DNA from: a bacterium
GTDB lineage: Bacteria > UBA8248 > JACPRG01 > G963555815
DNA length: 64,000 nucleotides
Direction of reading: 5' to 3'
Assembly (NCBI GenBank): GCA_965249615.1
Contig: CBDFMI010000006.1
Location: 444,132 to 508,131, forward strand
In this document: piece after piece, positions 1 through 64,000 of the stretch
Numbering within the stretch: the stretch's first letter is position 1
Layout of the letters: each line of letters opens with the position of its first letter
Translations under genes and position numbers: made by a program
Notes under the pieces: generated by a model
The model's database searches: none
What the model saw: the letters and a program-made list of their open reading frames with translations, nothing else
What the model was told of the DNA's origin: nothing

Positions 1-28
1 AAGGTGGTCATGGCCAGGCAGACTCCTC

Positions 29-733
29 TTGTTCACAGCCCTTTTTGTGATGGGTGTTGTGCAAGGGGGGGGATTTGCGCAAGAGCCGGATGTGACATTT
101 GAGGCGGGGCAGGAGGCGGTCCTCCAGCCGATCCCCGAAGTGAGCGACAAGTTTTTCGGCCAGAAGGTGGCTATCTTCTCTTTTGTCAACAAATCTCTCT
201 CTCGATATGCCTTTCTGGGGAACGCATCGAGCGATTTCCTCATTGAGTTCCTTCAGGACGCCGGCTTTCGGACGATAGAGGCAACGGGCCCCGAATTCGA
301 CAAGATTATGAGGGAGCTGAGACACAATGTCTCGGACCTCGTCGATGACGACACGGCCGCCCAAGTGGGAAAACACCTGGGGACGAACCTGGCCTTCATG
401 GGATCGGTGACGGACTTCAACATCGTGAAGGGAAAGGGCCGGCGGGGCATCTCGATCGGGGGGTTCGGCCTCGGCGGTAGCGGAGGGTCGATCGCCTATA
501 CTGTCCAGGTGGCGGGGCGCCTCGTGGACATCGAGACGCGGGAGATCCTGGCCTCCAAGACATCCGTCATAAAGAAAGTCTTCAAGGTGTCCGGGGGAAG
601 TTTCGTCACGCCCTGGGGGAGCTTCAGCCAGGATGCGGACGTGAACGTGGTGAACGAGACCGGCGGTAGGATCCTCCAGCAAGCGCTGAACGATATGATG
701 ATCAAGATGGTAAAACGCCTCAATAGATTCTAA
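29..733 (+). CDS. CsgG/HfaB-family secreted protein (curli-assembly CsgG-like fold)
   Basis: N-terminal hydrophobic signal-like segment. KVAIFSFVNKS...FLQDAGF...RE...VDDDTAAQVGKHLGTNLAFMGSVTDF...VAGRLVDIETREILAS matches the CsgG-family pattern. The frame stays open to nt 2, so the true start may lie upstream of the window. Confidence 0.55.
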   Translation: MFTALFVMGVVQGGGFAQEPDVTFEAGQEAVLQPIPEVSDKFFGQKVAIFSFVNKSLSRYAFLGNASSDFLIEFLQDAGFRTIEATGPEFDKIMRELRHNVSDLVDDDTAAQVGKHLGTNLAFMGSVTDFNIVKGKGRRGISIGGFGLGGSGGSIAYTVQVAGRLVDIETREILASKTSVIKKVFKVSGGSFVTPWGSFSQDADVNVVNETGGRILQQALNDMMIKMVKRLNRF

Positions 734-813
734 TCGGTTGCTTGGGGGCCTCCGTCGGAGGAGAGGAAGATAGCGCTGTTTTTCGAAGCCCGTCTTTGGA
801 ACCAGACCTCTTG

Positions 814-2259
814 ATGAAAAGAAGTTTATTTGTGCGAGGAGTCCTGAAAGGGGCCCTAGGGCTGGGGTTTGTCGCTGCCCTGGGCTTGATTCTGACACCC
901 GGGGCCTTTGGTTTGACCCTGGAGGAGGCGGCCCGACCATACCGGGGGAAGACCATCGTCCTGGGGGTGGCCTTCGCCCCTGCCATGAACGGCCTCCTGG
1001 AGCTTGTTGAGAAAGAGTTTGTCGCCCGCACCGGGATCAACGTAAAGATCGAGAAATATAGCCTTGGGCAATGGAACGAAAAGGGCGACGCTGACCTTTT
1101 TTCCCAAACTGGGCATTTCGACGTCCTTCAAATGCATCACAACCGGGCTCAGGACTGGGCCTTCAACGGCCATGTGCGCTGGATTAACGATTTCATGGAG
1201 GACCGAGAGCTCCGGGACCCGGACCTCGACCCTGAGGATTTTTTACAGCCCCTCTGGGATGACTACTGTCTCTTCGAAGACGGAAAGCGGGCCTGCTTTC
1301 CGTCGTTCAATTCTCAGGAGATCTACTGGTATCGAAATGACCTCTTCACGCACCCCGAGGAGCAGGCTGCTTTTAAGAAGAGATACGGGTATGACCTGGG
1401 GCCCGCGAAGACTTTTCAGCAGATGAAGGACATCGCTGAGTTCTTCACCCGAAAGAAGGATGAAAAACTCGCGGGGGGGATCTTGGAGGAAGATTTTTAT
1501 GGAATCGGCTTGTCAGGAGACCAGGAGCAGTCCACCGCTTGGGAGTGGTACACCGTCTTGCAGGGCTGGGGAGGAAGCCTTTTTGACAAGGAGGGGCGTC
1601 CCACCTTCGATCATCCCCGAAATATAGAGGCCATGAAGTGGTGGTTTGACATGCGAAGATTTGCCCCACCCCAGGTGGCCGAAACTGGCCGCATGGGTCT
1701 CTTCATCTGGATGACCAAAGGGAACGTTGCCCAAGCTATCCATCAAATTGACTTCTCTTTCGCTATTGACGACCCGAGGATCTCTAAGACCGTGGGGCTC
1801 TACGGCTATTCCCTTCTCCCCGTCAGGGAAGAGGGGATGGAACCGGGGGGATGGGGCGAGGCCGGGCCCTTGATCATCAGCAGATACAGCAAGAACCCCG
1901 AGGCGGCCTATCTCCTCATCCAGTGGATGAGCTCAAAAGAGGTCCAGGAGAAGTGGATTGAGGGGCCGGGAAGCGGGCTGCCGATCCGAAAATCCACGCT
2001 CAATCTTCCCTTTGTCCTAAAGCATTCGGCCTTTGCTCCTGCCATCCACAGTGCCCGGCGCGGGTGGTTTCAGCCCGGGTTCTCCGACTGGGCCACGGTA
2101 GAGCGGGTCTTTATCGTCACCCTCAGAGAGGCCGCCACCCACGAGACCCAGGTTGGAGAGGCTCTCGGTCGGGTTCAGAAGGGGGCCCTGGAAATTCACC
2201 CCGAGGGGAGCATCAATCCCGGCCAGCCCACAAGAAACGAGCTCTGGACTCACGAATAG
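814..2259 (+). CDS. Extracellular solute-binding protein (family 1, sugar-type ABC substrate-binding protein)
   Basis: ATG at 814 gives MKRSLFVRGVLKGALGLGFVAALG, a signal peptide. The length and W/Y-rich periplasmic-binding-protein pattern fit. No permease or ATPase gene lies adjacent. Confidence 0.65.
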   Translation: MKRSLFVRGVLKGALGLGFVAALGLILTPGAFGLTLEEAARPYRGKTIVLGVAFAPAMNGLLELVEKEFVARTGINVKIEKYSLGQWNEKGDADLFSQTGHFDVLQMHHNRAQDWAFNGHVRWINDFMEDRELRDPDLDPEDFLQPLWDDYCLFEDGKRACFPSFNSQEIYWYRNDLFTHPEEQAAFKKRYGYDLGPAKTFQQMKDIAEFFTRKKDEKLAGGILEEDFYGIGLSGDQEQSTAWEWYTVLQGWGGSLFDKEGRPTFDHPRNIEAMKWWFDMRRFAPPQVAETGRMGLFIWMTKGNVAQAIHQIDFSFAIDDPRISKTVGLYGYSLLPVREEGMEPGGWGEAGPLIISRYSKNPEAAYLLIQWMSSKEVQEKWIEGPGSGLPIRKSTLNLPFVLKHSAFAPAIHSARRGWFQPGFSDWATVERVFIVTLREAATHETQVGEALGRVQKGALEIHPEGSINPGQPTRNELWTHE

Positions 2260-2315
2260 ATCCTTTGGAGTGAGTTCCACCGTCTATCGATAGCCTTCAT
2301 CTTTGGAGGTGAAGG

Positions 2316-3248
2316 ATGCATCACGAGCTTCACGCTTCGCCAAAGACCGTCCATTGGGGCTTCTTTGACAGCCGGCTCAAGCCCGCTCTCTCCGTTGAGT
2401 CGGGAGACCGGGTGACCATCCATACGGTCTCGGGGGGAGGGCCGCCGGATCTCCTCAAAGACAAGATCAAGATTTTGCCGGAGCTCAAATCCATCCACGA
2501 GGAGGTGGAGCGGGGTGCCGGCCCTCACATCATGACCGGCCCCATCTGGGTGAAGGGGGCTGAGCCTGGGGATGTCCTGGAGGTTCGGATAGAAGATGTC
2601 CAGCTCCGCCAGGACTGGGGCTGGAATCTGATGCTGCCGCTAATGGGGGCCCTCTCCGAGAATTTCTGCCTTTCCCGCTATGTTGTCATCCCTCTCGATC
2701 GGGAGCGGATGGTGGCGAAAGGGCTTTCTGACACCCAGGTGCCCCTTCGGCCCTTCTTCGGGATCCTAGCGGTCGCCCCGCCTCCGGGATACGGGCGGGT
2801 CTCGAGCTTCCCGCCCAGAGAGTATGGCGGCAACATGGACAATAAGGAGCTGGTCCCCGGGACCACACTCTACCTCCCCGTCTTCAATCCGGGCGCCCTC
2901 TTTTCAGCCGGCGACGGCCACGCCGCCCAGGGGGATGGCGAGGTCAACCTGACCGCTATCGAGACGGCCATGACGGGGGTCTTCACCCTGATTGTCCGGA
3001 AAGATCTTTCGCTCAAGGTGCCCCGCGCCGAGACTCCGACCCATCACATCACGATGGGGTTTGACTCTGACCTGGATGACGCCGTGAAAGGGGCCCTTCG
3101 GGAGATGATCAAGTTTCTCGTAGAGGTCCAGGGTCTCAGCCCAGAGGATGCCTATACACTCTGCAGCATCGCTGTCGACTTTCGAGTGACCCAGCTTGTG
3201 AACAGCAATAAGGGGATCCACGCCATGCTGCCAAAGGATATCTTCTGA
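2316..3248 (+). CDS. Acetamidase/formamidase family protein
   Basis: HHELHASPKTVHWGFFD..., GPIWVKGAEPGDVLEV and GGNMDNKEL..G..LYLPV..GALFSAGDGHAAQGDGEV are typical FmdA/AmdA family motifs. GGAGGTGAAGG RBS lies before the ATG. Confidence 0.8.
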   Translation: MHHELHASPKTVHWGFFDSRLKPALSVESGDRVTIHTVSGGGPPDLLKDKIKILPELKSIHEEVERGAGPHIMTGPIWVKGAEPGDVLEVRIEDVQLRQDWGWNLMLPLMGALSENFCLSRYVVIPLDRERMVAKGLSDTQVPLRPFFGILAVAPPPGYGRVSSFPPREYGGNMDNKELVPGTTLYLPVFNPGALFSAGDGHAAQGDGEVNLTAIETAMTGVFTLIVRKDLSLKVPRAETPTHHITMGFDSDLDDAVKGALREMIKFLVEVQGLSPEDAYTLCSIAVDFRVTQLVNSNKGIHAMLPKDIF

Positions 3249-3336
3249 AGGTCAGAAGGCCTCCTTCGAACAAGAGTCGCTGGCTCTGATAGGGGGTTCG
3301 CTGGGAAGGTGAGGGACCCTCAGTCCCCAAAAGAAG

Positions 3337-3370
3337 ACAAAGGCCCCGGAGATTTCTCCGGGGCCTTTGT
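3337..3370. terminator. Bidirectional rho-independent terminator hairpin between convergent formamidase and cspA
   Basis: Near-perfect inverted repeat ACAAAGGCCCCGGAGA / TCTCCGGGGCCTTTGT, flanked by A-rich and T-rich tracts. Confidence 0.6.
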
Positions 3371-3432
3371 CGCCATCATGAGGGCTGGAAACGGGTGTTG
3401 CCTGTTCCCTGTGCCCTTTGGCATGAACCTGG

Positions 3433-3669
3433 TTAAGGAGCCGGCTGTTCCGACTGTTCCGGCTGTTGGCCGGCCCTCACCACGTTCACGGCCCTTGGGC
3501 CTTTGGCGTCCGTCTCGATGTCGAACTCGACGGCTTCACCTTCCGAAAGGGTCCTAAAGCCATCTCCCTTTATGGACGAAAAGTGGACAAATACGTCCTT
3601 TCCGTCTTCCTGGGTGATAAAGCCAAACCCCTTCGCTTCGTTGAACCACTTCACGGTCCCACGCGCCAT
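3433..3669 (-). CDS. cspA: Cold-shock protein (CspA family)
   Basis: [33 protein letters not shown] carries canonical RNP1/RNP2 cold-shock domain motifs. Confidence 0.95.
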
Positions 3670-3827
3670 TCCTCACATCACCTCCTTTCTTCCTGCGGCC
3701 AGGAGTTTCCTCTTGTCACGGCGCGTCTTCGGGTCCGGCATAAAAAAAGCGAACCCCATGTCCGGGGCTCGCGGCACACTTCCAACGCGGACGGCCTGTC
3801 AACAGCACCCTGACAACTGGCAGCGAG

Positions 3828-3856
3828 AATGTATTATTTTCTTCCTCTTCTGTCAA
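3828..3856 (-). promoter_or_regulatory. Candidate sigma70-type promoter of cspA (TTGACA-N17-TACATT on minus strand)
   Basis: Minus-strand TTGACA sits at 3856-3851 and TACATT at 3833-3828, with a 17-nt spacer. This implies a 5' UTR of about 150 nt, which is typical for cspA genes. Confidence 0.4.
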
Positions 3857-4037
3857 CTCTTTTCTTGGTTGCCGAGAATCTTTCGAAAAGCGAAACCAAA
3901 ACGGGTGGGGGAAGGGAATATTGATGATGCAAAGACCCCCTCAAGCCCGTCTTTTTTAAGAGGCCGTCAATTCCCGTTGACATCTTCAGGGGGAACTCCT
4001 AGCCTCCCAGCCAGGAGTTTTAGAAGGAGTCTTCGCA

Positions 4038-4877
4038 TTGAGTCGTCTTTTTGGTTTGGTGCTGGCCCAGCTCGTCATCGGCGGCGTCTCGCTCCTCCTC
4101 TTGGTTCCCTTGCAGACGCTCGGCCGGCGTTTTTTTCGGACCTGCACCTGGATCTTTCTTGGGATACTCCTTTTCAGCTACTGGCTTCAGCCCCCCCCAG
4201 AGGGATATACCCGTCTCGGTTCTTTATTTAGCCAGGGCCTCTGGGCCACATGGGAGGGACGGGAGTTCGGGGGCCTTTCCCTTTATCTACTTCTCATCTT
4301 CTTACATCTTGTCTCACTCTATGCTTGGAGAGACCGGCTGGTCCGAGGTCTCCTCGGCCTGAGCGTCGCCTGTGGCGCCTTTGTGCTGTTCAGCAACTCG
4401 GCGGTCATGACGACGGTCGACATGTCGAGCCTTCAGGTGGGTCTCTTGCCTATAAATTTTTTCCTCTCGGCCTTGGCCCTTGGGACCGTTTTCACAGGGA
4501 TGCTCTTCGGTCACTGGTATCTGGTGGACCCTAGCCTCCCCTTGAGGCTTATCCACCGTTTCAGTTGGCTCCTTGTAGCGGTTCTCGTGGCCCAGGGGGT
4601 TGCGCTGATTTCCTTCGTCGTCTTCGGGTTTGAGCCGAGGCACTTTGCCGCCGTGTGGGGGGAGGGCGCCCTCTTCTCCTCCTGGGGCGTTTTTTTCTGG
4701 GGACGAGCCCTCTTCGGCCTCCTCGGGACTCTCCTCGTGGCCCTGGTCATCCTCTATAGCCTTCGGATCCACGCTACCCGGACTGCGACGGGATTTTTCT
4801 ATATTGCCATCCTCACGGTTTTTACGGGCGAGCTGATGGGGCGGTTCATTCTGTTCCTGGCGGCCGTTCCCGTCTGA
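4038..4877 (+). CDS. Polytopic membrane protein, unknown function
   Basis: TTG start 8 nt after AGGAG. About 8 hydrophobic helices. No family recognised. Confidence 0.5.
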   Translation: MSRLFGLVLAQLVIGGVSLLLLVPLQTLGRRFFRTCTWIFLGILLFSYWLQPPPEGYTRLGSLFSQGLWATWEGREFGGLSLYLLLIFLHLVSLYAWRDRLVRGLLGLSVACGAFVLFSNSAVMTTVDMSSLQVGLLPINFFLSALALGTVFTGMLFGHWYLVDPSLPLRLIHRFSWLLVAVLVAQGVALISFVVFGFEPRHFAAVWGEGALFSSWGVFFWGRALFGLLGTLLVALVILYSLRIHATRTATGFFYIAILTVFTGELMGRFILFLAAVPV

Positions 4878-4964
4878 GGGCCTGCACGCTCCCCCTGATC
4901 TATCCAGGACAACCTTTTTGTGGGGAGGACCCGAGGTCGGGGCGCCCCCCCCCTCAAAAAATCC

Positions 4965-5441
4965 TCAGCGCATGGTCCAGCCGATATAGAAGGCGCCGGC
5001 GGCGAGGGCCAGATTAAGGAAGGTCCCGACCTGGAGTCTCCGAAGTACCTTCATCTGCTCCTCGATCGGCATGGTGAACTCGCGGAGCTCAAGAGGGGCG
5101 TTGGCCCGGGTGAGCTTGAGGCCAACGCCAAAGAACTGGTGACTGCTGAAGAAGATGATGAGAAAGACGAGGAGAAGTTTCAGACTCAGGGATTTGTAGG
5201 TGATGGTAAAGAAATTCGCCCCAATGGCGATCTTGAGATCCGTTAGGAGGAAAGCCCCCGTCATCAACAGGAGACCAAGGAGAAAGAGGGCGTAGGGGTG
5301 GTAAAAACGGAGGATGCCGGCAACCCGCGCCATACACTCCTCGGGGGCCTTCCTTCGAAGAAGGGGAATGGCAAGAACACCCATGGCGAAGAGTGAGGCG
5401 ATGTAGATGATGGCTGCAAAAAGGTGGACCTTTAGCAACAT
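4965..5441 (-). CDS. Small 4-helix membrane protein, unknown function
   Basis: 158 aa with four clear hydrophobic segments. Convergent with the previous gene. Confidence 0.45.
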   Translation of the reverse strand: MLLKVHLFAAIIYIASLFAMGVLAIPLLRRKAPEECMARVAGILRFYHPYALFLLGLLLMTGAFLLTDLKIAIGANFFTITYKSLSLKLLLVFLIIFFSSHQFFGVGLKLTRANAPLELREFTMPIEEQMKVLRRLQVGTFLNLALAAGAFYIGWTMR

Positions 5442-5637
5442 TCCCCGGGTTCCATCCTAGCGAAGACATTCGGGGTCTCAAGGACCCAGTCCGCCTATAG
5501 GGCCCTTTCCTCATTGGAGGTCAGTCTAACCTCTCTTGGACTCTCGTCCAAGGGGGTTGTTTTGCGAGGACGGCAGGTTTCTCGAAAGGGACGGCTTAAG
5601 GGTGTCCGGGCTGAAAACGGGCTGAACAAAAGAGATC

Positions 5638-5666
5638 TTGCTGAATTTTGGAGAGGGGAGTATACT
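5638..5666 (+). promoter_or_regulatory. Candidate promoter of fbp (TTGCTG-N17-TATACT)
   Basis: Hexamers at 5638-5643 and 5661-5666 with a 17-nt spacer. An AT-rich leader of about 100 nt follows. Confidence 0.35.
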
Positions 5667-5769
5667 GGCGCCACTTTTTTACTAACAGATGTTCTCATCC
5701 AATCAGCCCATTCGCATCTGCTGTTCTCTTAATATATCGGTCTTCTATCGTCTGTGGGGAGGAGAAAAG

Positions 5770-6882
5770 ATGGAGATCACGTTAAGTGTCATTAAGGCGG
5801 ACATCGGGAGTGTGGGCGGGCATATCCGCCCGAGTAAACGACTGCTTGAAACGGTGCGGGACTTTGTCTCGCGAGAAGGGGCCTCCCTCGCCATCGATAG
5901 CTATGTGGGAGCGACAGGAGACGACATCGGCATCCTCCTAACCCATACCCGAGGGGCGAGCGATGAGGCCATCCATAAACTCGGCTGGGATGCCTTCAAG
6001 GCCGGGACGGAAGTGGCCAAATCCCAGGGGCTCTACGGCGCGGGTCAGGATCTTCTGAAGGACGCCTTCTCGGGGAATATCCGGGGGCTGGGGCCCGCTG
6101 TTGCAGAGATGACCTTCGAGGAGCGCCCCAATGAGCCCTTCCTCTTCTTTCAGGCCGACAAGACAGACCCGGGGGCCTATAACCTCCCGGTCTATCTTGC
6201 CTTTTTGGACCCCATGTGGTGTCCGGGCCTGATACTGAGCCCGAAGATGAAGGAGGGCTTTAAATTTACCATCATGGACGTGGCTTCCTCCGAGGAGGAC
6301 CGCGTCATTGAGCTCAACGCCCCAGAGGAACTCTACGACATCGCCACCCTCCTTCGGGACAACTCGCGGTTCGTGGTGGAGTCGGTTCACTCCCGCATGG
6401 ATGGGGAGATAGCTGCGGTAGTGAGCACATCGCGACTCCACAACATCGCGGGGACCTATACCGGAAAAGATGACCCTGTCATGCTGATCCGCTCCCAGGG
6501 CGGTTTCCCCGCCACAGGGGAGCTCCTTGCTCCCTACAGCATCGGCCACTTGGTGGCAGGCTGCATGCGGGGAAGCCACAACATGCCCCTCATGCCGGTT
6601 CACTACGGGAGCCCCATGTCCTTCTTCGACGGGCCTCCGGGCGTGAGCTGCCTTGCCTTCTGCGTTCACGAGGGGCGCCTCACTGAGCCGGCCGACGCCT
6701 TCGATCACCCGTTCTGGGACCACATCCGGGTGGAGATCTCTAAGAAGGCCGTCGAGGTCCGCCGCCAGGGCTTCTCAGGCCCCGCCATGCTGGGGATGAA
6801 TGAGCTGGAGTACACAGGGGTCGTGGAACGCCTGTCCCAGCTGGAGGAGCGATTCAGCGTGCGGGAAGAAGTGAAGGCCTGA
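5770..6882 (+). CDS. fbp: Bifunctional fructose-1,6-bisphosphate aldolase/phosphatase (class V FBPase, archaeal type)
   Basis: MEITLSVIKADIGSVGGH... N-terminus and whole-length pattern match the FBP aldolase/phosphatase family. ATG at 5770 is preceded by GGGAGGAG. The track ORF starts 27 codons too early. Confidence 0.9.
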   Translation: MEITLSVIKADIGSVGGHIRPSKRLLETVRDFVSREGASLAIDSYVGATGDDIGILLTHTRGASDEAIHKLGWDAFKAGTEVAKSQGLYGAGQDLLKDAFSGNIRGLGPAVAEMTFEERPNEPFLFFQADKTDPGAYNLPVYLAFLDPMWCPGLILSPKMKEGFKFTIMDVASSEEDRVIELNAPEELYDIATLLRDNSRFVVESVHSRMDGEIAAVVSTSRLHNIAGTYTGKDDPVMLIRSQGGFPATGELLAPYSIGHLVAGCMRGSHNMPLMPVHYGSPMSFFDGPPGVSCLAFCVHEGRLTEPADAFDHPFWDHIRVEISKKAVEVRRQGFSGPAMLGMNELEYTGVVERLSQLEERFSVREEVKA

Positions 6883-7129
6883 AAGACTAAAATCCCGCCT
6901 GAGACCGCGCTAGGGTTCGCAGACTTTTCCGAGGGTCCTCCGTGAGGGTCCTTCACTCGCCCTTTCGCATCAAACCCCTTCCAATTCAGTCTTGCGTGGG
7001 CCGGGGCTCTCTGGCATCTTGGTATCCGGAGTTCTCGACGACAGGCGCAAATGACGGGCATCTGGGAAGAGATGGGGTCCATTTGTTCCTAAATGGCTTC
7101 AGGGATGGATGAGTAGGGAGGAGTCTGGC

Positions 7130-7525
7130 GTGGCGATGAAATTTCCTGACGAGCTGAAGTACTCAAAGGAGCACGAGTGGGTCCGTGTGGACGGGAACCA
7201 CACCACGGTGGGGATCACGGAGCACGCCCAGGCGGAGCTCGGTGATGTCGTCCACGTGGAGCTTCCTGAGGTGGGAGCTGAGCTGGAGGCCAGCAATTCC
7301 TTTGGGACGGTGGAGTCTGTCAAAGCGGTTTCCGACCTCTTTGCCCCGGTCTCGGGCAAGGTGACCCAGGTTAACTCCGCTCTTGAAGAGCGGCCCGAGG
7401 TGATCAACTCCGACCCTTATGAAGATGGTTGGATGATTATTATTGAGATGTCCGACCCCGGCGAGCTGGATGGCCTGCTCTCCGCGGATGTGTACGGTAC
7501 CTACGTTGAGGAAGAGGACAGCTAA
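7130..7525 (+). CDS. gcvH: Glycine cleavage system protein H (lipoyl carrier)
   Basis: LKYSKEHEWVRV and the lipoyl-lysine motif ESVKAVSD are present. Start is GTG 7130 (6 nt after GGGAGGAG) or ATG 7136. Confidence 0.9.
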   Translation: MAMKFPDELKYSKEHEWVRVDGNHTTVGITEHAQAELGDVVHVELPEVGAELEASNSFGTVESVKAVSDLFAPVSGKVTQVNSALEERPEVINSDPYEDGWMIIIEMSDPGELDGLLSADVYGTYVEEEDS

Positions 7526-7673
7526 GTGCGTTTCGTCCTCCGCACCGAAGTGGATGTGGCAGCCAGCTAGGCGGCCATTGGGGCGCCTGGCCTAGAAAGC
7601 CTGCTTTCCTCCACGGCCCCGCCGACAATACCGCAGGCCTGATTCCTCTTTTTTCAAGGAGTGAAGCGCTCCC

Positions 7674-9794
7674 GTGGACGGTTTACAGTCAGATACTGGG
7701 AGCCGCTGGTCTCTTCTGTGGCGGGATTGTTTGGGGTGGCTATCGGTCTCAGCAGGTCTGGGTGTATTTGAATCGATCCTTCTGGCCTTCCAAAGACCTG
7801 AGATCAATCCCTTCGCAGTGATCGATCTTTTGGATCTCCTGAGCTCCGCCATCGTTTTAAATTCCTTGATGATTCTCCCAGTCTCAGCGGGCCATTTCCT
7901 CCTGTGTTTTCGCCTTTTGGGAGATCGCGACCGTCGGGCGCAGGGTCGAAACACGTTTTTATTCCACCTCGTTGTGTTCCTCGCGTTGGTGTTCACCATT
8001 TTTATTGGCCGAAGACTCATCTTCACGATCCCTGCAGCCATCGTGATCGCCACGGCCCTTTGGTTCGGACTGAAATATACACCCAGGCGGCTGGCCCGTA
8101 TGTTCGGGCTGGGTGTCACCGTTTTCCTGCTGGCCTTTCTTTCCTACGAATTTGCACGGCCATTTTATCCCCTAAAAAATCTCCGCGAGGTCCGGAACGA
8201 AGACAGCGCACTTCCAAATGTGCTCCTGGTGCTTGTGGATACGTTGCGGGCGGATCGGCTCTCCACATACGGCTATTCCAGGGAGACGTCCCCGTTCATT
8301 TCAAAGCTCGCGGGAGAGGGGGCGAAATTTACGAATTTCTATGCGAACGCGAGTTGGACTCCGCCGGCGACGGCAACGATTTTGACCGGCGTATTTCCCT
8401 CAATCCATGGAATAAACGGAACGTCGTTCCAAAAGAAGGCTCCGGTTAAGACGCTTTGTGAGGTTCTGCGCGGACACGGATACAACACGGCTGCGTTTGT
8501 CGCGAACCCATGGATCGGTGAGCGCAGTGGATTACTCGAAGGATGCGACTATCACAGCCCGATGTGGAACCCCTTTAGGCGAAACCACCAGAGACGTGAT
8601 GTCCCAGATCCATCCGCACCCTCTTTCCTGATCCTCGCCAGCGAGCCGATGCTGGAAAACATTTTCGTCTGGAGAAAGTTTGTTTTTTTGCCACGCATTT
8701 TCGTTTGGAATAGATTTGTTTCTTTGTCCGATAGGGTTGTAACCAGCCTTTTCATAATTGACAGGAAGAAGAGCCACCTCCTCCGCGGGGCATTTCGCCT
8801 AATTCAGGAGGTTGATGGAGATGGGAATGATAACCGAGAGGAGATAGAAAATCGCATTCCTCGTGCGGATGAGTTTACACATGGAGTCTTGAACTACGTC
8901 GATTATGTGGCATCGGTGGAAAACCATGATGGCCAAAGGACGAAATTCTTTATCTATCTGCACTATGTAGAACCGCATAGCCCGTATCAGTCACCTGGGC
9001 GCTATGGTCGCCTGTTTGATCCCCACTATCCGGATGAGCGTGTGACTGAGTATCCGGATCCGTCTGAAAATGGGACCACGCCGGAATTGCCGGATGCGCA
9101 GCTGCACAACCTTCAAGCACAATACGACGGAGAGACCCGTTACTTTGATGACAACTTCCAGTTCCTTTTCTCGAATCTAGAGGAAAGGGGGTTCGTGGAT
9201 AACACGTTGATTGTCTTTGTTTCTGACCATGGAGAGGAATTCTACGAGCATCGGGGATTTGGGCATGGGGGAACAGTCTTTGAGGAAGTGCTCAGAGTGC
9301 CTCCCATTTTATGGTACCCCGGCAGCTTGCCCGGCGGACTTGAGGTGGAGGAGCCGGGATCCCAGGTGGATCTAATGCCAACGATTATGGAGGTCCTCGG
9401 TCTTCCGGGGCCCGGGGATTTCCAGGGAAGAAGCTTGTTGCCGCTCATATATGGGGAGGAGAGCGGGGCGGCCATCTATGGAGAAAGCTCACGCGAGCCC
9501 CCTGGCCGCGAGCTTAGTTCTCATCGGTTTTTAGTTCATGGCCGATATAAATTTATCAACCAGGAAAAACCTGAGACAGAGCATGAAAAATTTCTTTTTG
9601 ACCTTCAGTTGGATCCGAACGAGCAAGAAAACATCTACGGCTCTGAAAAAAAGATAGCGGAAGAAATGGAGTTGCTACTGGAAAAATTCGTCACATTGGT
9701 CGAGAATGACCCCCGGTACTCTGAAAACCCAGAGGCCATCGGAGTTGACCCGGAACTGGAGGAGCGTCTGAAGGCTCTCGGATACGTTGAATGA
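7674..9794 (+). CDS. Membrane-anchored sulfatase-family (alkaline-phosphatase superfamily) protein, LtaS/EptA-like architecture, paralogue 1
   Basis: About 5 N-terminal TM helices, then VLLVLVDTLRADRLSTYGY, WTPPATATILTGVFPSIHG and VSDHGEEFYEH. Start codon is uncertain (GTG 7674). Confidence 0.8.
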   Translation: MDGLQSDTGSRWSLLWRDCLGWLSVSAGLGVFESILLAFQRPEINPFAVIDLLDLLSSAIVLNSLMILPVSAGHFLLCFRLLGDRDRRAQGRNTFLFHLVVFLALVFTIFIGRRLIFTIPAAIVIATALWFGLKYTPRRLARMFGLGVTVFLLAFLSYEFARPFYPLKNLREVRNEDSALPNVLLVLVDTLRADRLSTYGYSRETSPFISKLAGEGAKFTNFYANASWTPPATATILTGVFPSIHGINGTSFQKKAPVKTLCEVLRGHGYNTAAFVANPWIGERSGLLEGCDYHSPMWNPFRRNHQRRDVPDPSAPSFLILASEPMLENIFVWRKFVFLPRIFVWNRFVSLSDRVVTSLFIIDRKKSHLLRGAFRLIQEVDGDGNDNREEIENRIPRADEFTHGVLNYVDYVASVENHDGQRTKFFIYLHYVEPHSPYQSPGRYGRLFDPHYPDERVTEYPDPSENGTTPELPDAQLHNLQAQYDGETRYFDDNFQFLFSNLEERGFVDNTLIVFVSDHGEEFYEHRGFGHGGTVFEEVLRVPPILWYPGSLPGGLEVEEPGSQVDLMPTIMEVLGLPGPGDFQGRSLLPLIYGEESGAAIYGESSREPPGRELSSHRFLVHGRYKFINQEKPETEHEKFLFDLQLDPNEQENIYGSEKKIAEEMELLLEKFVTLVENDPRYSENPEAIGVDPELEERLKALGYVE

Positions 9795-9831
9795 AGGTTA
9801 AAGGGCTCGACTCGGACTTGGTGCACACAGC

Positions 9832-12039
9832 ATGAACCGCTGGTCCTTGCTTCGGCGAGATTTTTTGGGATGGCTGGCGGTTTCGGCAGGTCTGGGCGTA
9901 TTTGAATCGGTCTTGCTGGCCTTCCAAAGACCTAAGATCAACCCCTTCGCGGCCATCGATCTGGTCGCTCTTTCGATTTCTGCCGTCCTTTTCAACTCCC
10001 TGATGGTTCTACCCGTTTCACTCGGTCATTTTTTCTTGTATTGGCGGTTTTCTGGAGGCCACGACCATCAGGCGCAGGGCCGAAACGTCTTTTTATTTCA
10101 CCTCGTCGTGTTCCTCGCGGTTGCGTTCATCATTTTTATTGGCCGAAGGCTCATCCTTACGGTTCCTGCAACTATTCTGATGTCCGCGGGCCTTTGGTTC
10201 GGCCTTAGATATCTTTCGACAAGGATTGTTCGGGCATTTTCAGTAGGTGCCGGTATTTTCCTCTTGGCACTTTTTTCGTATGAGTCCCTCCGCTTGCCGC
10301 TCTATATCACAGACCCCGATTATGAACTATGGAAGTCGGAAGTTACGTTATGGGAGGAGGAAGACCCGCGATGTGAGACGCACCTGCGCTTCTCTACTCT
10401 CAACGGCGACCTGGGGTCCCTCGATTCCAGGAACTGTTCCAATTACTACCTGGAGAAGTTCAGGCAGGTAGAAGCGGAGCACCAATCACTGCCGAACGTT
10501 ATTCTGGTTCTTGTCGATACGCTTCGCCCCGATCACCTGTCCACATACGGCTATCATCGAGAGACATCGCCTTTTATTTCGAAGCTGGCGGCGGAGGGGC
10601 TAAAATTTACCAATTTCTATGCGAACGGTGCGTGGACCCCGCCGACGACTTCAACGCTTCTAACCGGCGTTTTTCCCGCAATCCATGGGATATATGAGCC
10701 TGGCGGGCAAAAGAGGGAGACAGTCAAAGTCATTTCTGAGACTCTCCGTGACTACGGCTATAACACAGCCGCCTTTATCGCGAATCCACTGATTACGAAA
10801 AGCACTGGGTTGCTGGACGGATATGATTATTTCTACCGAAAACCCAGGCCGCCGGTGTCGCGGCCGTCGTTGAGGCTCGCGAGCTTCCCCAGTCCGGAGA
10901 ACCTCCTCATATGGGTGAAGTTTCTGTCTCTGTCAGATAAGGTGGTCCAGGCGTTTCGGGGTTTTGATGGGAAGAAAAACGATCTTTTAGTTCAGATATT
11001 TCCCTTCAGCCGTGAATTAGAGCCAGAAAGACAGGAAAGGATACGGGAGGAATTCCGTTTCCCCCCCGCGGAAGTCGACATGGATAAAGAACTCGACTTC
11101 CCCCGGGCGAATGAAATGGCGAACGCGGTGCTGAATTACGTGGATTACGCCTTGGCAGGTCCTGACTTCGACGTTGTGCAAACGAAATTCTTCCTCTTTC
11201 TCCACGACATGGGTCCCCACGATCCTTATAAGTTGCCCACGCCATATGACGTCCTCTTCGACCCTGGGCGCCAGGATAGGCCGGAGGCCGAAGGGGCAGT
11301 CCGGTTTTTGGATGAGTCGCCGCCTGCGTCAGTTCGGGAGAGATTGGCCCATGATTTGCCGCTGTATGACGGAGCAATCCGTTTCTTCGATGATAATTTT
11401 CAGGTGCTCTTTTCGGAACTCAAGGAACGGGGGCTTTTGGACAATACCCTAGTGATCTTGCTGGCAGATCATGGGGAAGAATTCTATGAGCACGGTGAAA
11501 TTGGACATGGGGAGAAGGTCTTTGAGGAAATTGTCAGGATCCCCCTTGTCTTGTGGTATCCAGGGGAATTGCCCTAAGGGGTCGAGGTGAAGGAGTTCGG
11601 GTCGCAGGTGGATATAATACCCACGATCGTGGATGTTCTGGATCTGCCAGTACCAGAGGGGTTGCAGGGAAAGAGCCTCTTGCCCGCGATATCCGGGAGG
11701 GGGCTAGAGAGGGTTGTGTACGGAGAAAACTTGCGTGGTTCGCAGGATTTATCGTCGGGAGATATGTTGCGATTTTTGATCCATGGCCGATATAAACTCA
11801 TCACCATGGGGACACCTAAGACAGTGCGGGAAAAATTGCTCTTTGACCTCCAGTCGGACCCGCATGAGAAAAACAACATCTGCGGGTCTGAGAAAAAGAT
11901 AGCGGAAGAAATGGAATCGCTGCTAGAGGATTTCATCGCATTGGTGAAGAAGGACCCTAGGTATTCTGAAGACCTAGAGGCCGTTGAAGTGGACCCGGAA
12001 CTGCAGAAGCGTCTAAAGGCTCTCGGATACATTGAATGA
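9832..12039 (+). pseudogene. Paralogue 2 of the membrane-anchored sulfatase-family protein, interrupted by an in-frame TAA (11575-11577)
   Basis: Track ORFs 9832-11577 and 11587-12039 share one frame and together align along the whole of paralogue 1: ...WYPGELP*GVEVKEFGSQVDIIPT versus ...WYPGSLPGGLEVEEPGSQVDLMPT. Confidence 0.75.
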
Positions 12040-12129
12040 GGGTTAAAAAGTTCGCGTCGATCCTGGTGAAAAAGCAGGCTCACCTTTGGCCCGCGATCGG
12101 GTTTTTAGTTTGAGAGGACGTGGGTAAGA

Positions 12130-13806
12130 ATGTCCATCTCCAAGGTCGCCCTCCTGGGTCTTGACGGTGCCACCTTCTACCTCCTTCGCCCCTGGATGGA
12201 GGATGGAACGCTCCCCAATCTTGCGAACCTCCAAAAACGGGGAGCCTCTGGGGTCCTTGCCTCCACCGTTCCACCGGTGACACCGACGGCCTGGTCCACG
12301 TGCATCACGGGGGTAAACCCGGGAAAGCACGGGATATTCGATTTTCGAGATTCTCCCCTCCGTCATCCCGACCGCCCCCTTCTGAGTCTATCCTCTATCC
12401 GCGCCCCCCGGCTCTGGCAGCTCCTGAATGGGGTCGGGAAAAAGACCATCATCCTCAATGTCCCCATGACTTATCCACCTGAGGCGGTGGACGGGTGCAT
12501 GGTCTCGGGGATGATGACACCGGGGCCGGAGGCGAACTACACTTATCCCCTGGAACTCAAGGCGGAGATCCGTCGGGAGATCGGAGAGTACCTGCCGGAT
12601 ATCGACCTGCCCAAGTACGACGCCGAGCGTTATGAGGATGCCCTGGCATACCTGGACTTGATACGGAAAAGTTTTTCCCAGCGGGAAAAACTTTTCTTCC
12701 ACCTCATGGAGAACCGGCCCTGGGATTTCTTCATGGGGGTTTTCATCTTGCCCGACCGGCTCCAACACGTCTTCTGGAAATATCTGGACCCTGAGGCCGG
12801 GCTCTACGGGACCGAGATCGCCCAGCGGCTCCGAGGCTCGGTCATTGACTGCTATCGTCTGATGGATGATTTTATCGGGCGCCTCGTGGAGCGGCTTTCC
12901 TCTGATACCCTCCTTCTTATCATGTCGGACCACGGTTTTGGACCCACCCAGGCCTGGATCAACGTGAGCACCTGGCTGGAGCAGCAGGGTCTCCTCAAGA
13001 TGAGGGGCCAGATGGCCCTGCAGCGACGCCTCTTGTACCATGCTGTGGGGCTGAACGAGGTGGGCTGGCTAAAACGCCTTATCCCGCAGTCCCTTCAGGC
13101 CTTCGCCCGAAAACGGGTGCGTCAGACCAAGTCCGCCTTTCGGACCGACGTTCAGGTCACCCTGGACTGGGATCGGACCCAGGCCTTTTTTCCCAGCATT
13201 CCGGCTCAAGGGATCTACATCAATGTGGAGCGGGACGGAGCGGGGATCGTCCCCCCGGGGGAGGCCTACGAGGCCCTGCGCGCTCGGCTTCGCGATTCGT
13301 TGCTGGCCCTGAAGGACCCGGCGACAGGGGAACGGATCGTGGACGCGGTGCAGTATCGAGAAGAGGTCTACCACGGGCCCGAAACCCCCTACGCCCCGGA
13401 CCTGTTCTTCGTCGCCCGAAATTACAGCTACCTGGGCCGGCCGATGTTTGGGGGCCGAGAGGTCATCCGGTCGCGCGTCCAGGTGCCAAACGGCTTTCAC
13501 CGCCCCGACGGGATCTTCATGGCTCATGGACCTCACGTGGCCTCGGGCCGGGCGGTCACTGGCTCCCACATCGCTGACATCACCCCCACCATCCTCTATA
13601 GTCTCGGCCTCCCCGTCCCAAAAGAGATGGACGGAAAGCCTTTGTCGGAGATCTTTGAGGCGGACTTTCGGCCCGAGAAGAAGGGCCAAGAGGTGAGCGC
13701 TACTGAAAGTCCACAGCCGCCTGAGAGGACTCCCTCTGAGGCTTATCGTCCCGAGGAGGCCTCCGCCATCGAGAAACGCCTTCGGGCCCTGGGGTATGAG
13801 GACTGA
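12130..13806 (+). CDS. Type I phosphodiesterase/nucleotide pyrophosphatase-like (NPP, alkaline-phosphatase superfamily) protein 1
   Basis: ALLGLDGATF, PPVTPTAWSTCITGVNPGKHGIFDF and LLIMSDHGFG are metal-ligand and Thr-nucleophile motifs of the NPP family. Confidence 0.8.
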   Translation: MSISKVALLGLDGATFYLLRPWMEDGTLPNLANLQKRGASGVLASTVPPVTPTAWSTCITGVNPGKHGIFDFRDSPLRHPDRPLLSLSSIRAPRLWQLLNGVGKKTIILNVPMTYPPEAVDGCMVSGMMTPGPEANYTYPLELKAEIRREIGEYLPDIDLPKYDAERYEDALAYLDLIRKSFSQREKLFFHLMENRPWDFFMGVFILPDRLQHVFWKYLDPEAGLYGTEIAQRLRGSVIDCYRLMDDFIGRLVERLSSDTLLLIMSDHGFGPTQAWINVSTWLEQQGLLKMRGQMALQRRLLYHAVGLNEVGWLKRLIPQSLQAFARKRVRQTKSAFRTDVQVTLDWDRTQAFFPSIPAQGIYINVERDGAGIVPPGEAYEALRARLRDSLLALKDPATGERIVDAVQYREEVYHGPETPYAPDLFFVARNYSYLGRPMFGGREVIRSRVQVPNGFHRPDGIFMAHGPHVASGRAVTGSHIADITPTILYSLGLPVPKEMDGKPLSEIFEADFRPEKKGQEVSATESPQPPERTPSEAYRPEEASAIEKRLRALGYED

Positions 13807-13807
13807 G

Positions 13808-14878
13808 ATGGCAGGTCTGATGACGAAAGTCTCCCATGCCCTTCGAGGGGGTTGGGGGACCCTTTTGAAGGTCGGGGTGAGTGGACTGCTCATCCTTGTC
13901 CTCATTTGGCAGGTGGATTTCGATCGGCTTTGGGTCGTCGTCCGGGATATGTCCCCCGCCTGGCTCCTCCTGGCGCTCTTCTTCAAGTCGGGAGGGGTAT
14001 TCTCGAGCATCCTTCGGTGGCGAGTGCTTCTGAAGGGACAGGACCTCGCCGTCCCTTTAAAAGTCCTCACCTCCTCCTTTCTCGAAGGCCGTTTCTTCGG
14101 CACCTTCACGCCGAGCACCATCGGCCTTGACGCCTATCGAACGTATGACCTGGCCAAGTATTCCGGCCGAACAGCGGCCTCGGTTTCAGTCACATTGGTG
14201 GATAAGGTGATCGGGCTGTTCTCTCTCTCCTTTCTCGTGGCGGTCACCTCATTTGCCGGCGCCCGGTTTGTTGGAGGGCAAGGGGTCTTCTCCCTTCTCC
14301 TCGTCTTCTGTGTCCCCCTCTCCCTGTCCCTGATCTTTCTCCTTTTTCCGGGGCTCCTTGGCCGACTCGTCGACATCAGGAGGTGGAAATCAGGAGGATG
14401 GGCGGAGAAGATGGGCCGTTTCGTCGAAACCGTCACCGTCTATCGCCACCACCGGATCCTCATTGTTCAGGCGGTCGGGCTCGCTATCTTGGTCCACCTT
14501 GGGACCACGCTCATGTATTACGGGACGGCCCTTTCGGTGCAAGCCCCGGTCAGCCCCTTGGACATCCTCTTCGTTGGGCCCCTGATGATCACGGCGACGG
14601 TCATCCCTCTTTCTGTGGCCGGGATCGGGGTCCGTGAGGGGACCTTTGTCTTCTTCCTCACTCGGGTGGGGATCGAGGCGGAGGCCGCCATCCTTCTCGC
14701 CTTTCTCGGGTTCCTCGTAGGCGAGGTCATCAGCCTTTTCGGAGGCTTCATCTTCCTGTTGCGCTCCCACGCGTATCATCGGCGTGAGGGGGGGGTCGCC
14801 GGGGCCGCGGAAAGCGGCCTGGGCAAAGCCGGGGGTGAGGAAGAGGCCGTGGGGACAAAGAAAGAGATTGGCTCTTGA
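13808..14878 (+). CDS. UPF0104 / lysylphosphatidylglycerol-synthase-TM-region family 'flippase-like' membrane protein
   Basis: SILRWRVLLKGQ...FLEGRFFGTFTPSTIGLDAYRTYDL motif and about 8 TM helices. ATG 13808 lies 1 nt after the upstream TGA and is preceded by GAGGA. Confidence 0.75.
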   Translation: MAGLMTKVSHALRGGWGTLLKVGVSGLLILVLIWQVDFDRLWVVVRDMSPAWLLLALFFKSGGVFSSILRWRVLLKGQDLAVPLKVLTSSFLEGRFFGTFTPSTIGLDAYRTYDLAKYSGRTAASVSVTLVDKVIGLFSLSFLVAVTSFAGARFVGGQGVFSLLLVFCVPLSLSLIFLLFPGLLGRLVDIRRWKSGGWAEKMGRFVETVTVYRHHRILIVQAVGLAILVHLGTTLMYYGTALSVQAPVSPLDILFVGPLMITATVIPLSVAGIGVREGTFVFFLTRVGIEAEAAILLAFLGFLVGEVISLFGGFIFLLRSHAYHRREGGVAGAAESGLGKAGGEEEAVGTKKEIGS

Positions 14879-16551
14879 GACGCCTCCTCATCATCGGCGT
14901 CGACGCCGGCACCCTGGACCTCATCGAGCCGTGGGCCCGAGCGGGTGATCTCCCCCATCTGGCCCGTCTCCTCAGGGAGGGGGCCTATGGGCGAGTCCAG
15001 TCGACCCTCCCCCCCTCCACCTATCCCGCCTGGACCTCCTTCATGACCGGTCAGAACCCCGGGCGGCACGGTCTCGTGGACTTCACCTTGAGGGAGGGAG
15101 GGCGCTATGCCGTCAGATTCGCCAGCTCCCGAGACCGGCAAAGTGCTAGTTTGTGGGGGATCCTCAGTGAGGCCGGCCGAAGAGTCGCCGTCCTCGGCAT
15201 GCCCGCCACATACCCCCCTGAAGCCGTCAACGGCTGTATGGTCAGCGGATTCGACTCCCCCCTAGCATGGCGTCTCAACGAGAGCTTTTTTCATCCTCGA
15301 GGGCTCCACCGGGAGGTCATACAGGAGGCGGGACTCTTCCCGCTCTCGGCCTGCCGGGAGGATCGGATCGGAAAGGGCTGGCACGAGCGGGCCTATCGGG
15401 AGATCCTGAAATCACTGGAGCAAGAAACTCGCGTGGCGGAGTACCTCCTGGGCCGGGAAGCGTGGGATTGCTTCTGCGTCGTCTTCGGCCAGACAGATAC
15501 GGTGTGCCATCATTTCTGGAAATTCTTCGACCCATCCTCTCCCCGATATGACTCAGAGGGGGCGAGGCGCTTTGGAGACGCCATCCGTCAAGTCTATCGG
15601 CGTGTGGATTCAGCCATCGGTTCCCTGCTGCAAAAGGCGCCCGATGACGTCACGGTCCTCATCGTCTCGGACCACGGAGCGGGGGGGGCAGGAAACCAGA
15701 TTATTCATTTAAACGCTTGGCTGGCCGGGGAGGGCCATCTGACCTTTCGAAAGGGGGGGGTGGGCTACCGTGCCCTTTCAGCCCTGAAGACGCTGGGCCT
15801 CGGCTATCTCCCGAGGAGGGTTCAAGAACAGGTCTTTCGTGCGGGCGGGGGCAGGCTGGCAAATGGGCTAGAATCCCGCTTGCGTTTCGGCCAGATCGAA
15901 TGGGCGAAGACCCGGGTCTATTCCGAGGAGCTGGGTTATTTCCCCTCTCTTTGGATCAACCTTCGGGGGAGGGAGCCTCAGGGGACGGTGGAGCCCGGCA
16001 GGGAATATGAGGATCTGAGGGACGAGATCATCAGCCGCTTAGAGGTTCTCAGACACCCCGTCACGGGGAGGCGCCTCGTTGAGCGGGCCGTTCGGCGAGA
16101 GGAGGTTTATTGGGGCCCCTTTGTGGACCGGGTTCCTGACATTCTCCTGGAGCTCGCCCTCGACGAGGGCTATAGCTACTCCTGCCTTCGAAGTCCAGCC
16201 CGCTCCCAGGGCCCCTTCGTTCGCTCTCTCCAGAGAGCGGAGGGGGCCAGGGGCCAGGGGATGAACGGCTCACACCGACCAGAGGGGTTTTTCGTTCTCT
16301 CGGGTGAGGGGGTGCGCCCGGGGAAGTGCCGGTTCACCCCCCATCTCATGGACTTTGCCCCGACGCTTCTCGCCCTTTTGGGGATCACCCCTTCGGTGGG
16401 GATGGACGGTCGGGTCTTGGAAGAAGTCCTGAGCGTCCCTGAGCCTCATCCCGTCCCCGTCGCCGTGGCAGGGGAAGAGACGCCTTCGGCGGCCCAGGGG
16501 TGGGAAGGCACGGCCTTCCGGCGGCTTCGGGACCTTGGATACCTGGAATGA
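14875..16551 (+). CDS. NPP-like alkaline-phosphatase-superfamily protein 2
   Basis: Paralogue of 12130-13806 (IIGVDAGTLD, PPSTYPAWTSFMTGQNPGRHGLVDF, LIVSDHGAGG). The TTG start overlaps the upstream stop (TTGA). Confidence 0.8.
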   Translation: MRRLLIIGVDAGTLDLIEPWARAGDLPHLARLLREGAYGRVQSTLPPSTYPAWTSFMTGQNPGRHGLVDFTLREGGRYAVRFASSRDRQSASLWGILSEAGRRVAVLGMPATYPPEAVNGCMVSGFDSPLAWRLNESFFHPRGLHREVIQEAGLFPLSACREDRIGKGWHERAYREILKSLEQETRVAEYLLGREAWDCFCVVFGQTDTVCHHFWKFFDPSSPRYDSEGARRFGDAIRQVYRRVDSAIGSLLQKAPDDVTVLIVSDHGAGGAGNQIIHLNAWLAGEGHLTFRKGGVGYRALSALKTLGLGYLPRRVQEQVFRAGGGRLANGLESRLRFGQIEWAKTRVYSEELGYFPSLWINLRGREPQGTVEPGREYEDLRDEIISRLEVLRHPVTGRRLVERAVRREEVYWGPFVDRVPDILLELALDEGYSYSCLRSPARSQGPFVRSLQRAEGARGQGMNGSHRPEGFFVLSGEGVRPGKCRFTPHLMDFAPTLLALLGITPSVGMDGRVLEEVLSVPEPHPVPVAVAGEETPSAAQGWEGTAFRRLRDLGYLE

Positions 16552-17768
16552 GTGGAGAGAAAGGATCTCGTCGGAAGGTGGCCATGGTGGCCCCCTGTCC
16601 CTTCCCAAGCGTTCAGGGCTCCCAGATCCTGATCCAGGATCTGGCCGGGGGCCTCGAGAGGAGGGGACACGAGGTCCACGTGGTCACTTACCCCTTCGGG
16701 GGCTCCCGTCCGACCGCTTCCTTGCGGATCCACCGGGCTGCCTGTCCCCTTCGTTATGCCGTGGACCACCCGGGCCCTCATCTCTATAAACCTTTTCTGG
16801 ACCTCTTCGTCTTGAGAGAGCTCCTGCGGGTCATCCGCGGGGAGGGGATTGAGCTCCTCCACGCCCACAGCTATGAGGGGTTGCTCATCTCCCTGCTGGC
16901 CGGAAGGTGGACGGGCATTCCCGTCCTCTATCACAGCCACACCCTCCTCGAGGAGGAGCTCCCCACCTATTTTCGGGCCTCGTGGAAGCGCGCCCTGGCG
17001 CATTGGGTGGGCCGACTGCTGGACCGACAGCTTCCGCGTCGGTCAGACCATTGCATTGCCCTTTGTCAGAGAACCCTTGGGGCCTTTCGGGCCTTGGGGG
17101 TGGCGGCGGATCGCTCTTCCTGCATTCGTCCTCTGATCTTTTCCCCCGCCGATAAAACTCCTTCCAGGGTGGATGTAGAGCGCCATCCCTTCATCCTCTA
17201 TACGGGAAACCTCCACCCGTATCAGGATCTCAATCTCCTGATGGAGGGGTTCGCCGAGGTGGCCTCGAGGCTCTCAGAGGTCCGCCTGGTTATCGCCACC
17301 CATTCTGACCCTTCCCATTACGCCGCCCTGGCAAGGGCCCTGGGGCTGTCGGAGCGGGTCTCCTTTCGCGTGAAACCTCCCTTGGATGAAGAGTGGGGTT
17401 TGATGCGGAGGGCCGACCTCCTCGTCTGTCCGCGCCTTCGGTGCTCCGGCTACCCCATCAAGCTTTTGAACTACCTGGCGGCTGGAAGGCCCATCCTCGT
17501 CAGTGAGGGCTCGGCCGAGGGGATTCGCCATGGCGAGAACGGCTACGTTGTCTCTCGGCCTGAACCGAAAACCCTGGCGGAGGGGGCTATTCAAATCCTT
17601 CAGTCCCCCGCCTTGGCAAAACGGTTGGGCGAAGGGGCGGCCCGGACCTACCGGGAGGAGGTGGCGGAAGAGCGCTCCTTGTCGGCCATCGAGGCCATCT
17701 ACACGCAGTGTCTGGGGGAGGAGGGGAACGCGGCCCTCCTCGCCCACCCGAGGGAAATGGCCTCATGA
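16548..17768 (+). CDS. Glycosyltransferase family 4 (GT-B fold)
   Basis: KVAMVAPCPFPSVQGSQILIQDLAGGLERRGHEVHVVT N-terminal and C-terminal GYPIKLLNYLAAGRPILVSEGSAEGIRHGENGYVV (E-x7-E region). The ATG overlaps the upstream stop (ATGA). Confidence 0.85.
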   Translation: MSGEKGSRRKVAMVAPCPFPSVQGSQILIQDLAGGLERRGHEVHVVTYPFGGSRPTASLRIHRAACPLRYAVDHPGPHLYKPFLDLFVLRELLRVIRGEGIELLHAHSYEGLLISLLAGRWTGIPVLYHSHTLLEEELPTYFRASWKRALAHWVGRLLDRQLPRRSDHCIALCQRTLGAFRALGVAADRSSCIRPLIFSPADKTPSRVDVERHPFILYTGNLHPYQDLNLLMEGFAEVASRLSEVRLVIATHSDPSHYAALARALGLSERVSFRVKPPLDEEWGLMRRADLLVCPRLRCSGYPIKLLNYLAAGRPILVSEGSAEGIRHGENGYVVSRPEPKTLAEGAIQILQSPALAKRLGEGAARTYREEVAEERSLSAIEAIYTQCLGEEGNAALLAHPREMAS

Positions 17769-19168
17769 CCAAGGTCTTGATCCTGGGCCTCGATTGCGCA
17801 GACCCTCGCCTGGTCTTTGACCGCTGGCGACAAGAACTTCCGAACCTCAGACAGCTCATGGAGGCCGGCGTCTGGGGCCCTCTTCAGAGCACCATCCCCC
17901 CCATCACGGTCCCAGCCTGGGCCTGCATGATGACGGGGCGGGACCCTGGAGAGCTAGGGATCTATGGGTTCCGAAACCGGACCTCCTATCAGTACGGGGC
18001 CCTGGGGATCACCAGCTCTCTCTCGGTCCAAGAGGAGACCCTGTGGGACATCCTGGGCCGCACCGGCCGGGAGGTGGTGGTCGTCGGGGTCCCTCCTTCA
18101 TATCCTGTGAAGCCCGTCCGGGGCAGCCTCATCTCCTGCTTTCTCACCCCGAACGCCGAGGTCCCTTTCACGCATCCCCCTGAGCTCAAGGAGGAGGTTC
18201 AGCGTCTTGCCGGCGGGTACCTGTTTGACGTGGAGGGATTCCGGACCGACGACAAGCCCCGGCTCCTCCAACAGATCCACGAGATGACAGAAAAACGCTT
18301 TAGGGTCCTGAAACACCTACTCACCCGAAAGCCGTGGGACTTTTTTATGTCGATGGAGATCGGGGTGGACCGCATGCATCACGGCTTTTGGAAATTTCAC
18401 GATGAGGGCCACATCAAGCACCCCCCGCAAAACCCCTATCAGCACGTCATTCTGGACTATTACCGCTATGTGGACAAGGAGATCGGTGAGCTGGTGGAGT
18501 CCGTCGACGAGGACACGGTCATCATCGTCCTCTCTGATCACGGGGTGAAGAGGATGGAGGGGGGGCTGTGCGTCAACGAATGGCTCATGAAGCAGAAATA
18601 TCTGAGCCTCTCCGCCTACCCCAAGGAGCTCACCTCCCTCAGCAAGCTCGATGTGAACTGGGACCGGACCATGGTCTGGGGAGAAGGGGGGTACTATGGC
18701 CGGATCTATCTCAACGTAAAGGGCCGGGAACCCCAGGGGGTCATCGCCCCAAATGACGTGGAGAAGATCCGGGCAGAGCTGAAACAGGGCATGGAAGAGC
18801 TTTCCGACGAATCAGGGCGCCCCCTCGGGACCCGCGTATTCTATCCCGAGGAGGTCTATCAGGAGGTCCGGAGGATCCCGCCCGATCTCATCGTCTATTT
18901 TGGAGACCTGGACTGGCGCTCTGTCGGGACCGTGGGCCATGGCTCGATCCACACCCGAGAGAATGACACGGGCCCTGACGACGCCAACCACGACACCCAC
19001 GGGATATTCATCATGGCGAAGAAGGCGGACCTCAAAGGGGGCGGGACCGGTCTGGGAACCCGCCTCGACGGTCTCAGCCTCTACGACGTGACCCCCACCG
19101 TCCTGGACCTCCTTGGCCTTCCCATCCCACCCTCGATGCACGGGCGAGTGATTTCTCCTAGAGCCTGA
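17765..19168 (+). CDS. NPP-like alkaline-phosphatase-superfamily protein 3 (divergent)
   Basis: LILGLDCADP, PPITVPAWACMMTGRDPGELGIYGF and IVLSDHGV. ATGA overlap with the GT4 gene. It lacks the shared C-terminal tail, and the HG of the TG-x-x-PG-x-HG motif is LG here. Confidence 0.8.
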   Translation: MTKVLILGLDCADPRLVFDRWRQELPNLRQLMEAGVWGPLQSTIPPITVPAWACMMTGRDPGELGIYGFRNRTSYQYGALGITSSLSVQEETLWDILGRTGREVVVVGVPPSYPVKPVRGSLISCFLTPNAEVPFTHPPELKEEVQRLAGGYLFDVEGFRTDDKPRLLQQIHEMTEKRFRVLKHLLTRKPWDFFMSMEIGVDRMHHGFWKFHDEGHIKHPPQNPYQHVILDYYRYVDKEIGELVESVDEDTVIIVLSDHGVKRMEGGLCVNEWLMKQKYLSLSAYPKELTSLSKLDVNWDRTMVWGEGGYYGRIYLNVKGREPQGVIAPNDVEKIRAELKQGMEELSDESGRPLGTRVFYPEEVYQEVRRIPPDLIVYFGDLDWRSVGTVGHGSIHTRENDTGPDDANHDTHGIFIMAKKADLKGGGTGLGTRLDGLSLYDVTPTVLDLLGLPIPPSMHGRVISPRA

Positions 19169-19208
19169 TCGGTCCGCCTGTCTGGCTGAAAGAACCGCCA
19201 GAAAAAGC

Positions 19209-19236
19209 TTGACGGGGAAAAATGGGTGTATATACT
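19209..19236 (+). promoter_or_regulatory. Strong sigma70-like promoter (TTGACG-N16-TATACT); copy A of a 40-nt conserved element
   Basis: TTGACG at 19209-19214 and TATACT at 19231-19236. The 40-nt block 19201-19240 matches 35889-35928 at 35/40 positions (hand count). Confidence 0.5.
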
Positions 19237-19305
19237 CGTTGTATCGGAAGAGACTGAAGGAGACGGAATTTCAGTCCGAGAGCGGGGCCACGCAATGGAG
19301 CAGAA

Positions 19306-20034
19306 ATGGCCCAGGAGGGGGTGAACATGGGCGAGCTTTCTTCCACGGCGAAGCGTGCTGTCTCAGCCTACGGCGGGGCCGATCGCTGGCGAAACGCACG
19401 GGCCATCGAGGCTGTGGTCTCGGCCAACGGCTTGGGCTTCCGCTTGAAGTGGCGGCGTCCTGCCCCAAATGCGGACGTCCGGGTGGAGATAGCGGAACCG
19501 GTCGTCAGGATGGATCTCAAAGATAGCGAGGGGCACATCGGCGTGATGGACCGGGGAGACGTGAGGATTGAGACGTCTTCTGGTAAAGTCGTGGCCTCAC
19601 GGCCGAATCCAGAACACCTGTTTCCCTACGGGCGAAGGGCTTTTTGGTGGGATCGGCTCGACCAGATCTACTTCTCAGGGTACGCCTTGTGGAACTACAT
19701 GACGCTTCCGGCCCTGTTGCTCAGGGACGACATCCAATGGGAGGAGCTCAGAGAGGGGAGCCTTCAGGCGCGTTTTCCCAAACATCTTCCAACACATTGC
19801 GAGGTGCAGCAGTTTCATTTCGAGCCGGCCACAGGGCTCCTGCGCCAGCTCGACTACACGGCGGAGGCCTTCGGAAACTGGGCCAAGGCCGCGAACGTGG
19901 TTTTGGAGCACGGCGAATCGGAGGGGATTCCTTATCCTTCACTGCGTCGGGTTACCCCGCGCCGAGGGGACGGCAGCCCGCGCAAGGGGCCGCTCCTCGT
20001 CGGGATCGAATTCCATCGATTCCGGCTCGTCTAG
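19306..20034 (+). CDS. Hypothetical protein (no signal peptide, no recognised domain)
   Basis: Long ORF with codon usage like its neighbours, located downstream of the promoter-like element. It ends 8 nt before the convergent cysC stop. Start may be 19306 or 19327. Confidence 0.5.
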   Translation: MAQEGVNMGELSSTAKRAVSAYGGADRWRNARAIEAVVSANGLGFRLKWRRPAPNADVRVEIAEPVVRMDLKDSEGHIGVMDRGDVRIETSSGKVVASRPNPEHLFPYGRRAFWWDRLDQIYFSGYALWNYMTLPALLLRDDIQWEELREGSLQARFPKHLPTHCEVQQFHFEPATGLLRQLDYTAEAFGNWAKAANVVLEHGESEGIPYPSLRRVTPRRGDGSPRKGPLLVGIEFHRFRLV

Positions 20035-20042
20035 TCCCCAAT

Positions 20043-20675
20043 CTAGTCGATATATCCCAAGCCCTTCAGTTTGGCCTGGATGGTCTGCTTCTCTTCCTCG
20101 GAATAGACGTAATCGGCGGGCTCGATGTAACCGAATTCTTCCAGCCGAGAGAGAATATGCGCGACAGATTCCTTAACCGACTCTTTGTCCGTCTCGACGG
20201 TTATCTCGGGGTTGAGGGGCTCTTCATAGGGGTCTGAGACCCCCGTAAAATTCTTAATCTCACCCTTAAAAGCTTTCGCGTACATCCCTTTCACGTCCCG
20301 TTCTGCGCAGACCTCAACAGGGCATTTGACGTAGAGCTCCACGAAGCGCCCCACCTCGGCCCTTACGGCGTCTCGGATGGCCCGGTAGGGGGCGATGACC
20401 GCCGCCATGTTGGGAACCCCGTTTCGGGTCAAGAGGTGACAGAGGTATCCCAGGCGAATGATGTGCTTATCGCGGTCCTCTTTGGAGAAGCCGAGGTCGG
20501 CGCTGAGATTGCGGCGCACTTCGTCGCCGTCGAAGACCTCGACGTTCGGAAAACCGCGCTCGTGAAGTTTCTCTCCGAGAAGAACGGCAATCGTGCTTTT
20601 CCCTGAGCAGGGAAGGCCTGTGAACCAGACCGTGAACCCTCTGGGTTTATCTTTGATCACTTTCTCTCTCCTCAA
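20043..20675 (-). CDS. cysC: Adenylylsulfate (APS) kinase with C-terminal extension
   Basis: GFTVWFTGLPCSGKSTIA P-loop and FDGDEVRRNLSADLGFSKEDRDKHIIRLGY. An extra tail of about 35 aa ends in LKGLGYID. Confidence 0.9.
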   Translation of the reverse strand: MRREKVIKDKPRGFTVWFTGLPCSGKSTIAVLLGEKLHERGFPNVEVFDGDEVRRNLSADLGFSKEDRDKHIIRLGYLCHLLTRNGVPNMAAVIAPYRAIRDAVRAEVGRFVELYVKCPVEVCAERDVKGMYAKAFKGEIKNFTGVSDPYEEPLNPEITVETDKESVKESVAHILSRLEEFGYIEPADYVYSEEEKQTIQAKLKGLGYID

Positions 20676-21850
20676 GAGCCGCCGTCAGAACCCTGTCCTG
20701 CCCGCTCGGCGTAAGCCTGGTGCAAGACCCGGGCGACTTCAGGCCGCATCACCTCCGGGGGTGGAAGCTCCCCGCGGTCTAAAATTTCCCTCACACGAGT
20801 TCCGCTCAGGAAGACGCGCTCTTTCTCCCCGTGGGGGCAGGTCTTGGCCGTTATCATGGCCTCACACCCACGGCAGTAGAAGGCGTGGTCGAAGAAGAGA
20901 GGGGTGATCCCGATCTCCGAGGCCTCGAACTCGTGGAAGATATGGTGGGCGTCATAGGAGCCGTAGTAAGACCCGACGCCGGCGTGGTCCCGGCCCACGA
21001 TGAAATGGGTACAGCCGTAGTTCTTTCGCACGATAGCGTGGAAGATGGCCTCCTTCGGCCCGGCGTAGCGCATGGCCGCCGGAAACACGGAGAGGACCGT
21101 CCGGTTCTTGGGAAAATAGCTCTCCAGGATCACCCTGTAGGAGGCCATCCGGAGGTCCGCCGCCAGGTCGCCCTCCTTGGTGGCCCCGACCAGGGGATGA
21201 AGTAGGAGGCCGTCCACACATTCTAGGGCGCACTTCTGAATGTACTCGTGGGCGCGATGAATGGGGTTTCGGGTCTGGAAGGCCACGACCGTCTTCCACC
21301 CCTTGAGCTGAAAGAGAAGGCGGGTCTCCTTGGGTTCCAGATGGAAGTTGGACCACTCGGTGGCGGCCCCTCTTCGAAGGAGTTTAATAGGCCCCCCGAT
21401 GAGGACAGGGCCTCGCTCGAAGACCTGGCGAACCCCGGGGTGGTCCGAATCTTTTGTCCCGAAGACCTGCTCCACCTCCCTCTCCTTGTCCGGCTTCCAC
21501 TGAGAGGTGACCCGAAGAAGCCCGGTCGTTTCCTTCCCGACCGTGAGGGTAATCTCGTCACCTATGGAAAGGGTCTGGGCCGTCTTCTCATCCACGCCGA
21601 GGACGATGGGAAGCGTCCAGGGAAGGCCCAAGGCGAGGCGCTGGTCTTCCACCACAGCCTGGTAGTCCTCCTCCTCCATGAATCCCCTTAGGGGGCTGTA
21701 GGCCCCCGTCGCGATGAGTTCGAGATCGGAATGCTCCTGGGCCGACAGGGCGATTTTCGGCAGCCCTTGGGCTTTTTTGTCCAAGGCGGGCCGATCCTCC
21801 TCCCGGACCATCCGGTCGACGAGGACCCCGCCGTGCGGTTTGATAGGCAC
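20672..21850 (-). CDS. sat: Sulfate adenylyltransferase (ATP sulfurylase, homo-oligomeric Sat type)
   Basis: QTRNPIHRAHEYIQK, HPLVGATKEGD and GRDHAGVG motifs. 4-nt overlap with cysC. Confidence 0.9.
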   Translation of the reverse strand: MPIKPHGGVLVDRMVREEDRPALDKKAQGLPKIALSAQEHSDLELIATGAYSPLRGFMEEEDYQAVVEDQRLALGLPWTLPIVLGVDEKTAQTLSIGDEITLTVGKETTGLLRVTSQWKPDKEREVEQVFGTKDSDHPGVRQVFERGPVLIGGPIKLLRRGAATEWSNFHLEPKETRLLFQLKGWKTVVAFQTRNPIHRAHEYIQKCALECVDGLLLHPLVGATKEGDLAADLRMASYRVILESYFPKNRTVLSVFPAAMRYAGPKEAIFHAIVRKNYGCTHFIVGRDHAGVGSYYGSYDAHHIFHEFEASEIGITPLFFDHAFYCRGCEAMITAKTCPHGEKERVFLSGTRVREILDRGELPPPEVMRPEVARVLHQAYAERAGQGSDGGS

Positions 21851-22045
21851 CTAAAAACCCTCCTCACCCCGGAGTCCCGGGGAATTGTATGGGGTGGAAA
21901 GACATCGCGCTTTTGTGTCCAAAACGCCAATTCTATCAGACAATTTCGGGTCCGTCCACCTGCCGCTGTGTTCAGGGGATCAGTTGTGGGGGGCCGGCCT
22001 TGCGGGGTTGAGGGCGGGTTTGCTCGAAGCGTCCTTCCCCGGGTC

Positions 22046-23464
22046 TTATCTCCCGGTGGCGGGCTCTAAATTCACCTCGATATAGCGCGCAATCTGGGGG
22101 TGGACTCGGGAGATCTCGTGGTAGATCTGCTGAGCCGCCCTCCGGTAGGTGAAGTGCCCCTTGGGGTCGGAGCGGAGCTTCACCACGTGCATCACCTCCC
22201 GGAGGTTCATCTGCCAGAGGAAGCGGCGGTGATGAGCGTTTAGGACAAAGTAGGGGGCCTCGTTCGGAAAATCCGCCAAAAACTTCTCAAAACACTTCTC
22301 GGCCTTGTCCACCCCTGCCAAATATTCTTGTTTCAACCCGGCGTCCTCGACGAGCTCGGGGATCGAGAACCCGTGGCGGATGGTCGGGGCCTGAGTGCTC
22401 TGGCTGCACATCCGGTGGCGCTTGAGGTCGAGGAAGGCCCCCTGGTCCACGAGACACTCGAAGGTGTAGGTCAGGTACTCCATCTCCCGGATGGGGATGT
22501 CAAAACGCTCTATTCGGCTCAGGGCCTCTTCAATGACTTTTTCCCGAGCTTCTTGGGGCATCTGTGCCACCCTCTCCCGGATGGCCTCGTAGGGGAGATG
22601 ACTGTATTTGAACAAGATGGCCGCCGCCAGGGCGACGTCGGGGTTTTCGGGGACCTGAACCAGCCGGGCATAATTTTCCTGAGGGCCGGACGCCTTTGAG
22701 ACCGGGGAGCCGTTGGTCATGGTAGAGGCGACGAGCTTCCTGAGGGCCGCCTCCGTGTCTCTCAGATAGGCGTTGTCGTCTGCATACTTGACGAGGGTTG
22801 GGGCGGCCGCCTGGCTGACCTCCTTCAGGGTGGTCCCGATCTGTTGGATTTCGGACAGGTCGTGGGAGAGCATCTTGGTGATGGCGTGCTCCAGGTGTCG
22901 GGCGTTGACGGTCATCCCCACATTGGCCAGGGCGGCGGTGGGGAGGAGAAAGCGCGAGCGGTCGAGGGCGTGGGCCCTCACGCGGACGTTGTATCCCCGA
23001 TCCGTCTCGTTCTCCCTCCTTTGGAGGACCCCCTTCTCTTTGATGAAGGCGTCCAGCTTCGTCTGGACGGCGTGGTAGTTCTCGAACATCCACTGCATGG
23101 CCTCGCGGTATTTTTGGCCGAGGGGTGAGGCGTCCACCTCGTCTGGGACATAATAGTCGTCCGGCTTGAAAACCTGATAGCGGGAGGATTTTTCGGTGTA
23201 GGAGGCGAGACGGTTCGCCTCGATGACTTCCGTTGCGTAGCGCGAAACATTCTCGATGGCGATGGAGAGGACGGCGTGCTCGGCCACCGAGGCGTGCCCA
23301 TAGCCGACGACCCATTTCTCATGGAACTCGGCCGAGGCGCTTTCGGTCAGCTCCTTGGCGATCTCGTCAAAGGCCTTTGGGGAGCGACTCGTCTTCGCGA
23401 AGGCGACGGCGACCACCTCGGGCGGGAGGTCCCGGAGGAGATAGATGCGGCGTTTTTTGTCCAT
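22046..23464 (-). CDS. ThyX-like FAD-dependent thymidylate synthase family protein, double-domain (about 470 aa) form
   Basis: N-half: GHASVAEHAVLSIAIENVSRYATEVIEANRLASYTEKSSRY. C-half: YTFECLVDQGAFLDLKRHRMCSQSTQ and the VKLRSDPKGH tail. These are ThyX signature elements spread over two halves. Confidence 0.7.
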   Translation of the reverse strand: MDKKRRIYLLRDLPPEVVAVAFAKTSRSPKAFDEIAKELTESASAEFHEKWVVGYGHASVAEHAVLSIAIENVSRYATEVIEANRLASYTEKSSRYQVFKPDDYYVPDEVDASPLGQKYREAMQWMFENYHAVQTKLDAFIKEKGVLQRRENETDRGYNVRVRAHALDRSRFLLPTAALANVGMTVNARHLEHAITKMLSHDLSEIQQIGTTLKEVSQAAAPTLVKYADDNAYLRDTEAALRKLVASTMTNGSPVSKASGPQENYARLVQVPENPDVALAAAILFKYSHLPYEAIRERVAQMPQEAREKVIEEALSRIERFDIPIREMEYLTYTFECLVDQGAFLDLKRHRMCSQSTQAPTIRHGFSIPELVEDAGLKQEYLAGVDKAEKCFEKFLADFPNEAPYFVLNAHHRRFLWQMNLREVMHVVKLRSDPKGHFTYRRAAQQIYHEISRVHPQIARYIEVNLEPATGR

Positions 23465-23595
23465 GAGTGCCTTAGCGCAAGAGAATCCAGGGTCTGAAGA
23501 TGGACGAGAATGGCAGGGCCAGCGCTTCTTTTATACCAAAACCCCCACGTCTTTCACAATGACCTCAAAAGGCGGGAATTTTGTTCACAGGACCA

Positions 23596-25074
23596 CTATG
23601 GGACCAGGGCGATGGCCGACGCCCCTTGGAAGAAAGGGGCCGCTGAGGCCTTAACCGCGGAGAGCAGGGGGTCGGGATAGAGCCCGATCAGGAGGACTCC
23701 GACCACCATCAAGCCGAGGGCGAGACGGAGTGGGACGGAGGTGGAGATTTCGACCTTTCCGGCCGGTTCCACCATGTACATATTCACGACGACCTTGAAG
23801 TAGTAGTAGACGGAGAGGACGCTGTTCAGGACCCCGATGAGGGCCAGCCAGATATAGCCTGACTCGATGGCCGCCGAGAAGAGATAGAACTTCCCGACAA
23901 AACCCGCCGTCGGCGGGACCCCCGCCAGAGAGAGAAAGAAGACGACAAAGCCGATGCCGGCCAGGGGGTGGGCCCTCGCGAGTCCCCGAAAATCCTCCAC
24001 CCGGTCTCCTCGGAAGTTTTGGCGGCACAGGAGGATCACCATGGCGAAGGCGCCCATGTTCATGAAGATGTAGACGGCCAGGTAGAGGAGGACGCTTGCC
24101 ATCCCGATCTCGCTGCCGACGACGAGGCCGATCATGACGTAGCCGGCATGGGCCACCGAAGAGTAGGCCAGGAGCCGTTTCAGGTTGGACTGAACCATGG
24201 CGGCGATGTTGCCCCAGGTCATGCTGAAGACGGCCAGGAGCCAGAGGAGAATGGCCCACTGGTCGGCGATCCCCTCGAAGGCGACGGCGAAGATCCGGAG
24301 CAACCCCGCGAAGGCCGCCGCCTTGGTCCCCACGCTCATGAAGGCCGTGATGGAGGTGGGGGCTCCCTGGTAGGCGTCCGGGGCCCACATGTGGAAGGGG
24401 ACGAGGGCGATTTTGAAGGCGAACCCAGCCACGATCATGATGACAGAGAGGGTGAGGAGAATATTGGGGCCTGTCATCTCCCCGAAGGCGGCATGCATGG
24501 CGGCGAGGTTCGTCGTCCCCGTAATGCCGTAAGCGAGTGCGATTCCGTAGAGGATGATCCCCGAACTGAAAGCCCCCAGGAGAAAGTATTTGATCCCTCC
24601 CTCTTGGGACAAGAGATCGCGCTTCATGAAGCCGACCAGCATGTAGATGGGGATGGAGAGAAGCTCCATGCCGATGTAGATGGTCAGGAGGTCGCTCCCC
24701 CCGGCCATCACCATCATCCCGATAACGCTGAAGAGGATCAGGGCGTAGTACTCCCCCAGGTGAATCTCCTCTATCGAGAGGTATCGCAGGGAGATGAGGA
24801 CCGTGAGGACGGTGATCGCCAGAAAGATGAACTTGAAGAAGATGGCGAAGGAGTCCACCCGGTACATGTCGCTGAAGAGGCTGGCCTCCATCCCGATCAG
24901 GGGGAGGGTGAGGAGGCCCGTCACGACGACCCCGAAAAGCGTCAGGAGGCCCAAGAGCGCCTTTCGCCTCTGGGGGACAAAGAGGTCCACCAAAATCACG
25001 AGGCAAACGAGGACCGTCATGGCGATCTCCGGCATGATCGCAAAAAGGTTGACGGCGGGGAGCTTAAGCGGCAT
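23596..25074 (-). CDS. nuoN: NADH-quinone oxidoreductase subunit N
   Basis: 14-TM antiporter-like subunit pattern. Last gene of the nuo operon. Confidence 0.9.
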   Translation of the reverse strand: MPLKLPAVNLFAIMPEIAMTVLVCLVILVDLFVPQRRKALLGLLTLFGVVVTGLLTLPLIGMEASLFSDMYRVDSFAIFFKFIFLAITVLTVLISLRYLSIEEIHLGEYYALILFSVIGMMVMAGGSDLLTIYIGMELLSIPIYMLVGFMKRDLLSQEGGIKYFLLGAFSSGIILYGIALAYGITGTTNLAAMHAAFGEMTGPNILLTLSVIMIVAGFAFKIALVPFHMWAPDAYQGAPTSITAFMSVGTKAAAFAGLLRIFAVAFEGIADQWAILLWLLAVFSMTWGNIAAMVQSNLKRLLAYSSVAHAGYVMIGLVVGSEIGMASVLLYLAVYIFMNMGAFAMVILLCRQNFRGDRVEDFRGLARAHPLAGIGFVVFFLSLAGVPPTAGFVGKFYLFSAAIESGYIWLALIGVLNSVLSVYYYFKVVVNMYMVEPAGKVEISTSVPLRLALGLMVVGVLLIGLYPDPLLSAVKASAAPFFQGASAIALVP

Positions 25075-25077
25075 CTC

Positions 25078-26673
25078 CTACCTGCTCCATTCTGTGGTCA
25101 GGTACTGGTGCTGTCTCAAGGCCTCAGACGCCTGGGCGGACAGGCTTTCGGGCGTCCCCCGGGCCAGCTCCACGTGCTGGATGAGGTTCTTGACGCTCGG
25201 TTCCATGATTTCGAGGAAAGGCTTGGGGTACATCCCGATCCAGAACATGAGAAGGAGGATGGGGAGCATGTAGGCGACTTCGCGGCGGTTCAAGTCCGGG
25301 AGGTTTTGGTTCTCCTCATGGGTCACGGCCCCGAACATCATCCGCTGGAAGAGCCAGAGCATATAGCCCGCCCCGAGGACGATCCCCGTGACAGCGAAGG
25401 CGGCGTACACCGTGCTCGTCTGAAAGACCCCAAGGAGGATGAGGAATTCTCCCACGAAGCCGTTGAGGCCGGGAAGCCCAATGGACGAGAACATGGCGAT
25501 GGCGAAGACCACCGTGAAGACCGGCATCACGCGCGCGAGGCCGCCGTAGTCGGCGATCATTCGGCTGTGTCTTCGCTCATAGAGGATCCCCACGATCAAG
25601 AAGAGGGCCCCGGTGGAGAGACCGTGGTTCAGGTTCTGAAGGAGGGCCCCAAGAAGACCCTGGGGGTTCAGGGCGAAGATCCCCAGCATGACGAACCCGA
25701 GATGGCTCACGGAGCTATAGGCCACCAATTTTTTAATGTCTTTCTGGGCCATGGCCACAAGGGCCCCGTAGATGATCCCGATGATGGCCAGAAGGGCGAT
25801 GAAGGGGACGAGGTTGAAACTGGCCCTGGGCAGCAGGGGGAGGCTGAAGCGGACGAAGCCGTAGGTCCCCATCTTGAGGAGCACCCCGGCCAGGATGACA
25901 CTCCCCGCCGTGGGGGCCTCCACGTGGGCGTCGGGAAGCCAGGTGTGGAAGGGGAACAAGGGGACCTTGATGGCGAAGCCCACAAAGAGGGCGAGGAAGA
26001 TCCAGAACTGAAAGTTCTCGGGCAGCTTCGGCGCCATCCGGTAGAGCTCAAGCAAATTAAAGGTGAACTCGCCGGAGCCGTAGATGGGGTCGGCGTTCAG
26101 GAAGTAAAGGGCCAGAAAACCCAGGAGGAGGAGGACGCTTCCGAAGAGTGTGTAGAGGAAAAACTTGATGGCGGCGTAGAGCTTCCGAGCCCCCCCCCAG
26201 ATGCCGATGAGGAAATACATGGGGACCAGCATGACCTCCCAGAAGACGTAGAACAGGAAAACGTCAAGGGCCATGAAGACCCCCAGCATCCCTGTCTCCA
26301 GGATGAGGAGGCTCACGTAGTACTCTTTTTGCCGCTCTCCGATGTTGCTGAAGGAGCAGAGAACCGCGACGGAGCTGAGGAGCGTGGTCAGGATGATGAG
26401 GGGGAGGCTGATCCCATCGATGCCAAAGAAGTATTGGACCCCGATGGATGGGATCCACTCCGCGCGTTCGACGAACTGCATTTGGACATTGCTCGGCTCA
26501 AAGTAGGGGATCATGAAGAGTGAGGAAAAGAGGGAGATCAGCGAGACGCCGAAGGCGAACCATTTGATGACGAGTGGTCGCTGCCTGGAGAAGAGGAGCA
26601 TGATCAAGACGGCCCCTACGATGGGGACGTAGGCCGTCATCGAAAGGACGGGGAAGCCGAGGGCGTTTGTCAT
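25078..26673 (-). CDS. nuoM: NADH-quinone oxidoreductase subunit M
   Basis: Antiporter-like subunit with WLPDAHVEAPTAGSVILAGVLLK motif. Confidence 0.9.
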   Translation of the reverse strand: MTNALGFPVLSMTAYVPIVGAVLIMLLFSRQRPLVIKWFAFGVSLISLFSSLFMIPYFEPSNVQMQFVERAEWIPSIGVQYFFGIDGISLPLIILTTLLSSVAVLCSFSNIGERQKEYYVSLLILETGMLGVFMALDVFLFYVFWEVMLVPMYFLIGIWGGARKLYAAIKFFLYTLFGSVLLLLGFLALYFLNADPIYGSGEFTFNLLELYRMAPKLPENFQFWIFLALFVGFAIKVPLFPFHTWLPDAHVEAPTAGSVILAGVLLKMGTYGFVRFSLPLLPRASFNLVPFIALLAIIGIIYGALVAMAQKDIKKLVAYSSVSHLGFVMLGIFALNPQGLLGALLQNLNHGLSTGALFLIVGILYERRHSRMIADYGGLARVMPVFTVVFAIAMFSSIGLPGLNGFVGEFLILLGVFQTSTVYAAFAVTGIVLGAGYMLWLFQRMMFGAVTHEENQNLPDLNRREVAYMLPILLLMFWIGMYPKPFLEIMEPSVKNLIQHVELARGTPESLSAQASEALRQHQYLTTEWSR

Positions 26674-26714
26674 AGAGGCGAAACTCCCAGTCAGGACTTA
26701 GAAGTTATCTTTCC

Positions 26715-28748
26715 TCATCCGAGAAGGAGGAAGAGGCTCACGGTGATGAAAATGCCAAGGAGCATGACCAGGGCATAGTTCTGGACGACGCCCGTCTGAA
26801 GGCGGCGAAGCCCCCGGGCCCAGTTGATGAGAATGACCCCGATCCCATTCACGGCGCCGTCCACCGTTTGAAGATCGAAAATGCCAGACAGCTTGCTGAG
26901 GGCCACCGTTCCCCATGAGACCCCGTTGACAGCCCCGTCCACACCCTTGGCGTCAGTGCCCGAACAAAGATGAGCCAGGCGTATCGAGGGCCGTATGAAG
27001 ACGGCGTGGTAGATCTCGTCCACCCAGTATTTATTGAGGAGGAGCCGGTGGACTCCACGGAATCGCTCGGCCACCTTGGCGGGGAGGTCTGGCCGCTTTC
27101 GATACATGTGGCGGGCCAGCATCCACCCCGACACCCCCACCACCACCGAAAAGACGGCGAGCCACAGCTCCAGAAGGCCGAATCTCCCTGATTTGTTTTC
27201 GGCTGAAGCCGCCACCAGCTGGATGCCGGCATGGCCCCCGTCTGGGAAGACTGGCGCCAAATGCTCGTGAAAGAAGTTCATCTGCGGGATGCCGACCCAG
27301 CCCCCCAGCAGGGCGAGGACGGCGAGGATCACCAAGGGAACCGTCATCACGGCGGGGGATTCGTGGACATGGGAGACGACGTGAGGGTCGCCCCGGGATT
27401 CTCCGTAGAAGGCGAGATAGATGAGGCGGAACATGTAGAAGGCCGTCATGAAGGCGGTGATGATCCCCAGGGCGTAGAGGAAATAGTGGCCGCCCTTAAA
27501 AGTCTCGGCCAGGATCTCGTCTTTGCTGAAGAAGCCCGCGAAGGGCGGAATCCCGGCGATGGCGAGGGCCCCCATGTAAAAGGTGATGGCCGTGACGGGG
27601 AGGCGGCGACGAAGCCCCCCCATGTAGCGAAGGTCCTGCCTCCGCCCCTCCTCCGGGTCGGAGTGCAGGGCGTGGATGACGCTCCCCGCGCCGAGGAACA
27701 TGAGGCCTTTGAAAAAGGCGTGGGTCATGAGATGAAAGATCCCGGCCCCGAAGGCCCCCACCCCAAGGGCCATAAACATGTAGCCGAGCTGGCTCACCGT
27801 GGAGTAGGCCAGGACCTTTTTGATGTCATTCTGGACGAGCGCAATGGAGGCGGCGAAGATGGCCGTGAGGGCCCCGACCAGAGCCACCACGCTCATAGAC
27901 ACGGGGGAGAGGAGATACAAGGCGTTCGAGCGGGCCACCATGTAAACCCCGGCGGTCACCATGGTGGCGGCGTGGATGAGGGCGCTGACCGAAGTGGGGC
28001 CTTCCATGGCGTCCGGAAGCCAGGTGTAGAGGGGAAGCTGGGCCGATTTCCCCACGGCCCCCACAAAGAGGAGGAGTGTAATGGCCGTCGCCGCGCCGGC
28101 GATGGCGGAGCCCGCCACCGCTGCCCCGGCCTGATCGAAGACGCCTGCGTAGTTCAGCGTCCCGAATGTCTGGAAGATGAGAAAGAGGCCGAGGAGGAAA
28201 CTCGCGTCCCCGATGCGGTTCATGATGAAGGCCTTTTTTCCCGCGTCGGCGGCTGACTTCTTGTGGTACCAAAAGCCGATGAGGAGATAAGAACAGAGCC
28301 CCACCCCCTCCCAGCCGACGAACATGAGGAGGTAGTTGTTGGCCAGGATGAGAAGGAGCATCGAGAACATGAAGAGGTTCAGGTAGGCGAAGTAGCGGGA
28401 GTAGCCCGGGTCCCCACGCATATACCCGGCCGAGTAGACGTGGATGACGAACCCCACCCCCGTTACCACGAAGAGCATCACGGCGCTGAGGGGGTCCAGA
28501 AGGAACGCCACCTCGACCAGAAGGCTCGGCACCGGGATCCACTCAAAGAGGCGCACCTCACCGCTCAGGCCCCGGAAGACCGCCTGATAGAGGAGGAGGA
28601 GGGACAGCCCCAGAGAAAGGCCGGTGGAGATAATGGCGGGCCAGTGGGCTTTCCTTCCGATGTAGCGCCCGAGGAATCCGTTCACCAAGACCCCCAGGGC
28701 CGGAAAGACGAGGACGAGAGGCAGAAGATTCAGCACTGATATCACCAC
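26715..28748 (-). CDS. nuoL: NADH-quinone oxidoreductase subunit L
   Basis: 677 aa with [22 protein letters not shown] and a long C-terminal lateral-helix region. Confidence 0.9.
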
Positions 28749-29044
28749 TTCAACAGGTTGATCTCGTCGACGTTTAGGGCGGCTCTTTGCCGGTTGATGG
28801 AGATGATGAGGGCGAGTCCGACGGCGGCCTCGGCCGCCGCCACCGTGATGACAAAGATGGCGAAGACCTGCCCCGTTAGGTTCCCATGGGCCCTGGAGAA
28901 GGCTATCAGGGTCAGGTTGACGGCGTTCAGCATGAGTTCGATGGACATCAGGATGATCATGATGTTTCGCCTGGTCAGGACCCCGACGGCCCCAATCAGG
29001 AAGATGATGCCCCCCAGGGCGAGGTAGTAAGGAATGGGAACCAT
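28742..29044 (-). CDS. nuoK: NADH-quinone oxidoreductase subunit K
   Basis: 100 aa, 3 TM, with the ...[12 protein letters not shown]... motif. Confidence 0.9.
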
Positions 29045-29566
29045 TTACTTAATCTCTCGCTTGGCCAGCACGATGGCCCCGATCATGGCCGCCAGGAGGA
29101 GGAGGGAGGCCACCTCAAAGGGGAAGAGGAACTGGGTGTAGAGAACGCCCCCGAAGGCCTCGGTGTTGCCTATCTCCGCGGCGGCCTTCGCCCCCTCTGC
29201 GACAACCCCCGCCGGGGGCAGCAATTCGAAGAATCCCCCCAACAGGATGACCAGGAACTCGGCGGCCAGGAGCCCACCGATGATGAAAGCGAAGGCCCGC
29301 TGGCGGTTCCACTGACGGACCCCCATCTGTTCGCGCACATTAACGAGCATAATGACGAAGACGTAGAGCATCATGATGGCCCCGGCGTAGATGAGGATCT
29401 GGATGGCAGCGAGAAACTCCGCGCCCAGCATGACGTAAAGGGCAGCCACGAAGAAGAAGCTGAGGAGGAGAGCGAGGGCGCTGTGGACCACGTTTCTCAG
29501 GCTGATGACCATCACGGAGGCGGCGATCATCCCGACCGCGAAGATGAGAAAGAATGGCCATTCCAT
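29045..29566 (-). CDS. nuoJ: NADH-quinone oxidoreductase subunit J
   Basis: 173 aa membrane subunit, positioned between K and H. Confidence 0.85.
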   Translation of the reverse strand: MEWPFFLIFAVGMIAASVMVISLRNVVHSALALLLSFFFVAALYVMLGAEFLAAIQILIYAGAIMMLYVFVIMLVNVREQMGVRQWNRQRAFAFIIGGLLAAEFLVILLGGFFELLPPAGVVAEGAKAAAEIGNTEAFGGVLYTQFLFPFEVASLLLLAAMIGAIVLAKREIK

Positions 29567-29579
29567 CTTGGAATCCCCT

Positions 29580-30662
29580 TTAAACGAGCTGCAGGACGAT
29601 ACCGGTGATAAAAATGTTCAAGAGAGCCAGCGGGAACATCATCTTCCACCCCAGCGCCATGAGCCGGTCATAGCGAAAGCGCGGCAGGGTCCCCCTGATC
29701 CAGATGAACATGAACATCCCGAACAGCACCTTGAGGAAGAACCAGAGAGGTCCTGAGATGAGGACGGCCTTCGTCACCCCCCCGATGTTCTGGACCAGGG
29801 AGGCCAACCCCACAGAGGCGGCGCCGACGGCCGATGCCACCAGGAAGGTGACCAGGTCCACGCCGCCCGAGATGATGGTTTCCAGGAACTGGGGGATTTG
29901 CCAGCCCCCGAAGAAGAGGATCGCCCCGATGGAGCAGATCACCATCATGTTGGCGTACTCAGCCAGGAAGAAGAAGGCGAACTTCATGCCGCTGTACTCG
30001 GTGTGGAAGCCCCCCACCAGCTCTGTCTCGGCCTCGGGGAGGTCGAAGGGGAGGCGGTTGGTCTCGGCGAGCCCGGCGACGAAGTAGAGGACGAAAGCCA
30101 GGGGCTGATAGAAGATGAACCAGACGTTCTTCTGGGCCTCGACGATCTCAAGGAGGTTCAGGGACCCGGCCACCATGAGAGGGCCGATTAGGGCGAACCC
30201 CAAAAAAATCTCGTAGCTGATGAGTTGGGCCGCGCTCCGGAACCCCCCCAGCAGGGAATACTTGCTCCCCGAGGCCCAGCCCGCCATGACGATGCCGAAG
30301 ACACCGAGGGAGGAGATCCCGAGGATGTAGAGGATCCCGATGTTGATGTTGGCGATGAAGAAGTTCCCCGAGATGGGGATGACCGAGTAGACGATGAAGG
30401 CGGGGATGAGGGCGAAGAGCGGGGCCATCAGGAAGACCGGTCGATCCGCCTGGTGCGGGATGATGTCTTCCTTGAGGAAGAGTTTTAGACCGTCGGCGAT
30501 GGGCTGAAGGAGGCCGTGGTAGCCGACCCGCATGGGCCCCATGCGCACCTGAATGTGCCCGATGACCTTCCGCTCGAAGTAGACCATGTAGGCCACCAGG
30601 AACGAGACCGCCCCCCAGATAATCAGGATCTTGATGAGGGCGAAACCAACCTCAAGCCACAT
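29580..30662 (-). CDS. nuoH: NADH-quinone oxidoreductase subunit H
   Basis: [32 protein letters not shown] and [26 protein letters not shown] motifs. Confidence 0.95.
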
Positions 30663-30701
30663 CTGTGTGCACCTTGCCTCCGCTAGGGGGGGTCGCTGAC
30701 C

Positions 30702-31826
30702 TCAGCGATCCACTTCCCCGAGCACAATATCGATGCTTCCGATGGCGGCGACGGCGTCCGAGATGAGGCCGCCCTGCATCATGGTGGAGATCGACTGCAG
30801 ATTCACGAAAGAGGGGGGACGGATCCTCAGCCGGTAAGCCCGGTCGGTCCCGTCACTGACTAGATAGTAGCCCAGCTCCCCCTTGGGACTCTCGATCCGG
30901 TGGTAGACTTCCCCCTTTTTTGGCTTCAACACCCGGGGAACCTTGGCCATGGTCTTTCCGGAGGGGAGGTCGGCGGCGGCCTGCTCGATGATGAAGGCGC
31001 TCTGGCGCATCTCCTCCACACGGACGAGGTAACGGTCATAGACATCGCCATTCTTTCCCACCGGGACGGTGAAGTCAAAATCCTCGTAGGCGGCGTAGGG
31101 CTCTGCACGCCGCACGTCATGGGCCACGCCGGAGGCCCTCAGGATGGGCCCACTGGCCCCGAGGTCAATGGCGTCCTCGGCGGAGAGAACGGCCACTCCG
31201 CGGGTCCTGGACTGCCAGATACGGTTCTCGGTGAGGAGGTCTTCATAATCGTAGATGGCCTTGGGGAACTCGCGGGCGAACTCCAAACACTTGTCGTAAA
31301 AAAGTTTGGGGGGGTCGTGGTAGACGCCTCCGACGCGGAAGGCATGAACCGTGAGCCTCGCCCCAAAGGCGGTCTCGAAAAGATCCAGGACCTTCTCTCG
31401 GTCCCGGAAACAATAGAGGAAGGCCGTCATGGCCCCGATGTCCAGGGCGTGGGTGGCGAGCCAGAGGAGATGACTCGCGATCCGGGTGAGTTCGGCTGTG
31501 ATGACGCGGATGTACTGGGCCCGGGCCGGAACCTCCATCTGAGCAAGCTTTTCCACCGTCTCCACATATCCCAGGTTGTTGGCTGGGGAGGCCACATAAT
31601 CCGTTCGGTCTGTGTAGGGAACGAACTGGGCGTAGGTGATGTTCTCGCCGATCTTCTCGACGCCCCGGTGGAGATAACCGATGTCCACGTCAACCCCTTG
31701 CACAATCTCCCCCTTCAGCCGAAGGATGACGCGAAGGACCCCGTGGGTGCTGGGGTGCTGGGGCCCCATGTTGAGGATGAGCTCTTCCGTCTGGGGGACG
31801 ATGGTCTCTGGGGTGACCTGGGTCAT
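30702..31826 (-). CDS. nuoD: NADH-quinone oxidoreductase subunit D
   Basis: NMGPQHPSTHGVLR, IGYLHRGVEK and a C-terminal IDIVLGEVDR. Confidence 0.95.
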   Translation of the reverse strand: MTQVTPETIVPQTEELILNMGPQHPSTHGVLRVILRLKGEIVQGVDVDIGYLHRGVEKIGENITYAQFVPYTDRTDYVASPANNLGYVETVEKLAQMEVPARAQYIRVITAELTRIASHLLWLATHALDIGAMTAFLYCFRDREKVLDLFETAFGARLTVHAFRVGGVYHDPPKLFYDKCLEFAREFPKAIYDYEDLLTENRIWQSRTRGVAVLSAEDAIDLGASGPILRASGVAHDVRRAEPYAAYEDFDFTVPVGKNGDVYDRYLVRVEEMRQSAFIIEQAAADLPSGKTMAKVPRVLKPKKGEVYHRIESPKGELGYYLVSDGTDRAYRLRIRPPSFVNLQSISTMMQGGLISDAVAAIGSIDIVLGEVDR

Positions 31827-31830
31827 AGTC

Positions 31831-32622
31831 TCACTCTCGATGGGCCATGGGCCGGGCGGCGGGCGGGATATGGCTTTCTACCCATTGGAGCCCGAACCCA
31901 TCCCCGCGAACGGGATACTCCTTTCGGAGGGGATGGCCCTCCCAGTCGTCCGGGAGGAGGATCCGTCTGAGGTCGGGGTGGCCCTCGAAATCAATCCCCA
32001 CCATGTCGTAGGCCTCTCGTTCGAGCCAGTTGGCCGTCCGCCAGATGTCAGACACGGTCGGGGCCGTCTCCGCCTCCCCAAGGCGGACCTTCAGCCGAAG
32101 GCGCCCCCTTCGCTCCAAGCCATAGAGGTGATAGACCACCTCGAAGGGGCGATCCCGGTCCGGGTAGTGGACACCGCAGAGGTCCGACAGGAAATTGAAA
32201 TGGTGTTGGTCTTTGAGGTGAAGACAAAGTGGGTGGATCTGGTCCCGCCGGACGACGACGGTGAGTTCGTCCTCTTTTCCCATGAAGGCGGAGACCTCTT
32301 CCACCCCTTCCCCTGAAAAGGCGCGAATGGCCTTCACCAGGGGGAGTTCCTCGAGATTTTCGCCGGGCTTTTTGTCCGCTTTGACCGGTGGCGGGGCCTT
32401 TTTTTGTTCCGAGGCCGGGGGTTTCTCAGCCGGAGGCGCTTTGGGCTCTTCGGATTCAGCCGTTGGAGGGGAAGCTTCGGGAGCGGCTGACTCTTCCCCC
32501 TCGGGCTTTTTGTCCGCCTTGACCGGCGGTGAGGCCTCTTTTTGTTCCGAGGCCGGGGGTTTCTCAGCCGAGGACGCTTCGGGCTCCTCGGGCTCAGCGG
32601 GGGCGGAGTTCTCTTCGGTCAC
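31831..32622 (-). CDS. nuoC: NADH-quinone oxidoreductase subunit C with about 95-aa Pro/Glu/Lys/Ala-rich repeated N-terminal extension
   Basis: The C-terminal 165 aa match NuoC ([14 protein letters not shown]..., [36 protein letters not shown]). GTG start lies after GGAGAG. Confidence 0.9.
32364..32590 (-). repeat. In-frame direct repeat (two copies of about 90 nt, 138-nt period) encoding the NuoC N-terminal extension
   Basis: Copies at 32364-32453 and 32502-32590 align without gaps and with few mismatches. They encode EKPPASEQK(E/K)A(S/P)PPVKADKKP. Confidence 0.85.
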
Positions 32623-32742
32623 CTCGTCTCTCCTCTAGACGACGACCCATCTAACCTGTGCAAAAATTCACAAAAGGCGGCCAAAAAAAAGCTTCCCGTT
32701 GTTCCTTTGGCCTCCCTGACTCACGGTCATCGTTTCCCTGGG

Positions 32743-33219
32743 CTACTTTCGAAGAAACTTTTCCTGCTGGATCTTCTCCTGCAGCTTCAGAATTCCCCAC
32801 ATCAAGGCCTCCGGGCGGGGAGGGCAGCCCGTGAGATAGATGTCGACGGGGACCACTTGGTCCACGCCCTGGAGGGTGGAGTAGGTGTTGAAAGGTCCTC
32901 CTGCCGTCGAGCAGCTCCCCATGGAGACCACCCATCGGGGTTCTGCCATCTGGTCATAGATCTTGCGCAAAACCGGGGCCATCTTGTAGGTGACGGTCCC
33001 GGCCACGATCATCACGTCCGACTGACGCGGGCTCGCCCTGAAGATGACCCCAAAGCGGTCGAGGTCATATCGGGAGGCGCCTGTGGCCATCATCTCAATC
33101 GCGCAGCAGGCCAGGCCGAACTGCATGGGCCAAAGGGCTGATTTTCGGGCCCAATTGACCAGGTAATCGAGGGTTGTCGTGAAGATGTTCTCCTCGAAGC
33201 GGTGTTCCACTACACCCAT
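32743..33219 (-). CDS. nuoB: NADH-quinone oxidoreductase subunit B
   Basis: [18 protein letters not shown] and GCPPRPE, which are the N2 cluster ligands. Confidence 0.95.
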
Positions 33220-33602
33220 TTAAGGGCCCCTTTGCGCCAGGCGTAGAAGTAACCGACGAGGAGGATGAGAATGAAGAGCATCATCTCGACGAGGCCAAAT
33301 AGGCCGAGCCGGCCGTAGACCACCGCCCAGGGAAACAGGAAGACCGCCTCCACGTCAAAAAGGAGGAAGAGGATGGCGACGATGTAAAACCGGATGGAAA
33401 ATTGTTCCCCCGCCCGCGTGAGGGGCGGGATCCCGCACTCATAGGGGGAGAGTTTCTCGGTGTCTGGCCGGTTGGGTCGGATGAGATAGGCCAGGAGGAG
33501 GGTCCCGATTCCGAAGGCCGCCACCACCAGGATGAAAATGAAGATTGGGACATAGGGATGGATGACAGTGTAGTCACTGAAAAACCGGTTAACCAGTTCC
33601 AC
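33210..33602 (-). CDS. nuoA: NADH-quinone oxidoreductase subunit A
   Basis: 130 aa, 3 TM, with YECGIPP and [14 protein letters not shown] motifs. Confidence 0.9.
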
Positions 33603-33714
33603 GCCGGGCCCCCTCGAAACCCCACATCCCTACTTAGTAATTATACTTTATTAGTCCCCGGAAGCGAAGACGCAACGGGAAAAAAGGTCTCCTGATCGGT
33701 CCTTGGATTTTTCT

Positions 33715-34032
33715 TCACGGCTTGAAGAAGACCTCGGTCAGACAGGGGTCGATCTCTGGTTTCAATTCCAGATAACGCTCACTTCGCTGGAGCTGGTTGA
33801 AGAGGGCCGTCTTTCCGGCTACGCCCAGTTCTGACCAGTTGACGCAAGCCTTGGCCTCCTTAACGAGGAGGTCCAGGCGCTTCGCCCGCTCTTTCTCATC
33901 TTCCTCATCGCCCGTCTCGGCCAGGGCCCGAAGGCGCTGGATGCACCCGGAGAGGGTGTCTTCCCGGGAAGGTAGAGACTCGAAGATATAGAGATAGCCC
34001 TCTATCCGCTGACGCAGGGCCTGCGCGTCCAT
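33715..34032 (-). CDS. Hypothetical acidic protein (105 aa) upstream of nuoA
   Basis: The internal ATG at 34032 gives MDAQALRQRIEGYLY.... The upstream part of the track ORF is R/P-rich and implausible. No family recognised. Confidence 0.35.
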   Translation of the reverse strand: MDAQALRQRIEGYLYIFESLPSREDTLSGCIQRLRALAETGDEEDEKERAKRLDLLVKEAKACVNWSELGVAGKTALFNQLQRSERYLELKPEIDPCLTEVFFKP

Positions 34033-34267
34033 GGCCCCCCACTTCTTCTTCTCGCTCACCAGGCAACTCCGCCGTCTTAGGGCTTTCCGCGGGCGAGGAC
34101 CGTGGTCCCCACCATCGCGGCGAACCGGATAAGGAAACGACCTCAAAAGGGCGAAAGAAGATCTCTGAAGATAAAGCGCCTTGAGCGATCCTGGTTCCTT
34201 TCCTTGATTTATAGAGCTTCGCAGGCGAAAATGCACCCTCTTTTGCTTTCACGAAAGAGGTTTCGGC

Positions 34268-34867
34268 ATGGCCTGGAAGTTTCCAGCGGAGGAGATGCAT
34301 CTCCTCATCCGTCCCACCCGCCTTCGAACCACCCCTCCTTTTAAAACCCTCCGGCGGATGGGCCTTCGCCGCGGGATGGTCGCCGTGGACCTCGGGTGTG
34401 GACCCGGCTATTTCGCCATTCCCGCTGCCAAGATCGTGGGAGAGAAGGGGCGGGTCTTCGCCTGCGACACCTCGCGGGCGATGTTGCGGGTGGCAAGGGA
34501 GCGGGCCGCTCAGGCCGGCGTCTCGAACCTTGTCCTAAAGCCGTCGACGGAATACGTCTCTTCCTTTGCCAAAGGGGCGGCCGACTTCTGCCTGCTCAGT
34601 TATGTCCTTCACGAGGTCGATGACCCCCCTCGCCTCCTTCGGGAGGCGAGGCGTCTCCTTCGCCCGGGAGGGATCTTCGCCATCATCGACTGGAAGAAGC
34701 GGCCGACCGAAACCGGACCTCCCCTCGAGGACCGGATCTCCACCGCTCGCATGGGGGCGATGCTCCGCAGGCTTGGGTTTAGCGTGGGGGGCCGGTGGAG
34801 CCCCAAGGCAGAAAACTATGTCCTCGTCGGCACCTTGTCGCCGGGGCCCACGAAAGGCTCGAAATAG
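34268..34867 (+). CDS. Class I SAM-dependent methyltransferase
   Basis: VAVDLGCGPGYF (motif I), RVFACDTS and LRPGGIFAIIDW. Confidence 0.8.
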   Translation: MAWKFPAEEMHLLIRPTRLRTTPPFKTLRRMGLRRGMVAVDLGCGPGYFAIPAAKIVGEKGRVFACDTSRAMLRVARERAAQAGVSNLVLKPSTEYVSSFAKGAADFCLLSYVLHEVDDPPRLLREARRLLRPGGIFAIIDWKKRPTETGPPLEDRISTARMGAMLRRLGFSVGGRWSPKAENYVLVGTLSPGPTKGSK

Positions 34868-34953
34868 AAATTCACTGGGCCTGGGGGATTACGAAGAGCC
34901 AGGGGGTTTCCAGGACATTTTCTTTAAATCAGAAAGCGGGAGGGGAGCTCATC

Positions 34954-35610
34954 ATGAATCAGGCCCTCGATGTCACCTGCTATGTCTGCTACGTCTGACC
35001 CTTTGCCTATCGGGCCACGGAGTGGCTCGAACGTCTAAGGGAGAGTCGGCCCCTTCGGGTCGTCTATAAGCCCTTCATCCTGGAGCAGGTGAACTTCCAG
35101 GAGAAGCGGGGTCCGGAATGGAAGATCTGGGAGGACGACTTTTTCCCCAGCCGGGACCTTCCGCCCCTCGAGGCGGCCAGGTGCGCTGCCCTCCAGGGGG
35201 AGGAGGCTTTTGGGCGATTCCATCTCCTCCTCTTTCGAGCGAGACATCAGAAGAATTTTGACATCACGAACCAGCTCATCCTCCTCGACGTGGCCAAGGA
35301 GGCGGGGCTCGATGGAGAGCGCTTCGCCAGTGATCTCAAGAGCCGAAGCCAGTTGGAGGGGGTCGCCCGAGGGCACATGGAGGCCGTCGAGAAGCATGGG
35401 GTCTTCGGCGTCCCGACACTCATCTTCAACGGCGGGAGGCCCCTCTTCGTGAAGCTGGGGGAGGGGAAGTGGGAGGGGAAGGAAGACCAAAAACTCCTGG
35501 AACAACTTCTCAAGCTCTCGGTGGATCAGCCCTATGTCCTAGAGGTGAAACAGCCGAAATCGGCCGTCCTCGCCGAGGAGGCTGAGAAGAAATATCAGGC
35601 CTATCCCTAA
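34954..35610 (+). CDS. DsbA-like thioredoxin-fold oxidoreductase, candidate selenoprotein (in-frame TGA at 34996-34998)
   Basis: ATG 34954 lies after GGGAGGGGA. It reads MNQALDVTCYVCYV-TGA-PFAYRATEWLERL... in one frame with track ORF 35089-35610, which carries the DsbA body and the cis-Pro loop GVFGVPTLIF. Total length is 218 codons, typical for the family. Confidence 0.6.
35010..35030 (+). promoter_or_regulatory. SECIS-like stem-loop 11 nt downstream of the in-frame TGA
   Basis: UCGGGCCA(C)-GGA-(G)UGGCUCGA forms an 8-9 bp stem with one G-U pair. The apical loop contains GG. The spacer 34999-35009 is 11 nt. Confidence 0.5.
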
Positions 35611-35751
35611 GAAGGTTCTGAAGAAGTCTCAGGGGGTCGCCTGAGAATCCACGCCGTCGCTTGCCCGTCTGAGGCAGGCTGGCTATATTGGGTTTCGTTT
35701 AGAGAGGAGATGGAAGTTCTCTTCGTTTTCGCGCGGTAGGGCGGGTCAATT

Positions 35752-35853
35752 ATGGACTTGGATTTTCTCTTCGTCGTCGGCGGGATTATCATCCTGGCGG
35801 GGATGGCCTTTATTGTCCTCCTCGGCATCCTTTGGGTATTTCGCCGGGGATAA
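35752..35853 (+). CDS. Possible 33-aa single-TM small protein
   Basis: MDLDFLFVVGGIIILAGMAFIVLLGILWVFRRG, a hydrophobic helix with an RR anchor. The RBS is weak and the ORF is below the track cutoff. Confidence 0.2.
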   Translation: MDLDFLFVVGGIIILAGMAFIVLLGILWVFRRG

Positions 35854-35896
35854 CCCTCACTTTTCCCATCCCACAGAAAAATCCCGCAGAAAAAAC

Positions 35897-35924
35897 TTGA
35901 CGAGGCAAAATAGGTGTATATACT
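35897..35924 (+). promoter_or_regulatory. Strong sigma70-like promoter (TTGACG-N16-TATACT); copy B of the 40-nt conserved element
   Basis: TTGACG at 35897-35902 and TATACT at 35919-35924, about 60 nt upstream of the SDR gene. Confidence 0.5.
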
Positions 35925-35982
35925 CATTTAGATAACACTGGAGACACACGAGCACCTAAACCGATGAGGAGGGGTCGTTGAA

Positions 35983-36711
35983 ATGAGACTAGAGGGGGAA
36001 AGCGTATTGGTCACCGGCGCCAATCGCGGCATAGGCGCAGCACTCGTTAACGCCTTGCTTGGCAAAGGTGTGCGAAAAGTCTATGCCGCCGCAAGGAATC
36101 CCGACAGCCTGCCGGATTTTGGAGATAGCCGTGTTGTACCTATAGCTATCGATATCACTAACACCGAGCAGGTCAAACAAGCGGCCAAGACTGCGGCCGA
36201 TGTCGAGTTACTCATCAACAACGCAGGCGTCGCCGCCTTCACGAGCCTGCTGGATGGTCCCATCGACCTGATAAAGCGAGACATGGACACCAACTACTAC
36301 GGCACTCTGGATATGGTTCGACGCTTTGTGCCCGTGTTGGAAACCAAGACCGATGCGGCAATTGTAAATGTGGTAACCATTGGCGCCTTTGTGAATTTCC
36401 CGATGTTGGGAGGCTATTGCACGTCTAAGTCGGCACTGTTCTCACTTTCCCAGGGAATCCGAATCGAACTCGCGGCTAAGAGCATTGCGATCCACACCGT
36501 TAATCCCGGGCCAATCGACACTGACATGGCCAAGGATTTTCAGGCAGAGAAAACCAGTCCGGAGGTGACCGCAGAGAACACTCTGACAGCGCTGGAAAGC
36601 GGTGAGGTCGATATTTTCCCTGACGCCGGTAGCCAGGGGATGATTAAGGTATGGAAAAGCGACTATCGTGCCCTCGAGCAAATGGTAGCCGAAATGCATA
36701 ACGCGACTTAG
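35983..36711 (+). CDS. Short-chain dehydrogenase/reductase (SDR) family oxidoreductase
   Basis: VLVTGANRGIGAAL (TGxxxGIG), NNAG and S...YCTSK catalytic motif. Visibly more A/T-rich codon third positions than the surrounding genes. Confidence 0.85.
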   Translation: MRLEGESVLVTGANRGIGAALVNALLGKGVRKVYAAARNPDSLPDFGDSRVVPIAIDITNTEQVKQAAKTAADVELLINNAGVAAFTSLLDGPIDLIKRDMDTNYYGTLDMVRRFVPVLETKTDAAIVNVVTIGAFVNFPMLGGYCTSKSALFSLSQGIRIELAAKSIAIHTVNPGPIDTDMAKDFQAEKTSPEVTAENTLTALESGEVDIFPDAGSQGMIKVWKSDYRALEQMVAEMHNAT

Positions 36712-36804
36712 AAGGGAAAGGAATCGACCAGCAAAAAGGGCACCTATGGGAGACTGTTCGCTGAACGTTCTCCCATCTCCCATTGGCTCTGCTTTTTCAG
36801 AAAG

Positions 36805-36830
36805 AAAGTCCCGAGGAGCCTCGGGACTTT
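36805..36830. terminator. Bidirectional terminator hairpin between convergent SDR and aminotransferase genes
   Basis: Perfect 12-bp inverted repeat AAAGTCCCGAGG/CCTCGGGACTTT, with TTTTT upstream and T-rich flanks. Confidence 0.65.
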
Positions 36831-36855
36831 GAGATGCAGAAGGGCCGGAAGCCTT

Positions 36856-38040
36856 TTAGCTTCCCGCCTTCGCCAGGGCCGCCGTCACCTTCCCCATCCG
36901 CTCGACCCCCTTTTCGAGATCTTCCATGGACTGGGCGTAGCAGAGGCGGATATACCCCTGCCCGTGGGGCCCAAAACCGTCTCCGGGGACTGAGGCCACC
37001 TTCCCCTTCTCCAGGAGGTGTTTGGCAAAAGTCATCGAGTCCATCCCTGTCCCTTCGATGTTGGGGAAGAGATAGAAGGCGCCCCCGGGGGTGGGGCATT
37101 TGATGCCGGGGAGCTCGTTCAGGTTCTTCGCCATGTAGTCTCGCCGAAGCAGGTAGCTTTTCACCATTTCCTGGACGGCGGATTCCGACCCGTCGTAGGC
37201 GGCAACGCAGGCCTTCTGGGCGGCCGCAGTGGGGTGGCAGTTCGCGTAGAGCTGAAGCTTTGGTATGGGGGCGATGATCTCGGCTGGACCTGCGGCAAAT
37301 CCTATCCGCCAGCCGGTCATCGCGTAGGTCTTCGAGACCGTGTTCACCGTGATGGTCCGCTCGGCCATCCCAGGGAAGGTGGCGAGGGAATGATGGACGT
37401 GAGGGTCGTAGACAATCCGCTCGTAGACCTCATCAGAGATGACGAGAAGATCCCGTTTCTTTGCCAGCTGACAGATGGCCTCCATGCCCTCTCGGTCCAG
37501 GATGGCCCCGGTCGGGTTGCTCGGCGAATTTATCAGGAGGACCTTCGTCTTCGGGGTGATGAGGGGCTCAATCAGGTGGGCCCTGGCCCGAAAGCCCTCC
37601 TTCTCCAGGAGGGGATACAAGACGGGGGTGGCCCCCGTCAGCTGGACGATGGATGCGTAAGGGGGCCAGCCGGGGTCAGGAAGAAGGACTTCTTCTCCCG
37701 GGTTGACCGTGCCCTGGATGGTGAGAAAGAGGGCGGCCGTCGCCCCTGTCGTGACGACCACCTGGGTGGCCGGGTCCACCGTCATCCCATTTTCGCGGGC
37801 GAGCTTTCGGGCGATGGCCTCCCGAAGCTCCAAGATACCGGCAGAGGAGGTGTAGTGGGTATATCCATCGTCCAGGGCGTCCTTGGCCGCTTGAATGATA
37901 TTGGCGGGGGTGTCGAAGTCCGGCTCTCCGATCTCCAGCCGGACGACATCCTCCATCTTTGCGACGATCTCGAAGATCTCGCGGATCTCAGAGAGGCGGA
38001 GACCCCGAGCCCGCTCTGAAATAAAAGACTTCATGCCCAT
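36856..38040 (-). CDS. Pyridoxal-phosphate-dependent aminotransferase, class I (aspartate/aromatic type)
   Basis: LEIGEPDFDTP, Y..S.G, NSPSNPTG and the SKTYAMTGWRIG PLP-lysine motif. Confidence 0.9.
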   Translation of the reverse strand: MGMKSFISERARGLRLSEIREIFEIVAKMEDVVRLEIGEPDFDTPANIIQAAKDALDDGYTHYTSSAGILELREAIARKLARENGMTVDPATQVVVTTGATAALFLTIQGTVNPGEEVLLPDPGWPPYASIVQLTGATPVLYPLLEKEGFRARAHLIEPLITPKTKVLLINSPSNPTGAILDREGMEAICQLAKKRDLLVISDEVYERIVYDPHVHHSLATFPGMAERTITVNTVSKTYAMTGWRIGFAAGPAEIIAPIPKLQLYANCHPTAAAQKACVAAYDGSESAVQEMVKSYLLRRDYMAKNLNELPGIKCPTPGGAFYLFPNIEGTGMDSMTFAKHLLEKGKVASVPGDGFGPHGQGYIRLCYAQSMEDLEKGVERMGKVTAALAKAGS

Positions 38041-38230
38041 CTCCCCATCTCCAGAGGGAAAGCGAACGCCTTTTTGGTTGAAACCTCTTGATTCTAATGG
38101 GTTAGGCCCTGGAATGGCAAGACATATCGGAGCCCCCGAGGGTTAGAGCCTGTCAGGGGAAGAAGGAATGATTGACGATGATATGGGTGGGCAGAAGACC
38201 TTTGGCCAGTTCACCGCAGTTCAAACCGGT

Positions 38231-40297
38231 TTATTTTGGCCCTTCGACCAGCTTCTCTGGGAGTCTTTCATTGTGGTCGGGCGAGAGCCCGAGGTCCTTG
38301 AGGAGTTTGGCGCTGTAGAAGGCGAGCTCCCAAGATACCGCGGGCCTGATCTGAGAAGGCGTGAGCCCCTCAGCAAACGTCAGGTCAGCCCCCTTGAGGT
38401 TGGCCAGGAGAAGATCGGCCCCTTCGAGGTTAGCCCCGCGCAGGTCGGCCCCTTGGAGGTTGGCCTGGGTCAGTACGGCCCCTTGGAGGTTGGCCTGGAG
38501 CAGGTTGGCCCTCTGGAGGTTGGCCTGGAGCAGGTTGGCCCCCTGGAGGTTGGCGGAAAACAGGACGACTTCCTGGAGATCAGCTCCCTGGAGGTCGCTC
38601 CTCTGGAGGTCGGCCTCGTGGAGGAGGGCCCCTTGAAGTTTTGCCCCCTGCAAGTCGGCATTGACTAGGAAGGAACGAAACCCTGCGGCGTATCGCAGGT
38701 CTCTTCCCCTGAGACGGGCCCCTTTCACCAGACTAAACTCATCTTCGTTCTGTCCCGTCCAGTTTGGGGGCTTGGTTGAAACCTCCACCTCGCTGAAGTC
38801 CGCGAAGGGGCTGAGGCCAATGAGCGCGAAGGCGCCTGGCACCCATCTCCGGATGCTGATCGGTTTCAGGTCGGGGGCGATAGGCGTGGTGGCTTGCCGT
38901 ATGAAGCGAGCAGGAGGGGCAAAGTAGGCGGGGGGGACGCCGTCAATCCCCCCGAGGGCGAACAAAGAAAAGATGGCGCCGATACCGAGGGCCATTGCCA
39001 GGGGCACGTAAATCCTCCCTAAGGCCGATATGTATGGTCCCCAGACCCTCCATCTTCCCTTGAGACGAACCGGGATTAACTCCTCGCCGCGAAGCGTTCT
39101 CCTCGCGAGCTGGATGAACCAAAGGGCGCAAAAGGCTGAAAGGGCCAGAAGGGCTGAGTGAAACCAGGTCCCGGCCCATTCGTGGCGGGGGAGATATCTC
39201 GTCCAGAAGAGAAGGAGCGTTGCCGGGACGACCCACCAGCCAAGGACGAAGGAGATATGCACCTGCAGGCGAGAAAGTGGCGGGCGGTTTTTCCTCAACA
39301 GCGGGAAATGAGCCCGCGCAAGACAATTCAGGAGCCAGGGGTAGGCCCTCTTGTCGATGGGCCTCCCGTCGGGGAAGACAGCGGGAAGATCCGCCAGACC
39401 TTCCCACAGGCGAAGTAGGTGGACATGAAAATAGATGTAGTGGCCAAGAATGAGGAGGGGCACCGCTAAGTAGAACCAGACGATGGGGATCGCGGTCCCG
39501 AGGATGGGAAGGGGCGAGGAAGCGGAGTTGGTCAGGAGCCGGGTGTCTGTCGTCGTGGCGATAGTCAGCAGGGCATAGAGGCATGCCAGCAGCATCGCGA
39601 GGAAGATCTTTCGCGCGCTTTTGGACGCCTCCTCAACAATTCTCAGAGGCTCAAACCTGTGAAGGTCACCCGGGAGCGCCACTGCGTCCAGGTTGGCCCC
39701 GCCAAGCTTCACCCCTGAGAAGTTGACGACCCCCTGGAGGCTGGTCCCCTTCAGGTTTGACCCCCGGAAGTCCGTATCAGTCAGGCTGGCCCCGTGGAGG
39801 TCGGCGTGATCGAGATTGGCCTCGCGGAGGAGGGCCCCTTGAAGCTCGGCCTCGTTCAGGCTGGCCCTCTGGAGCTTGGCCCTCCTCAGACTGGCCCCTT
39901 CAAGGTTGGCCCCGGTCAGGTTGGCTTCCTTGAGGTTGACGTCCTCCAGATTCGCCCCCTTGAGGTTAGCCTTCACTAGGTTGGCCTCCTTGAGGTTGGC
40001 TTCAGACAAGCTCGCCCCTTCGAGGTTGGCCTTAAGCAGATTGGCCTCTTGAAGGTTAGCGCCACTCAGATTGGCCAGTCGGAGATCGGTGTCGGAAAGG
40101 TTGCGTCGTCGGAGGTCAGTGTTCGAGAGATCGGCTTTTTGCCCCTCCTTTTTTGATCCCTGCCACTTCCGGTGCGCCTCAAGGATTTCTGTCAGCTGCT
40201 CCTTGGTGAGCGTCCGAAGCGCGGAAATTTCTTGGGGGATCATTTCAGGTTTGTCGGTTTCCTGACTCATCTTCCCTTTACCCGTAATGGGCCGCAC
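38231..40297 (-). CDS. Pentapeptide-repeat protein with central multi-TM domain (repeat - TM - repeat architecture)
   Basis: N-terminal and C-terminal runs of A(D/N)L(x)x pentapeptides (ANLQEANLLKANLEGASL...) flank about 6 hydrophobic helices. Start is GTG 40297 or ATG 40270. Confidence 0.85.
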   Translation of the reverse strand: MRPITGKGKMSQETDKPEMIPQEISALRTLTKEQLTEILEAHRKWQGSKKEGQKADLSNTDLRRRNLSDTDLRLANLSGANLQEANLLKANLEGASLSEANLKEANLVKANLKGANLEDVNLKEANLTGANLEGASLRRAKLQRASLNEAELQGALLREANLDHADLHGASLTDTDFRGSNLKGTSLQGVVNFSGVKLGGANLDAVALPGDLHRFEPLRIVEEASKSARKIFLAMLLACLYALLTIATTTDTRLLTNSASSPLPILGTAIPIVWFYLAVPLLILGHYIYFHVHLLRLWEGLADLPAVFPDGRPIDKRAYPWLLNCLARAHFPLLRKNRPPLSRLQVHISFVLGWWVVPATLLLFWTRYLPRHEWAGTWFHSALLALSAFCALWFIQLARRTLRGEELIPVRLKGRWRVWGPYISALGRIYVPLAMALGIGAIFSLFALGGIDGVPPAYFAPPARFIRQATTPIAPDLKPISIRRWVPGAFALIGLSPFADFSEVEVSTKPPNWTGQNEDEFSLVKGARLRGRDLRYAAGFRSFLVNADLQGAKLQGALLHEADLQRSDLQGADLQEVVLFSANLQGANLLQANLQRANLLQANLQGAVLTQANLQGADLRGANLEGADLLLANLKGADLTFAEGLTPSQIRPAVSWELAFYSAKLLKDLGLSPDHNERLPEKLVEGPK
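38387..38566 (-). repeat. 30-nt tandem repeat array (6 units) inside the pentapeptide-repeat coding region
   Basis: Units start at 38387, 38417, 38447, 38477, 38507 and 38537 (GGCCCCTTGGAGGTTGGCCTGGAGCAGGTT-like). Each encodes two pentapeptides. Confidence 0.9.
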
Positions 40298-40395
40298 TTA
40301 GAGCCGCCAGGGATCTGTGTGGCTCAGATAGTTCTCATAATATCATATGGTTTCGGAGAATTTTGGTCCTGGGCCGTAATCGCCTGGATGCGCCC

Positions 40396-40424
40396 TGGAC
40401 AGACGGTCAGCCCGTGTCTATATT
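40396..40424 (+). promoter_or_regulatory. Candidate promoter TGGACA-N17-TATATT giving a leaderless or near-leaderless transcript
   Basis: The -10 element ends 8 nt before ATG 40433. There is no Shine-Dalgarno sequence. Confidence 0.35.
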
Positions 40425-40432
40425 CTTGTTTT

Positions 40433-40750
40433 ATGGAGCCGAAAGAGCACGTCGAGATCGCATCGGTGGACAAGGAGGGCCGCATAGAACTTTCCCAAAA
40501 GGTTCTCAAGACCCTTGGCGTCGCCCCTGGGAAAGAGGTCAAGCTAAAGGTCCGGGGAAAGCAGGTGACGGTCGAACGTCACATCGCAGACCTTTTTGCG
40601 GAGTACCGCAATAGGCCGAAGGCCCCGGGCATTCAGGAGCTCGCCAAGGCCCAGAAGAAGAAAAAAGAGGAGGCCAAAGAGGAGTTCAAAAAACGTCTCA
40701 AAGAACGTCCTGAAGTCCGCCCCGAAGATCGTCCGGATTTTTGGGATTAG
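40433..40750 (+). CDS. AbrB/MazE/SpoVT-family DNA-binding domain protein with Lys/Glu-rich tail
   Basis: VEIASVDKEGRIELSQKVLKTLGVAPGKEVKLKVRGKQVTVE matches the swapped-hairpin SpoVT-AbrB domain pattern. The real start is internal to track ORF 40172-40750. Confidence 0.6.
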   Translation: MEPKEHVEIASVDKEGRIELSQKVLKTLGVAPGKEVKLKVRGKQVTVERHIADLFAEYRNRPKAPGIQELAKAQKKKKEEAKEEFKKRLKERPEVRPEDRPDFWD

Positions 40751-40941
40751 AATAAAGAGATACGCAGCGAGTTCGATTGCCCGCTGGTTCCCTTTAGTCG
40801 CCGCAAAGAATTCCACGATCAGTCAAATCCCCGCTCTTCCCCTTGACGCCTCAACTTGTTTCTGTTAATTCTTGACCGCCGGTTGGAAGACCTTGTCCGG
40901 CCCCTGCCGCTTGACGAAATTCCCCTCGGAGGAATTCTGCT

Positions 40942-43317
40942 TTGATCTGGATTCGCCTCTTTCTCTTCTTCGTTTCGCTCAGCTTCCTTTTTCCTGGTCT
41001 CGGCGGGGCGCAGGATGTCTTTCCCACCCCCAAGGGTCTAGAGGCAGCTCAAAAATTTTGGATCGACATCTTCACTAAGCACGGCAGGAATCAAGTCGTT
41101 ATCCACGATGCCGATCACCTGGACGTGGTCTATGAAGTCCTCCAGCTTGATGGGCGCGGCCCCTCCGGCAAGGTCAGCCCCAAACGGCGGGAGGCCGGGA
41201 TTCGTCGAGCCAAGAGCCGCTACCGTGAGCTCATCGACTCCTGGAGGAAGAACTCGCCCGACCCCTCTCAGCTGTCGAGCTCCCATAGGCGGATCTATCT
41301 CGCGTTGACGCGCCCGGAGCGCCGCTACAGCCTGCAGGAGGCCCGAAAGAACATTCGCGGGCAACTGGGACTTAAAGAGAGGTTCCGCGAGGGCCTTATC
41401 CGGTCCGGACTTTATCTGAACCGCATGAAGGAGATCTTTCGCCAGCACGGCCTGCCGGACGATCTCATCGCCATCCCCCACGTGGAGTCCTCCTTTCAGA
41501 TCCACGCCCTCTCCAGATACGGGGCTGCGGGGATCTGGCAGTTCACGCGGGACACGGGCCGAAGGTTTCTCACCATCAATTACGCCATCGATGAGCGCCG
41601 GGACCCTATTCTCGCCACTGAAGCGGCGGCAAAACTCCTGAAGGCGAACTTTGCGGATCTGGGGAGCTGGCCCCTCGCCGTGACGGCCTATAACCATGGC
41701 CTCGGAGGGATGAGGAGAGCCGTCCGCACGGTGGGGACCAAAGACCTTCCCACCATTATCCGACGCTACAGGGGGCGGATCTTTGGCTTTGCCTCGAAGA
41801 ATTTTTACGCCGAATTTCTGGCGGCAAGAGAGGTCAACAATCACCCAGAAAAGTATTTCGGCGGGGTTCCTTTTGCGTCTCCCCTGAAGTTCGATGTTTT
41901 CGAAATTCCTGACTACATTGGGATGGAGACCGTCACCCGGCACCTTGGCCTGGGGCAGGAGGAGATCCGAGCGCTGAACCCGGCCCTTCGCCGCCCTATC
42001 CTGGATGGAAGACGGTATCTCCCGAAAGGCTATCCCCTTCGGGTGCCTCCAGGGAGTGGAGAAGAGATCGCCAGGGCCTACGCCGCCATCCCTTCCGACG
42101 AAAAGTCGAGAAGCCAACAGCGCGACCAGTGGTATCGAGTCCGGCGGGGAGATACGCTCATCAAGATCGCCCGCCTCTTCGGGACTTCCCTCAACGCCCT
42201 CGTGGCGGTCAACGATCTCCGAGACCCGGACCGCATCCGTAAAGGGGCGGTCCTCGCCATCCCCCCAGCGCGCGGGTCCAGAGAACAAGGGCGCCCCGGG
42301 TCGTATCAAGTTCAAAGGGGAGACACGCTCGGCAAGATCGCCCGCCTCTTTGGGACCTCCGTCAACGCCCTCATGGCCGCCAACAACCTTCGGAACCCGA
42401 ACCACGTTCGTAAAGGGACGGTTCTGACCGTTCCCTCGACGGAGGCGTCCATCAAGCAGGAGCGTCCTCAGTCGTATCGAGTGCGAAGGGGAGATACGCT
42501 GACCGAGATCGCCCGCCTCTTTGGGACCTCCGTCAAGGCCCTGATGGCCGCCAACGGCCTTCGGAACGCGGACCACGTCCGCAAAGGGGTGGTCCTCGCC
42601 ATCCCCGGGGTGGAGAAGACGACGCTGGCCCGCCTCGAACAGGAGGAGCCGAAACCGAGCCCTCTAAAACCTCCTGAGAAACCCGAGCAAGAGGAGATTG
42701 AGGCTGTCCAAATTGACATTGTCCAAGAGGACATCCCTGAGAAAATCCCTGACGAGGTCTTGAACGGGGAAACCGTCCCCTCAGACGGGAGCCCGGCGGC
42801 ACCCCCGGCCGAGGAAGAGGCCCCCCTTCCTTCTCCTCTCGCCATCTCCGAGGTCAGATTTCCAGAAGCCTCCAGGGACCGAGGCTGGATCATCGTTGAG
42901 CCGGCGGAGACCCTGGGCCATTTTGCCGATTGGCTTGAGGTGGAGACCCAGGCCCTCAGACACCTGAACAGGCTCAGGCGCGGGAGGGCCATTCAGGTCG
43001 GACAGCGGATCTCACTCGCCTTTCAAAAAGTGGGCGTGGAGGTGTTCGAGGCAAGACGGCTTGAGTACCACAGGGGGCTAGAAGAGGACTTCTTTGAGGT
43101 CTACCAGGTCGAGGGAACCGAGCTCCACGCCCTCCAGACCGGGGAGAATATCTGGGCCCTCGCCCGTGGACGCTATGGGGTTCCCTTCTGGCTCGTGGCC
43201 AGATATAATCCTGACAAAATCCTTTCCCGGTTGGGCACAGGGGAGCGGGTGGTCATTCCCATTGTCGGGTCCCGGGCGGCTGAACCGCTTCAAGCGGAGA
43301 CCGGTATCGAGCCCTAA
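40942..43317 (+). CDS. Membrane-bound lytic murein transglycosylase D-like protein (SLT domain plus 3 clear and about 2 degenerate LysM domains)
   Basis: Signal peptide, then VESSFQ...AAGIWQFTRDTG (SLT catalytic Glu region). Three YRVRRGDTLxxIARLFGTSxxALxAxNxLR...KGxVLxIP LysM repeats follow. Confidence 0.85.
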   Translation: MIWIRLFLFFVSLSFLFPGLGGAQDVFPTPKGLEAAQKFWIDIFTKHGRNQVVIHDADHLDVVYEVLQLDGRGPSGKVSPKRREAGIRRAKSRYRELIDSWRKNSPDPSQLSSSHRRIYLALTRPERRYSLQEARKNIRGQLGLKERFREGLIRSGLYLNRMKEIFRQHGLPDDLIAIPHVESSFQIHALSRYGAAGIWQFTRDTGRRFLTINYAIDERRDPILATEAAAKLLKANFADLGSWPLAVTAYNHGLGGMRRAVRTVGTKDLPTIIRRYRGRIFGFASKNFYAEFLAAREVNNHPEKYFGGVPFASPLKFDVFEIPDYIGMETVTRHLGLGQEEIRALNPALRRPILDGRRYLPKGYPLRVPPGSGEEIARAYAAIPSDEKSRSQQRDQWYRVRRGDTLIKIARLFGTSLNALVAVNDLRDPDRIRKGAVLAIPPARGSREQGRPGSYQVQRGDTLGKIARLFGTSVNALMAANNLRNPNHVRKGTVLTVPSTEASIKQERPQSYRVRRGDTLTEIARLFGTSVKALMAANGLRNADHVRKGVVLAIPGVEKTTLARLEQEEPKPSPLKPPEKPEQEEIEAVQIDIVQEDIPEKIPDEVLNGETVPSDGSPAAPPAEEEAPLPSPLAISEVRFPEASRDRGWIIVEPAETLGHFADWLEVETQALRHLNRLRRGRAIQVGQRISLAFQKVGVEVFEARRLEYHRGLEEDFFEVYQVEGTELHALQTGENIWALARGRYGVPFWLVARYNPDKILSRLGTGERVVIPIVGSRAAEPLQAETGIEP

Positions 43318-43402
43318 AGGCAACCCGCCGCTTCCCTCAAAGGGGATCTAAACCGGGCGGGCTGTCCCGTAGGTTCCAAGAGCGACAGCCTCCAGGGGAA
43401 TC

Positions 43403-44569
43403 ATGGACCTCAAGATCTCCAAAGAAGAACTTCAGAAGGCGCTCGCCCGAGTGCAGGGGATCGTCGAGACCCGCACCAGCGCCATGCCCATCCTTCAAAA
43501 CTTCCTCCTCCAGGTGCCTAAAAAAAAGAAAGAGGGCAAGGTGGTCGTCTCCGCCACTGACCTGGACATCAGCTTCCAGGGGACCTACGAGGCAGAGATC
43601 CTCTCCCCGGGCCAGATCACCCTCCCCGCCCGAAAGGTTTTTGACATCGTCAAAGAACTCCCCTCCGCCGAGGTCTCCCTCAAGTTGGAAGAGAATCAAT
43701 GGCTGCGCCTCACGTGTGCGAAAAGCGTCTTCCGGTTCCCAGGGCTTCCGGCGGAGGATTTCCCCGCGGTCCCCTCCCTGCAGGAAGGGCCCACCCTTGA
43801 CCTGAAGGCCCAGGATCTGGCGGAGATGCTCCGGAAAACCATGTTCGCCATCTCGACGGACGAGACCCGTCACGCCCTCAACGGGGTCTTCTTGGAGGGA
43901 GAAAAGGATCGCCTGAGCTTGGTGGCAACCGATGGGCACCGGCTGGCCTTCATCTCCCGGGCCTGTGAGCCCCTTCAAGAGCCGGTTGGATTCATCGTCC
44001 ACCGCAAGGCCGTCGCCGAACTCCTAAAACTTCTCTCTGAGGTGAAAGACACCGTCCGCGTACAGGTCCAGGAAAATCACGTCCTATTCGCCTTGGGTTC
44101 CTTGCTGATCGTCTCAAGGCTCATCGAGGGCCAGTTCCCCAATTACCGCCAGGTCATCCCCAGCCAGAACGAGCGAAAGGTCTCCCTTTCCCGTGCCGCC
44201 CTCTGGGGAGGGCTTCGCCGGGTGTCTCAGATGGCCGACGAGAGGTCCCGCCTGGTCAAGTTCAAGCTGGAGCCCAAGACCCTCTCCCTGCTCACCGACG
44301 CTCGGGAGCTCGGGGAAGCCCACGAGACCCTCGAGGTGGACTATGAGGGAGAGGAGGTCACCGTCGGCTTCAACGCCAGATATGTCCTGGACTTCCTGAA
44401 CGCCATTGAAACCGAGTCGGTTCAAGTCGCGCTGAATGACCCTCTGAGTCCAGGCCTTTTCCGACCCGATGGAGCCGAAGGCCAAGAGAAACCCCCCTCC
44501 GGCAAGGGGAAGAAGAAAGCACCGAGTCAAGAGGAATACCTCTGCGTTATCATGCCCATGCGGGTCTAG
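43403..44569 (+). CDS. dnaN: DNA polymerase III beta sliding clamp
   Basis: MDLKISKEELQKALARVQGIVE...PILQNFLL and C-terminal ...CVIMPMRV. A K/G-rich insertion sits near the C-terminus. Confidence 0.95.
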   Translation: MDLKISKEELQKALARVQGIVETRTSAMPILQNFLLQVPKKKKEGKVVVSATDLDISFQGTYEAEILSPGQITLPARKVFDIVKELPSAEVSLKLEENQWLRLTCAKSVFRFPGLPAEDFPAVPSLQEGPTLDLKAQDLAEMLRKTMFAISTDETRHALNGVFLEGEKDRLSLVATDGHRLAFISRACEPLQEPVGFIVHRKAVAELLKLLSEVKDTVRVQVQENHVLFALGSLLIVSRLIEGQFPNYRQVIPSQNERKVSLSRAALWGGLRRVSQMADERSRLVKFKLEPKTLSLLTDARELGEAHETLEVDYEGEEVTVGFNARYVLDFLNAIETESVQVALNDPLSPGLFRPDGAEGQEKPPSGKGKKKAPSQEEYLCVIMPMRV

Positions 44570-44577
44570 CCCCTTCG

Positions 44578-44600
44578 GGCACGCAGTGCCTTTCCCCTTT
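44578..44600 (+). terminator. Candidate rho-independent terminator after dnaN
   Basis: GGCAC-GCA-GTGCC hairpin followed by TTTCCCCTTTT. Confidence 0.4.
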
Positions 44601-44613
44601 TACTGGCGACGCT

Positions 44614-44994
44614 TTAGTCTTCCAGGATGACCTCGGCGAGGGCCATCTCGTCGGTGTGGGAGAGGCTCACGTGGGCCTTTCTGACGCCGAGCGAGTGGGC
44701 TCTTCGCTCGGCGGCACCGTACAGATGAAGGTCTGGACGGCCCCCCTCGGCGGGGAGGACCTCGATCTCCGTCCACGAAAGGCCACCATGGGGCCAGCCC
44801 CTGCCCAGGGCCTTAAAAGCGGCCTCTTTGGCAGCGAAGCGGGCGGCGTAGTGCGTGTACTTTCGCGGGCGGGATTCGCAATAGACGATCTCGGCGGATG
44901 TGAACACCCGGCGGAAGAACCGCGTCCCGTATCGCGTGCCCGCCGATTGAAGCCTTGCCACATCGACGAGGTCAGTCCCGATGCCGACGATCAT
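44614..44994 (-). CDS. acpS: Holo-[acyl-carrier-protein] synthase
   Basis: MIVGIGTDLVDVARL... FAAKEAAFKALG ... SLSHT motifs. Confidence 0.9.
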   Translation of the reverse strand: MIVGIGTDLVDVARLQSAGTRYGTRFFRRVFTSAEIVYCESRPRKYTHYAARFAAKEAAFKALGRGWPHGGLSWTEIEVLPAEGGRPDLHLYGAAERRAHSLGVRKAHVSLSHTDEMALAEVILED

Positions 44995-45209
44995 CCGCCA
45001 CCTCCGATGAAAAATCATCCATGGGGAAGTTTTTAGTCATTATAGACGAAGAGGGGCGGGCGTGAGAACCGACTGGCGCCTTGAAAATGTGAAAATGAAA
45101 AATTGAAAAAGTCCTACCTCTTAAAATCCCTTGTCATGGAAGACGGATGGTGTTAGTTTCCTACTTGTCCTGGGTGCTTCAGCTGATGCCTTCCGCAAGT
45201 TCTTCTTAG

Positions 45210-46664
45210 ATGAAATTTGAGCAAGACTTCCAAAGCCTGATCGAGCTCGTCAGCAATGTCACAGACGCCTTCACGGCGGGAGTTTTTCTCCCCGGCCCCG
45301 CGGAGGGAATGCTGACTCTCAGGATCTATCACACCCTCAGCGACCATCTGAGGACCGATGCCCATATTGAGCGCGGGCAGGGGCTTGTCGGCTGGGTGGC
45401 CGAACACGGCAAACCCTTGAATTCCGTAGAGTTCAAGCACGACATCTCTGCCCTCGGTCTCTACGGCGGGCCAGAGGACATCAAATCTTTCATGGCCGTC
45501 CCGATTCGCACCCCAGAGGGGACCGGCGTCCTCTGCATAGACAGCAAGCGTCAATATGTCTTCACCCCCAAGGTTCAAAAGATCCTCCTCGACTTTTCGC
45601 GGCTCATCTCCTACCTGCTGGAGAACTCTGACGTCTACCGGCAGATTGGCCGAGGGGCCATCTCTCTTTCCGATATGCGGGACTACGCAGGGGCCCTCAC
45701 CCATTCCTGCGATGAGGAGGCCTTCCTCGACTCCGCTTGCAATCTGCCAAAGAAACTCCTGGACTATGATGCCTGCCTCATCGCCCTGCGGGCCCCCGGG
45801 GAGGACCGCTTTGAAGTGGCTCGCTGTATCTGTCGCTTGGAGGACCCCCTGGAGGGACGCCCGGTCGACCTCGACCGAAGCCTCGTGGGCTGGGTCCTCT
45901 CCCGCGGGGAGGTCCTTCATCTGCAGACCCTGAACCGAGAGAGGGGCAAGAGTCACCTCATCCATCCCGAAGAGCCGGCGTGGCCCGTGGCCTCTTTCCT
46001 CGGCCTCCCTCTTCAGGTGGCAGAGGATTTCCTCGGCGTCCTCGCCTTCACCCGCTCGAGGCCGGGGGGATTTTTGGATCGGGAGCTTGCGGCGGCCGAA
46101 CTGGTCCAGCGCCTGCTGTCCCTGGGCCTCGCCAACACCAGAATGCATACCAAGTGGCGGAACCTGGCCGAGGTGGACCGCCTCACGGGCCTTCCGAACT
46201 ACCGCCGTTTTCAGGCTCATCTCAAGGCCGCGCTGGAGCGGACCACCGAGCAAAAAGGGTTTCTCGCCCTGCTGGCCGTCGAGGCCGTGGAATTTCCCGA
46301 CCCGGGTCGGGAGGCTTGGCTGGGAGATGGGCTCCTCAAGGAGCTGGCGCTTCTTCACCGGCAGTTTGCGGGGGACCCGGACTTAGTGACATGCTTTCAA
46401 GGACAGAGGTTCCTCCTCGCCTTAGAGGGGGCGAGTCCCGAAGCGGCGCGGGCCCTCGCCGAGAGGCTCCGGGAGGTTGTCGAGGAGACCATCTTTCCTT
46501 CCCAGGGCCCTCAAGTCCGCCTCAGGATCCACATCGGCCTCAGCAGCTTTCCAGAGGACGGTCGCACAGAGGGGCAGCTCGTCCTTCAAGGGCTTCGAGC
46601 GCTGGAGTGGGCCAAGGAAGAGGGGCGAAACACCATCTGTTCTTGCGCGGAGGTAATGGAGTGA
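45210..46664 (+). CDS. GAF-GAF-GGDEF-domain protein with degenerate (probably inactive) GGDEF site
   Basis: Two GAF-like regions (GLVGWVAEHGKPL..., SLVGWVLSRGEVL...), then DRLTGLPNYRRF. The site normally reading R-x-GGDEF reads CFQGQRF here. Confidence 0.75.
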   Translation: MKFEQDFQSLIELVSNVTDAFTAGVFLPGPAEGMLTLRIYHTLSDHLRTDAHIERGQGLVGWVAEHGKPLNSVEFKHDISALGLYGGPEDIKSFMAVPIRTPEGTGVLCIDSKRQYVFTPKVQKILLDFSRLISYLLENSDVYRQIGRGAISLSDMRDYAGALTHSCDEEAFLDSACNLPKKLLDYDACLIALRAPGEDRFEVARCICRLEDPLEGRPVDLDRSLVGWVLSRGEVLHLQTLNRERGKSHLIHPEEPAWPVASFLGLPLQVAEDFLGVLAFTRSRPGGFLDRELAAAELVQRLLSLGLANTRMHTKWRNLAEVDRLTGLPNYRRFQAHLKAALERTTEQKGFLALLAVEAVEFPDPGREAWLGDGLLKELALLHRQFAGDPDLVTCFQGQRFLLALEGASPEAARALAERLREVVEETIFPSQGPQVRLRIHIGLSSFPEDGRTEGQLVLQGLRALEWAKEEGRNTICSCAEVME

Positions 46665-46666
46665 GG

Positions 46667-47692
46667 ATGCCACTGAGCTTTTTGCCCCGGCGGCTGGCCG
46701 GGGACATCGCCATCGACCTCGGTACCGCCAATACCCTCATCTACATCCCCGGGAGAGGGATCGTGTTGCAGCAACCCTCGGTCGTGGCCGTTGTCCAGGA
46801 CAATGGGGAGGTCCTCGCCGTGGGGGATGGGGCGAAGACCATGTGGGGCAAGACGCCGGACTCCATCACCATCATCCGGCCCATGAAAGATGGCGTCATC
46901 GCTGATTTTGAAGTCACCCGAACCATGATCCAGTACTTCATCCGCCAGGTCTATCAGGGCCGGCGCTACTTCAAGCCTCGAATGATGGTGTGCGTTCCCT
47001 CCGGGATCACCCAGGTGGAAAAACGCGCCGTGAAGGAGTCGGCCTTTCAGTCGGGGGCCCGAAGTGTCCATCTCATCGAGGAGCCCATGGCGGCCGCCAT
47101 CGGCAGCAAGCTGCCCGTCCACGAGGTGGGCGGGAACATGGTCGTCGACATCGGGGGTGGGACCACCGAGGTCGCCGTCATCTCCCGATATGCCACCGCC
47201 TACAGCGAGTCCATCCGAATCGCGGGGGACGAGATGGATGAGGCTATCCAGGCCCAGGTGAAGCGGGTTTACAGGCTTGCCATCGGCCCCTTTGAGGCCG
47301 AACGGGCCAAGATCGAGATCGGCTCCGCCGCCCCCCTGGACTCCCCGCTGACGACTGTCATCCGGGGCCGGGACATTGTGGAGGGGATCCCCAAGGCCAT
47401 CAATGTCGACGACACCATGATCCGTGAGGCCCTCAACGGCCCTGTGAAGGCCATTGTGGAGGCCATCCGGCGGGCCCTGGAGCGTTCCACGCCGGAGCAG
47501 GCCGCCGACATCACGCGAAAGGGCATCGTCCTGGCGGGTGGCGGATCGCTTCTGAAGGGCCTGGGAAAACGCCTGCACGAGGAGACGGGTCTTCGCATCT
47601 ATCGGGCCAAGGACCCCCTAACAGCCATCGTGCGAGGGACCGGGGAAGTCCTGGAAAACATGAAGATAATGCACAAGGTCTGCGTCACCTAG
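46667..47692 (+). CDS. mreB: Rod shape-determining protein MreB
   Basis: DIAIDLGTANTLIY, IRPMKDGVIADF, VVDIGGGTTEVAVIS and GIVLAGGGSLLKGL. The track ORF 45980-47692 is a spurious 5' extension. Confidence 0.95.
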   Translation: MPLSFLPRRLAGDIAIDLGTANTLIYIPGRGIVLQQPSVVAVVQDNGEVLAVGDGAKTMWGKTPDSITIIRPMKDGVIADFEVTRTMIQYFIRQVYQGRRYFKPRMMVCVPSGITQVEKRAVKESAFQSGARSVHLIEEPMAAAIGSKLPVHEVGGNMVVDIGGGTTEVAVISRYATAYSESIRIAGDEMDEAIQAQVKRVYRLAIGPFEAERAKIEIGSAAPLDSPLTTVIRGRDIVEGIPKAINVDDTMIREALNGPVKAIVEAIRRALERSTPEQAADITRKGIVLAGGGSLLKGLGKRLHEETGLRIYRAKDPLTAIVRGTGEVLENMKIMHKVCVT

Positions 47693-47723
47693 GGATTCCT
47701 GAAAGCAGGAACGGGAGCCTTTC

Positions 47724-48359
47724 ATGGGAGTTCTGGATTACGTCATTCTGGGCATCCTGGGGGCCAACGCCCTCTATGGTTTCCTCAGAGGGATGGTCCG
47801 GGAGGCCCTTTCGTTGGCGGTCTGGGTGGCGAGTTATATGGTGGCGGCCCGGGTTTACGGCTTCGGGGCAGCGTACCTGGGTCGGGTTGCCGGGGACCCC
47901 ATCCTGGCGGGCGGGATCAGCTTTACCACCGTCTTCCTCGTGACCACCCTTGTGATTGGGACACTGGTGGGGTTGATTTATCGACTGACCAGCCGAGGCT
48001 CTCCCTCTTTCCCCAGCCGGTTCATCGGATCTATCTTCGGTTTCGCCCGGGGGTTCCTCGTTGTCTCGGTCCTTCTCCTCTTCTCCAACACCTTCTCCGA
48101 ACGGGCCACCCAGGGAGACCTCCTGAACAGTTCTCCCCTGGCCCCCTATTTGGACATTATGACTGAGTCCATCTCCCTGGCTTTCCCCACCGCGAACCAT
48201 GGGTCTCTGGACAACCGGCTCACCCGGGAACTCAAAGACGTCCGAAAAAATCGAGGTGAGGGGCTCCTCGGAAACCTGGCGAAGGCTATGGAAAGCCGTC
48301 AGGACCCCGAGCGGCTTAAAGAAACTGTGAAGGATTTGTCCCTCGAGGAGCTACAATAG
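47724..48359 (+). CDS. cvpA: CvpA family membrane protein
   Basis: MGVLDYVILGILGANALYGFLRGMVRE, four TM helices and a soluble tail. Confidence 0.8.
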   Translation: MGVLDYVILGILGANALYGFLRGMVREALSLAVWVASYMVAARVYGFGAAYLGRVAGDPILAGGISFTTVFLVTTLVIGTLVGLIYRLTSRGSPSFPSRFIGSIFGFARGFLVVSVLLLFSNTFSERATQGDLLNSSPLAPYLDIMTESISLAFPTANHGSLDNRLTRELKDVRKNRGEGLLGNLAKAMESRQDPERLKETVKDLSLEELQ

Positions 48360-48390
48360 GGGGCCTCCTCTCTTCGAGGCCCAATCATTC

Positions 48391-49262
48391 TTGACCCCAC
48401 GCCATCGCTCACGGAGACCCCCCGCCTGGATCCAGGCCCTCGCCCACGACCGGGAGAGCGGCGCGACGGTCTTGGCCCAACGGGCGGCGAAGGGCCTTCT
48501 CAAAGCCCTCAAGAGGCATCAAGGCGACAGCGAGTTCATTGAAGAGATCGCTCGCCTCGGTAGGCAGCTTCAGTTGGCCCAACCGGCCATGGCACCCCTC
48601 TTTCACCTGGCGAACGCGGCCCTTCTCGGCGCCTCGGCAAAAAGGCCTGCTGAAGGGGCCACCCGGTCTGTCGCCAAATTCCTTAAATCCCTCGAGTGGG
48701 CCAAGGGCCAGCTTCTTCGGGTTGCCCTCCCCCTCATTCCGAGGGGGGGGCGTCTTCTGACTCATTCAGCCAGCAGCGCCGTTGAGGCCCTCCTTCGGGA
48801 GGTTGAAGGGGTCTCGGTCCTGTGCACCGAGTCCAGGCCGGGCCATGAGGGCCTGGGGCTTCACCGGCGGCTCTCGCGCGCAGGGGTGCACGTTCGCCTC
48901 GTCCCCGACCTGGCGGCCTTTGAAGCTTTTAAAGAGATGGATCTCTTTCTCGTTGGTGCGGACGCCCTCACGCCCCGGGGCCTGATTCACAAGATAGGGA
49001 CGGCTCCCCTGGCGCGATGGGCGAGAGAGCATGGGGTCCCGGTCTTCACGCTGTGCACGACCCAAAAATTTCTGCCCGAGCGGATGCTGCCAGCCCCGCC
49101 TTTGAGAGTGAGGGGCTCTTTGACCGGACGCCTTGGCGGCATTTGACCTGCGTCGTTACAGAGCGAGGCCCCATGGGGAGAAAGGAGGTGCTTCAAGCGA
49201 TCGCTTCCATCCAGATTGCTCGTGCCTGGAAGACCCTCGCTCGTGAGGAGAGAGAGGGCTGA
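48391..49262 (+). pseudogene. eIF-2B alpha/beta/delta-like (ribose-1,5-bisphosphate / MTR-1-P isomerase-related) protein with apparent frameshift
   Basis: The body is in the frame of 48391-49146 (LLTHSASSAV...CTESRPGHEG...LFLVGADAL...). The family-typical C-terminus LFDRTPWRHLTCVVTERG is in the frame of 49017-49262. The switch lies between about 49060 and 49100. Confidence 0.6.
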
Positions 49263-49384
49263 GGGTTGAGTGCTGTCCGATGCGCCTGACCCCATCGGGG
49301 TGGCTCCGAAGGGAGGGCCTGCGGTATACTCCCCGCGATTTTCTTAAAAATTAAAAATTCTTCTTTCAAGGAGGAAGGAGGTTC

Positions 49385-50506
49385 ATGCGCATTCTAGTGA
49401 CAGGGGGGGCCGGATTTATCGGCTCCTTCCTGGTGGATGAGCTCATCGGGCGCGGCCATGAGGTCAGAGTGTTCGACGCCCTCCTTCCCCAGGTCCACGG
49501 AGATGGGGGCCGACCCGCCTATCTCAATCCAAAGGCCGAGCTCGTTCACGGTGATGTCCGAGACCGGGAGGCCCTTGGCGCCGCCCTGGAGGGGGTGGAA
49601 TGGGTCTACCACAAGGCGGGGGCGGTGGGGGTTGGGCAGTCCCAGTACGAGATCAAGCATTATGTGGATGTCAATATCGGTGGGACTGCGAACCTCCTGG
49701 ATCTCCTGGTGAGTTCAACGAATCAAGTCCGGGGGCTGGTGGTGGCCGCCTCCATGAGCAGCTACGGGGAGGGGAGCTACCGCTGCGAGGGGCAAAAATC
49801 GTGCGGAGTCATCCGCCCCCCCCTTCGGACGCTTGAGCAGATGGCCAAGAGGGAGTGGGAACCCCTCTGTCCCCATTGTGGTGCTCACCTTCACCCCATC
49901 CCGACCGATGAGGAGGCCGCCTTTCACCCCAACTCCGTCTACGCCATCACGAAGCAGGTCCAGGAGGACCTCGTCGTGAATTTCGGAAGGACCTACGCCC
50001 TTCCGGTCGCCTCCTTTCGGTACTTCAACGTCTACGGGCCCCGCCAGTCTCTCTCCAATCCTTACACCGGGGTGGCCGCCATCTTCCTCAGCCGCTTGAA
50101 GAACGACCAGCCTCCGGTGATCTACGAGGACGGCCGCCAGACCCGGGATTTTGTCTCCGTCCATGACGTGGTTCAGGCCAATCTGAGGGCGCTGGAGCAG
50201 GACTGGAAGGGTCCCCTGGTGCTGAACATCGGAAGCGGTGAGCCCCGGAAAATCTCGGGCATCGCCGAGACCCTCGCCCAAGTGCTCGGAAAAGAAATAG
50301 CGCCCGATGTGACCCAGACCCCCAGGAAGGGTGATGTCCGCCACTGTTTTGCCGATATCAGCCGGGCCCAAAAAGCCCTCGATTTTGTCCCTCAAGTGGA
50401 TTTTGAGACGGGGATGCGAGAGCTTATTGAGTGGTCGAGGGAGGTTGAGGCGGAAGACCGGTTCGACCAGGCCGCGGGGGAACTGAAAGCCCGGGGGCTC
50501 CTATGA
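49385..50506 (+). CDS. NAD-dependent epimerase/dehydratase (extended SDR) with Cys-containing insertion
   Basis: ILVTGGAGFIGS and YAITK catalytic motif. It has an insertion ...YRCEGQKSCG...PLCPHCG.... Confidence 0.85.
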   Translation: MRILVTGGAGFIGSFLVDELIGRGHEVRVFDALLPQVHGDGGRPAYLNPKAELVHGDVRDREALGAALEGVEWVYHKAGAVGVGQSQYEIKHYVDVNIGGTANLLDLLVSSTNQVRGLVVAASMSSYGEGSYRCEGQKSCGVIRPPLRTLEQMAKREWEPLCPHCGAHLHPIPTDEEAAFHPNSVYAITKQVQEDLVVNFGRTYALPVASFRYFNVYGPRQSLSNPYTGVAAIFLSRLKNDQPPVIYEDGRQTRDFVSVHDVVQANLRALEQDWKGPLVLNIGSGEPRKISGIAETLAQVLGKEIAPDVTQTPRKGDVRHCFADISRAQKALDFVPQVDFETGMRELIEWSREVEAEDRFDQAAGELKARGLL

Positions 50507-50524
50507 GGTCTGCCTGACGAAAAG

Positions 50525-51976
50525 CTAGCGGCGGGATCGGCGTCGGCGACGGAGGGTCTGAAGCTTTAGAAGATTAGTAGGACCCCGTTCTGAGAGGGGA
50601 GACCCGCTCAGGATGGCGATGACGTCGCCCTCTTTGGCCTGCTTGTGTCGCAGGAGTCGCTCCTCCACCTGCTCGAAGACCTTTTCGGTGTGATCGCCCA
50701 GGGGCAAGAACTGGGGAGTCACCCCCCAATAGAGGGCCATCCGCTCGAGGATGCGATCATCATGCGTATAGGCCAGGATGGGCACTGCCGGCCGGTTCCT
50801 TGCGACGAAGCGCGCGGTAAGCCCTGACTGTGTAAAGGCGACGATGGCCCGGGCCTTGAGGGCCTGCACGGCATCACAAGCGGCCCGCGTCACCACACTG
50901 GCCGGGGTGACCGCTCCCTCAGGAGCGACGTCCCGCTTCCGTGCAGCGGTCTCAGCCTCCATGATGATCCGGGATATCATCTCTACGGTGTGGACAGGGT
51001 AACGACCGATGGCGGTCTCCCCGGAGAGCATGACAGCGTCCGTCCCATCCAGGATGGCATTGGCCACGTCAGAGGCCTCAGCCCGGGTCGGGCGTGGGTT
51101 TGAGATCATAGAGAAGAGCATTTGGGTGGCCGTGATAACGGGGAGAGCCCTCGCGTTGGCGGCCCGGATGATCTGCTTTTGGACGATGGGCACCTTCTCC
51201 GGGGGCATCTCAACCCCTAGGTCCCCGCGGGCCACCATGACGCCGTCGGCCGCCTCCAAGATGGCCTCCAGGTGCGAGATGGCCTGGGGTTTCTCCAGCT
51301 TGGCGATGAGGGGAATCTTTGACTTTCGGCGGGCGAGGATCCTTCTTGCCGCCTCCAGGTCCGAAGCCCCCCGCACAAAGGACAGGGCGATATAGTCCAC
51401 TTTCTGGCGGATGCCGAATTCAAGGGCCTCACGGTCTTTTCGGGTGAGCGTGGGGACGTTCACTGCGGAGGCCGGGAGGTTGATCCCCTTGTGGTCTCGA
51501 AGGATCCCTCCCTGGTCGATTCGACACCGGACGTCACCTCCGACCACCTTCTTCACCGTCATCTGAATGAGGCCGTCGTCTATCAGAATGAGGTCTCCCG
51601 GGCGCACATCTTTCGCAAGGAGAGGATGGGTGGTGGAGACTCGCTCGGCCGTCCCCAGGATGGGGCGCGGCGTGAGGACGATCTCTCTGCCCCTGATCAA
51701 TTCGACCGCCCCCTCCCGGATGCGGCGGGTGCGGACCTTGGGGCCGGGAAGGTCCTGCAGGATGGCGATAGGTTTTTGGCATTTCTTAGAGGCGGCCCGA
51801 ACCCGTCGGATGGTCTCGGTGTGCTCGGCGAAAGCCCCGTGGGAAAAATTCACTCGTGCGACGTCCATCCCCGCCAGGATGAGCCGATGGATCATCTCCT
51901 TAGAGTGGCTGGCAGGACCGAGTGTGCACACGATCTTGGCGCGCCGGCGGGTTTTGGAATTTCCTGCTGTCTTCAA
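50525..51976 (-). CDS. pyk: Pyruvate kinase
   Basis: KIVCTLGPAS, ARVNFSHG, IIAKLEKPQA and MVARGDLGVE motifs. Confidence 0.95.
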   Translation of the reverse strand: MKTAGNSKTRRRAKIVCTLGPASHSKEMIHRLILAGMDVARVNFSHGAFAEHTETIRRVRAASKKCQKPIAILQDLPGPKVRTRRIREGAVELIRGREIVLTPRPILGTAERVSTTHPLLAKDVRPGDLILIDDGLIQMTVKKVVGGDVRCRIDQGGILRDHKGINLPASAVNVPTLTRKDREALEFGIRQKVDYIALSFVRGASDLEAARRILARRKSKIPLIAKLEKPQAISHLEAILEAADGVMVARGDLGVEMPPEKVPIVQKQIIRAANARALPVITATQMLFSMISNPRPTRAEASDVANAILDGTDAVMLSGETAIGRYPVHTVEMISRIIMEAETAARKRDVAPEGAVTPASVVTRAACDAVQALKARAIVAFTQSGLTARFVARNRPAVPILAYTHDDRILERMALYWGVTPQFLPLGDHTEKVFEQVEERLLRHKQAKEGDVIAILSGSPLSERGPTNLLKLQTLRRRRRSRR

Positions 51977-52026
51977 TGATTTCCTCCGAAGGTCGGATTC
52001 ACCGCACAGGGCGAGGATAGCATAGG

Positions 52027-53285
52027 GTGGATGATCCGGGAAAACCCAGACGGGCTCAGGCGAAGCCCCCCGGGCGGTTTTTCGACGCGAAAAAGGCCCT
52101 CCCTCACGCCCATCAGATCGCTTCCCCTCGCTTGGTCGGGACGGAGGGAGAGGGGGCCGCCGCGGCCTATCTTCGGCGCACTCTCCTTGAGGCCGGGTGG
52201 CAAGTGAGGGAAGAGGCCTTTGGCCTGGGGACGACGGGCTCGGCCTTCACCTCGTGGGCGCTGGGGGGCTCCAGTCTCCTCTGTCTCGCAGCCAGGGTTT
52301 TCAGCCCCGCCCGCCCCTGGGCTTCAGCCGCCCTGGTGACCGCCTTGGGCTTTTTTGCATTGAAGGCGGGTTCTTTGTGGAGGTCCTTCGCTCGAAGGCA
52401 AGCCCTTCGCGAAGCGCCCAAGGGTCGGGGGTCGAAGAACCTAGTGGCGGAAATGGGGACGAGGGAGAAGGAAGCTCCCCGGCTCATTCTCATGGCCCAC
52501 TACGACTCGAAGGGAACAAGCCAATACCTCACGCATACGAGCCAATCCCTCACGCAACGGCTCCTCCTCTTTCTCACTCTTTCTGCCAGCTTCTTCGCCC
52601 TGTCGGTTTTTTATGTTCTCTCGGCGGTCTCCCTTATCGAGCCTGGTGGCTTGGGTGTGAACCTCCTGACGGCACTCGCACTTCTCCTCACTCTCATCCT
52701 GGCGACCGCTCGGACGGATAATTTATCGCCCGGGGGGTTGGACAACGCCTCCGGGGCCGGAGTTGTCCTCGCCCTGGCCGAGACCCTGGCCTCCAGTCCC
52801 ACCCGGGGTCTTTAGGTGGTTTTGGCCTTGACCGGTGCGGAGGAGTTGGGCCTGTGCGGGGCTTATGCCCTCCTTCGCCAACAGAGACACGAGTGGGACC
52901 CTGGAGAGACCGCTGTTATCAACATCGATACAGTGGGGATTCCGCAAAAACTTCGCCTTTTCGGAGGACCGGGGAAGAGATGGGGGGACCGGGCAAGCAC
53001 GCTCCAGGAGCTCCTTCAAGACGCGGCCCACCAAGAGGGGGTTTCTCTCCGGCGGTTCAGCCTCCTTGGCAGTCTTTTGATGGATCATGTCCCTTTCTCC
53101 GATGCGGCTACCCGGCGGTCGACTTCTCCGTCGTGGCCCGGGCGATTGGTCATGCTCACACACGGAGAGATTCTCCCGATTTGATTGAGGAGGAAGGGCT
53201 TGACGAGGTGGGCCGCGTTATTCTCAGGGCCATTTCGCTCATCGAGGAGACGGCCACAGCCACCTCATCGGCTGACGGGCGTTGA
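52027..53285 (+). pseudogene. M28-family metallopeptidase with TM insertion, interrupted by in-frame TAG (52813-52815) and a frameshift near 53098-53112
   Basis: MAHYDSKG, GGLDNASGAGVVLALAE, then TAG, then LTGAEELGLCGAY in the same frame. MDHVPFSDA is followed by GYPAVDFS...HAHTRRDSPDLI in another frame (track ORF 52854-53285). Confidence 0.6.
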
Positions 53286-53347
53286 CTTTCAAGGTCGTAG
53301 TTGGTAGCTTTTATAGGGGTTAGTGAACCTTTTAGGGTCGGTGGATC

Positions 53348-54079
53348 GTGCTTTTTTCCGTTAATCTCGGACAAGATAGCAGCGGTATATGGGGACTTGT
53401 CCTCAGTGCTGGGCCGATGGTCCAGTTCGTCCTTCTCATCCTTCTGGCTTTCTCCGTAGTCTCCTGGGCCATCATCTTTTTAAAGTATCGTCTCATCGGG
53501 AGGGCCCAGACGCAGTCAGAGGGCTTCCTTCAGGCCTTTTGGAGCAACAAGAACCTGGATTCCCTCTATGAGATTTCGTCCGGCCTCCTGGAGAGTCCTC
53601 TGGCTAAAGTGTTTCGGGCGGGCTACCGGGAATTTTCCCGGGTCAACCAGGCAGTCTCCGGCGAATCTGGCGAATCGCAGGAGAACTCCATCGCCGTGGC
53701 GACAGAGCTCTCCGGCGTTGACAATATTCGCCGGGCCCTCGTGAGGGCGCGGAGCCTGGAGTCGAACCGGCTGGAGCGGTCCCTCATCTTTCTCGCCACG
53801 ACGGGGAGCACGGCCCCCTTCGTCGGTCTCTTTGGGACGGTGTGGGGGATCATGAATGCCTTTCGGGGGATCGGTCGCACTGGGGCGGCGAGTCTGGCCG
53901 TGGTGGCCCCAGGGATCAGCGAGGCCTTGATCGCCACGGCCGCTGGCCTGGCGGCGGCCATCCCGGCGGTGGTGGCCTACAACTACTATGTGAATCGCAC
54001 CAGGGCCCTTGGGGAGGAGATGGAGAACTTTTCGTCCGAGTTCCTGAACCTGGTCGAGCGCTACTATTTACGGAGGTGA
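53348..54079 (+). CDS. tolQ: Tol-Pal system protein TolQ (MotA/TolQ/ExbB family)
   Basis: Three TM helices and TAPFVGLFGTVWGIMNAF motif. First gene of the tol-pal cluster. Confidence 0.85.
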   Translation: MLFSVNLGQDSSGIWGLVLSAGPMVQFVLLILLAFSVVSWAIIFLKYRLIGRAQTQSEGFLQAFWSNKNLDSLYEISSGLLESPLAKVFRAGYREFSRVNQAVSGESGESQENSIAVATELSGVDNIRRALVRARSLESNRLERSLIFLATTGSTAPFVGLFGTVWGIMNAFRGIGRTGAASLAVVAPGISEALIATAAGLAAAIPAVVAYNYYVNRTRALGEEMENFSSEFLNLVERYYLRR

Positions 54080-54085
54080 GGCCTC

Positions 54086-54502
54086 TTGGCCCTCGATTCC
54101 AAACAGGGAAGCGCACTCCACGAGATCAACATGATACCCCTCGTGGACGTCATGCTGGTTCTCCTGATCATCTTTATGGTCACAGCCCCTCTCCTTCAGC
54201 AGGGGGTGGACGTGAGTCTTCCCGCTGTGAACGCCCCTGAGCTTCCCCTCCAGGAAGATCAGTTCGTGGTGACCATTACAAAGGAGCGAAAGGTCTACCT
54301 CAACCGGGCTCCGCTCACCCTCTCCCAGCTCGGGGCCAAGCTTCAGGCCCTCTATCAGGATCGATCCAGAAAAGAGGTCTTTCTCAGGTCCGATAAGGAT
54401 GTCCCCTACGGTTTCGTCGTCGAGGTGATGGGGCTGATCCGAAAGAGCGGGATCGGGCGGGTCGGCATGGTGACCGAAGCGACGACCGTAACTGAGCCAT
54501 GA
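54086..54502 (+). CDS. tolR: Tol-Pal system protein TolR (ExbD family)
   Basis: INMIPLVDVMLVLLIIFMV anchor carrying the conserved Asp. Confidence 0.85.
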   Translation: MALDSKQGSALHEINMIPLVDVMLVLLIIFMVTAPLLQQGVDVSLPAVNAPELPLQEDQFVVTITKERKVYLNRAPLTLSQLGAKLQALYQDRSRKEVFLRSDKDVPYGFVVEVMGLIRKSGIGRVGMVTEATTVTEP

Positions 54503-55335
54503 ATTCTATAGAGATCTCCTCGCGCCAGGCTGGATGGGCCCCCGTGGTAGTCGTCTCAGTGCTGGTTCATGCGGCTATTCTGGGGGGGATCTTGACCCTG
54601 AGCCCATCGTCGGACAAACCCCGGAATTTCTACGCGCCGGCCATGACCGTGAATCTCGTTGGGCCGGGGCCTGCCAGGCCCGCTGCACCGTCCTCCCCTA
54701 GAAAGGTTGAGGCGGCACCGAGGCCTGCCCCTAAGGTGGAACCCAAGAGGACACCTCCACCGAAAGAGACACCAGCGGTTAAGGCGACGCCTGCGCCCAA
54801 GGTGAAAGCTGTGCCCAAGGTGGTGCCCGCACCCAAGCCGAAGCCCCCGGCTGAGGCGAAGGTGGTCGAGCCTACGAAGCCTAAGGAGGAACCTCCTGCC
54901 AAGCAGGAGAGTGTCCCCGAGCCCGAGGAGGCTGAGGTGAAGGCCGGCCTGGAAGAGATCCGGGAGCGGCTTGCCAAGGCGCGGGCCGGAGAGGGAGTAG
55001 AGGGTCCCGGAGGCCCACCCAAGGGGGGTGTCTCCTCGGTCGCCCTGGACCTTCGCCACAGGGCTTATTACAATCAGGTTTGGCAAATCCTCGAGGAGGC
55101 CTGGGTCCTGCCGGGTTCCGCTCGTGCAGAGACCCTTCAGGCGGTTGTCTCCATCGGGCTCGATCCGGCAGGGAAAATTATCGAAGTCAAATTTGAGCGT
55201 CGTTCAGGGAATCGTTATTTCGACGAGTCTGTGGAGCGGGCCCTGGCCAAGGTCGCTCAGTTTCCCACTCCCCCTGAGGCCGCTTCGGGTAGCATCTTTC
55301 GTGTAGGATTGCGCTTCATGCCGAGGGTTCAGTGA
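54499..55335 (+). CDS. tolA: TolA / TonB-family energy transducer
   Basis: N-terminal anchor, a Pro/Lys/Ala-rich linker and a C-terminal TonB-like domain. ATGA overlap with tolR. Confidence 0.7.
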   Translation: MNSIEISSRQAGWAPVVVVSVLVHAAILGGILTLSPSSDKPRNFYAPAMTVNLVGPGPARPAAPSSPRKVEAAPRPAPKVEPKRTPPPKETPAVKATPAPKVKAVPKVVPAPKPKPPAEAKVVEPTKPKEEPPAKQESVPEPEEAEVKAGLEEIRERLAKARAGEGVEGPGGPPKGGVSSVALDLRHRAYYNQVWQILEEAWVLPGSARAETLQAVVSIGLDPAGKIIEVKFERRSGNRYFDESVERALAKVAQFPTPPEAASGSIFRVGLRFMPRVQ

Positions 55336-55384
55336 ATCACATCTCCAGACCCTCGGCTTAATTTCAGACGAAGGGCCAACAGGA

Positions 55385-56707
55385 ATGAAGAATCTCAAAA
55401 TATCCAAGTGGACCCTTTGCCTTGCGGTAGGGGTCTTGCTTGTTTTCGCGGCGGTCCCCTCTCATTCCCAGCCCAAGGTCTATCTGGACATCGGCCCCGG
55501 GGGGGGCAGACAGTTGCCCATCGCCATTCCCCCCTTTAAAAACCTCACCCCCGAGAGTGGAGATGAGGCCCTGGGCTGGAAGCTCGGACAGGTCCTTGCG
55601 GACGACCTCGGGGTCACAGGCCTCTTTCGGATCCTTGATCCGGTCACCTTTCTTGAGGATCCCCTTCAGGGGGGGCTGGAACCCGAGGACATCGACTTTC
55701 GGGATTGGACGGCCATTGGGGCGGAGGCCCTGATTAAGGGGGGATTCCGGGTCGAGGGGGAACAGCTAGAGATAGAGGCCAGGCTCTTTGTGGTGGTCCA
55801 GGGGGCCATGGCGGTCGGAAAAAAGTACACCGTCAAGCTCGACGACTATCGCCAGGTCTCCCACAACTTCGCCAATGAGGTGCTGAAAAGCCTGTCCGGC
55901 GAGTCCGGGATCTTCGACACGCAGATCGCCTTTATCTCGTCCCGCCGGGGAAACAAAGAGATCTTTGTGATGGACTACGACGGTTTTAACGTGAGGCAGC
56001 TGACGCGAAACGGCTCGACCAACCTCAAGCCCGCTTGGTCGCCGGATGGGGCGAGACTCTCCTTCACTTCTTTTCAGCAAGGACAGCCGAGTCTCTACAT
56101 GCTGGAGCTGGCCCAGGCCAAGGTGCAGTCCTTTGGCCTCTCGGCTGAGGTGGCAACCGGCGGCGTCTGGTCGCCGGACGGCTCTCTCATGACAGCCGTC
56201 CTCAGCCGTGCTGGAAACGCAGATCTCTATCTTCTTGACCCCGACGGCCAGATCCTTCGCCGGCTCACCGATCACTTCGCTATTGACGTAGACCCGGCCT
56301 GGTCGCCCGACGGAGAATCCATCGCCTTCACTTCCAACCGTTCGGGCTCCCCCCAGGTCCACCTCATGAAGGTCTCGGGCCAAGAGGTCCAGAGGCTCAC
56401 CTTTGAAGGCAATTACAATTCGGGACCCGCCTGGTCTCCGCGGGGAGACCAGATCGTCTTCTCCAGCCTGGCGAATGGACGTTTTGACATCTTCCTCATC
56501 CATCCCGATGGCAGCGGTCTGCTCCAGCTGACCCGAAATGCTGGCGACAATACGGACCCTGTCTGGTCTCCCGACGGGCGCCTTATCGCTTTTACCTCGA
56601 CTCGGAGCGGGAGAGAGGCCATCTACGTCATGAACACCGTGGGCCAGTTTGTCCGCCGCCTTCAGCCCGGGGAGACGCCCGCCTGGTCCCCTCGAAAAAA
56701 GAGATGA
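55385..56707 (+). CDS. tolB: Tol-Pal system beta-propeller protein TolB
   Basis: Signal peptide followed by repeated P(A/V)WSPDG blades. Confidence 0.9.
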   Translation: MKNLKISKWTLCLAVGVLLVFAAVPSHSQPKVYLDIGPGGGRQLPIAIPPFKNLTPESGDEALGWKLGQVLADDLGVTGLFRILDPVTFLEDPLQGGLEPEDIDFRDWTAIGAEALIKGGFRVEGEQLEIEARLFVVVQGAMAVGKKYTVKLDDYRQVSHNFANEVLKSLSGESGIFDTQIAFISSRRGNKEIFVMDYDGFNVRQLTRNGSTNLKPAWSPDGARLSFTSFQQGQPSLYMLELAQAKVQSFGLSAEVATGGVWSPDGSLMTAVLSRAGNADLYLLDPDGQILRRLTDHFAIDVDPAWSPDGESIAFTSNRSGSPQVHLMKVSGQEVQRLTFEGNYNSGPAWSPRGDQIVFSSLANGRFDIFLIHPDGSGLLQLTRNAGDNTDPVWSPDGRLIAFTSTRSGREAIYVMNTVGQFVRRLQPGETPAWSPRKKR

Positions 56708-56809
56708 ACATGGAGGGCCGAATAGGATATATTGGGGCGCACCTTTTTTAGGCGATAGATTCGCTGCGGGGGCCTCGAGGGGGTCTTGTGAGAAAGAGGA
56801 GGAAGATAG

Positions 56810-57394
56810 ATGTCCAGAACTTGGCGTAGTCGTGTCCCACTTCTGTCTGTTATTGGTCTGGCTGTCCTTGTGATAGGGTGCCCCAAGGCGCCTCCCGAAG
56901 CGACGCCACCGCCGGCTCATACCCCGCCGCCGAGTGAAGAGGTCCGTCGCCCGGAGCCGCATCGGCCTCCGGTACTGTCCCGGGTCGTTCCGGAAGAGGA
57001 TCGACGGAGGTTGGATCAGGCCCGAAGGGAGCGGGAGTTCCAGCTGGCCCTGTCGAACTTCGAGCGAACGCTCATCCAGTTTGACTTCGACCGATCTGAG
57101 ATCAAAGAGCGGTACAAGGGTGTCCTTCAGCAGAAAGCTGACTTTCTCAGGGCCCATCCCAATATCCGGGTTCAGATTGAAGGGCATGCCGATGAGCGCG
57201 GAACGGTCCAGTACAACCTGGCCCTGGGGGATCGGCGGGCAGAGAGCGCCAAGGCCTTTTTGGCGGCCCTGGGCATCGACGCCAACCGGCTCTCGACCAT
57301 CAGCTTTGGCGAGGAGCGGCCCCTTGACCCGTCTAAGAACGACGTGGCCTACACCAAGAACCGAAGGGCACGCCTTCTCGTGATTGGGCAGTAA
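56810..57394 (+). CDS. pal: Peptidoglycan-associated lipoprotein Pal (OmpA family)
   Basis: Lipobox LVIGC and OmpA-like FDFDRSEI...IEGHADERGT..YNLALGDRRA. Confidence 0.9.
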   Translation: MSRTWRSRVPLLSVIGLAVLVIGCPKAPPEATPPPAHTPPPSEEVRRPEPHRPPVLSRVVPEEDRRRLDQARREREFQLALSNFERTLIQFDFDRSEIKERYKGVLQQKADFLRAHPNIRVQIEGHADERGTVQYNLALGDRRAESAKAFLAALGIDANRLSTISFGEERPLDPSKNDVAYTKNRRARLLVIGQ

Positions 57395-57436
57395 GAGAAG
57401 GGCGTTTTTCGAGCAGACACCGCCGCTGAGGCTTGA

Positions 57437-58348
57437 ATGGTTCGCGCAACTTCATGGCGTCTGGCAGGTGCAGGCTTCTTCCTCCTGCTTGCCGGCTGCA
57501 TACCAATCGAAGAGGCTGAGGTCTTGCAGCGCGATATCAGGCGCCTTCAGGCGGACGTTGCGACCCTGAAGGACACTGAGGGCACAGAGGGGGGAAAGCG
57601 GACGGCCTCGCAAGAGGTGGAGACACTTCAAACGGAACTAAAGCGGTTGCAAGAAACTCAGGCCGATTTGGAGGCAAGGCTTCAGAGCGCGCTTCAGTCG
57701 ACGGCGACAGCCACCGGGGATGTCGAGGAGACCCAGTTCCTGGCCACCAAAACGGCCAGGGAGCTTGAGGAATTGAAGGGGGGCCTGCAAGGGCGTCTGG
57801 AAGCCCTGGAGAGGGACCTCCTCCTGGTCAAGAATAACCTAGGCTTCAGGTCGAGCGTCCCTCCCACAACACCAGCGGAGTCCCTGCCGTTTCCCCCTGT
57901 GGAGGGAGTCCCGCCCATTCTCCGCCTTGTTCCCGATTCGGGTCCAGCGGCTGTTGCCCCGATCCCGCCTCACATGTCTGAAGAAAGACGCCTTTATGAC
58001 GATGCCCTCGAACTGGCCCTGGGGGGCAACCTCTCCGAGGCGCGAAGGGAGCTTGAGGGCTTCCTGAGGCTCTTCCCGAAGTCTGAGTTCGCGGATGACG
58101 CCCAGTACTCCATCGGGGAGACTTACTTCACCGAGAGACGCTACGAAAAAGCGATCCTGGAATTTGACAAGGTCGTCATCAATTATGATACGGGAGACAG
58201 GCTCGCAAGCGCTCTACTCAAGCAGGGTTATGCCTTCCTCGCCCTGGGGGATGAGACCTCCGCAAGGCAACTGCTGACGCAGGTCATCGATCAACATCCT
58301 GACTCCTCCGAGGCGGAAGAGGCTCTGTCAAAGCTGGAAGACCTGTGA
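57437..58348 (+). CDS. cpoB: Tol-Pal system protein CpoB/YbgF (coiled-coil plus TPR)
   Basis: Lipobox-like LLAGC, a coiled-coil region and C-terminal TPR repeats (YSIGETYF...YEKAI). Confidence 0.8.
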   Translation: MVRATSWRLAGAGFFLLLAGCIPIEEAEVLQRDIRRLQADVATLKDTEGTEGGKRTASQEVETLQTELKRLQETQADLEARLQSALQSTATATGDVEETQFLATKTARELEELKGGLQGRLEALERDLLLVKNNLGFRSSVPPTTPAESLPFPPVEGVPPILRLVPDSGPAAVAPIPPHMSEERRLYDDALELALGGNLSEARRELEGFLRLFPKSEFADDAQYSIGETYFTERRYEKAILEFDKVVINYDTGDRLASALLKQGYAFLALGDETSARQLLTQVIDQHPDSSEAEEALSKLEDL

Positions 58349-58421
58349 TCCCCGGGGGCTCTTGGGTCTTCGCGCCCCCGGCGGCCCGGGAAATACCGCC
58401 TCTTCCCCGCTAAGGACTGCC

Positions 58422-61181
58422 ATGTGGCGCGCCAGACGCAAGCCACGCTGGGGACGGCGACTGGCCGCCGCCTTTGGGCTGCTGGTTGTTCTCCTAGTCG
58501 TCCTTCTTTTTGCCCTTCCCGTTATCCTCCGCTTGGATGCCCTGCGTAACCGAATCGTTCAGGAGTTGAGCCAACAGCTTGCGCGACCGGTGAACGCCGA
58601 GGCTATGCGGTTCAGGATCTTCCCCTCCGCCCGGTTGGAACTGGAGGGGGTGAGCCTCCTGGACCCACCCGACTTCGGCGGCCAACCGGCCCTGACAGCA
58701 CGAAGCCTAGGCGCCCACCTTCGGCTCTTTCCTTTATTGCAACGTCGGCTGGAGATCACAAGCATCGATCTGAGGAAGCCGGTGATCACCCTTCGCCGCG
58801 TTCCGGGTGGGGGGTACAACCTTTTCGGGCCGGCCCCCGCAGGGGAAGAGGTGCCGCCTGGGGGAGGGGAGGAGTCGCCTCCCGCCGGACCCGGCCTCAC
58901 TCCCACCGAACCCGAGTCCCCCCTAGTCTCGCCTCTGGCGGGCCTCCTGATTGCCCGCCTCGGAGTGCGCGATGGGGAATTTCGCCTGGAGCCCGAGATC
59001 GGGAGGACTGAGGCCTTCGCGCTCAAGGGGGTTGATATTGACTTCAGCCAGCCAGCCTTGGGTTCAACGGTAGAGTTCCGCATGAGGGTCCGAGAGCCAA
59101 ACCTCCAATTCACCGCTGAGGCAGGGCCCTTTGAGGACTTTTCGACCTTCCCCACGACCTTCCCCGCGGAGGGAGAACTTCAAATCGGGGGGTTGAGTGT
59201 CGAGACCCTTCAGCCCCTCCTCGCGCGGACCTTTCGAAGGGCCCCCTTTGTCCCGACGGCGGGGAAGGTGGAAGGTGCCCTGCGCTTTATGGGAAACCCC
59301 TCTGAGACCCTTACCCTCCAGGGAGAGCTCTTTCTCTCCGGCCTCCAAGCCTCTTTCCTGGGGAAGCCGGTTCAACAGGCAAGGGGCGAAGAGTTCCGCA
59401 TCCTTCCCAGAATAGAGCTTCAAATTTCGGAGAGTCCAAGCTTGAACGCCGAGGTAGACCTCTTTCCCAAGGCGGGCCGGTTGAAGCTCAGGGCCAAGGC
59501 CGAGGGTATTCACAGAAGCAGCCATTGGCAGGGGTCTCTGGATGGCCCGCAACTTATTCTGACCGAGCTCCTCCCCCTCCTTAAAGCCCTTGCGAGTCCT
59601 TCTTTGGATTCCCTCGAGGCGGATGGGTTCTCCTCTCTGAAGGCCTCCTTTGAGCGCTCGCAGACGGTCTCTACCTTTCACCTGGAGTGGGACGCCCTGG
59701 CGTCGGAGATCCGGTTCGGAGACTTTTTTGGAAAGGGCCGCGGAGTTCCCATGCGCCTTACGGCCGACGCCGTGCGAAAGGAGAACAGCCTGGAGGTCAA
59801 CCCGTTGAGGCTAAAGCTTCGACAGCTGGAGCTCGAGGGATCGCTGATCGCCGAAGCTTTTGGGTCGGGCCCATTACGCCTCAATGCCTCTTCGGGGAAT
59901 TTCCCCCTGGAGGGCCTCGATGAGCTGGTGCCGTTGCTCAAGGCCTATGCCCCGGCGGGCGAGGCCCGGCTGACGATTGCCGCCGTGGGTACCGCCGAAG
60001 AGATTGCCTCGGGAAGGCATCAGGCGGAGATCCTTCTGGAAAAGGCCGCCTTCAGTCTCCCGGGGTTCCCACACCGGGTCAGGGACCTGGAGGGGTTGAT
60101 CCTCGCATCCCTCGGATCTCTTCAACTCTCTGGACTGAAGGCGCTGATCGGGGAATCGGCCCTTGAGATCGAGGCCCAGCTGACGGATTGGAATTCGCCC
60201 CGACTGACTTTCGACGTGCGGGCCCCGCGATTCATCCTGGATGATCTTTTGCCGCCTAAGGGACCCCCCAGGGCGGTTTCGCGCCCTCCCCTCATCCAAA
60301 AGGCCGCCTGGTCTCTCTTCGCGCAGGCCCCGGAAGAAGTCCAGGAGCAGTCCTCCAAATCTTTTCCTCTACTGGCTCGGGCGGAGGCTGAGGGTTCCAT
60401 CCAGGTAGATGAGGGCGCAGCCTTTGGGACAATCTTCCAGAACCTCAAGTCCTCCGTTCAGCTTTCTGAAGGGGTGCTTCGGGCCGACGGGCTGAGGGCG
60501 GAGATCTACGGAGGGACCCTAGAGGGAGAGGGGGAGATGGAAGTGGGAGTTGACCGCCCCGCCTACAAGGCCCGAATTCAAGTTGACGACGCCCGGGTCG
60601 AGGCGCTTCTCGCAGCCTTCGGTGCCTCCAAGGCGCCTCTCGCGGGGCAATTTCGTCTCCAGGGAGATTTCGAGGGCCTGGGTTTCGGCAAAGAGGACAT
60701 AACGAACGGGCTTTCGGGCATGGGAGAGATCTCCCTGACTGATGGGGAGCTCTCCGGCGTTGGATTCCTGGAAGAATTGGAGGCGCTCCTCCAGGTGTCC
60801 GGCCTCTTCTCTGAAGAGGCCGGAAGGATTCGCTTTCGTTCACTTCAAGGCCCCTTCCATTTGGAAGAGGGGCGGCTTTCCTTGCCGGATATCGAGCTCG
60901 TGGCGGACAAGGTGACTCTCCGTGGCGAGGGCCACGTCGGCCTGGACGGGACAGTGGACCTTGAAGTGAGGGCCCTTTTCTCCGACTCGATGAGCCGTCG
61001 GCTCATCCGGGGGATACTGGGGCCCTTGTTCCCGGAGGGAGAGCGGGTCGAGGTGCCTTTCCGGGTGAAAGGCCCCCTTGACTCTCCTGCTGTGCGCCTG
61101 GACCCGGACTTCCTGAAAGAGCGTCTGGGGGAAGACCCCACGCGGGTGCTGGGTGACGTCCTGAAGAGGCTCCTTCGTTGA
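58422..61181 (+). CDS. AsmA-family outer-membrane biogenesis protein
   Basis: N-terminal anchor RRLAAAFGLLVVLLVVLLFALPVIL followed by a long beta-rich periplasmic region. ATG 58422 follows AAGGA. Confidence 0.7.
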   Translation: MWRARRKPRWGRRLAAAFGLLVVLLVVLLFALPVILRLDALRNRIVQELSQQLARPVNAEAMRFRIFPSARLELEGVSLLDPPDFGGQPALTARSLGAHLRLFPLLQRRLEITSIDLRKPVITLRRVPGGGYNLFGPAPAGEEVPPGGGEESPPAGPGLTPTEPESPLVSPLAGLLIARLGVRDGEFRLEPEIGRTEAFALKGVDIDFSQPALGSTVEFRMRVREPNLQFTAEAGPFEDFSTFPTTFPAEGELQIGGLSVETLQPLLARTFRRAPFVPTAGKVEGALRFMGNPSETLTLQGELFLSGLQASFLGKPVQQARGEEFRILPRIELQISESPSLNAEVDLFPKAGRLKLRAKAEGIHRSSHWQGSLDGPQLILTELLPLLKALASPSLDSLEADGFSSLKASFERSQTVSTFHLEWDALASEIRFGDFFGKGRGVPMRLTADAVRKENSLEVNPLRLKLRQLELEGSLIAEAFGSGPLRLNASSGNFPLEGLDELVPLLKAYAPAGEARLTIAAVGTAEEIASGRHQAEILLEKAAFSLPGFPHRVRDLEGLILASLGSLQLSGLKALIGESALEIEAQLTDWNSPRLTFDVRAPRFILDDLLPPKGPPRAVSRPPLIQKAAWSLFAQAPEEVQEQSSKSFPLLARAEAEGSIQVDEGAAFGTIFQNLKSSVQLSEGVLRADGLRAEIYGGTLEGEGEMEVGVDRPAYKARIQVDDARVEALLAAFGASKAPLAGQFRLQGDFEGLGFGKEDITNGLSGMGEISLTDGELSGVGFLEELEALLQVSGLFSEEAGRIRFRSLQGPFHLEEGRLSLPDIELVADKVTLRGEGHVGLDGTVDLEVRALFSDSMSRRLIRGILGPLFPEGERVEVPFRVKGPLDSPAVRLDPDFLKERLGEDPTRVLGDVLKRLLR

Positions 61182-61212
61182 GAACGAGATCTTTTTGGAG
61201 GGGTGGCTGAGA

Positions 61213-62424
61213 GTGACTCAGATCAAGCTCCCCGACGCCTTGGTGGTTAGCCAGACGTCCAAGATCGTCTTTCTCATCCTGGACGGGCTTGGGGACCTCC
61301 CCGATGGGCCTTCCGCGAAGACCCCTCTTGAGGCCGCCTGGACGCCGCACCTGGACGACCTTTGCGCCGCTGGTGTCTGCGGTCTCCTGGACCCTGTCTC
61401 ACCCGGTATCACACCCGGGAGCGGACCGGGCCATCTCGCCCTCTTTGGCTACGATCCGCTGGCTCATCAGGTGGGCCGGGGGGTCCTCTCCGCCCTGGGT
61501 CTTGATTTTCGTCTGGGGCCGGGGGATCTGGCCGCTCGCATGAATTTTGCGACGCTGGATAAGGCCGGAAATATCACGGACCGACGTGCCGGACGGATCG
61601 ACGACGACTTGAACCGGCGTCTGACCGACCTCCTCAACCAGGGAATCAAATTGGGAGAGGGGGTGCAGTGCTTTGTCCAGACGGAGAGGGAGCATCGGGC
61701 CCTGGTGGTCATTCGGGGGGATGGCCTCTCGGCCGAGGTGTCGGACACTGATCCCCAAAGGACCGGGGTGCCGCCCAGCCCCGCCCGGGCTAGCGGTTCC
61801 TCCGGGACCCGTTCGGCGGAGCTCGTCAACGCCTTTGTGGCCCAGGCAACTGAGCTCCTGCGGGAGCAACCCCGGGCGAACGGAGTCCTTTTGCGGGGGT
61901 TCGACACGCTGAGGCAGCTTCCCTCTATGAAGGAGAGATATGACCTTCGCTGCCTTGCCATCGCGGGATATCCCATGTACCGGGGCCTCGCCCGCCTGGT
62001 GGGCATGGAGGCTCACCCCGGTTCGTCAGACCTTGAGGAACAGATAAAAATTCTGGCTCAGAATTTTAAGGCCTTTGATTTCTTCTATCTCCACGTCAAG
62101 GCCACCGACCTCTTTGGAGAGGACGGAAATTTTGAAGGAAAGAGGCAAGCCATTGAAGCAGTAGATCGGGTGGTTCCACAGATTGTCGATCTCCGCCCAG
62201 ACGTCCTCGTCGTGACCGGGGACCACTCGACCCCGGCCTCCATGCGGGCTCATAGCTGGCACCCGGTCCCCGTCCTGCTCTGGGCAGCGAGATGCCGGCC
62301 CGATGAACTAAAGACCTTTGGAGAGCGGGCCTGTCTTCGGGGGGGGCTTGGCCGCCAACTCATGCGCCATCTCATGGCCCTTGCCCTCGCCCACGGGGGC
62401 CGCTTGGCCAAGTATGGGGCCTGA
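61213..62424 (+). CDS. apgM: Cofactor-independent phosphoglycerate mutase, archaeal type (ApgM)
   Basis: IVFLILDGLGD, TPGSGPGHLALFGYDP and VVTGDHSTP motifs. Start is GTG 61213 (after GGAGGGG) or TTG 61195. Confidence 0.85.
   Translation: MTQIKLPDALVVSQTSKIVFLILDGLGDLPDGPSAKTPLEAAWTPHLDDLCAAGVCGLLDPVSPGITPGSGPGHLALFGYDPLAHQVGRGVLSALGLDFRLGPGDLAARMNFATLDKAGNITDRRAGRIDDDLNRRLTDLLNQGIKLGEGVQCFVQTEREHRALVVIRGDGLSAEVSDTDPQRTGVPPSPARASGSSGTRSAELVNAFVAQATELLREQPRANGVLLRGFDTLRQLPSMKERYDLRCLAIAGYPMYRGLARLVGMEAHPGSSDLEEQIKILAQNFKAFDFFYLHVKATDLFGEDGNFEGKRQAIEAVDRVVPQIVDLRPDVLVVTGDHSTPASMRAHSWHPVPVLLWAARCRPDELKTFGERACLRGGLGRQLMRHLMALALAHGGRLAKYGA

Positions 62425-64000
<1,576 letters not shown>

What the first reader, a model, noticed from the sequence alone, without database searches (positions are those of the whole stretch)
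7674..19168. Operon packed with five alkaline-phosphatase-superfamily paralogues, a flippase-like protein and a GT4: an uncharacterised envelope-modification system
Seen directly: seven co-directional genes. Two tandem proteins of about 700 aa have a ~5-helix membrane anchor plus a sulfatase-family catalytic domain. Three soluble NPP/type-I-phosphodiesterase-like proteins (486-558 aa) alternate with a UPF0104 (LPG-synthase-TM, 'flippase-like') membrane protein and a GT4 glycosyltransferase. From 12130 to 19168 the genes are translationally coupled: TGAgATG at 13804-13810, TTGA at 14875-14878, and ATGA at 16548-16551 and 17765-17768. Inference: a membrane-associated assembly line that glycosylates a lipid or glycan acceptor, translocates it, and adds or trims phosphoester substituents. 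I do not recognise this gene set as any characterised pathway (not LTA synthesis, not lipid A PEtN modification, not a Wzx/Wzy cluster).
Basis: partly seen in the sequence, partly recalled or inferred. Interest (0 to 1): 0.75.

Follow-up and report, generated by a model that had tools for sequence, protein, structure and literature searches.

The report
Conserved flippase plus phosphotransferase envelope module
This stretch carries a gene set, conserved across many uncultivated bacterial phyla and never studied, that most likely builds a lipid-linked sugar-phosphate on the inside of the membrane, flips it across, and attaches it to a cell-surface polymer; one of its seven genes is broken and one probably serves sulfate activation instead.

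Summary
The seven co-directional genes, their domains and the four overlapping junctions are real. There are three corrections. The second membrane sulfatase gene carries an in-frame TAA at 11575-11577. Both sulfatase genes are compositionally foreign (GC3 0.58-0.60 against 0.73-0.82). A terminator-like hairpin separates them from the five coupled genes.

The order NPP-UPF0104-NPP-GT4-NPP recurs at 48-68% identity in two other lineages. A broader module, NPP1-UPF0104-TM-sulfatase-NPP2-GT4, recurs in many phyla, often inside Wza/Wzc polysaccharide clusters. UPF0104 and the sulfatase are the conserved core: 57 of 62 metagenome loci have them adjacent, and 42 of those are in-frame fusions.

The sulfatases have Thr where true sulfatases have formylglycine, and their catalytic domain is predicted to be periplasmic. 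The three NPPs lack signal peptides and keep a complete two-metal site.

NPP3 is repeatedly linked to ATP sulfurylase (fusion, operon, adjacency), as in archaeal PAPS clusters whose NPP-family member is a characterised pyrophosphatase.

A C-terminal "RLxxLGY" tail is shared by the sulfatases, NPP1, NPP2 and the neighbouring APS kinase, and is unexplained.

Best model: a lipid-linked donor is made, flipped and transferred by a periplasmic phosphotransferase. No substrate is known. This is a new variant of a known logic.

The parts
7674..9794 (+). SulfTM1: 706-aa protein with 5 TM helices and a sulfatase-fold (PF00884 + SGSH_C) domain predicted to be periplasmic. Thr229 (nt 8358-8360) replaces the formylglycine Cys/Ser. 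C-terminal 'RLKALGYVE' tail at nt 9759-9791.
   Evidence: Pfam. The alignment to 7oz8 shows T-P-P-A-T in place of S-x-P-x-R. AF2 model with 5 TM helices and a catalytic domain at pLDDT >90. Hydropathy plus the positive-inside rule gives N-in, C-out. Family invariants are T229, D518, H519 and Y704. GC3 is 0.58.
9832..12039 (+). SulfTM2: a paralogue of SulfTM1 (58.7% identity) interrupted by an in-frame TAA at 11575-11577. Active-site motifs and the tail (nt 12004-12036) are intact. It is absent from the 94%-identical relative L001.
12088..12103 (+). Terminator-like hairpin followed by a T-run, in the 90-bp spacer between SulfTM2 and NPP1. Possible boundary of the transcription unit.
   Evidence: consensus scan only; 19 sites found against 15.9 expected in shuffles
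12130..13806 (+). NPP1: 558-aa cytoplasmic NPP-type AP-fold enzyme with no signal peptide. Complete two-metal site (D12, T51, N110, D209, H213, D267, H268, H457). Helical insert at residues 293-333. Disordered linker at 511-540, then the tail 'YRPEEASAIEKRLRALGYED' (nt 13744-13803).
   Evidence: Pfam. Family alignment invariants. AF2 model pLDDT 88.7, with the tail at pLDDT 42-64. Foldseek matches to ENPP, Xac NPP and PhnA at E ~1e-14 and ~15% identity. More than 4000 homologues at ~50% identity across phyla.
13796..14878 (+). UPF0104 / LPG_synthase_TM (MprF flippase-domain family) membrane protein of 360 aa. The start is ATG 13796 or ATG 13808, which are in the same frame.
   Evidence: Pfam E 2e-33 and TIGR00374. 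The subfamily is found next to or fused with a TM-sulfatase in 57 of 62 loci.
14875..16551 (+). NPP2: 558-aa cytoplasmic NPP-type paralogue with a TTG start overlapping the UPF0104 stop. Tail 'FRRLRDLGYLE' (nt 16507-16548). Always paired with the GT4 in related loci.
16548..17768 (+). GT4 retaining glycosyltransferase (GT-B fold) of 406 aa. The nearest solved relatives are BshA and MshA.
   Evidence: Pfam. PDB phmmer hits 3mbo/2jjm at E 1e-15.
17765..19168 (+). NPP3: 467-aa cytoplasmic NPP-type paralogue without the tail. It belongs to a very strongly conserved family (55-59% identity across phyla). It is probably functionally tied to the convergent cysC-sat pair.
   Evidence: Sat~NPP3 fusion in P0045. 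Operon Sat-NPP3-PHP-NPP in L091. Archaeal parallel (PMC8268124, PMC4463584).
20043..20675 (-). APS kinase CysC (210 aa) with a 25-aa C-terminal extension. The extension ends in the NPP1-type tail 'YSEEEKQTIQAKLKGLGYID' (nt 20046-20105).
   Evidence: Pfam and NCBIfam profiles end at residue ~185. The tail is present in 4 of 4 CysC genes next to the cluster and in 1 of 589 unrelated ORFs.
20672..21850 (-). ATP sulfurylase Sat (392 aa), overlapping cysC. The adjacency to NPP3 is conserved in L001, L002 and L008.

Best explanation
The locus combines two functional units.

(A) An envelope-modification module
- Its conserved core is a UPF0104 lipid flippase/scramblase working with a membrane-anchored, periplasm-facing, sulfatase-fold enzyme.
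- That enzyme has a Thr nucleophile. It would therefore act as a phosphoryl-group transferase or esterase of the LtaS/EptA/OpgB type, not as a sulfatase.
- In this lineage and in 'class A' relatives, the core is served by a cytoplasmic GT4 and two cytoplasmic NPP-type phosphodiesterase/phosphotransferase paralogues (NPP1, NPP2).

Proposed sequence (inferred, not shown):
1. At the inner leaflet the GT4 glycosylates a lipid-bound polyol, phosphate or head group, as GpgS does with phosphatidylglycerol.
2. NPP1 and NPP2 make or remodel a phosphodiester on it.
3. UPF0104 moves the lipid-linked donor to the outer leaflet.
4. The periplasmic Thr enzyme attacks the phosphodiester, forms a phospho-enzyme, and passes the phospho-linked group to an exopolysaccharide or other envelope glycan.

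(B) A sulfate-activation unit
- This comprises Sat, CysC and NPP3.
- NPP3 most likely hydrolyses pyrophosphate (or a nucleotide pyrophosphate) to pull the ATP sulfurylase reaction, as the NPP-family protein TON_1705 does in Thermococcus.

The shared C-terminal RLxxLGY tail on NPP1, NPP2 and CysC suggests that the two units are physically coupled in this lineage.
For: Shown here:
- Domains and translational coupling.
- Gene order conserved at 48-68% identity in L002 and L008.
- The module NPP1-UPF0104-sulfatase-NPP2-GT4 is confirmed by independent gene calls in L088 (LCP-89), L089 and L090. It occurs inside clusters with Bac_transf, Wza, Wzc and GT2.
- UPF0104 is followed directly by the sulfatase in 57 of 62 loci. 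In 42 of these the two form an in-frame fusion of ~1000 aa. Pfam confirms the fusion in L089 and L090.
- Thr occupies the FGly position in SulfTM1, in SulfTM2 and in nearly all of the 150 nearest representatives where the motif could be recognised.
- The topology is 5 TM, N-in, catalytic domain out.
- The NPP two-metal site is invariant in NPP1, NPP2 and NPP3, and none has a signal peptide.
- NPP3 is linked to Sat by a fusion in P0045, by the operon Sat-NPP3-PHP-NPP in L091 where the PHP protein best matches pAp phosphatase, and by convergent adjacency in four loci.
- The tail is found in 22/36 sulfatases, 19/29 NPP1, 11/21 NPP2, 4/4 CysC and 1/589 other ORFs.

From the literature:
- GT4 + UPF0104 operons make and export modified glycolipids (gpgSDF, hexSDF; PMC12713373).
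- UPF0104 domains are flippases or scramblases (PMC5898192, PMC11980842, 10.1101/2022.03.11.483950).
- Archaeal PAPS clusters contain an NPP-family gene. It is annotated and measured as a pyrophosphatase (PMC8268124, PMC4463584, PMC9653972 Table 1).
Against: - No substrate, donor or acceptor is identified. Steps 1, 2 and 4 are analogy only.
- The sulfatase catalytic domain is closest in sequence and fold to S1 sulfatases and phosphonate monoester hydrolases, not to LtaS or EptA.
- In the window the sulfatase genes are compositionally foreign, sit outside the coupled operon, and one is disrupted. L002 has the five-gene set with no sulfatase nearby.
- What two or three cytoplasmic AP-fold enzymes would do to a lipid-linked intermediate has no precedent.
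- The GT4's nearest solved relatives (BshA, MshA) use soluble acceptors.
- The window contains no other polysaccharide genes.
- Orthology of NPP3 to TON_1705 could not be tested because the sequence was not retrievable.
- The tail occurs on proteins predicted to lie on both sides of the membrane. A single common docking partner is therefore unlikely.
Confidence: 0.45

Rival explanations
1. PAPS-channelling sulfation system. Sat and CysC make PAPS. CysC docks to NPP1/NPP2 through the shared tail. One of the NPP-type enzymes acts as an AP-fold sulfotransferase (or uses APS/PAPS in another way) on the GT4 product. The result is a sulfated glycolipid or glycan that UPF0104 exports.
For: - The cysC-sat adjacency is conserved in the window, L001, L002 and L008.
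- CysC carries a 20-aa tail matching the NPP1 consensus Y[ST]xxExxxIxx[RK]LxxLGY[LI][ED] in 4 of 4 cases.
- Sat~NPP3 fusion and Sat-NPP3-pApase-like-NPP operon.
- No classical sulfotransferase was found among the annotated ORFs of the window or among the families shared by class A neighbours.
- ASST-like proteins follow the GT4 in L026 and L044.
Against: - Most loci carrying the module have no Sat or CysC nearby.
- The NPP3-Sat link is explained more simply by pyrophosphatase help, as with TON_1705.
- No AP-fold sulfotransferase is known.
- The active site is a standard NPP phosphodiesterase site.
- The ASST hits are weak.
Confidence: 0.12
2. Membrane-lipid remodelling. The cytoplasmic NPPs act as phospholipase C/D-type enzymes on phospholipid head groups, as ENPP2, ENPP6 and ENPP7 do in animals. 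The GT4 glycosylates the released diacylglycerol, and UPF0104 redistributes the new glycolipid. This would be a phosphate-sparing response like PlcP-Agt.
For: - The NPP fold matches ENPP6 and ENPP7 as well as the nucleotide NPPs.
- NPP1 and NPP2 have an extra helical insert that could bind membrane.
- GT4 enzymes make glycolipids, and UPF0104 is a lipid flippase (PMC12713373).
Against: - It does not explain the near-obligate pairing or fusion of UPF0104 with a periplasmic Thr-type sulfatase-fold enzyme.
- It does not explain the embedding in Wza/Wzc/Bac_transf polysaccharide clusters.
- No pst/pho genes were seen in any locus.
Confidence: 0.12
3. Soluble glycoside pathway. A BshA/MshA-like GT4 glycosylates a small polyol- or acid-phosphate, and an AP-fold enzyme removes the phosphate (the synthase/phosphatase logic of compatible-solute or thiol-cofactor pathways). 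The membrane proteins would be exporters or unrelated.
For: - The nearest solved GT4s are BshA and MshA.
- NPP2 and GT4 are always adjacent.
- The NPPs are cytoplasmic.
Against: - GT4 similarity at E 1e-15 is generic.
- The model needs three paralogous phosphatases.
- It ignores the UPF0104~sulfatase core and the polysaccharide context.
Confidence: 0.08
4. There is no system. The genes are independent phosphatases or sulfatases for nutrient scavenging that happen to be neighbours.
For: AP-superfamily enzymes are commonly scavenging hydrolases. The sulfatase genes have a foreign base composition.
Against: - The three NPPs have no export signal.
- The stop/start overlaps indicate coupling.
- The order is conserved across phyla, and domain fusions exist.
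Confidence: 0.03

Closest known systems
gpgSDF (P. aeruginosa GlcN-phosphatidylglycerol) and hexSDF (C. difficile aminohexosyl glycolipid) operons
   Same: A cytoplasmic GT4 that glycosylates a membrane lipid, a cytoplasmic head-group-modifying enzyme, and a UPF0104 family flippase, all in one operon (PMC12713373).
   Different: The modifying enzyme there is a deacetylase. Here it is two or three NPP-type AP-fold enzymes. A periplasmic Thr-type sulfatase-fold enzyme is the obligate partner of the flippase. Sequence relatedness of the GT4 and UPF0104 to GpgS and GpgF was not tested.
LtaS / EptA (MCR) / OpgB / GacH lipid-dependent phospho-group transferases
   Same: Several N-terminal TM helices (five in LtaS and EptA) plus an extracytoplasmic AP-superfamily domain. 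A metal-bound Thr nucleophile and a D-H metal pair. The predicted mechanism is a phospho-enzyme formed from a phospholipid-type donor.
   Different: The catalytic domain belongs to the S1 sulfatase / phosphonate monoester hydrolase branch, with an SGSH_C subdomain. NCBIfam scores to LtaS, EptA and CptA are 15-36 bits against cut-offs of 400-1250. Foldseek top hits are sulfatases. The domain is frequently fused to a flippase domain, which these enzymes are not.
MprF (flippase domain + lysyl-PG synthase)
   Same: The same UPF0104 flippase domain is fused to a lipid-head-group enzyme in one polypeptide. This is the logic of the 42 UPF0104~sulfatase fusions.
   Different: The partner domain in MprF is a cytoplasmic aminoacyl transferase (DUF2156). 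Here it is a periplasmic AP-fold domain reached through five extra TM helices.
Archaeal PAPS gene cluster: Sat - pAp phosphatase - NPP-family pyrophosphatase (TON_1705 / PYCH_17550) - APS kinase
   Same: A PF01663 protein sits next to ATP sulfurylase and APS kinase. The bacterial relative L091 adds a pAp-phosphatase-like PHP protein. NPP3 occupies this position.
   Different: NPP3 is translationally coupled to the GT4 operon and lies convergent to cysC-sat. Orthology to TON_1705 is untested. NPP3 homologues also occur in Wzc/Wzy clusters without Sat (L005, L092).
Formylglycine (S1) sulfatases and phosphonate monoester hydrolases
   Same: Best sequence and fold match of the TM-anchored proteins. 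They share the PFF..Y..DPHxPY and SDHGE motifs.
   Different: The FGly-forming C/S-x-P-x-R motif is replaced by T-x-P-x-[T/H/V/I]. There is a membrane anchor and a conserved C-terminal RLxxLGY tail.
Arn (Ara4N) and Gtr (O-antigen glucosylation) pathways
   Same: Three-step logic: a lipid-linked donor is made in the cytoplasm, flipped, then transferred to a surface glycan in the periplasm.
   Different: Different protein families at every step (GT2, ArnEF/GtrA and GT-C, against GT4/NPP, UPF0104 and an AP fold).

Membership tests
S1 formylglycine sulfatases | C/S-x-P-x-R motif that is converted to formylglycine | tested here: not met
   SulfTM1 has T-P-P-A-T and SulfTM2 has T-P-P-T-T at that position. 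Thr229 is invariant in 73 relatives. The 150 nearest representatives show TxPx[T/H/V/I] wherever the motif was recognisable.
S1 formylglycine sulfatases | Sulfatase fold with C-terminal subdomain | tested here: met
   PF00884 E 1e-43 and PF16347 E 5e-16. Foldseek top hits are sulfatases and PMH at E ~1e-23.
LtaS / EptA / OpgB-type phospho-group transferases | N-terminal multi-TM anchor with extracytoplasmic AP-fold domain | tested here: met
   Five TM helices at residues 11-161 in the AF2 model. The positive-inside rule puts the catalytic domain outside. This is a prediction only.
LtaS / EptA / OpgB-type phospho-group transferases | Thr nucleophile plus acidic residue and D-H metal ligands | tested here: met
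   D189, T229, D518 and H519 are invariant or nearly invariant.
LtaS / EptA / OpgB-type phospho-group transferases | Sequence membership (curated HMM cut-offs) | tested here: not met
   NCBIfam LtaS 27 bits against a cut-off of 970, EptA 29 against 561, CptA 36 against 900.
LtaS / EptA / OpgB-type phospho-group transferases | Transfer of a phospho-alcohol from a phospholipid donor | not testable with these tools
   Needs enzymology or lipidomics.
NPP / type I phosphodiesterase (PF01663) | Two-metal site D, T, D-H, D-H, H plus Asn | tested here: met
   D12, T51, N110, D209, H213, D267, H268 and H457 are invariant or nearly invariant across the NPP1 family, NPP2 and NPP3. Pfam E 5e-35 to 8e-51. 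Foldseek matches to ENPP and Xac NPP.
NPP / type I phosphodiesterase (PF01663) | Secreted or ecto-enzyme location of characterised NPPs | tested here: not met
   All three start directly with the first beta-strand (MSISKVALLGLDG, MRRLLIIGVDAG, MTKVLILGLDCA). No signal peptide is present.
gpgSDF / hexSDF type glycolipid operons | GT4 + UPF0104 in one operon | tested here: met
gpgSDF / hexSDF type glycolipid operons | Deacetylase (COG3233 or polysaccharide deacetylase) as the middle gene | tested here: not met
   No deacetylase domain is present in the window cluster.
gpgSDF / hexSDF type glycolipid operons | GT4 acts on a membrane lipid | not testable with these tools
   The nearest solved GT4s are BshA and MshA, which use soluble acceptors. 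This is not decisive.
PAPS-cluster NPP-family pyrophosphatase (TON_1705-like) | PF01663 protein genomically tied to Sat, CysC and a pAp phosphatase | tested here: met
   For NPP3: adjacency in four loci, the P0045 fusion, and the L091 operon with a PHP protein matching NF041577 at E 3e-60.
PAPS-cluster NPP-family pyrophosphatase (TON_1705-like) | Sequence orthology to TON_1705 / PYCH_17550 and PPi hydrolysis | not tested
Activity needs an assay.
Anti-phage defence systems (PglZ/BREX, GT4-conflict) | Match to PADLOC models | tested here: not met
   No hit at E <= 0.001 for any of the eight proteins.

The most novel reading that the evidence does not exclude
The conserved C-terminal RLxxLGY tail may be a portable docking peptide that assembles AP-fold enzymes with the APS kinase into one complex. 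Within that complex, an NPP-type enzyme would use APS or PAPS as a donor. That would make it a sulfotransferase (or sulfo/phospho-group transferase) with an alkaline-phosphatase fold, producing a sulfated lipid-linked glycan that the flippase-sulfatase-fold pair then exports and installs.
Probability: 0.1. Interest if true: 0.9.

Novelty: new variant of a known kind. Interest (0 to 1): 0.62.

Why it matters
- The module occurs in many phyla that have few or no cultured members: Tectomicrobia/Nitrospinota-like, Zixibacteria, LCP-89, Fermentibacteria, Sumerlaeota, Chloroflexi, NC10 and Myxococcota. Its protein families are large. Searches capped at 8000 candidates gave more than 4000 (NPP1) and 8000 (NPP3) hits at E <= 1e-10.
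- The membrane sulfatase has 20,134 representatives at E <= 1e-30 in the 50% library, a count that also includes ordinary sulfatases. Among its 150 nearest representatives, Thr at the nucleophile position predominates and 106 carry the tail. No member has an assigned function or a solved structure.
- If the model holds, it defines a new route for putting phosphate-linked substituents on bacterial surface polymers.
- It would give a function to 'sulfatase-like' proteins that cannot be sulfatases.
- It would supply a second natural example, after MprF, of a flippase domain fused to the enzyme whose lipid it handles.
- It also flags bacterial NPP-family proteins as probable helpers of sulfate activation.

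Tried and rejected
- An exact-sequence look-up of NPP2 found no contig on record.
- phmmer of NPP3 against the PDB found nothing. A profile search found only distant ENPP and PhnA matches. No close structure exists.
- COG3379 appears in one unrelated paper. No paper holds both 'flippase domain' and 'sulfatase domain'. Searches linking the AP superfamily to sulfotransferases gave nothing relevant.
- An apparent NPP2~GT4 fusion in L019 was an artefact of an open alternative frame. The UPF0104~sulfatase fusions were therefore re-tested, requiring the same frame and no stop; 42 of 57 survived.
- Neighbours of the stand-alone fusion genes are housekeeping genes (GpsA, FeoB, FTR1, amidase, Nuo) and give no functional hint.
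- A pooled Pfam scan of 99 class A neighbours showed no sulfotransferase, Pho or Pst family among the families shared by two or more neighbours. It showed only scattered GT2, alpha/beta hydrolase, EamA, Wza and ASST-like hits.
- No PADLOC, Rfam or tRNA hits.
- The Lee et al. 2009 paper on TON_1705 is not held. The afdb50 fold library was unavailable.
- A single common cytoplasmic docking partner for the tail was rejected, because the sulfatase tail is predicted to be periplasmic and is confidently modelled in cis (pLDDT ~90). The NPP1 tail, in contrast, sits on a disordered linker.

Full report
**1. Observation**

The ORF scan shows seven co-directional genes between 7674 and 19168. Pfam and NCBIfam give these assignments:
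- Sulfatase PF00884 with the SGSH_C subdomain for 7674-9794 and 9832-12039.
- Type I phosphodiesterase PF01663 for 12130-13806 (NPP1), 14875-16551 (NPP2) and 17765-19168 (NPP3).
- LPG_synthase_TM PF03706 / TIGR00374 for 13796-14878.
- GT4 domains for 16548-17768.

- The second sulfatase gene contains an in-frame TAA at 11575-11577. The parts before and after the stop are equally similar to copy 1 (58% and 62%), and the catalytic motifs are intact. The interruption is therefore recent, an assembly error, or tolerated.
- Both sulfatase genes have GC3 of 0.58-0.60, against 0.73-0.82 for every neighbour.
- A terminator-like hairpin lies in the spacer before NPP1. It is a consensus match only.

The firmly coupled unit is therefore the five genes at 12130-19168. 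The rest of the window is ordinary chromosome of a diderm bacterium: Nuo, DnaN, MreB, TolB, AsmA and pyruvate kinase. It has no RNA genes and no other polysaccharide genes.

**2. Conservation**

A scan of species-representative genomes found three loci:
- L001 (94% identity) has the same order but only one sulfatase.
- L002 (49-65% identity) has NPP1-UPF0104-NPP2-GT4-NPP3 followed by convergent cysC-sat. It has no sulfatase; UbiD lies upstream.
- L003 (Myxococcales) has sulfatase-NPP-GT4 inside a Wzx/GT/UDP-glucose dehydrogenase polysaccharide cluster.

A metagenome scan used a profile of the UPF0104 subfamily. It found 263 relatives, and the best 80 were fetched. tBLASTn and ORF maps show three arrangements:
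- L008 matches the window: sulfatase-NPP1-UPF0104-NPP2-GT4-NPP3, with convergent cysC-sat, at 48-70% identity (its sulfatase only 33%).
- 'Class A' loci have NPP1-UPF0104-TM-sulfatase-NPP2-GT4.
- 'Class B' loci have a single ~1000-aa gene in which UPF0104, five further TM helices and the sulfatase domain are fused.

Of 62 loci with at least 1.8 kb downstream of UPF0104, 57 have the sulfatase directly downstream. In 42 of these it is in the same frame with no stop. Four of the other five carry a sulfatase elsewhere in the cluster.

Independent gene calls with precomputed Pfam confirm the module and the fusion:
- L088 (candidate division LCP-89): GT2/Bac_transf-Wza-NPP-NPP1-UPF0104-PHP-Sulf-Sulf-NPP2-GT4.
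- L089: NPP1-[PF03706+PF00884, 992 aa]-NPP2-GT4.
- L090: Wza-Wzc-GT2-epimerase-GT4-..-NPP-NPP1-[fusion, 1061 aa].

**3. The sulfatase-fold proteins**

- The alignment to a solved sulfatase places T-P-P-A-T where the formylglycine motif S/C-x-P-x-R should be.
- In an alignment of 73 relatives, Thr229, D518, H519, H435 and H531 are invariant.
- Among the 150 nearest cluster representatives from a 1.8-billion-protein library, the recognisable motifs are TxPx[T/H/V/I].
- These proteins therefore cannot make formylglycine. Thr is the nucleophile used by phosphoryl-transfer members of the superfamily (NPP, LtaS, EptA); this is established knowledge.
- The AlphaFold model (pLDDT 78.8; catalytic domain >90) has five TM helices at residues 11-161.
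- Loop charges put the N-terminus inside and the catalytic domain outside, both in SulfTM1 and in the fusions.
- The architecture is thus that of LtaS and EptA. By sequence and fold, however, the domain sits with S1 sulfatases and phosphonate monoester hydrolases. It fails the curated LtaS, EptA and CptA cut-offs by a wide margin.

**4. The NPP paralogues**

- All three begin directly with the first strand of the catalytic domain and have no signal peptide.
- The complete NPP two-metal site is invariant across the NPP1 family and in NPP2 and NPP3.
- The NPP1 model is confident (pLDDT 88.7, pTM 0.90). It matches ENPP1/3/5/6/7, Xanthomonas NPP and phosphonoacetate hydrolase at about 15% identity. 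No closer structure exists.
- NPP1 and NPP3 each belong to large, strongly conserved families: ~50% and 55-59% identity across phyla, and at least 4171 and 8000 hits respectively.

**5. NPP3 and sulfate activation**

NPP3 homologues appear in several contexts:
- Alone (L004).
- In Wzc/Wzy clusters (L005, L092).
- In a LysW-type cluster (L007).
- Fused in frame to the C-terminus of ATP sulfurylase (P0045).
- In an operon Sat-NPP3-PHP-NPP (L091).
- Overlapping a PHP gene (L093). The PHP proteins of L091 and L093 best match the NCBIfam model for 3',5'-nucleoside bisphosphate (pAp) phosphatase, at E 3e-60 and 8e-64, below the equivalog cut-off.

Archaeal genomes have a conserved cluster of Sat, pAp phosphatase, a type I phosphodiesterase/NPP gene and APS kinase (PMC8268124). 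In T. onnurineus the corresponding gene, TON_1705, is listed as a characterised pyrophosphatase with Km 18.8 uM (PMC4463584; PMC9653972 Table 1). The link from TON_1705 to PF01663 rests on positional correspondence with PYCH_17550.

I therefore read NPP3, which lies next to convergent cysC-sat in four loci, as a helper of sulfate activation. Sequence orthology could not be tested.

**6. The shared tail**

Many of these proteins end in RLxxLGY followed by zero to two residues. Counts are unless stated:
- 22 of 36 sulfatases, plus 14 ORFs labelled UPF0104, most or all of them UPF0104~sulfatase fusions.
- 19 of 29 NPP1 and 11 of 21 NPP2.
- None of 10 NPP3 and none of 21 GT4.
- All 4 CysC proteins adjacent to the cluster.
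- Only 1 of 589 other ORFs: an M20 peptidase beside NPP genes in L007.
- 106 of the 150 nearest sulfatase-like representatives.
- Tyr704 is invariant in the sulfatase family, and R550, L551, L554, G555 and Y556 are at least 90% conserved in NPP1.

The CysC tail matches the longer NPP1 consensus (Y[ST]xxExxxIxx[RK]LxxLGY[LI][ED]). It lies beyond the end of the APS-kinase profiles.

In the NPP1 model the tail helix sits on a ~30-residue low-confidence linker. In the sulfatase model the tail is confidently placed. Its role is unexplained. It suggests an oligomerisation or docking element, and it links CysC to NPP1/NPP2 in this lineage.

**7. Mechanism**

Shown:
- Gene order, coupling and fusions.
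- Thr nucleophile and intact metal sites.
- Predicted topology.
- Polysaccharide-cluster context in several phyla.

Inferred by analogy with three systems:
- gpgSDF/hexSDF, in which a GT4 makes a glycolipid, a cytoplasmic enzyme modifies it, and a UPF0104 protein exports it (PMC12713373).
- MprF, in which a flippase is fused to a head-group enzyme.
- LtaS, EptA and OpgB, in which a periplasmic Thr-type AP fold takes a phospho-group from a lipid donor.

The inferred sequence is as follows. The GT4 and NPP1/NPP2 build a lipid-linked phospho-glycosyl donor at the inner leaflet. UPF0104 flips it. The periplasmic Thr enzyme transfers the phospho-linked group to a surface glycan.

In class B organisms, the fused protein alone would use an ordinary phospholipid.

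What the cytoplasmic NPPs do chemically is the weakest step. I put confidence in this overall model at 0.45.

**8. Rivals**

- A PAPS-channelling sulfation system with an AP-fold sulfotransferase (0.12).
- Phosphate-sparing lipid remodelling (0.12).
- A soluble glycoside-phosphate pathway (0.08).
- Unrelated scavenging enzymes (0.03).

Defence-system membership is excluded at the level of PADLOC.

**9. Novelty and score**

Every component family is known, and the three-step logic (make a donor, flip it, transfer it outside) is known. The following are not described in the literature I could search:
- The enzyme set.
- The flippase~Thr-sulfatase fusion.
- The cytoplasmic NPP paralogues.
- The shared tail.
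- The tie to sulfate activation.

No member has a solved structure or an assay. I rate this a new variant of a known kind, with interest 0.62.

Noticed in passing
window 20046-20105 (- strand), 13744-13803, 16507-16548, 9759-9791, 12004-12036: A conserved C-terminal tail (RLxxLGY plus 0-2 residues) is shared by the two sulfatases, NPP1, NPP2 and the APS kinase CysC. It is absent from NPP3 and the GT4. In related loci it also ends an M20 peptidase (L007:6852-8036). In NPP1 it sits on a disordered linker. Function unknown.
   Followed up: partly
window 11575-11577: An in-frame TAA splits the second TM-sulfatase gene. The downstream 153 codons are as conserved as the upstream part. The closest relative (L001) lacks this gene copy altogether.
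   Followed up: yes
window 7674-12039: Both sulfatase genes have much lower GC3 (0.58-0.60) than all flanking genes (0.73-0.82). This suggests acquisition from another lineage, or replacement of the sulfatase that sits between UPF0104 and NPP2 in other phyla.
   Followed up: partly
P0045; L091:5822-10893; L093:6162-8389: NPP3-family proteins are fused to ATP sulfurylase (P0045). They are also co-operonic with Sat (L091) and with a PHP protein resembling pAp phosphatase (L091, L093). This is a bacterial counterpart of the archaeal Sat-pApase-NPP-CysC cluster.
   Followed up: partly
window 22046-23464 (- strand): The ThyX gene is 472 aa with two separate Thy1 (PF02511) stretches. That is roughly double the usual length, so it may be a tandem-duplicated or fused flavin-dependent thymidylate synthase.
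   Followed up: no
window 5689-6882: Class V (archaeal-type) fructose-1,6-bisphosphate aldolase/phosphatase (PF01950, E 7e-157), directly upstream of gcvH and the cluster. The synteny FBPase-GcvH-sulfatase is kept in L001.
   Followed up: no
window 19209-19236 and 19306-20034: A sigma-70-like promoter match (TTGACG-16-TATACT) lies ahead of a 242-aa ORF with no Pfam, NCBIfam or PADLOC match. The ORF is wedged between NPP3 and cysC and has no counterpart at that position in L001, L002 or L008.
   Followed up: partly
L026:7564-9225, L044:13184-14896: A ~550-570-aa protein with weak arylsulfotransferase (ASST)/NHL beta-propeller matches directly follows the module's GT4 in two class A loci.
   Followed up: no
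L007:596-11443: Three NPP-family genes are embedded in a LysW/LysX amino-group-carrier-protein cluster with transketolase subunits, an MFS transporter and an aminotransferase. This is a quite different context for the NPP3 family, possibly a natural-product pathway.
   Followed up: no
window 38231-40297 (- strand): A 688-aa pentapeptide-repeat protein (PF00805, eight matched stretches), unrelated to the finding.
   Followed up: no

What the first reader, a model, noticed from the sequence alone, without database searches (positions are those of the whole stretch)
9768..20069. Shared C-terminal tail L-[KR]-x-LGY-[VILE]-[ED] on five proteins of three unrelated folds, including the APS kinase
Five proteins within 12 kb end with the same tail directly before the stop codon. 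They are ...EERLKALGYVE (9768-9794), ...QKRLKALGYIE (12013-12039), ...EKRLRALGYED (13780-13806), ...FRRLRDLGYLE (16525-16551) and, on the opposite strand, CysC ...QAKLKGLGYID (20043-20069). The carriers are membrane sulfatase-family proteins, soluble NPP-like proteins and a P-loop kinase. In CysC the tail sits on an extension of about 35 aa that holds a second copy (LEEFGYIE). NPP3, the GT4 and the flippase-like protein lack it. Inference: this is a short linear C-terminal motif for docking to a common partner, for sorting, or for Tyr modification. It would functionally tie PAPS synthesis to the AP-superfamily operon. I cannot assign it to a described sorting signal. No TM helix follows it, unlike PEP-CTERM or LPXTG-type signals.
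Basis: seen in the sequence. Interest (0 to 1): 0.7.

Follow-up and report, generated by a model that had tools for sequence, protein, structure and literature searches.

The report
Portable C-terminal "LGY" tail module
Five neighbouring proteins end in the same short helix-plus-"LGY" tail, and this tail is a widespread, apparently undescribed add-on peptide on sulfate-activating enzymes, alkaline-phosphatase-type enzymes and small regulators encoded together in many bacterial phyla, most likely to make them stick to a common partner or to each other.

Summary
L[KR]xLGY[VILE][ED] occurs five times in all six frames of the window, each time directly before the stop codon of a real gene (expected 1.4e-5).

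It is not a local oddity. The tail is kept in 110/120 CysC homologues, 136/150 diverse NPP-like representatives and 120/120 homologues of a small RHH regulator. In sulfatase-type homologues it is C-terminal in 46/120 and lies upstream of a TPR domain in 20/120.

The full module is about 20 residues: [YF][ST]xEE-x3-Φ-x2-[RK]L-x2-LGYΦ. It follows a variable linker and is predicted helical. Other carriers are DUF2061, a sulfotransferase, PAPS_reduct-family proteins and TPR lipoproteins.

Tailed CysC is linked to NPP-like genes (Fisher p = 1.6e-6). A conserved operon is RHH(tail)-sat-NPP3-type(no tail)-cysC(tail).

- The window shows two folds, not three.
- "LEEFGYIE" is the kinase's own last helix.
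- One carrier has an in-frame stop.
- Some carriers are exported, so one cytoplasmic partner cannot serve them all.

Best reading (about 0.45): a portable docking or assembly helix, with AP-superfamily domains or other tails as the likely receptor. No Pfam or NCBIfam model and no paper describing it was found.

The parts
7674..9794 (+). Membrane-anchored sulfatase-family (AP superfamily) protein 1, 706 aa. Tail ...DPELEERLKALGYVE is at 9768-9791.
   Evidence: Pfam Sulfatase 1.4e-43. Motif position. Five to six N-terminal TM segments, with K/R-rich loops at residues 84-93 and 134-139. From these I infer the catalytic domain and tail face outwards. TPPAT replaces the CxPxR formylglycine motif (read from the sequence).
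9832..12039 (+). Sulfatase-family paralogue 2, interrupted by an in-frame TAA at 11575-11577. Tail ...DPELQKRLKALGYIE is at 12013-12036.
   Evidence: The tail DNA is 25/27 identical to paralogue 1, so this is a recent duplicate.
12130..13806 (+). Cytoplasmic NPP-like (Phosphodiest) protein NPP1, 558 aa. The full tail module Y539-D558 is at 13744-13803 (YRPEEASAIEKRLRALGYED).
   Evidence: Pfam PF01663 5e-35. AF2: catalytic domain blocks mostly pLDDT >90, linker 521-540 at 58-68, helix 541-553 at 84. 136/150 diverse family representatives keep the tail. L551, G555 and Y556 are invariant in 81 sequences.
13796..14878 (+). Flippase-like membrane protein (LPG_synthase_TM), no tail. A conserved neighbour of the system.
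   Evidence: Pfam PF03706 2e-33. The same family sits beside the sat-NPP3-cysC operon in L083, L084, L206, L208 and L209, divergently in the last three.
14875..16551 (+). Cytoplasmic NPP-like protein NPP2, 558 aa. Shortened tail ...AFRRLRDLGYLE is at 16525-16548.
   Evidence: Pfam PF01663 5.6e-43. Motif position. The orthologue in L084 ends ...SSRRLKDLGYLE.
16500..17768 (+). GT4 glycosyltransferase, no tail.
   Evidence: Pfam Glyco_transf_4 and Glycos_transf_1.
17708..19168 (+). NPP3-type AP-superfamily protein with no tail. It ends ...PIPPSMHGRVISPRA. This is the member that lies directly beside cysC and sat in many phyla, and it is a candidate receptor.
   Evidence: Pfam PF01663 9.5e-51. The sat/NPP3-type/cysC adjacency is seen in L004, L005, L006, L028, L042, L050, L075, L082-L085 and L206-L209.
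19306..20034 (+). 242-aa protein of unknown function between NPP3 and cysC, no tail. Whether it belongs to the system is uncertain.
   Evidence: No Pfam or NCBIfam hit. Among the loci examined it recurs only in the near-identical contig L081.
20043..20675 (-). APS kinase CysC, 210 aa. Its own last helix ...LSRLEEFGYIE is at about 20121-20153. The added extension and tail module (residues 186-210, PADYVYSEEEKQTIQAKLKGLGYID) is at 20046-20120.
   Evidence: Pfam APS_kinase 1.8e-55. Solved kinases end at residue 184-185 of the query. 110/120 homologues carry Y[ST]xEEE..IKxRLxxLGY[LI]. AF2 gives helix 193-206 with pLDDT 81-87.
20672..21850 (-). ATP sulfurylase (Sat), no tail. Operon partner of cysC.
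   Evidence: PUA_2 and ATP-sulfurylase are assigned to the 392-aa orthologue in L081. That ORF scores 795 bits against the window protein.

Best explanation
The tail is a portable C-terminal peptide module of about 13-20 residues. A variable, probably flexible linker comes first, often followed by an acidic [YF][ST]xEE stretch. Then comes a three-turn amphipathic helix (Φ-x2-[RK]-L-x2-L) closed by an invariant Gly-Tyr-Φ. That ending fits the Schellman helix-cap pattern.

I propose it is a tethered protein-protein docking or assembly helix. It would hold together the enzymes, and the small RHH regulators, of a conserved and uncharacterised gene cluster. That cluster couples sulfate activation (Sat, CysC, giving PAPS) to AP-superfamily enzymes, a flippase-like protein and glycosyltransferases, probably to modify an envelope lipid or glycan.

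The most likely receptor is the AP-superfamily catalytic domain itself. Tail-less NPP3-type enzymes would receive the tails of CysC, the RHH proteins and the other carriers in trans. Tail-bearing NPP and sulfatase enzymes would bind their own tail or that of a neighbouring subunit. Tail-to-tail bundling is the second option.

Shown: the existence of the module, its conservation, its portability across folds, its helical prediction and its genomic linkage. Inferred: that it binds anything, and what it binds.
For: 1. Same module on unrelated folds. An HMM built only from NPP tails was run against 1.74 M aa of six-frame ORFs. It scores CysC tails up to 33 bits, RHH-A 20-35, RHH-B 16-23 and DUF2061 14. 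All 36 hits of 13 bits or more lie 0-2 residues from a stop. CysC's own last helix scores 7.8 or less.
2. Deep conservation behind non-conserved linkers. The tail is kept in 136/150 NPP representatives that are under 50% identical to each other. It is kept in 110/120 CysC and 120/120 RHH-A homologues. L551, G555 and Y556 are invariant.
3. AF2 predicts a helix after a low-confidence linker in NPP1: linker 58-68, tail 84. In CysC the helix is 193-206 with pLDDT 81-87.
4. Linkage. Tailed CysC and an NPP-like neighbour co-occur in 9/11 loci against 6/65, p = 1.6e-6.
5. Operon. RHH-A(tail)-sat-NPP3(no tail)-cysC(tail)-NPPs-RHH-B(tail) is found whether the search is seeded from CysC or from RHH-A.
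6. Non-AP carriers often sit next to tail-less AP genes. Examples: sulfotransferase L152, RHH-C L107, PAPS_reduct L102/L187/L203, DUF2061 L085. In L059 the pattern is reversed: the NPP3-type has the tail and no CysC with a tail was found in that 10-kb locus.
7. In 45-aa RHH proteins the tail cannot be an integral part of a large fold. RHH plus linker plus C-terminal helix is the architecture by which RHH antitoxins bind partners (own knowledge).
Against: - No binding was tested, and no multimer prediction or model coordinates were available.
- The CysC linker and tail have fairly high pLDDT (81-87). This is also compatible with packing in cis.
- The tail occurs on both cytoplasmic and exported proteins: lipobox sulfatases P0274 and P0289, TPR lipoproteins, and probably the window's membrane sulfatases. 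One receptor cannot serve all of them unless the receptor is the carrier's own fold class.
- Some NPP3-cysC pairs have no tail at all: L006, L028, L045, L075.
- Most PAPS_reduct-family carriers have no AP gene in the available flank.
- LxxLGY is a generic helix-cap pattern, and weak look-alikes exist, such as the PG_binding domains.
Confidence: 0.45

Rival explanations
1. The tail is a purely intramolecular or homo-oligomeric structural element. It would be a favourable terminal helix with a Schellman cap that latches onto the carrier's own domain or subunit. Different families would have acquired it independently or by exon-like shuffling, and no shared partner would exist.
For: - CysC's own last helix already ends LxxLGYI and is part of the solved fold.
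- The P. syringae CysD chain 1zun_A ends ...[11 protein letters not shown], and PAPS_reduct-family proteins end ...MERLRDLGYM.
- In sulfatase-TPR fusions the motif marks the end of the sulfatase domain rather than the end of the protein.
- Carriers exist in both compartments.
- AF2 pLDDT for the CysC tail is 81-87.
Against: - The 20-residue similarity, including [YF][ST]xEE, is as strong between folds as within the NPP family.
- A linker that varies in sequence and length precedes the tail.
- The tail makes up about a quarter of the 62-75-aa RHH proteins.
- This reading does not explain why the CysC extension tracks NPP neighbours.
Confidence: 0.25
2. The tail is a membrane-targeting amphipathic helix of the MinD or FtsA type. 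It would bring soluble enzymes and regulators to the membrane where the flippase-like protein and the lipid-linked substrate sit. This would work on either face of the membrane.
For: - CysC tails are cationic and amphipathic (KIKKRLKALGYL).
- The cluster encodes membrane proteins: LPG_synthase_TM, the membrane sulfatases and DUF2061.
- Carriers occur on both sides of the membrane.
Against: - Most NPP and window tails are net acidic or neutral (EERLRGLGYLE) and follow a poly-Glu stretch.
- Specific residues (R-L, L-G-Y) are invariant, whereas membrane helices usually conserve only amphipathicity (own knowledge).
- The hydrophobic face is small.
Confidence: 0.08
3. The tail is a site of covalent modification, or a pseudosubstrate. 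The invariant Tyr, or the upstream [YF][ST], would be sulfated, phosphorylated or nucleotidylated, or would be inserted into an AP-superfamily or PAPS-binding active site to regulate it.
For: - The Tyr is invariant.
- Carriers are enriched for enzymes that bind PAPS or related nucleotides or act on sulfate or phosphate esters: CysC, sulfotransferase, PAPS_reduct, sulfatase and NPP.
- An acidic stretch lies next to the upstream Tyr/Ser.
- AP-superfamily enzymes can modify proteins, for example pilin phospho-form transferases (own knowledge).
Against: - No evidence for any modification is obtainable here.
- The Tyr next to the C-terminus is flanked by basic and hydrophobic residues, not acidic ones.
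- The Gly-Tyr-Φ pattern is explained more simply as a helix cap with a hydrophobic anchor.
Confidence: 0.07
4. The tail is a sorting or secretion signal, a compartment (encapsulin or BMC) targeting peptide, or a degron.
For: A C-terminal position after a flexible linker on functionally linked, structurally unrelated proteins is the hallmark of cargo-loading peptides (own knowledge).
Against: - No TM helix or basic cluster follows the motif.
- Most carriers lack signal peptides.
- No encapsulin, BMC shell, sortase or exosortase family appears in the Pfam-annotated neighbourhoods.
- The C-terminal residue is not fixed: nothing, D, E, G or S can follow GYΦ.
- The motif can be internal.
Confidence: 0.04

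Closest known systems
CysE C-terminal tail docking into the CysK active site (cysteine synthase complex), mimicked by unrelated proteins such as CdiA-CT
   Same: It is a short C-terminal peptide on a sulfur-assimilation enzyme that mediates complex formation. Unrelated proteins carry look-alike tails to reach the same receptor (own knowledge; the complex is the subject of PMC6829319, listed).
   Different: The sequence differs (...GDGI, with an essential terminal Ile carboxylate). Its receptor is known and it is not helical. Here the residue after GYΦ varies and the motif can be internal. No CysK link was seen.
Encapsulin cargo-loading peptides and BMC encapsulation peptides
   Same: A short, often helical terminal peptide follows a flexible linker. 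It is shared by structurally unrelated enzymes encoded in one cluster.
   Different: No shell protein gene appears in any annotated neighbourhood. Carriers here include DNA-binding RHH proteins, a membrane protein and exported proteins.
C-terminal partner-binding tails of ribbon-helix-helix antitoxins and repressors (RelB, ParD, CcdA; the Mnt tetramerisation helix)
   Same: RHH-A, RHH-B and RHH-C have the same build: an RHH domain of about 45 aa, a linker and a C-terminal helix. Sources name RHH-A 'CopG family' or 'Arc/MetJ-type RHH regulator'.
   Different: No toxin gene is present. The tail sequence is shared with metabolic enzymes of the operon, which is not a known feature of toxin-antitoxin systems.
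C-terminus of CysD and the PAPS_reduct (PF01507) family
   Same: These proteins end ...ME.LR.LGY[MF] (metagenome carriers) or ...[10 protein letters not shown] (P. syringae CysD 1zun_A). They are also sulfate-activation proteins.
   Different: The ending is preceded by a family-specific ERxGRxxDKE segment rather than a variable linker. The tail HMM scores them only 17-19 bits. This may be an integral fold element or an older relative of the module.
EEVD-type C-terminal peptides bound by TPR domains
   Same: The motif abuts TPR repeats in sulfatase-TPR fusions. It also ends TPR lipoproteins.
   Different: The sequence is different. No TPR protein recurs next to the cytoplasmic carriers. Binding was not tested.

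Membership tests
Sortase/exosortase-type C-terminal sorting signals (LPXTG, PEP-CTERM, GlyGly-CTERM) | The signature motif is followed by a hydrophobic TM helix and a basic cluster. | tested here: not met
   The stop codon follows 0-2 residues after GYΦ in all 36 HMM hits of 13 bits or more in the window and genome loci.
Sortase/exosortase-type C-terminal sorting signals (LPXTG, PEP-CTERM, GlyGly-CTERM) | Carriers have N-terminal signal peptides, and a cognate sorting enzyme is encoded in the genome. | tested here: not met
   CysC, NPP1, NPP2 and the RHH proteins start directly with their domains. No sortase or exosortase Pfam family appears in the neighbourhoods. Whole genomes could not be checked.
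Encapsulin or BMC cargo-targeting peptides | A shell protein gene (Linocin_M18/HK97-fold or BMC domain) lies in or near the cargo operon. | tested here: not met
   None is present among the Pfam-annotated genes of L081-L085 and L206-L209.
Schellman-type helix C-cap | Pattern: hydrophobic at C3, Gly at C', hydrophobic at C'' (h-x-x-x-G-h) at the end of a helix. | tested here: met
   L-x-x-L-G-Y, with L551, G555 and Y556 invariant. DSSP helices end just before the Gly: 541-553 in NPP1 and 193-206 in CysC. The pattern definition is from my own knowledge.
APS kinase (CysC) for the carrier at 20043-20675 | P-loop kinase domain matching PF01583/TIGR00455 above the cut-off. | tested here: met
   PF01583 187.6 bits and TIGR00455 211.7 bits. 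Synechocystis 5cb6 matches at E = 2.9e-56.
Formylglycine-dependent sulfatases for the carriers at 7674-12039 | C/S-x-P-x-R motif that supplies the formylglycine nucleophile. | tested here: not met
   The sequence reads ...NASW-T-P-P-A-T-ATILTG at the aligned position (aligned by eye). Every NCBIfam sulfatase equivalog falls far below its cut-off. These are Sulfatase-fold proteins, probably with a Thr nucleophile like LtaS and EptA (inference).
NPP/Phosphodiest branch of the AP superfamily for NPP1-3 | PF01663 match and an NPP-like fold. | tested here: met
   PF01663 at 5e-35 to 9.5e-51. Foldseek best hits are Xac NPP, PhnA and ENPP1/3 with probability 1.00 but only 12-16% identity, so this is a distant, structurally uncharacterised subfamily.
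Any described short-domain model covering the tail (Pfam-A 2025, NCBIfam 20.0) | A profile that matches the tail peptide. | tested here: not met
   Tail peptides and whole RHH carriers were scanned at E up to 10. Only sub-threshold PG_binding, Bro-N and FitA-like RHH hits came back, and none covers the tail specifically.

The most novel reading that the evidence does not exclude
The LGY tail is the address label of an unrecognised multi-enzyme machine found across many bacterial phyla. In it, AP-superfamily enzymes act as docking hubs for the PAPS-forming kinase, sulfotransferases and accessory proteins that build a sulfated or phospho-modified envelope molecule. The operon's RHH repressors carry the same label. 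Free hub capacity would therefore feed back on transcription through competition between repressor tails and enzyme tails.
Probability: 0.15. Interest if true: 0.85.

Novelty: new variant of a known kind. Interest (0 to 1): 0.7.

Why it matters
Short terminal peptides that wire enzymes into complexes are hard to find and few are known in bacteria. This one is strongly conserved and sits on at least eight unrelated protein families. It marks a conserved but unstudied operon that joins sulfate activation to cytoplasmic and exported alkaline-phosphatase-type enzymes.

If it is a docking element, three things follow:
- It gives a direct handle (peptide pull-downs, truncations) for finding out what these abundant 'alkaline phosphatase family' and 'sulfatase' proteins do.
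- It gives a simple sequence rule for recognising members of the system in genomes.
- It offers a possible new example of a regulator that shares a binding tag with the enzymes it controls.

If the tail is only a structural cap, it is still a striking case of one terminal helix being reused across folds.

Tried and rejected
Tool calls that gave nothing:
- An exact-sequence look-up of the window CysC with its TTG start found nothing. The 98%-identical P0001 was used instead.
The accepted pattern fixes GC-rich codons, so the carrier proportions are biased, for example towards one highly conserved PAPS_reduct clade.
- Literature searches (LGYL, ALGYL, DUF2061, APS kinase with AP superfamily, C-terminal extension, sulfatase with TPR motif) returned nothing relevant.
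- Single-linkage clustering of all six-frame ORFs was polluted by shadow ORFs. It was used only to spot the membrane protein that follows RHH-B.
- AF2 coordinates and PAE are not exposed, so cis contacts of the tails could not be measured.

Explanations rejected:
- Chance.
- A repeated DNA element.
- Paralogy alone, because CysC, the RHH proteins and DUF2061 are unrelated to the AP enzymes.
- A sorting signal, or an encapsulin or BMC tag, because there is no TM helix, no signal peptide and no shell gene.
- The idea that the CysC tail is just a duplicate of its own last helix. That helix scores 7.8 bits or less against the tail HMM, while the tail scores 28.


Full report
**1. The observation**

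ORF listing and a six-frame regular-expression scan confirm the finding. L[KR]xLGY[VILE][ED] occurs exactly five times in the window, each time immediately before a stop codon:
- 9768-9791 (+)
- 12013-12036 (+)
- 13780-13803 (+)
- 16525-16548 (+)
- 20046-20069 (-)

Even the loose form [LIVM][KR]x[LIVM]GY has no further match in any frame.

With the window's own amino-acid composition the strict motif has a probability of 6e-8 per position. That gives 1.4e-5 expected at the 239 ORF ends, and 0 of 2000 shuffles gave a C-terminal match.

The coding DNA of the five tails is only 14-19/27 identical between families. The exception is the two sulfatase paralogues at 25/27. Selection therefore acts on the peptide, and this is not a repeated DNA element.

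The carriers are two membrane Sulfatase-family proteins, two Phosphodiest/NPP-like proteins and APS kinase. NPP3, the GT4 and the LPG_synthase_TM flippase-like protein lack the tail.

**2. Corrections to the description**

- The second sulfatase gene carries an in-frame TAA at 11575-11577.
- The Sulfatase and Phosphodiest families are both alkaline-phosphatase-superfamily folds. The window therefore shows two folds and three independent lineages.
- 'LEEFGYIE' in CysC is not a second docking copy. It aligns with the extreme C-terminus of solved APS kinases (5cb6, 2gks, 8a8h), which end at query residue 184-185. The true extension is residues 186-210.

**3. Conservation in orthologues**

- CysC. 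Among the 120 best homologues, 110 end Y[ST]xEEE..[IV]Kx[RK]LxxLGY[LI], and five more have K[IT]RGYL. Sources name some of them as Nitrospinota, Poribacteria, Syntrophobacterales and other groups. Most stop right after GYΦ. The extra acidic residue seen in all five window tails recurs in the related L083/L084 contigs.
- NPP-like family. A search with NPP1 against 1.84 billion cluster representatives returned 150 proteins that are under 50% identical to each other. Of these, 136 end ...[YF][ST]xEE...Φ..RL[KR]xLGYΦ[DEGS]? after a linker that varies in sequence and length. In an 81-sequence alignment L551, G555 and Y556 are invariant.
- Sulfatase family. Of 120 homologues, 46 end with ...(D)PExxERLRALGY[VIL]x. 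Another 20 carry the same motif 200 aa or more from the end. In the TPR-annotated fusions it reads ...ERLRALGYVGGS and TPR repeats follow.

**4. One module on many folds**

I built an HMM from 140 NPP tails only (22 columns). I ran it against all six-frame ORFs of the window plus 85 loci, 1.74 M aa in total. Scores were:
- CysC tails: up to 33 bits
- RHH-A: 20-35 bits
- RHH-B: 16-23 bits
- DUF2061: 13.9 bits
- Window sulfatases: 11.5-12.2 bits
- CysC's own last helix: 7.8 bits or less

All 36 hits of 13 bits or more lie 0-2 residues from a stop codon.

Further carriers came from two sources: the genome loci around CysC and a family-agnostic, codon-biased DNA-pattern scan of metagenomes. The additional carriers are:
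- Three kinds of small RHH-like proteins. For RHH-A, 120/120 homologues keep the tail, and sources call them CopG or Arc/MetJ-type regulators.
- A DUF2061 membrane protein.
- A sulfotransferase (PF13469/PF00685).
- PAPS_reduct-family proteins ending ...ERAGRAQDKEDLMERLRDLGYM. For comparison, P. syringae CysD (1zun_A) ends ...[11 protein letters not shown].
- TPR lipoproteins.
- Cytoplasmic as well as exported sulfatase-type proteins.

No Pfam-A or NCBIfam model matches the tail. No solved structure covers it in CysC or in the sulfatases.

**5. Genomic linkage**

In 76 scorable genome loci seeded only by the kinase domain, CysC with the extension has an NPP-like gene within 10 kb in 9/11 cases. 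Tail-less CysC has one in 6/65 cases (Fisher p = 1.6e-6).

The recurring core is sat, a tail-less NPP3-type gene of 436-486 aa, and cysC, directly adjacent to one another.

Seeding independently from RHH-A recovers a fuller operon in Latescibacterota and Krumholzibacteria. A divergently transcribed flippase-like gene (LPG_synthase_TM) lies upstream. The operon then runs:
1. RHH-A (tail)
2. sat (present in L207-L209, absent from L206)
3. NPP3-type (no tail)
4. cysC (tail)

In L206 the operon continues with:
5. A cytoplasmic NPP
6. Two exported NPPs
7. RHH-B (tail)
8. A further gene that runs off the locus end. In five other loci the gene after RHH-B is a membrane protein of about 270 aa.

The window holds a variant of this system with two extra membrane sulfatases and a GT4.

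**6. Structure predictions**

AF2 with alignments gives a confident kinase core for CysC. The extension forms a helix at 193-206 with pLDDT 81-87.

For NPP1, most blocks of the catalytic domain have pLDDT above 90. The linker (521-540) scores 58-68, and the tail is a helix at 541-553 with pLDDT 84.

The nearest solved folds to NPP1 are Xac NPP, PhnA and ENPPs at only 12-16% identity.

Helix, then Gly, then an aromatic residue, with hydrophobic residues at i-4 and i-1 of the Gly, fits the Schellman cap pattern (own knowledge).

**7. Compartments**

CysC, NPP1/2/3, the RHH proteins and many sulfatase-type carriers start directly with their domains and have no signal peptide.

Other carriers are clearly exported. 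P0274 and P0289 have lipoboxes. So do the L147-type TPR lipoproteins and the sulfatase in L101.

The window's membrane sulfatases have five to six TM segments with K/R-rich loops at 84-93 and 134-139. By the positive-inside rule this places the catalytic domain and tail outside the cytoplasm (inference).

One soluble cytoplasmic receptor therefore cannot serve all five window tails.

**8. Interpretation**

The following points argue for recognition of something common:
- A conserved peptide of about 20 residues follows non-conserved linkers.
- It has six conserved hydrophobic positions that must be buried somewhere.
- It is shared by unrelated folds, including 62-75-aa RHH proteins.
- It is confined to one kind of gene neighbourhood.

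I therefore favour a docking or assembly helix (about 0.45).

The receptor hypothesis that explains most of the facts is the AP-superfamily domain itself. It accounts for these observations:
- AP enzymes of two families, in both compartments, are the main carriers.
- Non-AP carriers tend to sit beside tail-less AP genes.
- L059 shows the reverse arrangement, with the tail on the NPP3-type protein.

Tail-to-tail bundling is the alternative. It would explain why a membrane protein (DUF2061) and DNA-binding proteins carry the tag rather than a receptor.

The main rival (about 0.25) is a cis or homo-oligomeric latch with no shared partner. The evidence for it:
- the kinase's own LGYI ending;
- the CysD/PAPS_reduct endings;
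- the sulfatase|TPR junction position;
- the fairly high pLDDT of the CysC linker.

Membrane binding, Tyr/Ser modification or pseudosubstrate roles, and sorting, encapsulation or degron roles are less likely. The reasons are given under the rival explanations.

**9. Novelty and verdict**

I found no profile, solved structure or paper that describes the tail. The searchable literature is limited, and motif strings are poor search terms.

By kind, it resembles known terminal docking peptides:
- the CysE tail binding CysK;
- cargo-loading peptides;
- RHH antitoxin tails.

By sequence, carrier set and context it is new.

The mechanism remains inferred.

Noticed in passing
window 11575-11577: An in-frame TAA interrupts the second membrane sulfatase paralogue (...WYPGELP*GVEVKEFGSQVD...). 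It is either a pseudogene or a sequencing error. The downstream part still ends with an intact tail.
   Followed up: partly
window 8001-12000: The two sulfatase paralogues lie in a stretch with GC 0.52, against about 0.60 for the rest of the window. This could mean recent acquisition followed by tandem duplication.
   Followed up: no
window 7674-12039: Both sulfatase-family proteins have T-P-P-A-T where true sulfatases have C/S-x-P-x-R. They are probably Thr-nucleophile transferases or hydrolases like LtaS and EptA, not formylglycine sulfatases.
   Followed up: partly
window 17708-21850; L004, L005, L028, L042, L050, L075, L082, L208, L209: The triad sat, NPP3-type AP-superfamily gene and cysC is conserved and directly adjacent across many phyla. 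This suggests the NPP3-type enzyme acts on APS, PAPS or PAP, for example as a CysQ-like PAP phosphatase substitute or as a PAPS-using transferase. I found no characterisation of it.
   Followed up: partly
L002 15150-16339; L007 7292-8752; L008 12618-14177; L040 5114-6597; L073 8142-9276: In these five loci the RHH-B gene (with tail) is followed by a gene for a membrane protein of about 270 aa. That protein has N- and C-terminal TM segments and no Pfam hit. It looks like a fixed two-gene unit inside the larger cluster.
   Followed up: partly
L081 (ERZ25071923:contig_13, 272 kb): A contig with 98%-identical CysC carries the same cluster, but the NPP and flippase-like genes are split into many short called genes. 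This is probably due to indel errors in that assembly.
   Followed up: no
L095, L096, L100, L108 and about 50 other metagenome loci: A PAPS_reduct-family clade of 320-440 aa has an almost invariant ending ...TTERAGRAQDKEDLMERLRDLGYM. P. syringae CysD (1zun_A) ends ...[25 protein letters not shown]. A GY[MF] terminus may therefore be an old feature of this PP-loop family.
   Followed up: partly
P0304, P0312, P0318, P0324 and others (sulfatase-TPR fusions); L098, L130, L147 (TPR lipoproteins): In exported proteins the motif sits directly before a TPR domain (...ERLRALGYVGGS then TPR) or directly after TPR-like repeats (...GGLDPAEIERLKSLGYL). This hints that TPR domains might be its periplasmic binding partner.
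   Followed up: no
window 22046-23464 (-): A Thy1 (ThyX)-family gene of 472 aa lies next to sat, followed by NADH-dehydrogenase/antiporter-like subunit genes. The same order is seen in L081 and L083.
   Followed up: no

What the first reader, a model, noticed from the sequence alone, without database searches (positions are those of the whole stretch)
8343..17963. All five AP-fold proteins carry a Thr-nucleophile NPP/LtaS-type signature, not the sulfatase C/S-x-P-x-R formylglycine motif
At the position where sulfatases have C/S-x-P-x-R-x4-TG, paralogue 1 reads SWTPPATATILTGVFPSIHGI and paralogue 2 reads AWTPPTTSTLLTGVFPAIHGI. The NPP-like proteins read PPVTPTAWSTCITGVNPGKHGI, PPSTYPAWTSFMTGQNPGRHGL and PPITVPAWACMMTGRDPGELGI. 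There is no Cys/Ser-x-Pro-x-Arg and no anaerobic sulfatase-maturase or FGE gene nearby. From established AP-superfamily enzymology (Thr nucleophile in NPP, LtaS and EptA; formylglycine in sulfatases), these proteins more likely transfer or hydrolyse phosphodiester groups than sulfate esters. NPP3 has lost the His of the HG pair, so its chemistry may differ or it may be non-catalytic.
Basis: partly seen in the sequence, partly recalled or inferred. Interest (0 to 1): 0.4.

Follow-up and report, generated by a model that had tools for sequence, protein, structure and literature searches.

The report
Threonine AP-fold enzymes beside PAPS genes
Five "sulfatase/phosphodiesterase-like" genes do carry a catalytic threonine instead of the sulfatase formylglycine motif, so they are not sulfatases; one of them belongs to a very large uncharacterised enzyme family that sits next to, or is fused with, the enzymes that activate sulfate.

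Summary
All five quoted motifs are in the translations. HMMER alignments place the Thr at the formylglycine position of arylsulfatase A (S1/S2) and at T90 of Xanthomonas NPP (NPP1-3). No C/S-x-P-x-R motif exists, and no FGE or anSME domain was found in the window ORFs scanned.

NPP3 is not degenerate. Its family gives 15,305 hits among 50%-identity cluster representatives and lacks the "HG" His family-wide. In 47 of 75 species loci it lies within 2.5 kb of sat or cysC. It occurs fused to ATP sulfurylase, APS kinase, pyruvate kinase and a nucleotidyltransferase.

My best guess is a by-product hydrolase, probably a pyrophosphatase, that pulls APS/PAPS synthesis. S1, NPP1 and NPP2 form a recurrent GT4/flippase glycoconjugate module and share a C-terminal "RLxxLGY[ILV][DE]" tail with CysC. 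An AP-fold sulfotransferase reading is not excluded.

The parts
7674..9794 (+). S1: membrane-anchored sulfatase-fold protein (706 aa from the GTG at 7674; the orthologue in L001 is 698 aa). It has 5-6 N-terminal hydrophobic segments followed by the catalytic domain. Key residues: D189, T229 (nucleophile), P231, T233 (in place of Arg), H435, D518, H519, H526, H531. C-terminal tail RLKALGYVE.
9832..12039 (+). S2: a second sulfatase-fold paralogue, 51% identical to S1, with Thr269 at the nucleophile position and tail RLKALGYIE. It is interrupted by an in-frame TAA.
   Evidence: It is absent from the sister genomes L001/L003, which carry only the S1 type. L087 carries only the S2 type.
11575..11577 (+). 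In-frame TAA stop within S2. The homologous codon in L087 is CAA (Gln), so this is a C->T nonsense change or a read error.
12130..13806 (+). NPP1: cytoplasmic NPP-clade enzyme (558 aa) with no signal peptide. Site residues D12, T51, D209, H213, D267, H268, H457. Tail RLRALGYED.
   Evidence: Pfam Phosphodiest 5e-35. Alignment to Xac NPP. Invariant columns.
13796..14878 (+). Flippase-like membrane protein (LPG_synthase_TM, PF03706; TIGR00374).
14875..16551 (+). NPP2: cytoplasmic NPP-clade enzyme (558 aa). Site residues D10, T49, D208, H212, D266, H267, H467. Tail RLRDLGYLE. In its family, 107 of 120 members carry the tail.
16500..17768 (+). GT4-family glycosyltransferase. The true start is probably near 16562, as in L001.
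17765..19168 (+). NPP3: cytoplasmic NPP-clade enzyme. The ORF opens at 17708, but the likely start is the ATG at 17765, which overlaps the GT4 stop. Site residues (ORF numbering) D29, T67, D221, H225, D277, H278, H428. It has no LGY tail. It belongs to a very large family linked to sat and cysC.
   Evidence: Pfam 9.5e-51. Homologues. AF2 pLDDT 95. Foldseek to ENPP1/3 and Xac NPP, E 4e-17. Synteny and fusions.
20043..20675 (-). cysC: APS kinase with the same C-terminal tail (KLKGLGYID) as S1, S2, NPP1 and NPP2.
   Evidence: Pfam APS_kinase 1.8e-55. Tail.
20672..21850 (-). sat: homo-oligomeric-type ATP sulfurylase (PUA_2 + ATP-sulfurylase domains).

Best explanation
All five proteins are alkaline-phosphatase-superfamily metalloenzymes that use a threonine, not formylglycine, as the catalytic nucleophile.

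NPP1, NPP2 and NPP3 are cytoplasmic members of the NPP clade. Each has the complete two-metal site (Asp, Thr, Asp-x3-His, Asp-His, His).

S1, and S2 which carries a premature stop, have the fold of formylglycine sulfatases and phosphonate-monoester hydrolases. They have replaced fGly with Thr and lost the Arg, Lys and His residues that bind sulfate. In their place they have two conserved His after the DHG motif. They are therefore not sulfatases.

The genes form two linked modules.
1. S1 - NPP1 - flippase-like - NPP2 - GT4 is a recurrent glycolipid/polysaccharide-modification module. I infer that the AP-fold enzymes move or remove a phosphoryl- or sulfuryl-containing substituent through a covalent Thr intermediate.
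2. NPP3 - cysC - sat. NPP3 belongs to a huge, highly conserved family that is a dedicated partner of sulfate activation. I infer that it hydrolyses a by-product of that pathway through a phospho-Thr intermediate. My best guess for the by-product is inorganic pyrophosphate released by ATP sulfurylase. This would pull the unfavourable APS/PAPS synthesis.

Shown here: nucleophile identity, metal ligands, fold, cytoplasmic location of the NPPs, synteny and fusions.
Inferred: the substrates.
For: Thr at the nucleophile position and loss of sulfatase residues.

Full NPP heptad invariant in NPP1/2/3 and 37 homologues.

Folds:
- NPP3 matches ENPP1/3, Xac NPP and PhnA (Foldseek E 4e-17 to 1e-13).

No signal peptides on the NPPs: the metal-binding Asp lies at residue 10-12.

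Sulfate-activation link of the NPP3 family:
- sat or cysC lies within 2.5 kb in 47 of 75 GTDB species loci, and in 31 of the 51 loci with full flanks.
- Single-ORF Sat-NPP3 fusions occur in L002, L025, L033 and L060, and in P0171, P0175 and P0364.
- Other fusions: APS-kinase-NPP3 (P0368), NPP3-pyruvate kinase-Sat (P0453), NPP3-PK (P0496) and NTP_transferase-NPP3 (P0475).

Arguments for a pyrophosphatase role:
- Sat and nucleotidyltransferases both release PPi.
- ATP sulfurylase fused to inorganic pyrophosphatase is documented in stramenopiles and haptophytes, with exactly this rationale (PMC2275785).
- In Actinomycetota the operon is sat-NPP3-cysC-PHP. The PHP protein matches 2yb1/3e0f-type phosphoesterases (E 3e-29). 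From my own knowledge, 2yb1 is the Cv1693 pAp phosphatase, so the pAp-removal role is already filled.
- The family shows 50-60% identity across phyla and has extra conserved Arg/Lys/His residues (R70, R72, R160, K164, R203, H205, R313, R385). This fits a small, universal, highly anionic substrate.

Module 1 recurs elsewhere without sat or cysC: L085 has Sulfatase-NPP2-GT4-Wza-Wzz-Wzy, and L086 has Phosphodiest-flippase-Sulfatase-NPP2-GT4.
Against: - No biochemical data exist for any of these families, and no paper was found.
- Canonical NPPs make PPi rather than hydrolyse it, and they prefer diesters.
- In about a dozen loci NPP3 sits next to cysC without sat. In Thermoactinomyces it lies in an rmlABCD-GT-cysC-NPP3 operon with no canonical sulfotransferase, and in L080 it lies in a Wzy/NeuB polysaccharide cluster. 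All three fit an acceptor-modifying enzyme at least as well as a pyrophosphatase.
- CysC shares the C-terminal tail with S1, NPP1 and NPP2. That hints these enzymes receive PAPS directly, which would make them sulfuryl rather than phosphoryl transferases.
Confidence: 0.55

Rival explanations
1. AP-fold sulfotransferases. NPP3 and/or the tail-bearing NPP1, NPP2 and S1 take the sulfuryl group from PAPS (or APS) onto the active-site Thr and pass it to a glycolipid or polysaccharide made by GT4. This would be a ping-pong mechanism analogous to EptA/LtaS, but with sulfate.
For: - The operon sat-NPP3-cysC-PHP(pAp phosphatase) lacks only a PAPS-consuming step.
- No canonical sulfotransferase appears among the recurrent neighbours, nor in the Thermoactinomyces rml-GT-cysC-NPP3 operon.
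- CysC carries the same C-terminal tail as NPP1, NPP2 and S1, which suggests a shared complex.
- NPP3 occurs in polysaccharide clusters, and an NPP3-GT2 fusion exists.
Against: - All known PAPS-dependent sulfotransferases share one unrelated fold (established knowledge).
- Zn/Thr AP-type sites are poor at sulfuryl transfer.
- NPP3 is too conserved (50-60% identity across phyla) for an acceptor-specific enzyme.
- The fusions to pyruvate kinase and to an NTP transferase fit a housekeeping by-product enzyme better.
- NPP2/S1-like modules often lack nearby sat or cysC.
Confidence: 0.2
2. All five are ordinary phosphodiester hydrolases or phospho-headgroup transferases (NPP/LtaS/EptA-like) acting on envelope polymers, and the neighbouring sat and cysC are incidental.
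For: - Thr nucleophile plus a two-metal site is the signature of NPP, LtaS and EptA chemistry.
- S1 has an N-terminal multi-TM anchor like LtaS/EptA.
- Module 1 occurs in EPS clusters without sulfate genes.
- S1-family homologues elsewhere show no link to sat or cysC.
Confidence: 0.15
3. NPP3 is a 3'-phosphoadenosine-5'-phosphate (pAp) or PAPS/APS nucleotidase. It would recycle or regulate the sulfonucleotide pool rather than act as a pyrophosphatase.
For: - Adjacency and fusion to cysC.
- The NPP fold has an adenine-nucleotide slot. The nearest structures are ENPP1/3 complexes with AMP and pApG.
- pAp is a potent inhibitor that must be removed (PMC8268124, listed).
Against: - A PHP/TrpH-type candidate pAp phosphatase sits in the same operon in 8 loci.
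- The fusion to an NTP transferase and the tight Sat fusions point to PPi.
- Hydrolysing APS or PAPS next to its synthase would be futile.
Confidence: 0.1
4. S1/S2 are still sulfatases and use Thr, or an unmodified residue, to hydrolyse sulfate esters.
For: The nearest relatives by sequence and fold are sulfatases. His435 (the equivalent of ASA His229) and the D/D-H metal ligands are retained.
Against: fGly, Arg73, Asp30, Lys123, His125 and Lys302 equivalents are all replaced. In EfAS, mutating the equivalent residues abolishes or nearly abolishes activity (PMC12421950).
Confidence: 0.03

Closest known systems
Nucleotide pyrophosphatase/phosphodiesterases (Xanthomonas NPP 2gsn; ENPP1-7), Pfam PF01663
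   Same: NPP1-3 share the fold (Foldseek E 4e-17), the Thr nucleophile at the start of a helix in a T-x-P context, and all six metal ligands. They exceed the Pfam gathering score.
   Different: - They are cytoplasmic, with no signal peptide.
- Identity is only 13-17%.
- They carry about 80-170 extra residues.
- The NPP3 family lacks the 'HG' His and adds many conserved Arg/Lys/His residues.
- The genetic partners are Sat, CysC and PK, not extracellular nucleotide metabolism.
- NPP1 and NPP2 carry a C-terminal LGY tail.
Formylglycine (S1-family) sulfatases and phosphonate monoester hydrolases (e.g. 7ebp, 7oz8, 4uph, EfAS 9koq, human ASA)
   Different: Thr replaces fGly and the Arg of CxPxR becomes Thr. 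The equivalents of Asp30, Lys123, His125 and Lys302 are lost (Lys302 becomes His531). S1/S2 also have an N-terminal multi-TM anchor, an 80-residue low-confidence insert and an LGY tail.
LtaS / EptA / MCR-1 / PbgA lipid-headgroup transferases
   Same: Architecture (N-terminal TM bundle plus sulfatase-fold domain), a Thr nucleophile with Asp/Glu, Asp and His metal ligands, and an extra His about 12 residues after the DH pair (spacing recalled from MCR-1, not tested).
ATP sulfurylase-inorganic pyrophosphatase (and APS kinase) fusion proteins of stramenopiles and haptophytes
   Same: The logic is the same. A hydrolase fused or adjacent to ATP sulfurylase and APS kinase removes a product and pulls APS formation (PMC2275785).
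   Different: There the partner is a canonical family-I pyrophosphatase. Here it is an NPP-like AP-superfamily enzyme whose substrate is unproven.

Membership tests
Formylglycine-dependent (type I) sulfatase | C/S-x-P/A-x-R motif whose Cys/Ser is oxidised to formylglycine | tested here: not met
   S1 reads T229-P-P-A-T233 and S2 reads T-P-P-T-T at the aligned position. No [CS]xPxR occurs anywhere in either protein.
Formylglycine-dependent (type I) sulfatase | Sulfate-binding Lys/His/Lys (ASA K123, H125, K302) and the second metal Asp (D30) | tested here: not met
   HMMER alignments to 7oz8 and ASA give A277/N278 and P279/W280 at the KxH site, H531 at the Lys302 position and T190 at D30. ASA numbering is from established knowledge. 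The importance of these residues in EfAS is from PMC12421950.
Formylglycine-dependent (type I) sulfatase | Sulfatase fold (N-terminal AP-like domain plus C-terminal subdomain) | tested here: met
NPP (PF01663) phosphodiesterase/pyrophosphatase | Thr nucleophile plus six metal ligands (Xac NPP D54, T90, D210, H214, D257, H258, H363) | tested here: met
   The corresponding columns (D10, T48, D202, H206, D258, H259, H409, numbered from the NPP3 start at M20) are invariant in 40/40 sequences, including NPP1-3 (mapped). The Thr and the SDHG motif align to Xac NPP. The other ligands are assigned by motif; Xac numbering is from established knowledge.
NPP (PF01663) phosphodiesterase/pyrophosphatase | NPP fold and a score above the Pfam gathering threshold | tested here: met
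   122, 148 and 174 bits against a cut-off of 23. The NPP3 model (pLDDT 95) matches ENPP1/3, Xac NPP and ENPP5-7.
NPP (PF01663) phosphodiesterase/pyrophosphatase | Asn (Xac N111) hydrogen-bonding the transferred phosphoryl group; secreted or ecto location | tested here: inconclusive
   NPP3 has a conserved N90 two residues out of register (YGFRNR). NPP1 and NPP2 have D/F/R there. None has a signal peptide.
LtaS / EptA-type phospho-headgroup transferase | Family-level sequence membership (NCBIfam equivalog cut-offs) | tested here: not met
   Best scores for S1 are CptA 36 bits (cut-off 900), EptA 29 (cut-off 561) and LtaS 27 (cut-off 970). No LtaS or EptA chain appears among the PDB phmmer hits shown: the top 60 of 82 for the full protein, and all 56 for the nucleophile region.
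LtaS / EptA-type phospho-headgroup transferase | N-terminal multi-TM domain, Thr nucleophile, extracytoplasmic catalytic domain | tested here: inconclusive
   There are 5-6 hydrophobic segments, and the positive-inside rule favours C-out. However, S1-like proteins next to NPP3 in other phyla have no TM segment or signal peptide, and the tail is shared with cytoplasmic CysC.
Canonical PAPS sulfotransferase (Sulfotransfer_1-5) | P-loop-like PAPS-binding fold (5'-PSB and 3'-PB motifs) | tested here: not met
   No Sulfotransfer Pfam hit in any cluster protein or in any window ORF scanned.
Inorganic pyrophosphatase (functional class) | Hydrolysis of PPi; coupling to PPi-releasing enzymes | not testable with these tools
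   Only genetic evidence exists: synteny and fusion with Sat, CysC, PK and an NTP transferase. An enzyme assay is needed.

The most novel reading that the evidence does not exclude
The cluster encodes the first alkaline-phosphatase-fold sulfuryl-transfer system. A Sat/CysC/NPP3 'sulfate-activation metabolon' is held together by a shared C-terminal EEExxIxxRLxxLGY[ILV][DE] tail. It hands APS or PAPS to the tail-bearing Thr-nucleophile enzymes (NPP1, NPP2, S1), which sulfate a GT4-made glycolipid or polysaccharide through a sulfo-threonine intermediate.
Probability: 0.15. Interest if true: 0.85.

Novelty: new variant of a known kind. Interest (0 to 1): 0.55.

Why it matters
1. Annotation. Thousands of 'sulfatase' and 'arylsulfatase A-like' proteins in Acidobacteriota, Planctomycetota, Chloroflexota and other phyla belong to the S1 family seen here. 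They carry Thr, not fGly, so sulfatase counts used in carbon- and sulfur-cycling studies are inflated.

2. Pathway biology. The NPP3 family gives 15,305 hits among 50%-identity cluster representatives and is present in cultured Thermoactinomyces, Chloroflexus and Kolteria. It appears to be an unrecognised, widespread component of bacterial sulfate activation. If it is a dedicated pyrophosphatase, it would explain how homo-oligomeric ATP sulfurylases are pulled forward without GTP. If instead it or its tail-bearing relatives transfer sulfate, it would be a new sulfotransferase fold.

3. Complex assembly. The shared C-terminal tail on an APS kinase and on two different AP-fold families is a testable handle for a multi-enzyme complex.

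Tried and rejected
- Literature searches found nothing relevant. The terms covered AP-superfamily/sulfotransferase/ATP sulfurylase, COG3379, 'alkaline phosphatase fold' with sulfotransferase, and Thr nucleophile versus formylglycine. One search failed on syntax.
- The Sam10 paper on an 'unprecedented sulfotransferase' was opened. Its outline gave no link to the AP fold, and I did not pursue it.
- NCBIfam: none of the five proteins reaches any curated cut-off.
- phmmer of NPP3 alone against PDB gave no hit. A profile was needed.
- The afdb50 fold library was unavailable.
- I tested whether Thr-type S1-family homologues are generally linked to sat, cysC or NPP3. They are not (L082-L084). The link is specific to those beside NPP3 (14 loci).
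- I looked for FGE, anSME and canonical sulfotransferase domains in the window and in recurrent neighbours. None was found.
- Greedy ORF clustering in high-GC loci produced shadow-ORF clusters (for example L033 4771-7539, which has no Pfam hit). I ignored these.

Rejected readings:
- S1/S2 as LtaS/EptA family members.
- NPP3 as a degenerate, non-catalytic paralogue.
- The S2 stop as programmed recoding. A sister contig has CAA at that codon.

Full report
**Gene map**

The region holds a tight, same-strand gene row (Pfam).

| Gene | Coordinates | Description |
|---|---|---|
| S1 | 7674-9794 | 706 aa; N-terminal hydrophobic segments, then Sulfatase PF00884 (1.4e-43) and SGSH_C |
| S2 | 9832-12039 | 51% identical to S1 |
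| NPP1 | 12130-13806 | PF01663 |
| flippase-like | 13796-14878 | LPG_synthase_TM / TIGR00374 |
| NPP2 | 14875-16551 | PF01663 |
| GT4 | 16500-17768 | glycosyltransferase |
| NPP3 | ORF from 17708 to 19168 | homologues begin at the ATG at 17765, which overlaps the GT4 stop |

About 0.9 kb downstream on the minus strand lie cysC (APS kinase, 20043-20675) and sat (ATP sulfurylase, 20672-21850).

The organism is an uncultured diderm bacterium. The window encodes Nuo, Tol-Pal, AsmA and SLT/LysM proteins. The nearest relatives of these genes are annotated Nitrospinota or Tectomicrobia.

**Checking the observation**

All five quoted strings are present. The Thr codons are at 8358, 10636, 12280, 15019 and 17906.

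For S1, phmmer against PDB finds formylglycine sulfatases as best hits (7oz8 at 1.7e-30, 5g2v at 2.4e-30). Residue by residue it aligns S1 w-T229-P-P-A-T233 with S-T-P-A-R or S-G-P-S-R. In human arylsulfatase A the Thr aligns with residue 69, the fGly position, and Thr233 aligns with Arg73.

For the NPPs, a 40-sequence profile and NPP1 alone both align the Thr with the Thr of PSLTFPNH in Xanthomonas NPP (T90), and SDHG with its D257/H258.

The Thr is invariant in the S1-family alignment (53/53) and in the NPP alignment (40/40).

No [CS]xPxR motif occurs in any of the five. No FGE, anSME or canonical sulfotransferase domain was found in the window ORFs scanned.

One correction to "all five". 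S2 has an in-frame TAA at 11575-11577. A sister contig (L087) reads CAA there, so this is a C→T nonsense change or a read error.

**What S1 and S2 are**

By descent and fold they belong with the formylglycine sulfatases and phosphonate-monoester hydrolases, not with LtaS or EptA.
- The AF2 model of the catalytic domain has pLDDT 82 and a low-confidence insert at model residues 135-217.
- Foldseek's best matches are 4uph (PMH), 9koq (EfAS), 7oz8 and choline sulfatase, with E around 1e-25.
- NCBIfam scores for EptA, CptA and LtaS are 27-36 bits against cut-offs of 561-970.

The sulfatase catalytic kit, however, is dismantled.
- fGly→Thr229 and Arg73→Thr233.
- Asp30→Thr190.
- The GKWH Lys and His become A277/N278 and P279/W280.
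- Lys302→His531.

Retained are D189, H435 (the PHxPY His) and D518-H519 (ASA numbering from established knowledge).

In the related Mn-arylsulfatase EfAS, mutating the equivalent residues (Q21, C61, R65, K110, H112, H220, K324) abolishes or nearly abolishes activity (PMC12421950).

The family instead conserves D-T-L-R-A-D, which is almost the Xac NPP "DGLRAD" motif. It also conserves T-x-P-[SA]-[HTV] and SDHGE-x3-EH-x4-HG.

Most of the closest 120 homologues are Thr-type. Many are annotated "arylsulfatase A-like" and many are fused to TPR repeats. So S1/S2 are Thr-nucleophile metalloenzymes built on a sulfatase scaffold. The family label "LtaS-type" does not.

**What NPP1-3 are**

The NPP3 model is excellent (pLDDT 95, pTM 0.94). 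It matches ENPP1/3, Xac NPP, ENPP5/6/7 and phosphonoacetate hydrolase, with E from 4e-17 to 1e-13 and 13-17% identity.

The seven residues of the NPP two-metal site are invariant across NPP1, NPP2, NPP3 and 37 homologues:

| Protein | Site residues |
|---|---|
| NPP3 | D29, T67, D221, H225, D277, H278, H428 |
| NPP1 | D12, T51, D209, H213, D267, H268, H457 |
| NPP2 | D10, T49, D208, H212, D266, H267, H467 |

All three start directly with the first β-strand that carries the metal Asp, so they have no signal peptide and are cytoplasmic. This can be read directly from the sequence and is unusual for NPPs.

The "lost His" of NPP3 is a family trait. That position reads Leu in about 112 of the 120 closest homologues and never His, and even the preceding TG is usually TS or SS. 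The family is 50-60% identical across phyla. NPP3 is therefore not a decayed paralogue.

It does differ from NPP1 and NPP2 in a set of family-specific conserved polar residues: YGFR70-N71-R72, R160, K164, R203, H205, H216, R313, R385 and N400-D401..D405..N408 (numbering from M20).

**The unexpected context**

A pattern scan of one genome per GTDB species returned 75 loci with an NPP3 homologue. They come from Actinomycetota, Chloroflexota, Acidobacteriota, Methylomirabilota, Hydrogenedentota, Nitrospinota, Bacillota (Thermoactinomyces, Croceifilum, Baia), Planctomycetota (Kolteria), Verrucomicrobiota, Bipolaricaulota, Armatimonadota and others.

In 47 of the 75 loci, sat or cysC lies within 2.5 kb. 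The figure is 31 of the 51 loci with at least 2.5 kb of flank on both sides, and both genes are present in 23. Typical orders are sat-NPP3-cysC(-PHP), cysC-sat-NPP3 and cysC-NPP3.

Sat and NPP3 form a single ORF in L002, L025, L033 and L060, and in P0171 and P0175.

An exhaustive HMMER search of 1.84 billion cluster representatives gave 15,305 hits, 3,236 of them at E≤1e-30. It also exposed further fusions:
- Sat-NPP3 (P0364)
- APS-kinase-NPP3 (P0368)
- NPP3-pyruvate-kinase-Sat (P0453)
- NPP3-PK (P0496)
- NTP_transferase-NPP3 (P0475)
- NPP3-GT2 (P0390)

Other recurrent neighbours are listed below.
- A PHP protein occurs in 8 loci. It matches 3e0f and 2yb1 at E 6e-33 and 3e-29. From my own knowledge, 2yb1 is the Cv1693 3',5'-bisphosphonucleotide phosphatase.
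- Thr-type S1-like proteins occur in 14 loci.
- GT2, GT4, epimerase, Wzx and rml genes also recur.

No canonical sulfotransferase is among these neighbours. None occurs in the Thermoactinomyces operon rmlA-B-D-C-?-GT2-GT-cysC-NPP3-DUF4937 either.

**How it most likely works**

The partners of NPP3 have one thing in common: they make or use the by-products of sulfate activation.
- ATP sulfurylase and sugar-phosphate nucleotidyltransferases both release PPi, and their equilibria are pulled by PPi hydrolysis.
- APS kinase releases ADP, which pyruvate kinase reconverts to ATP.

ATP sulfurylase fused to inorganic pyrophosphatase is documented in stramenopiles and haptophytes, with exactly this rationale (PMC2275785).

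Three further points support the idea. The family is highly conserved. It has an excess of conserved cationic residues. In Actinomycetota a separate candidate pAp phosphatase sits in the same operon.

My best estimate, at about 45%, is that NPP3 is a cytoplasmic, Thr-nucleophile, two-metal hydrolase of a sulfate-activation by-product, most probably PPi, acting through a phospho-Thr intermediate. Alternatives are a pAp/PAPS/APS nucleotidase (about 10-15%) and a PAPS- or APS-dependent sulfuryl transferase (about 20% across NPP3 and the tail-bearing enzymes).

Three observations keep the transferase reading alive: the cysC-NPP3 pairs without sat, the polysaccharide-cluster contexts (L080; L024), and the absence of canonical sulfotransferases.

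**The S1 - NPP1 - flippase - NPP2 - GT4 module**

NPP2 has its own conserved family, about 50% identical across phyla. Its typical context is S1-like - NPP2 - GT4.
- In L085 this sits inside a Wza/Wzz/Wzy exopolysaccharide cluster.
- In L086 it sits with a second Phosphodiest gene and the flippase-like protein.
- Neither locus has sat or cysC nearby.

The same species-level cluster in L001/L003 carries only the S1 paralogue, and L087 carries only an S2-type gene. So the window strain has both versions in tandem, with S2 knocked out.

I infer that these enzymes add or trim a phosphoryl- or sulfuryl-containing substituent on a GT4-made glycolipid or polysaccharide through a covalent Thr intermediate. 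The substrate is unknown.

S1's topology is unresolved. The positive-inside rule favours an external catalytic domain. But S1-like proteins beside NPP3 in Nitrospinota and Chloroflexia are soluble and have no export signal.

**A shared C-terminal tail**

S1, S2, NPP1, NPP2 and CysC all end in [RK]L[KR]xLGY[ILV][DE]-stop. No other ORF of at least 100 aa in the window does.

Across 1.39 Mb of window plus loci, 54 of 5,526 ORFs carry L..LGY within two residues of the stop. Fifty of them are S1-like, NPP1/2-like or CysC proteins, plus one NPP3. The other four lie immediately beside NPP3. Three of those are small proteins just downstream that look like degenerate APS-kinase-like domains lacking a P-loop.

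The tail is present on 107 of 120 NPP2-family proteins. In the S1 family 63 of 120 carry it and another 32 have the motif internally, many of them in TPR-fused proteins. It appears on 5 of 120 NPP3-family proteins, on 9 of 33 non-self CysC proteins, and never on Sat, GT4 or the flippase-like protein.

This suggests a common docking partner or complex that links PAPS synthesis to the AP-fold enzymes. The partner could not be identified here.

**Comparison with what is known, and novelty**

Thr-type AP-superfamily enzymes (NPP, LtaS, EptA, PafA, PhnA) are well known. As stated, the finding is therefore a correct but unsurprising reclassification.

What appears undescribed, in the literature I could search, is the following:
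1. A large Thr-for-fGly lineage inside the sulfatase/PMH structural clade.
2. A very large cytoplasmic NPP-like family welded to ATP sulfurylase, APS kinase and pyruvate kinase.
3. The shared tail.

I rate the whole as a new variant of a known kind, with interest 0.55. It would be much higher if sulfuryl transfer by the AP fold were demonstrated.

**Limits**

There is no biochemical evidence. E-values from the locus scan are relative to candidate stretches only. ORF calling in high-GC loci produced shadow ORFs, which I excluded by Pfam. Not every small ORF of the window was scanned.

Noticed in passing
window 11575-11577 (within S2, 9832-12039 +): An in-frame TAA splits the second sulfatase-like paralogue. 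The sister contig L087 has CAA at this codon. Sister genomes carry either the S1 type (L001/L003) or the S2 type (L087), whereas this strain has both in tandem.
   Followed up: yes
window 9768-9794, 12013-12039, 13780-13806, 16525-16551 (+) and 20043-20069 (-): The same C-terminal tail, [RK]L[KR]xLGY[ILV][DE]-stop preceded by an acidic stretch, ends S1, S2, NPP1, NPP2 and the APS kinase CysC. Across 87 sequences it is almost exclusive to S1-like, NPP1/2-like and CysC proteins (50 of 54 ORFs). Its partner is unknown.
   Followed up: partly
L028 1949-2389, L048 11319-11768, L067 8516-8890 (Hydrogenedentota): Small ORFs (roughly 100-130 aa as proteins) lie directly after NPP3 and carry the LGY tail. 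Their sequence resembles an APS kinase that has lost its P-loop (GVNAAET in place of GLPCSGKST). They may be a regulatory or docking remnant.
   Followed up: partly
window 8001-12000: GC content drops to 52% over the two sulfatase-like paralogues, against about 60% in the rest of the window. This may indicate lateral acquisition.
   Followed up: no
window 19306-20034 (+): A 242-aa ORF between NPP3 and cysC has no Pfam or NCBIfam hit and no homologue in any fetched locus. In the near-identical genome L001, this gap instead holds a minus-strand Trypsin_2 peptidase gene.
   Followed up: partly
window 22046-23464 (-): A 472-aa ORF matches Thy1 (ThyX) in two stretches. It is about twice the usual ThyX length, so it may be a tandem-duplicated or fused flavin-dependent thymidylate synthase. 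The same length is seen in L001.
   Followed up: no
window 38231-40297 (-): A 688-aa protein is made largely of pentapeptide repeats (8 Pfam stretches, 221 bits).
   Followed up: no
P0453, P0496 (representative library): Natural fusions of the NPP3-family domain with a pyruvate-kinase barrel exist. In P0453 ATP sulfurylase is fused as well, giving a three-enzyme polypeptide reminiscent of in-vitro PAPS-regeneration mixtures.
   Followed up: partly
L024 11456-12151 and homologues in L029, L031, L032: In Thermoactinomycetaceae a DUF4937 protein always follows cysC-NPP3 in a rhamnose-glycan operon that lacks a canonical sulfotransferase. It is another candidate for the missing PAPS-using step.
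   Followed up: no
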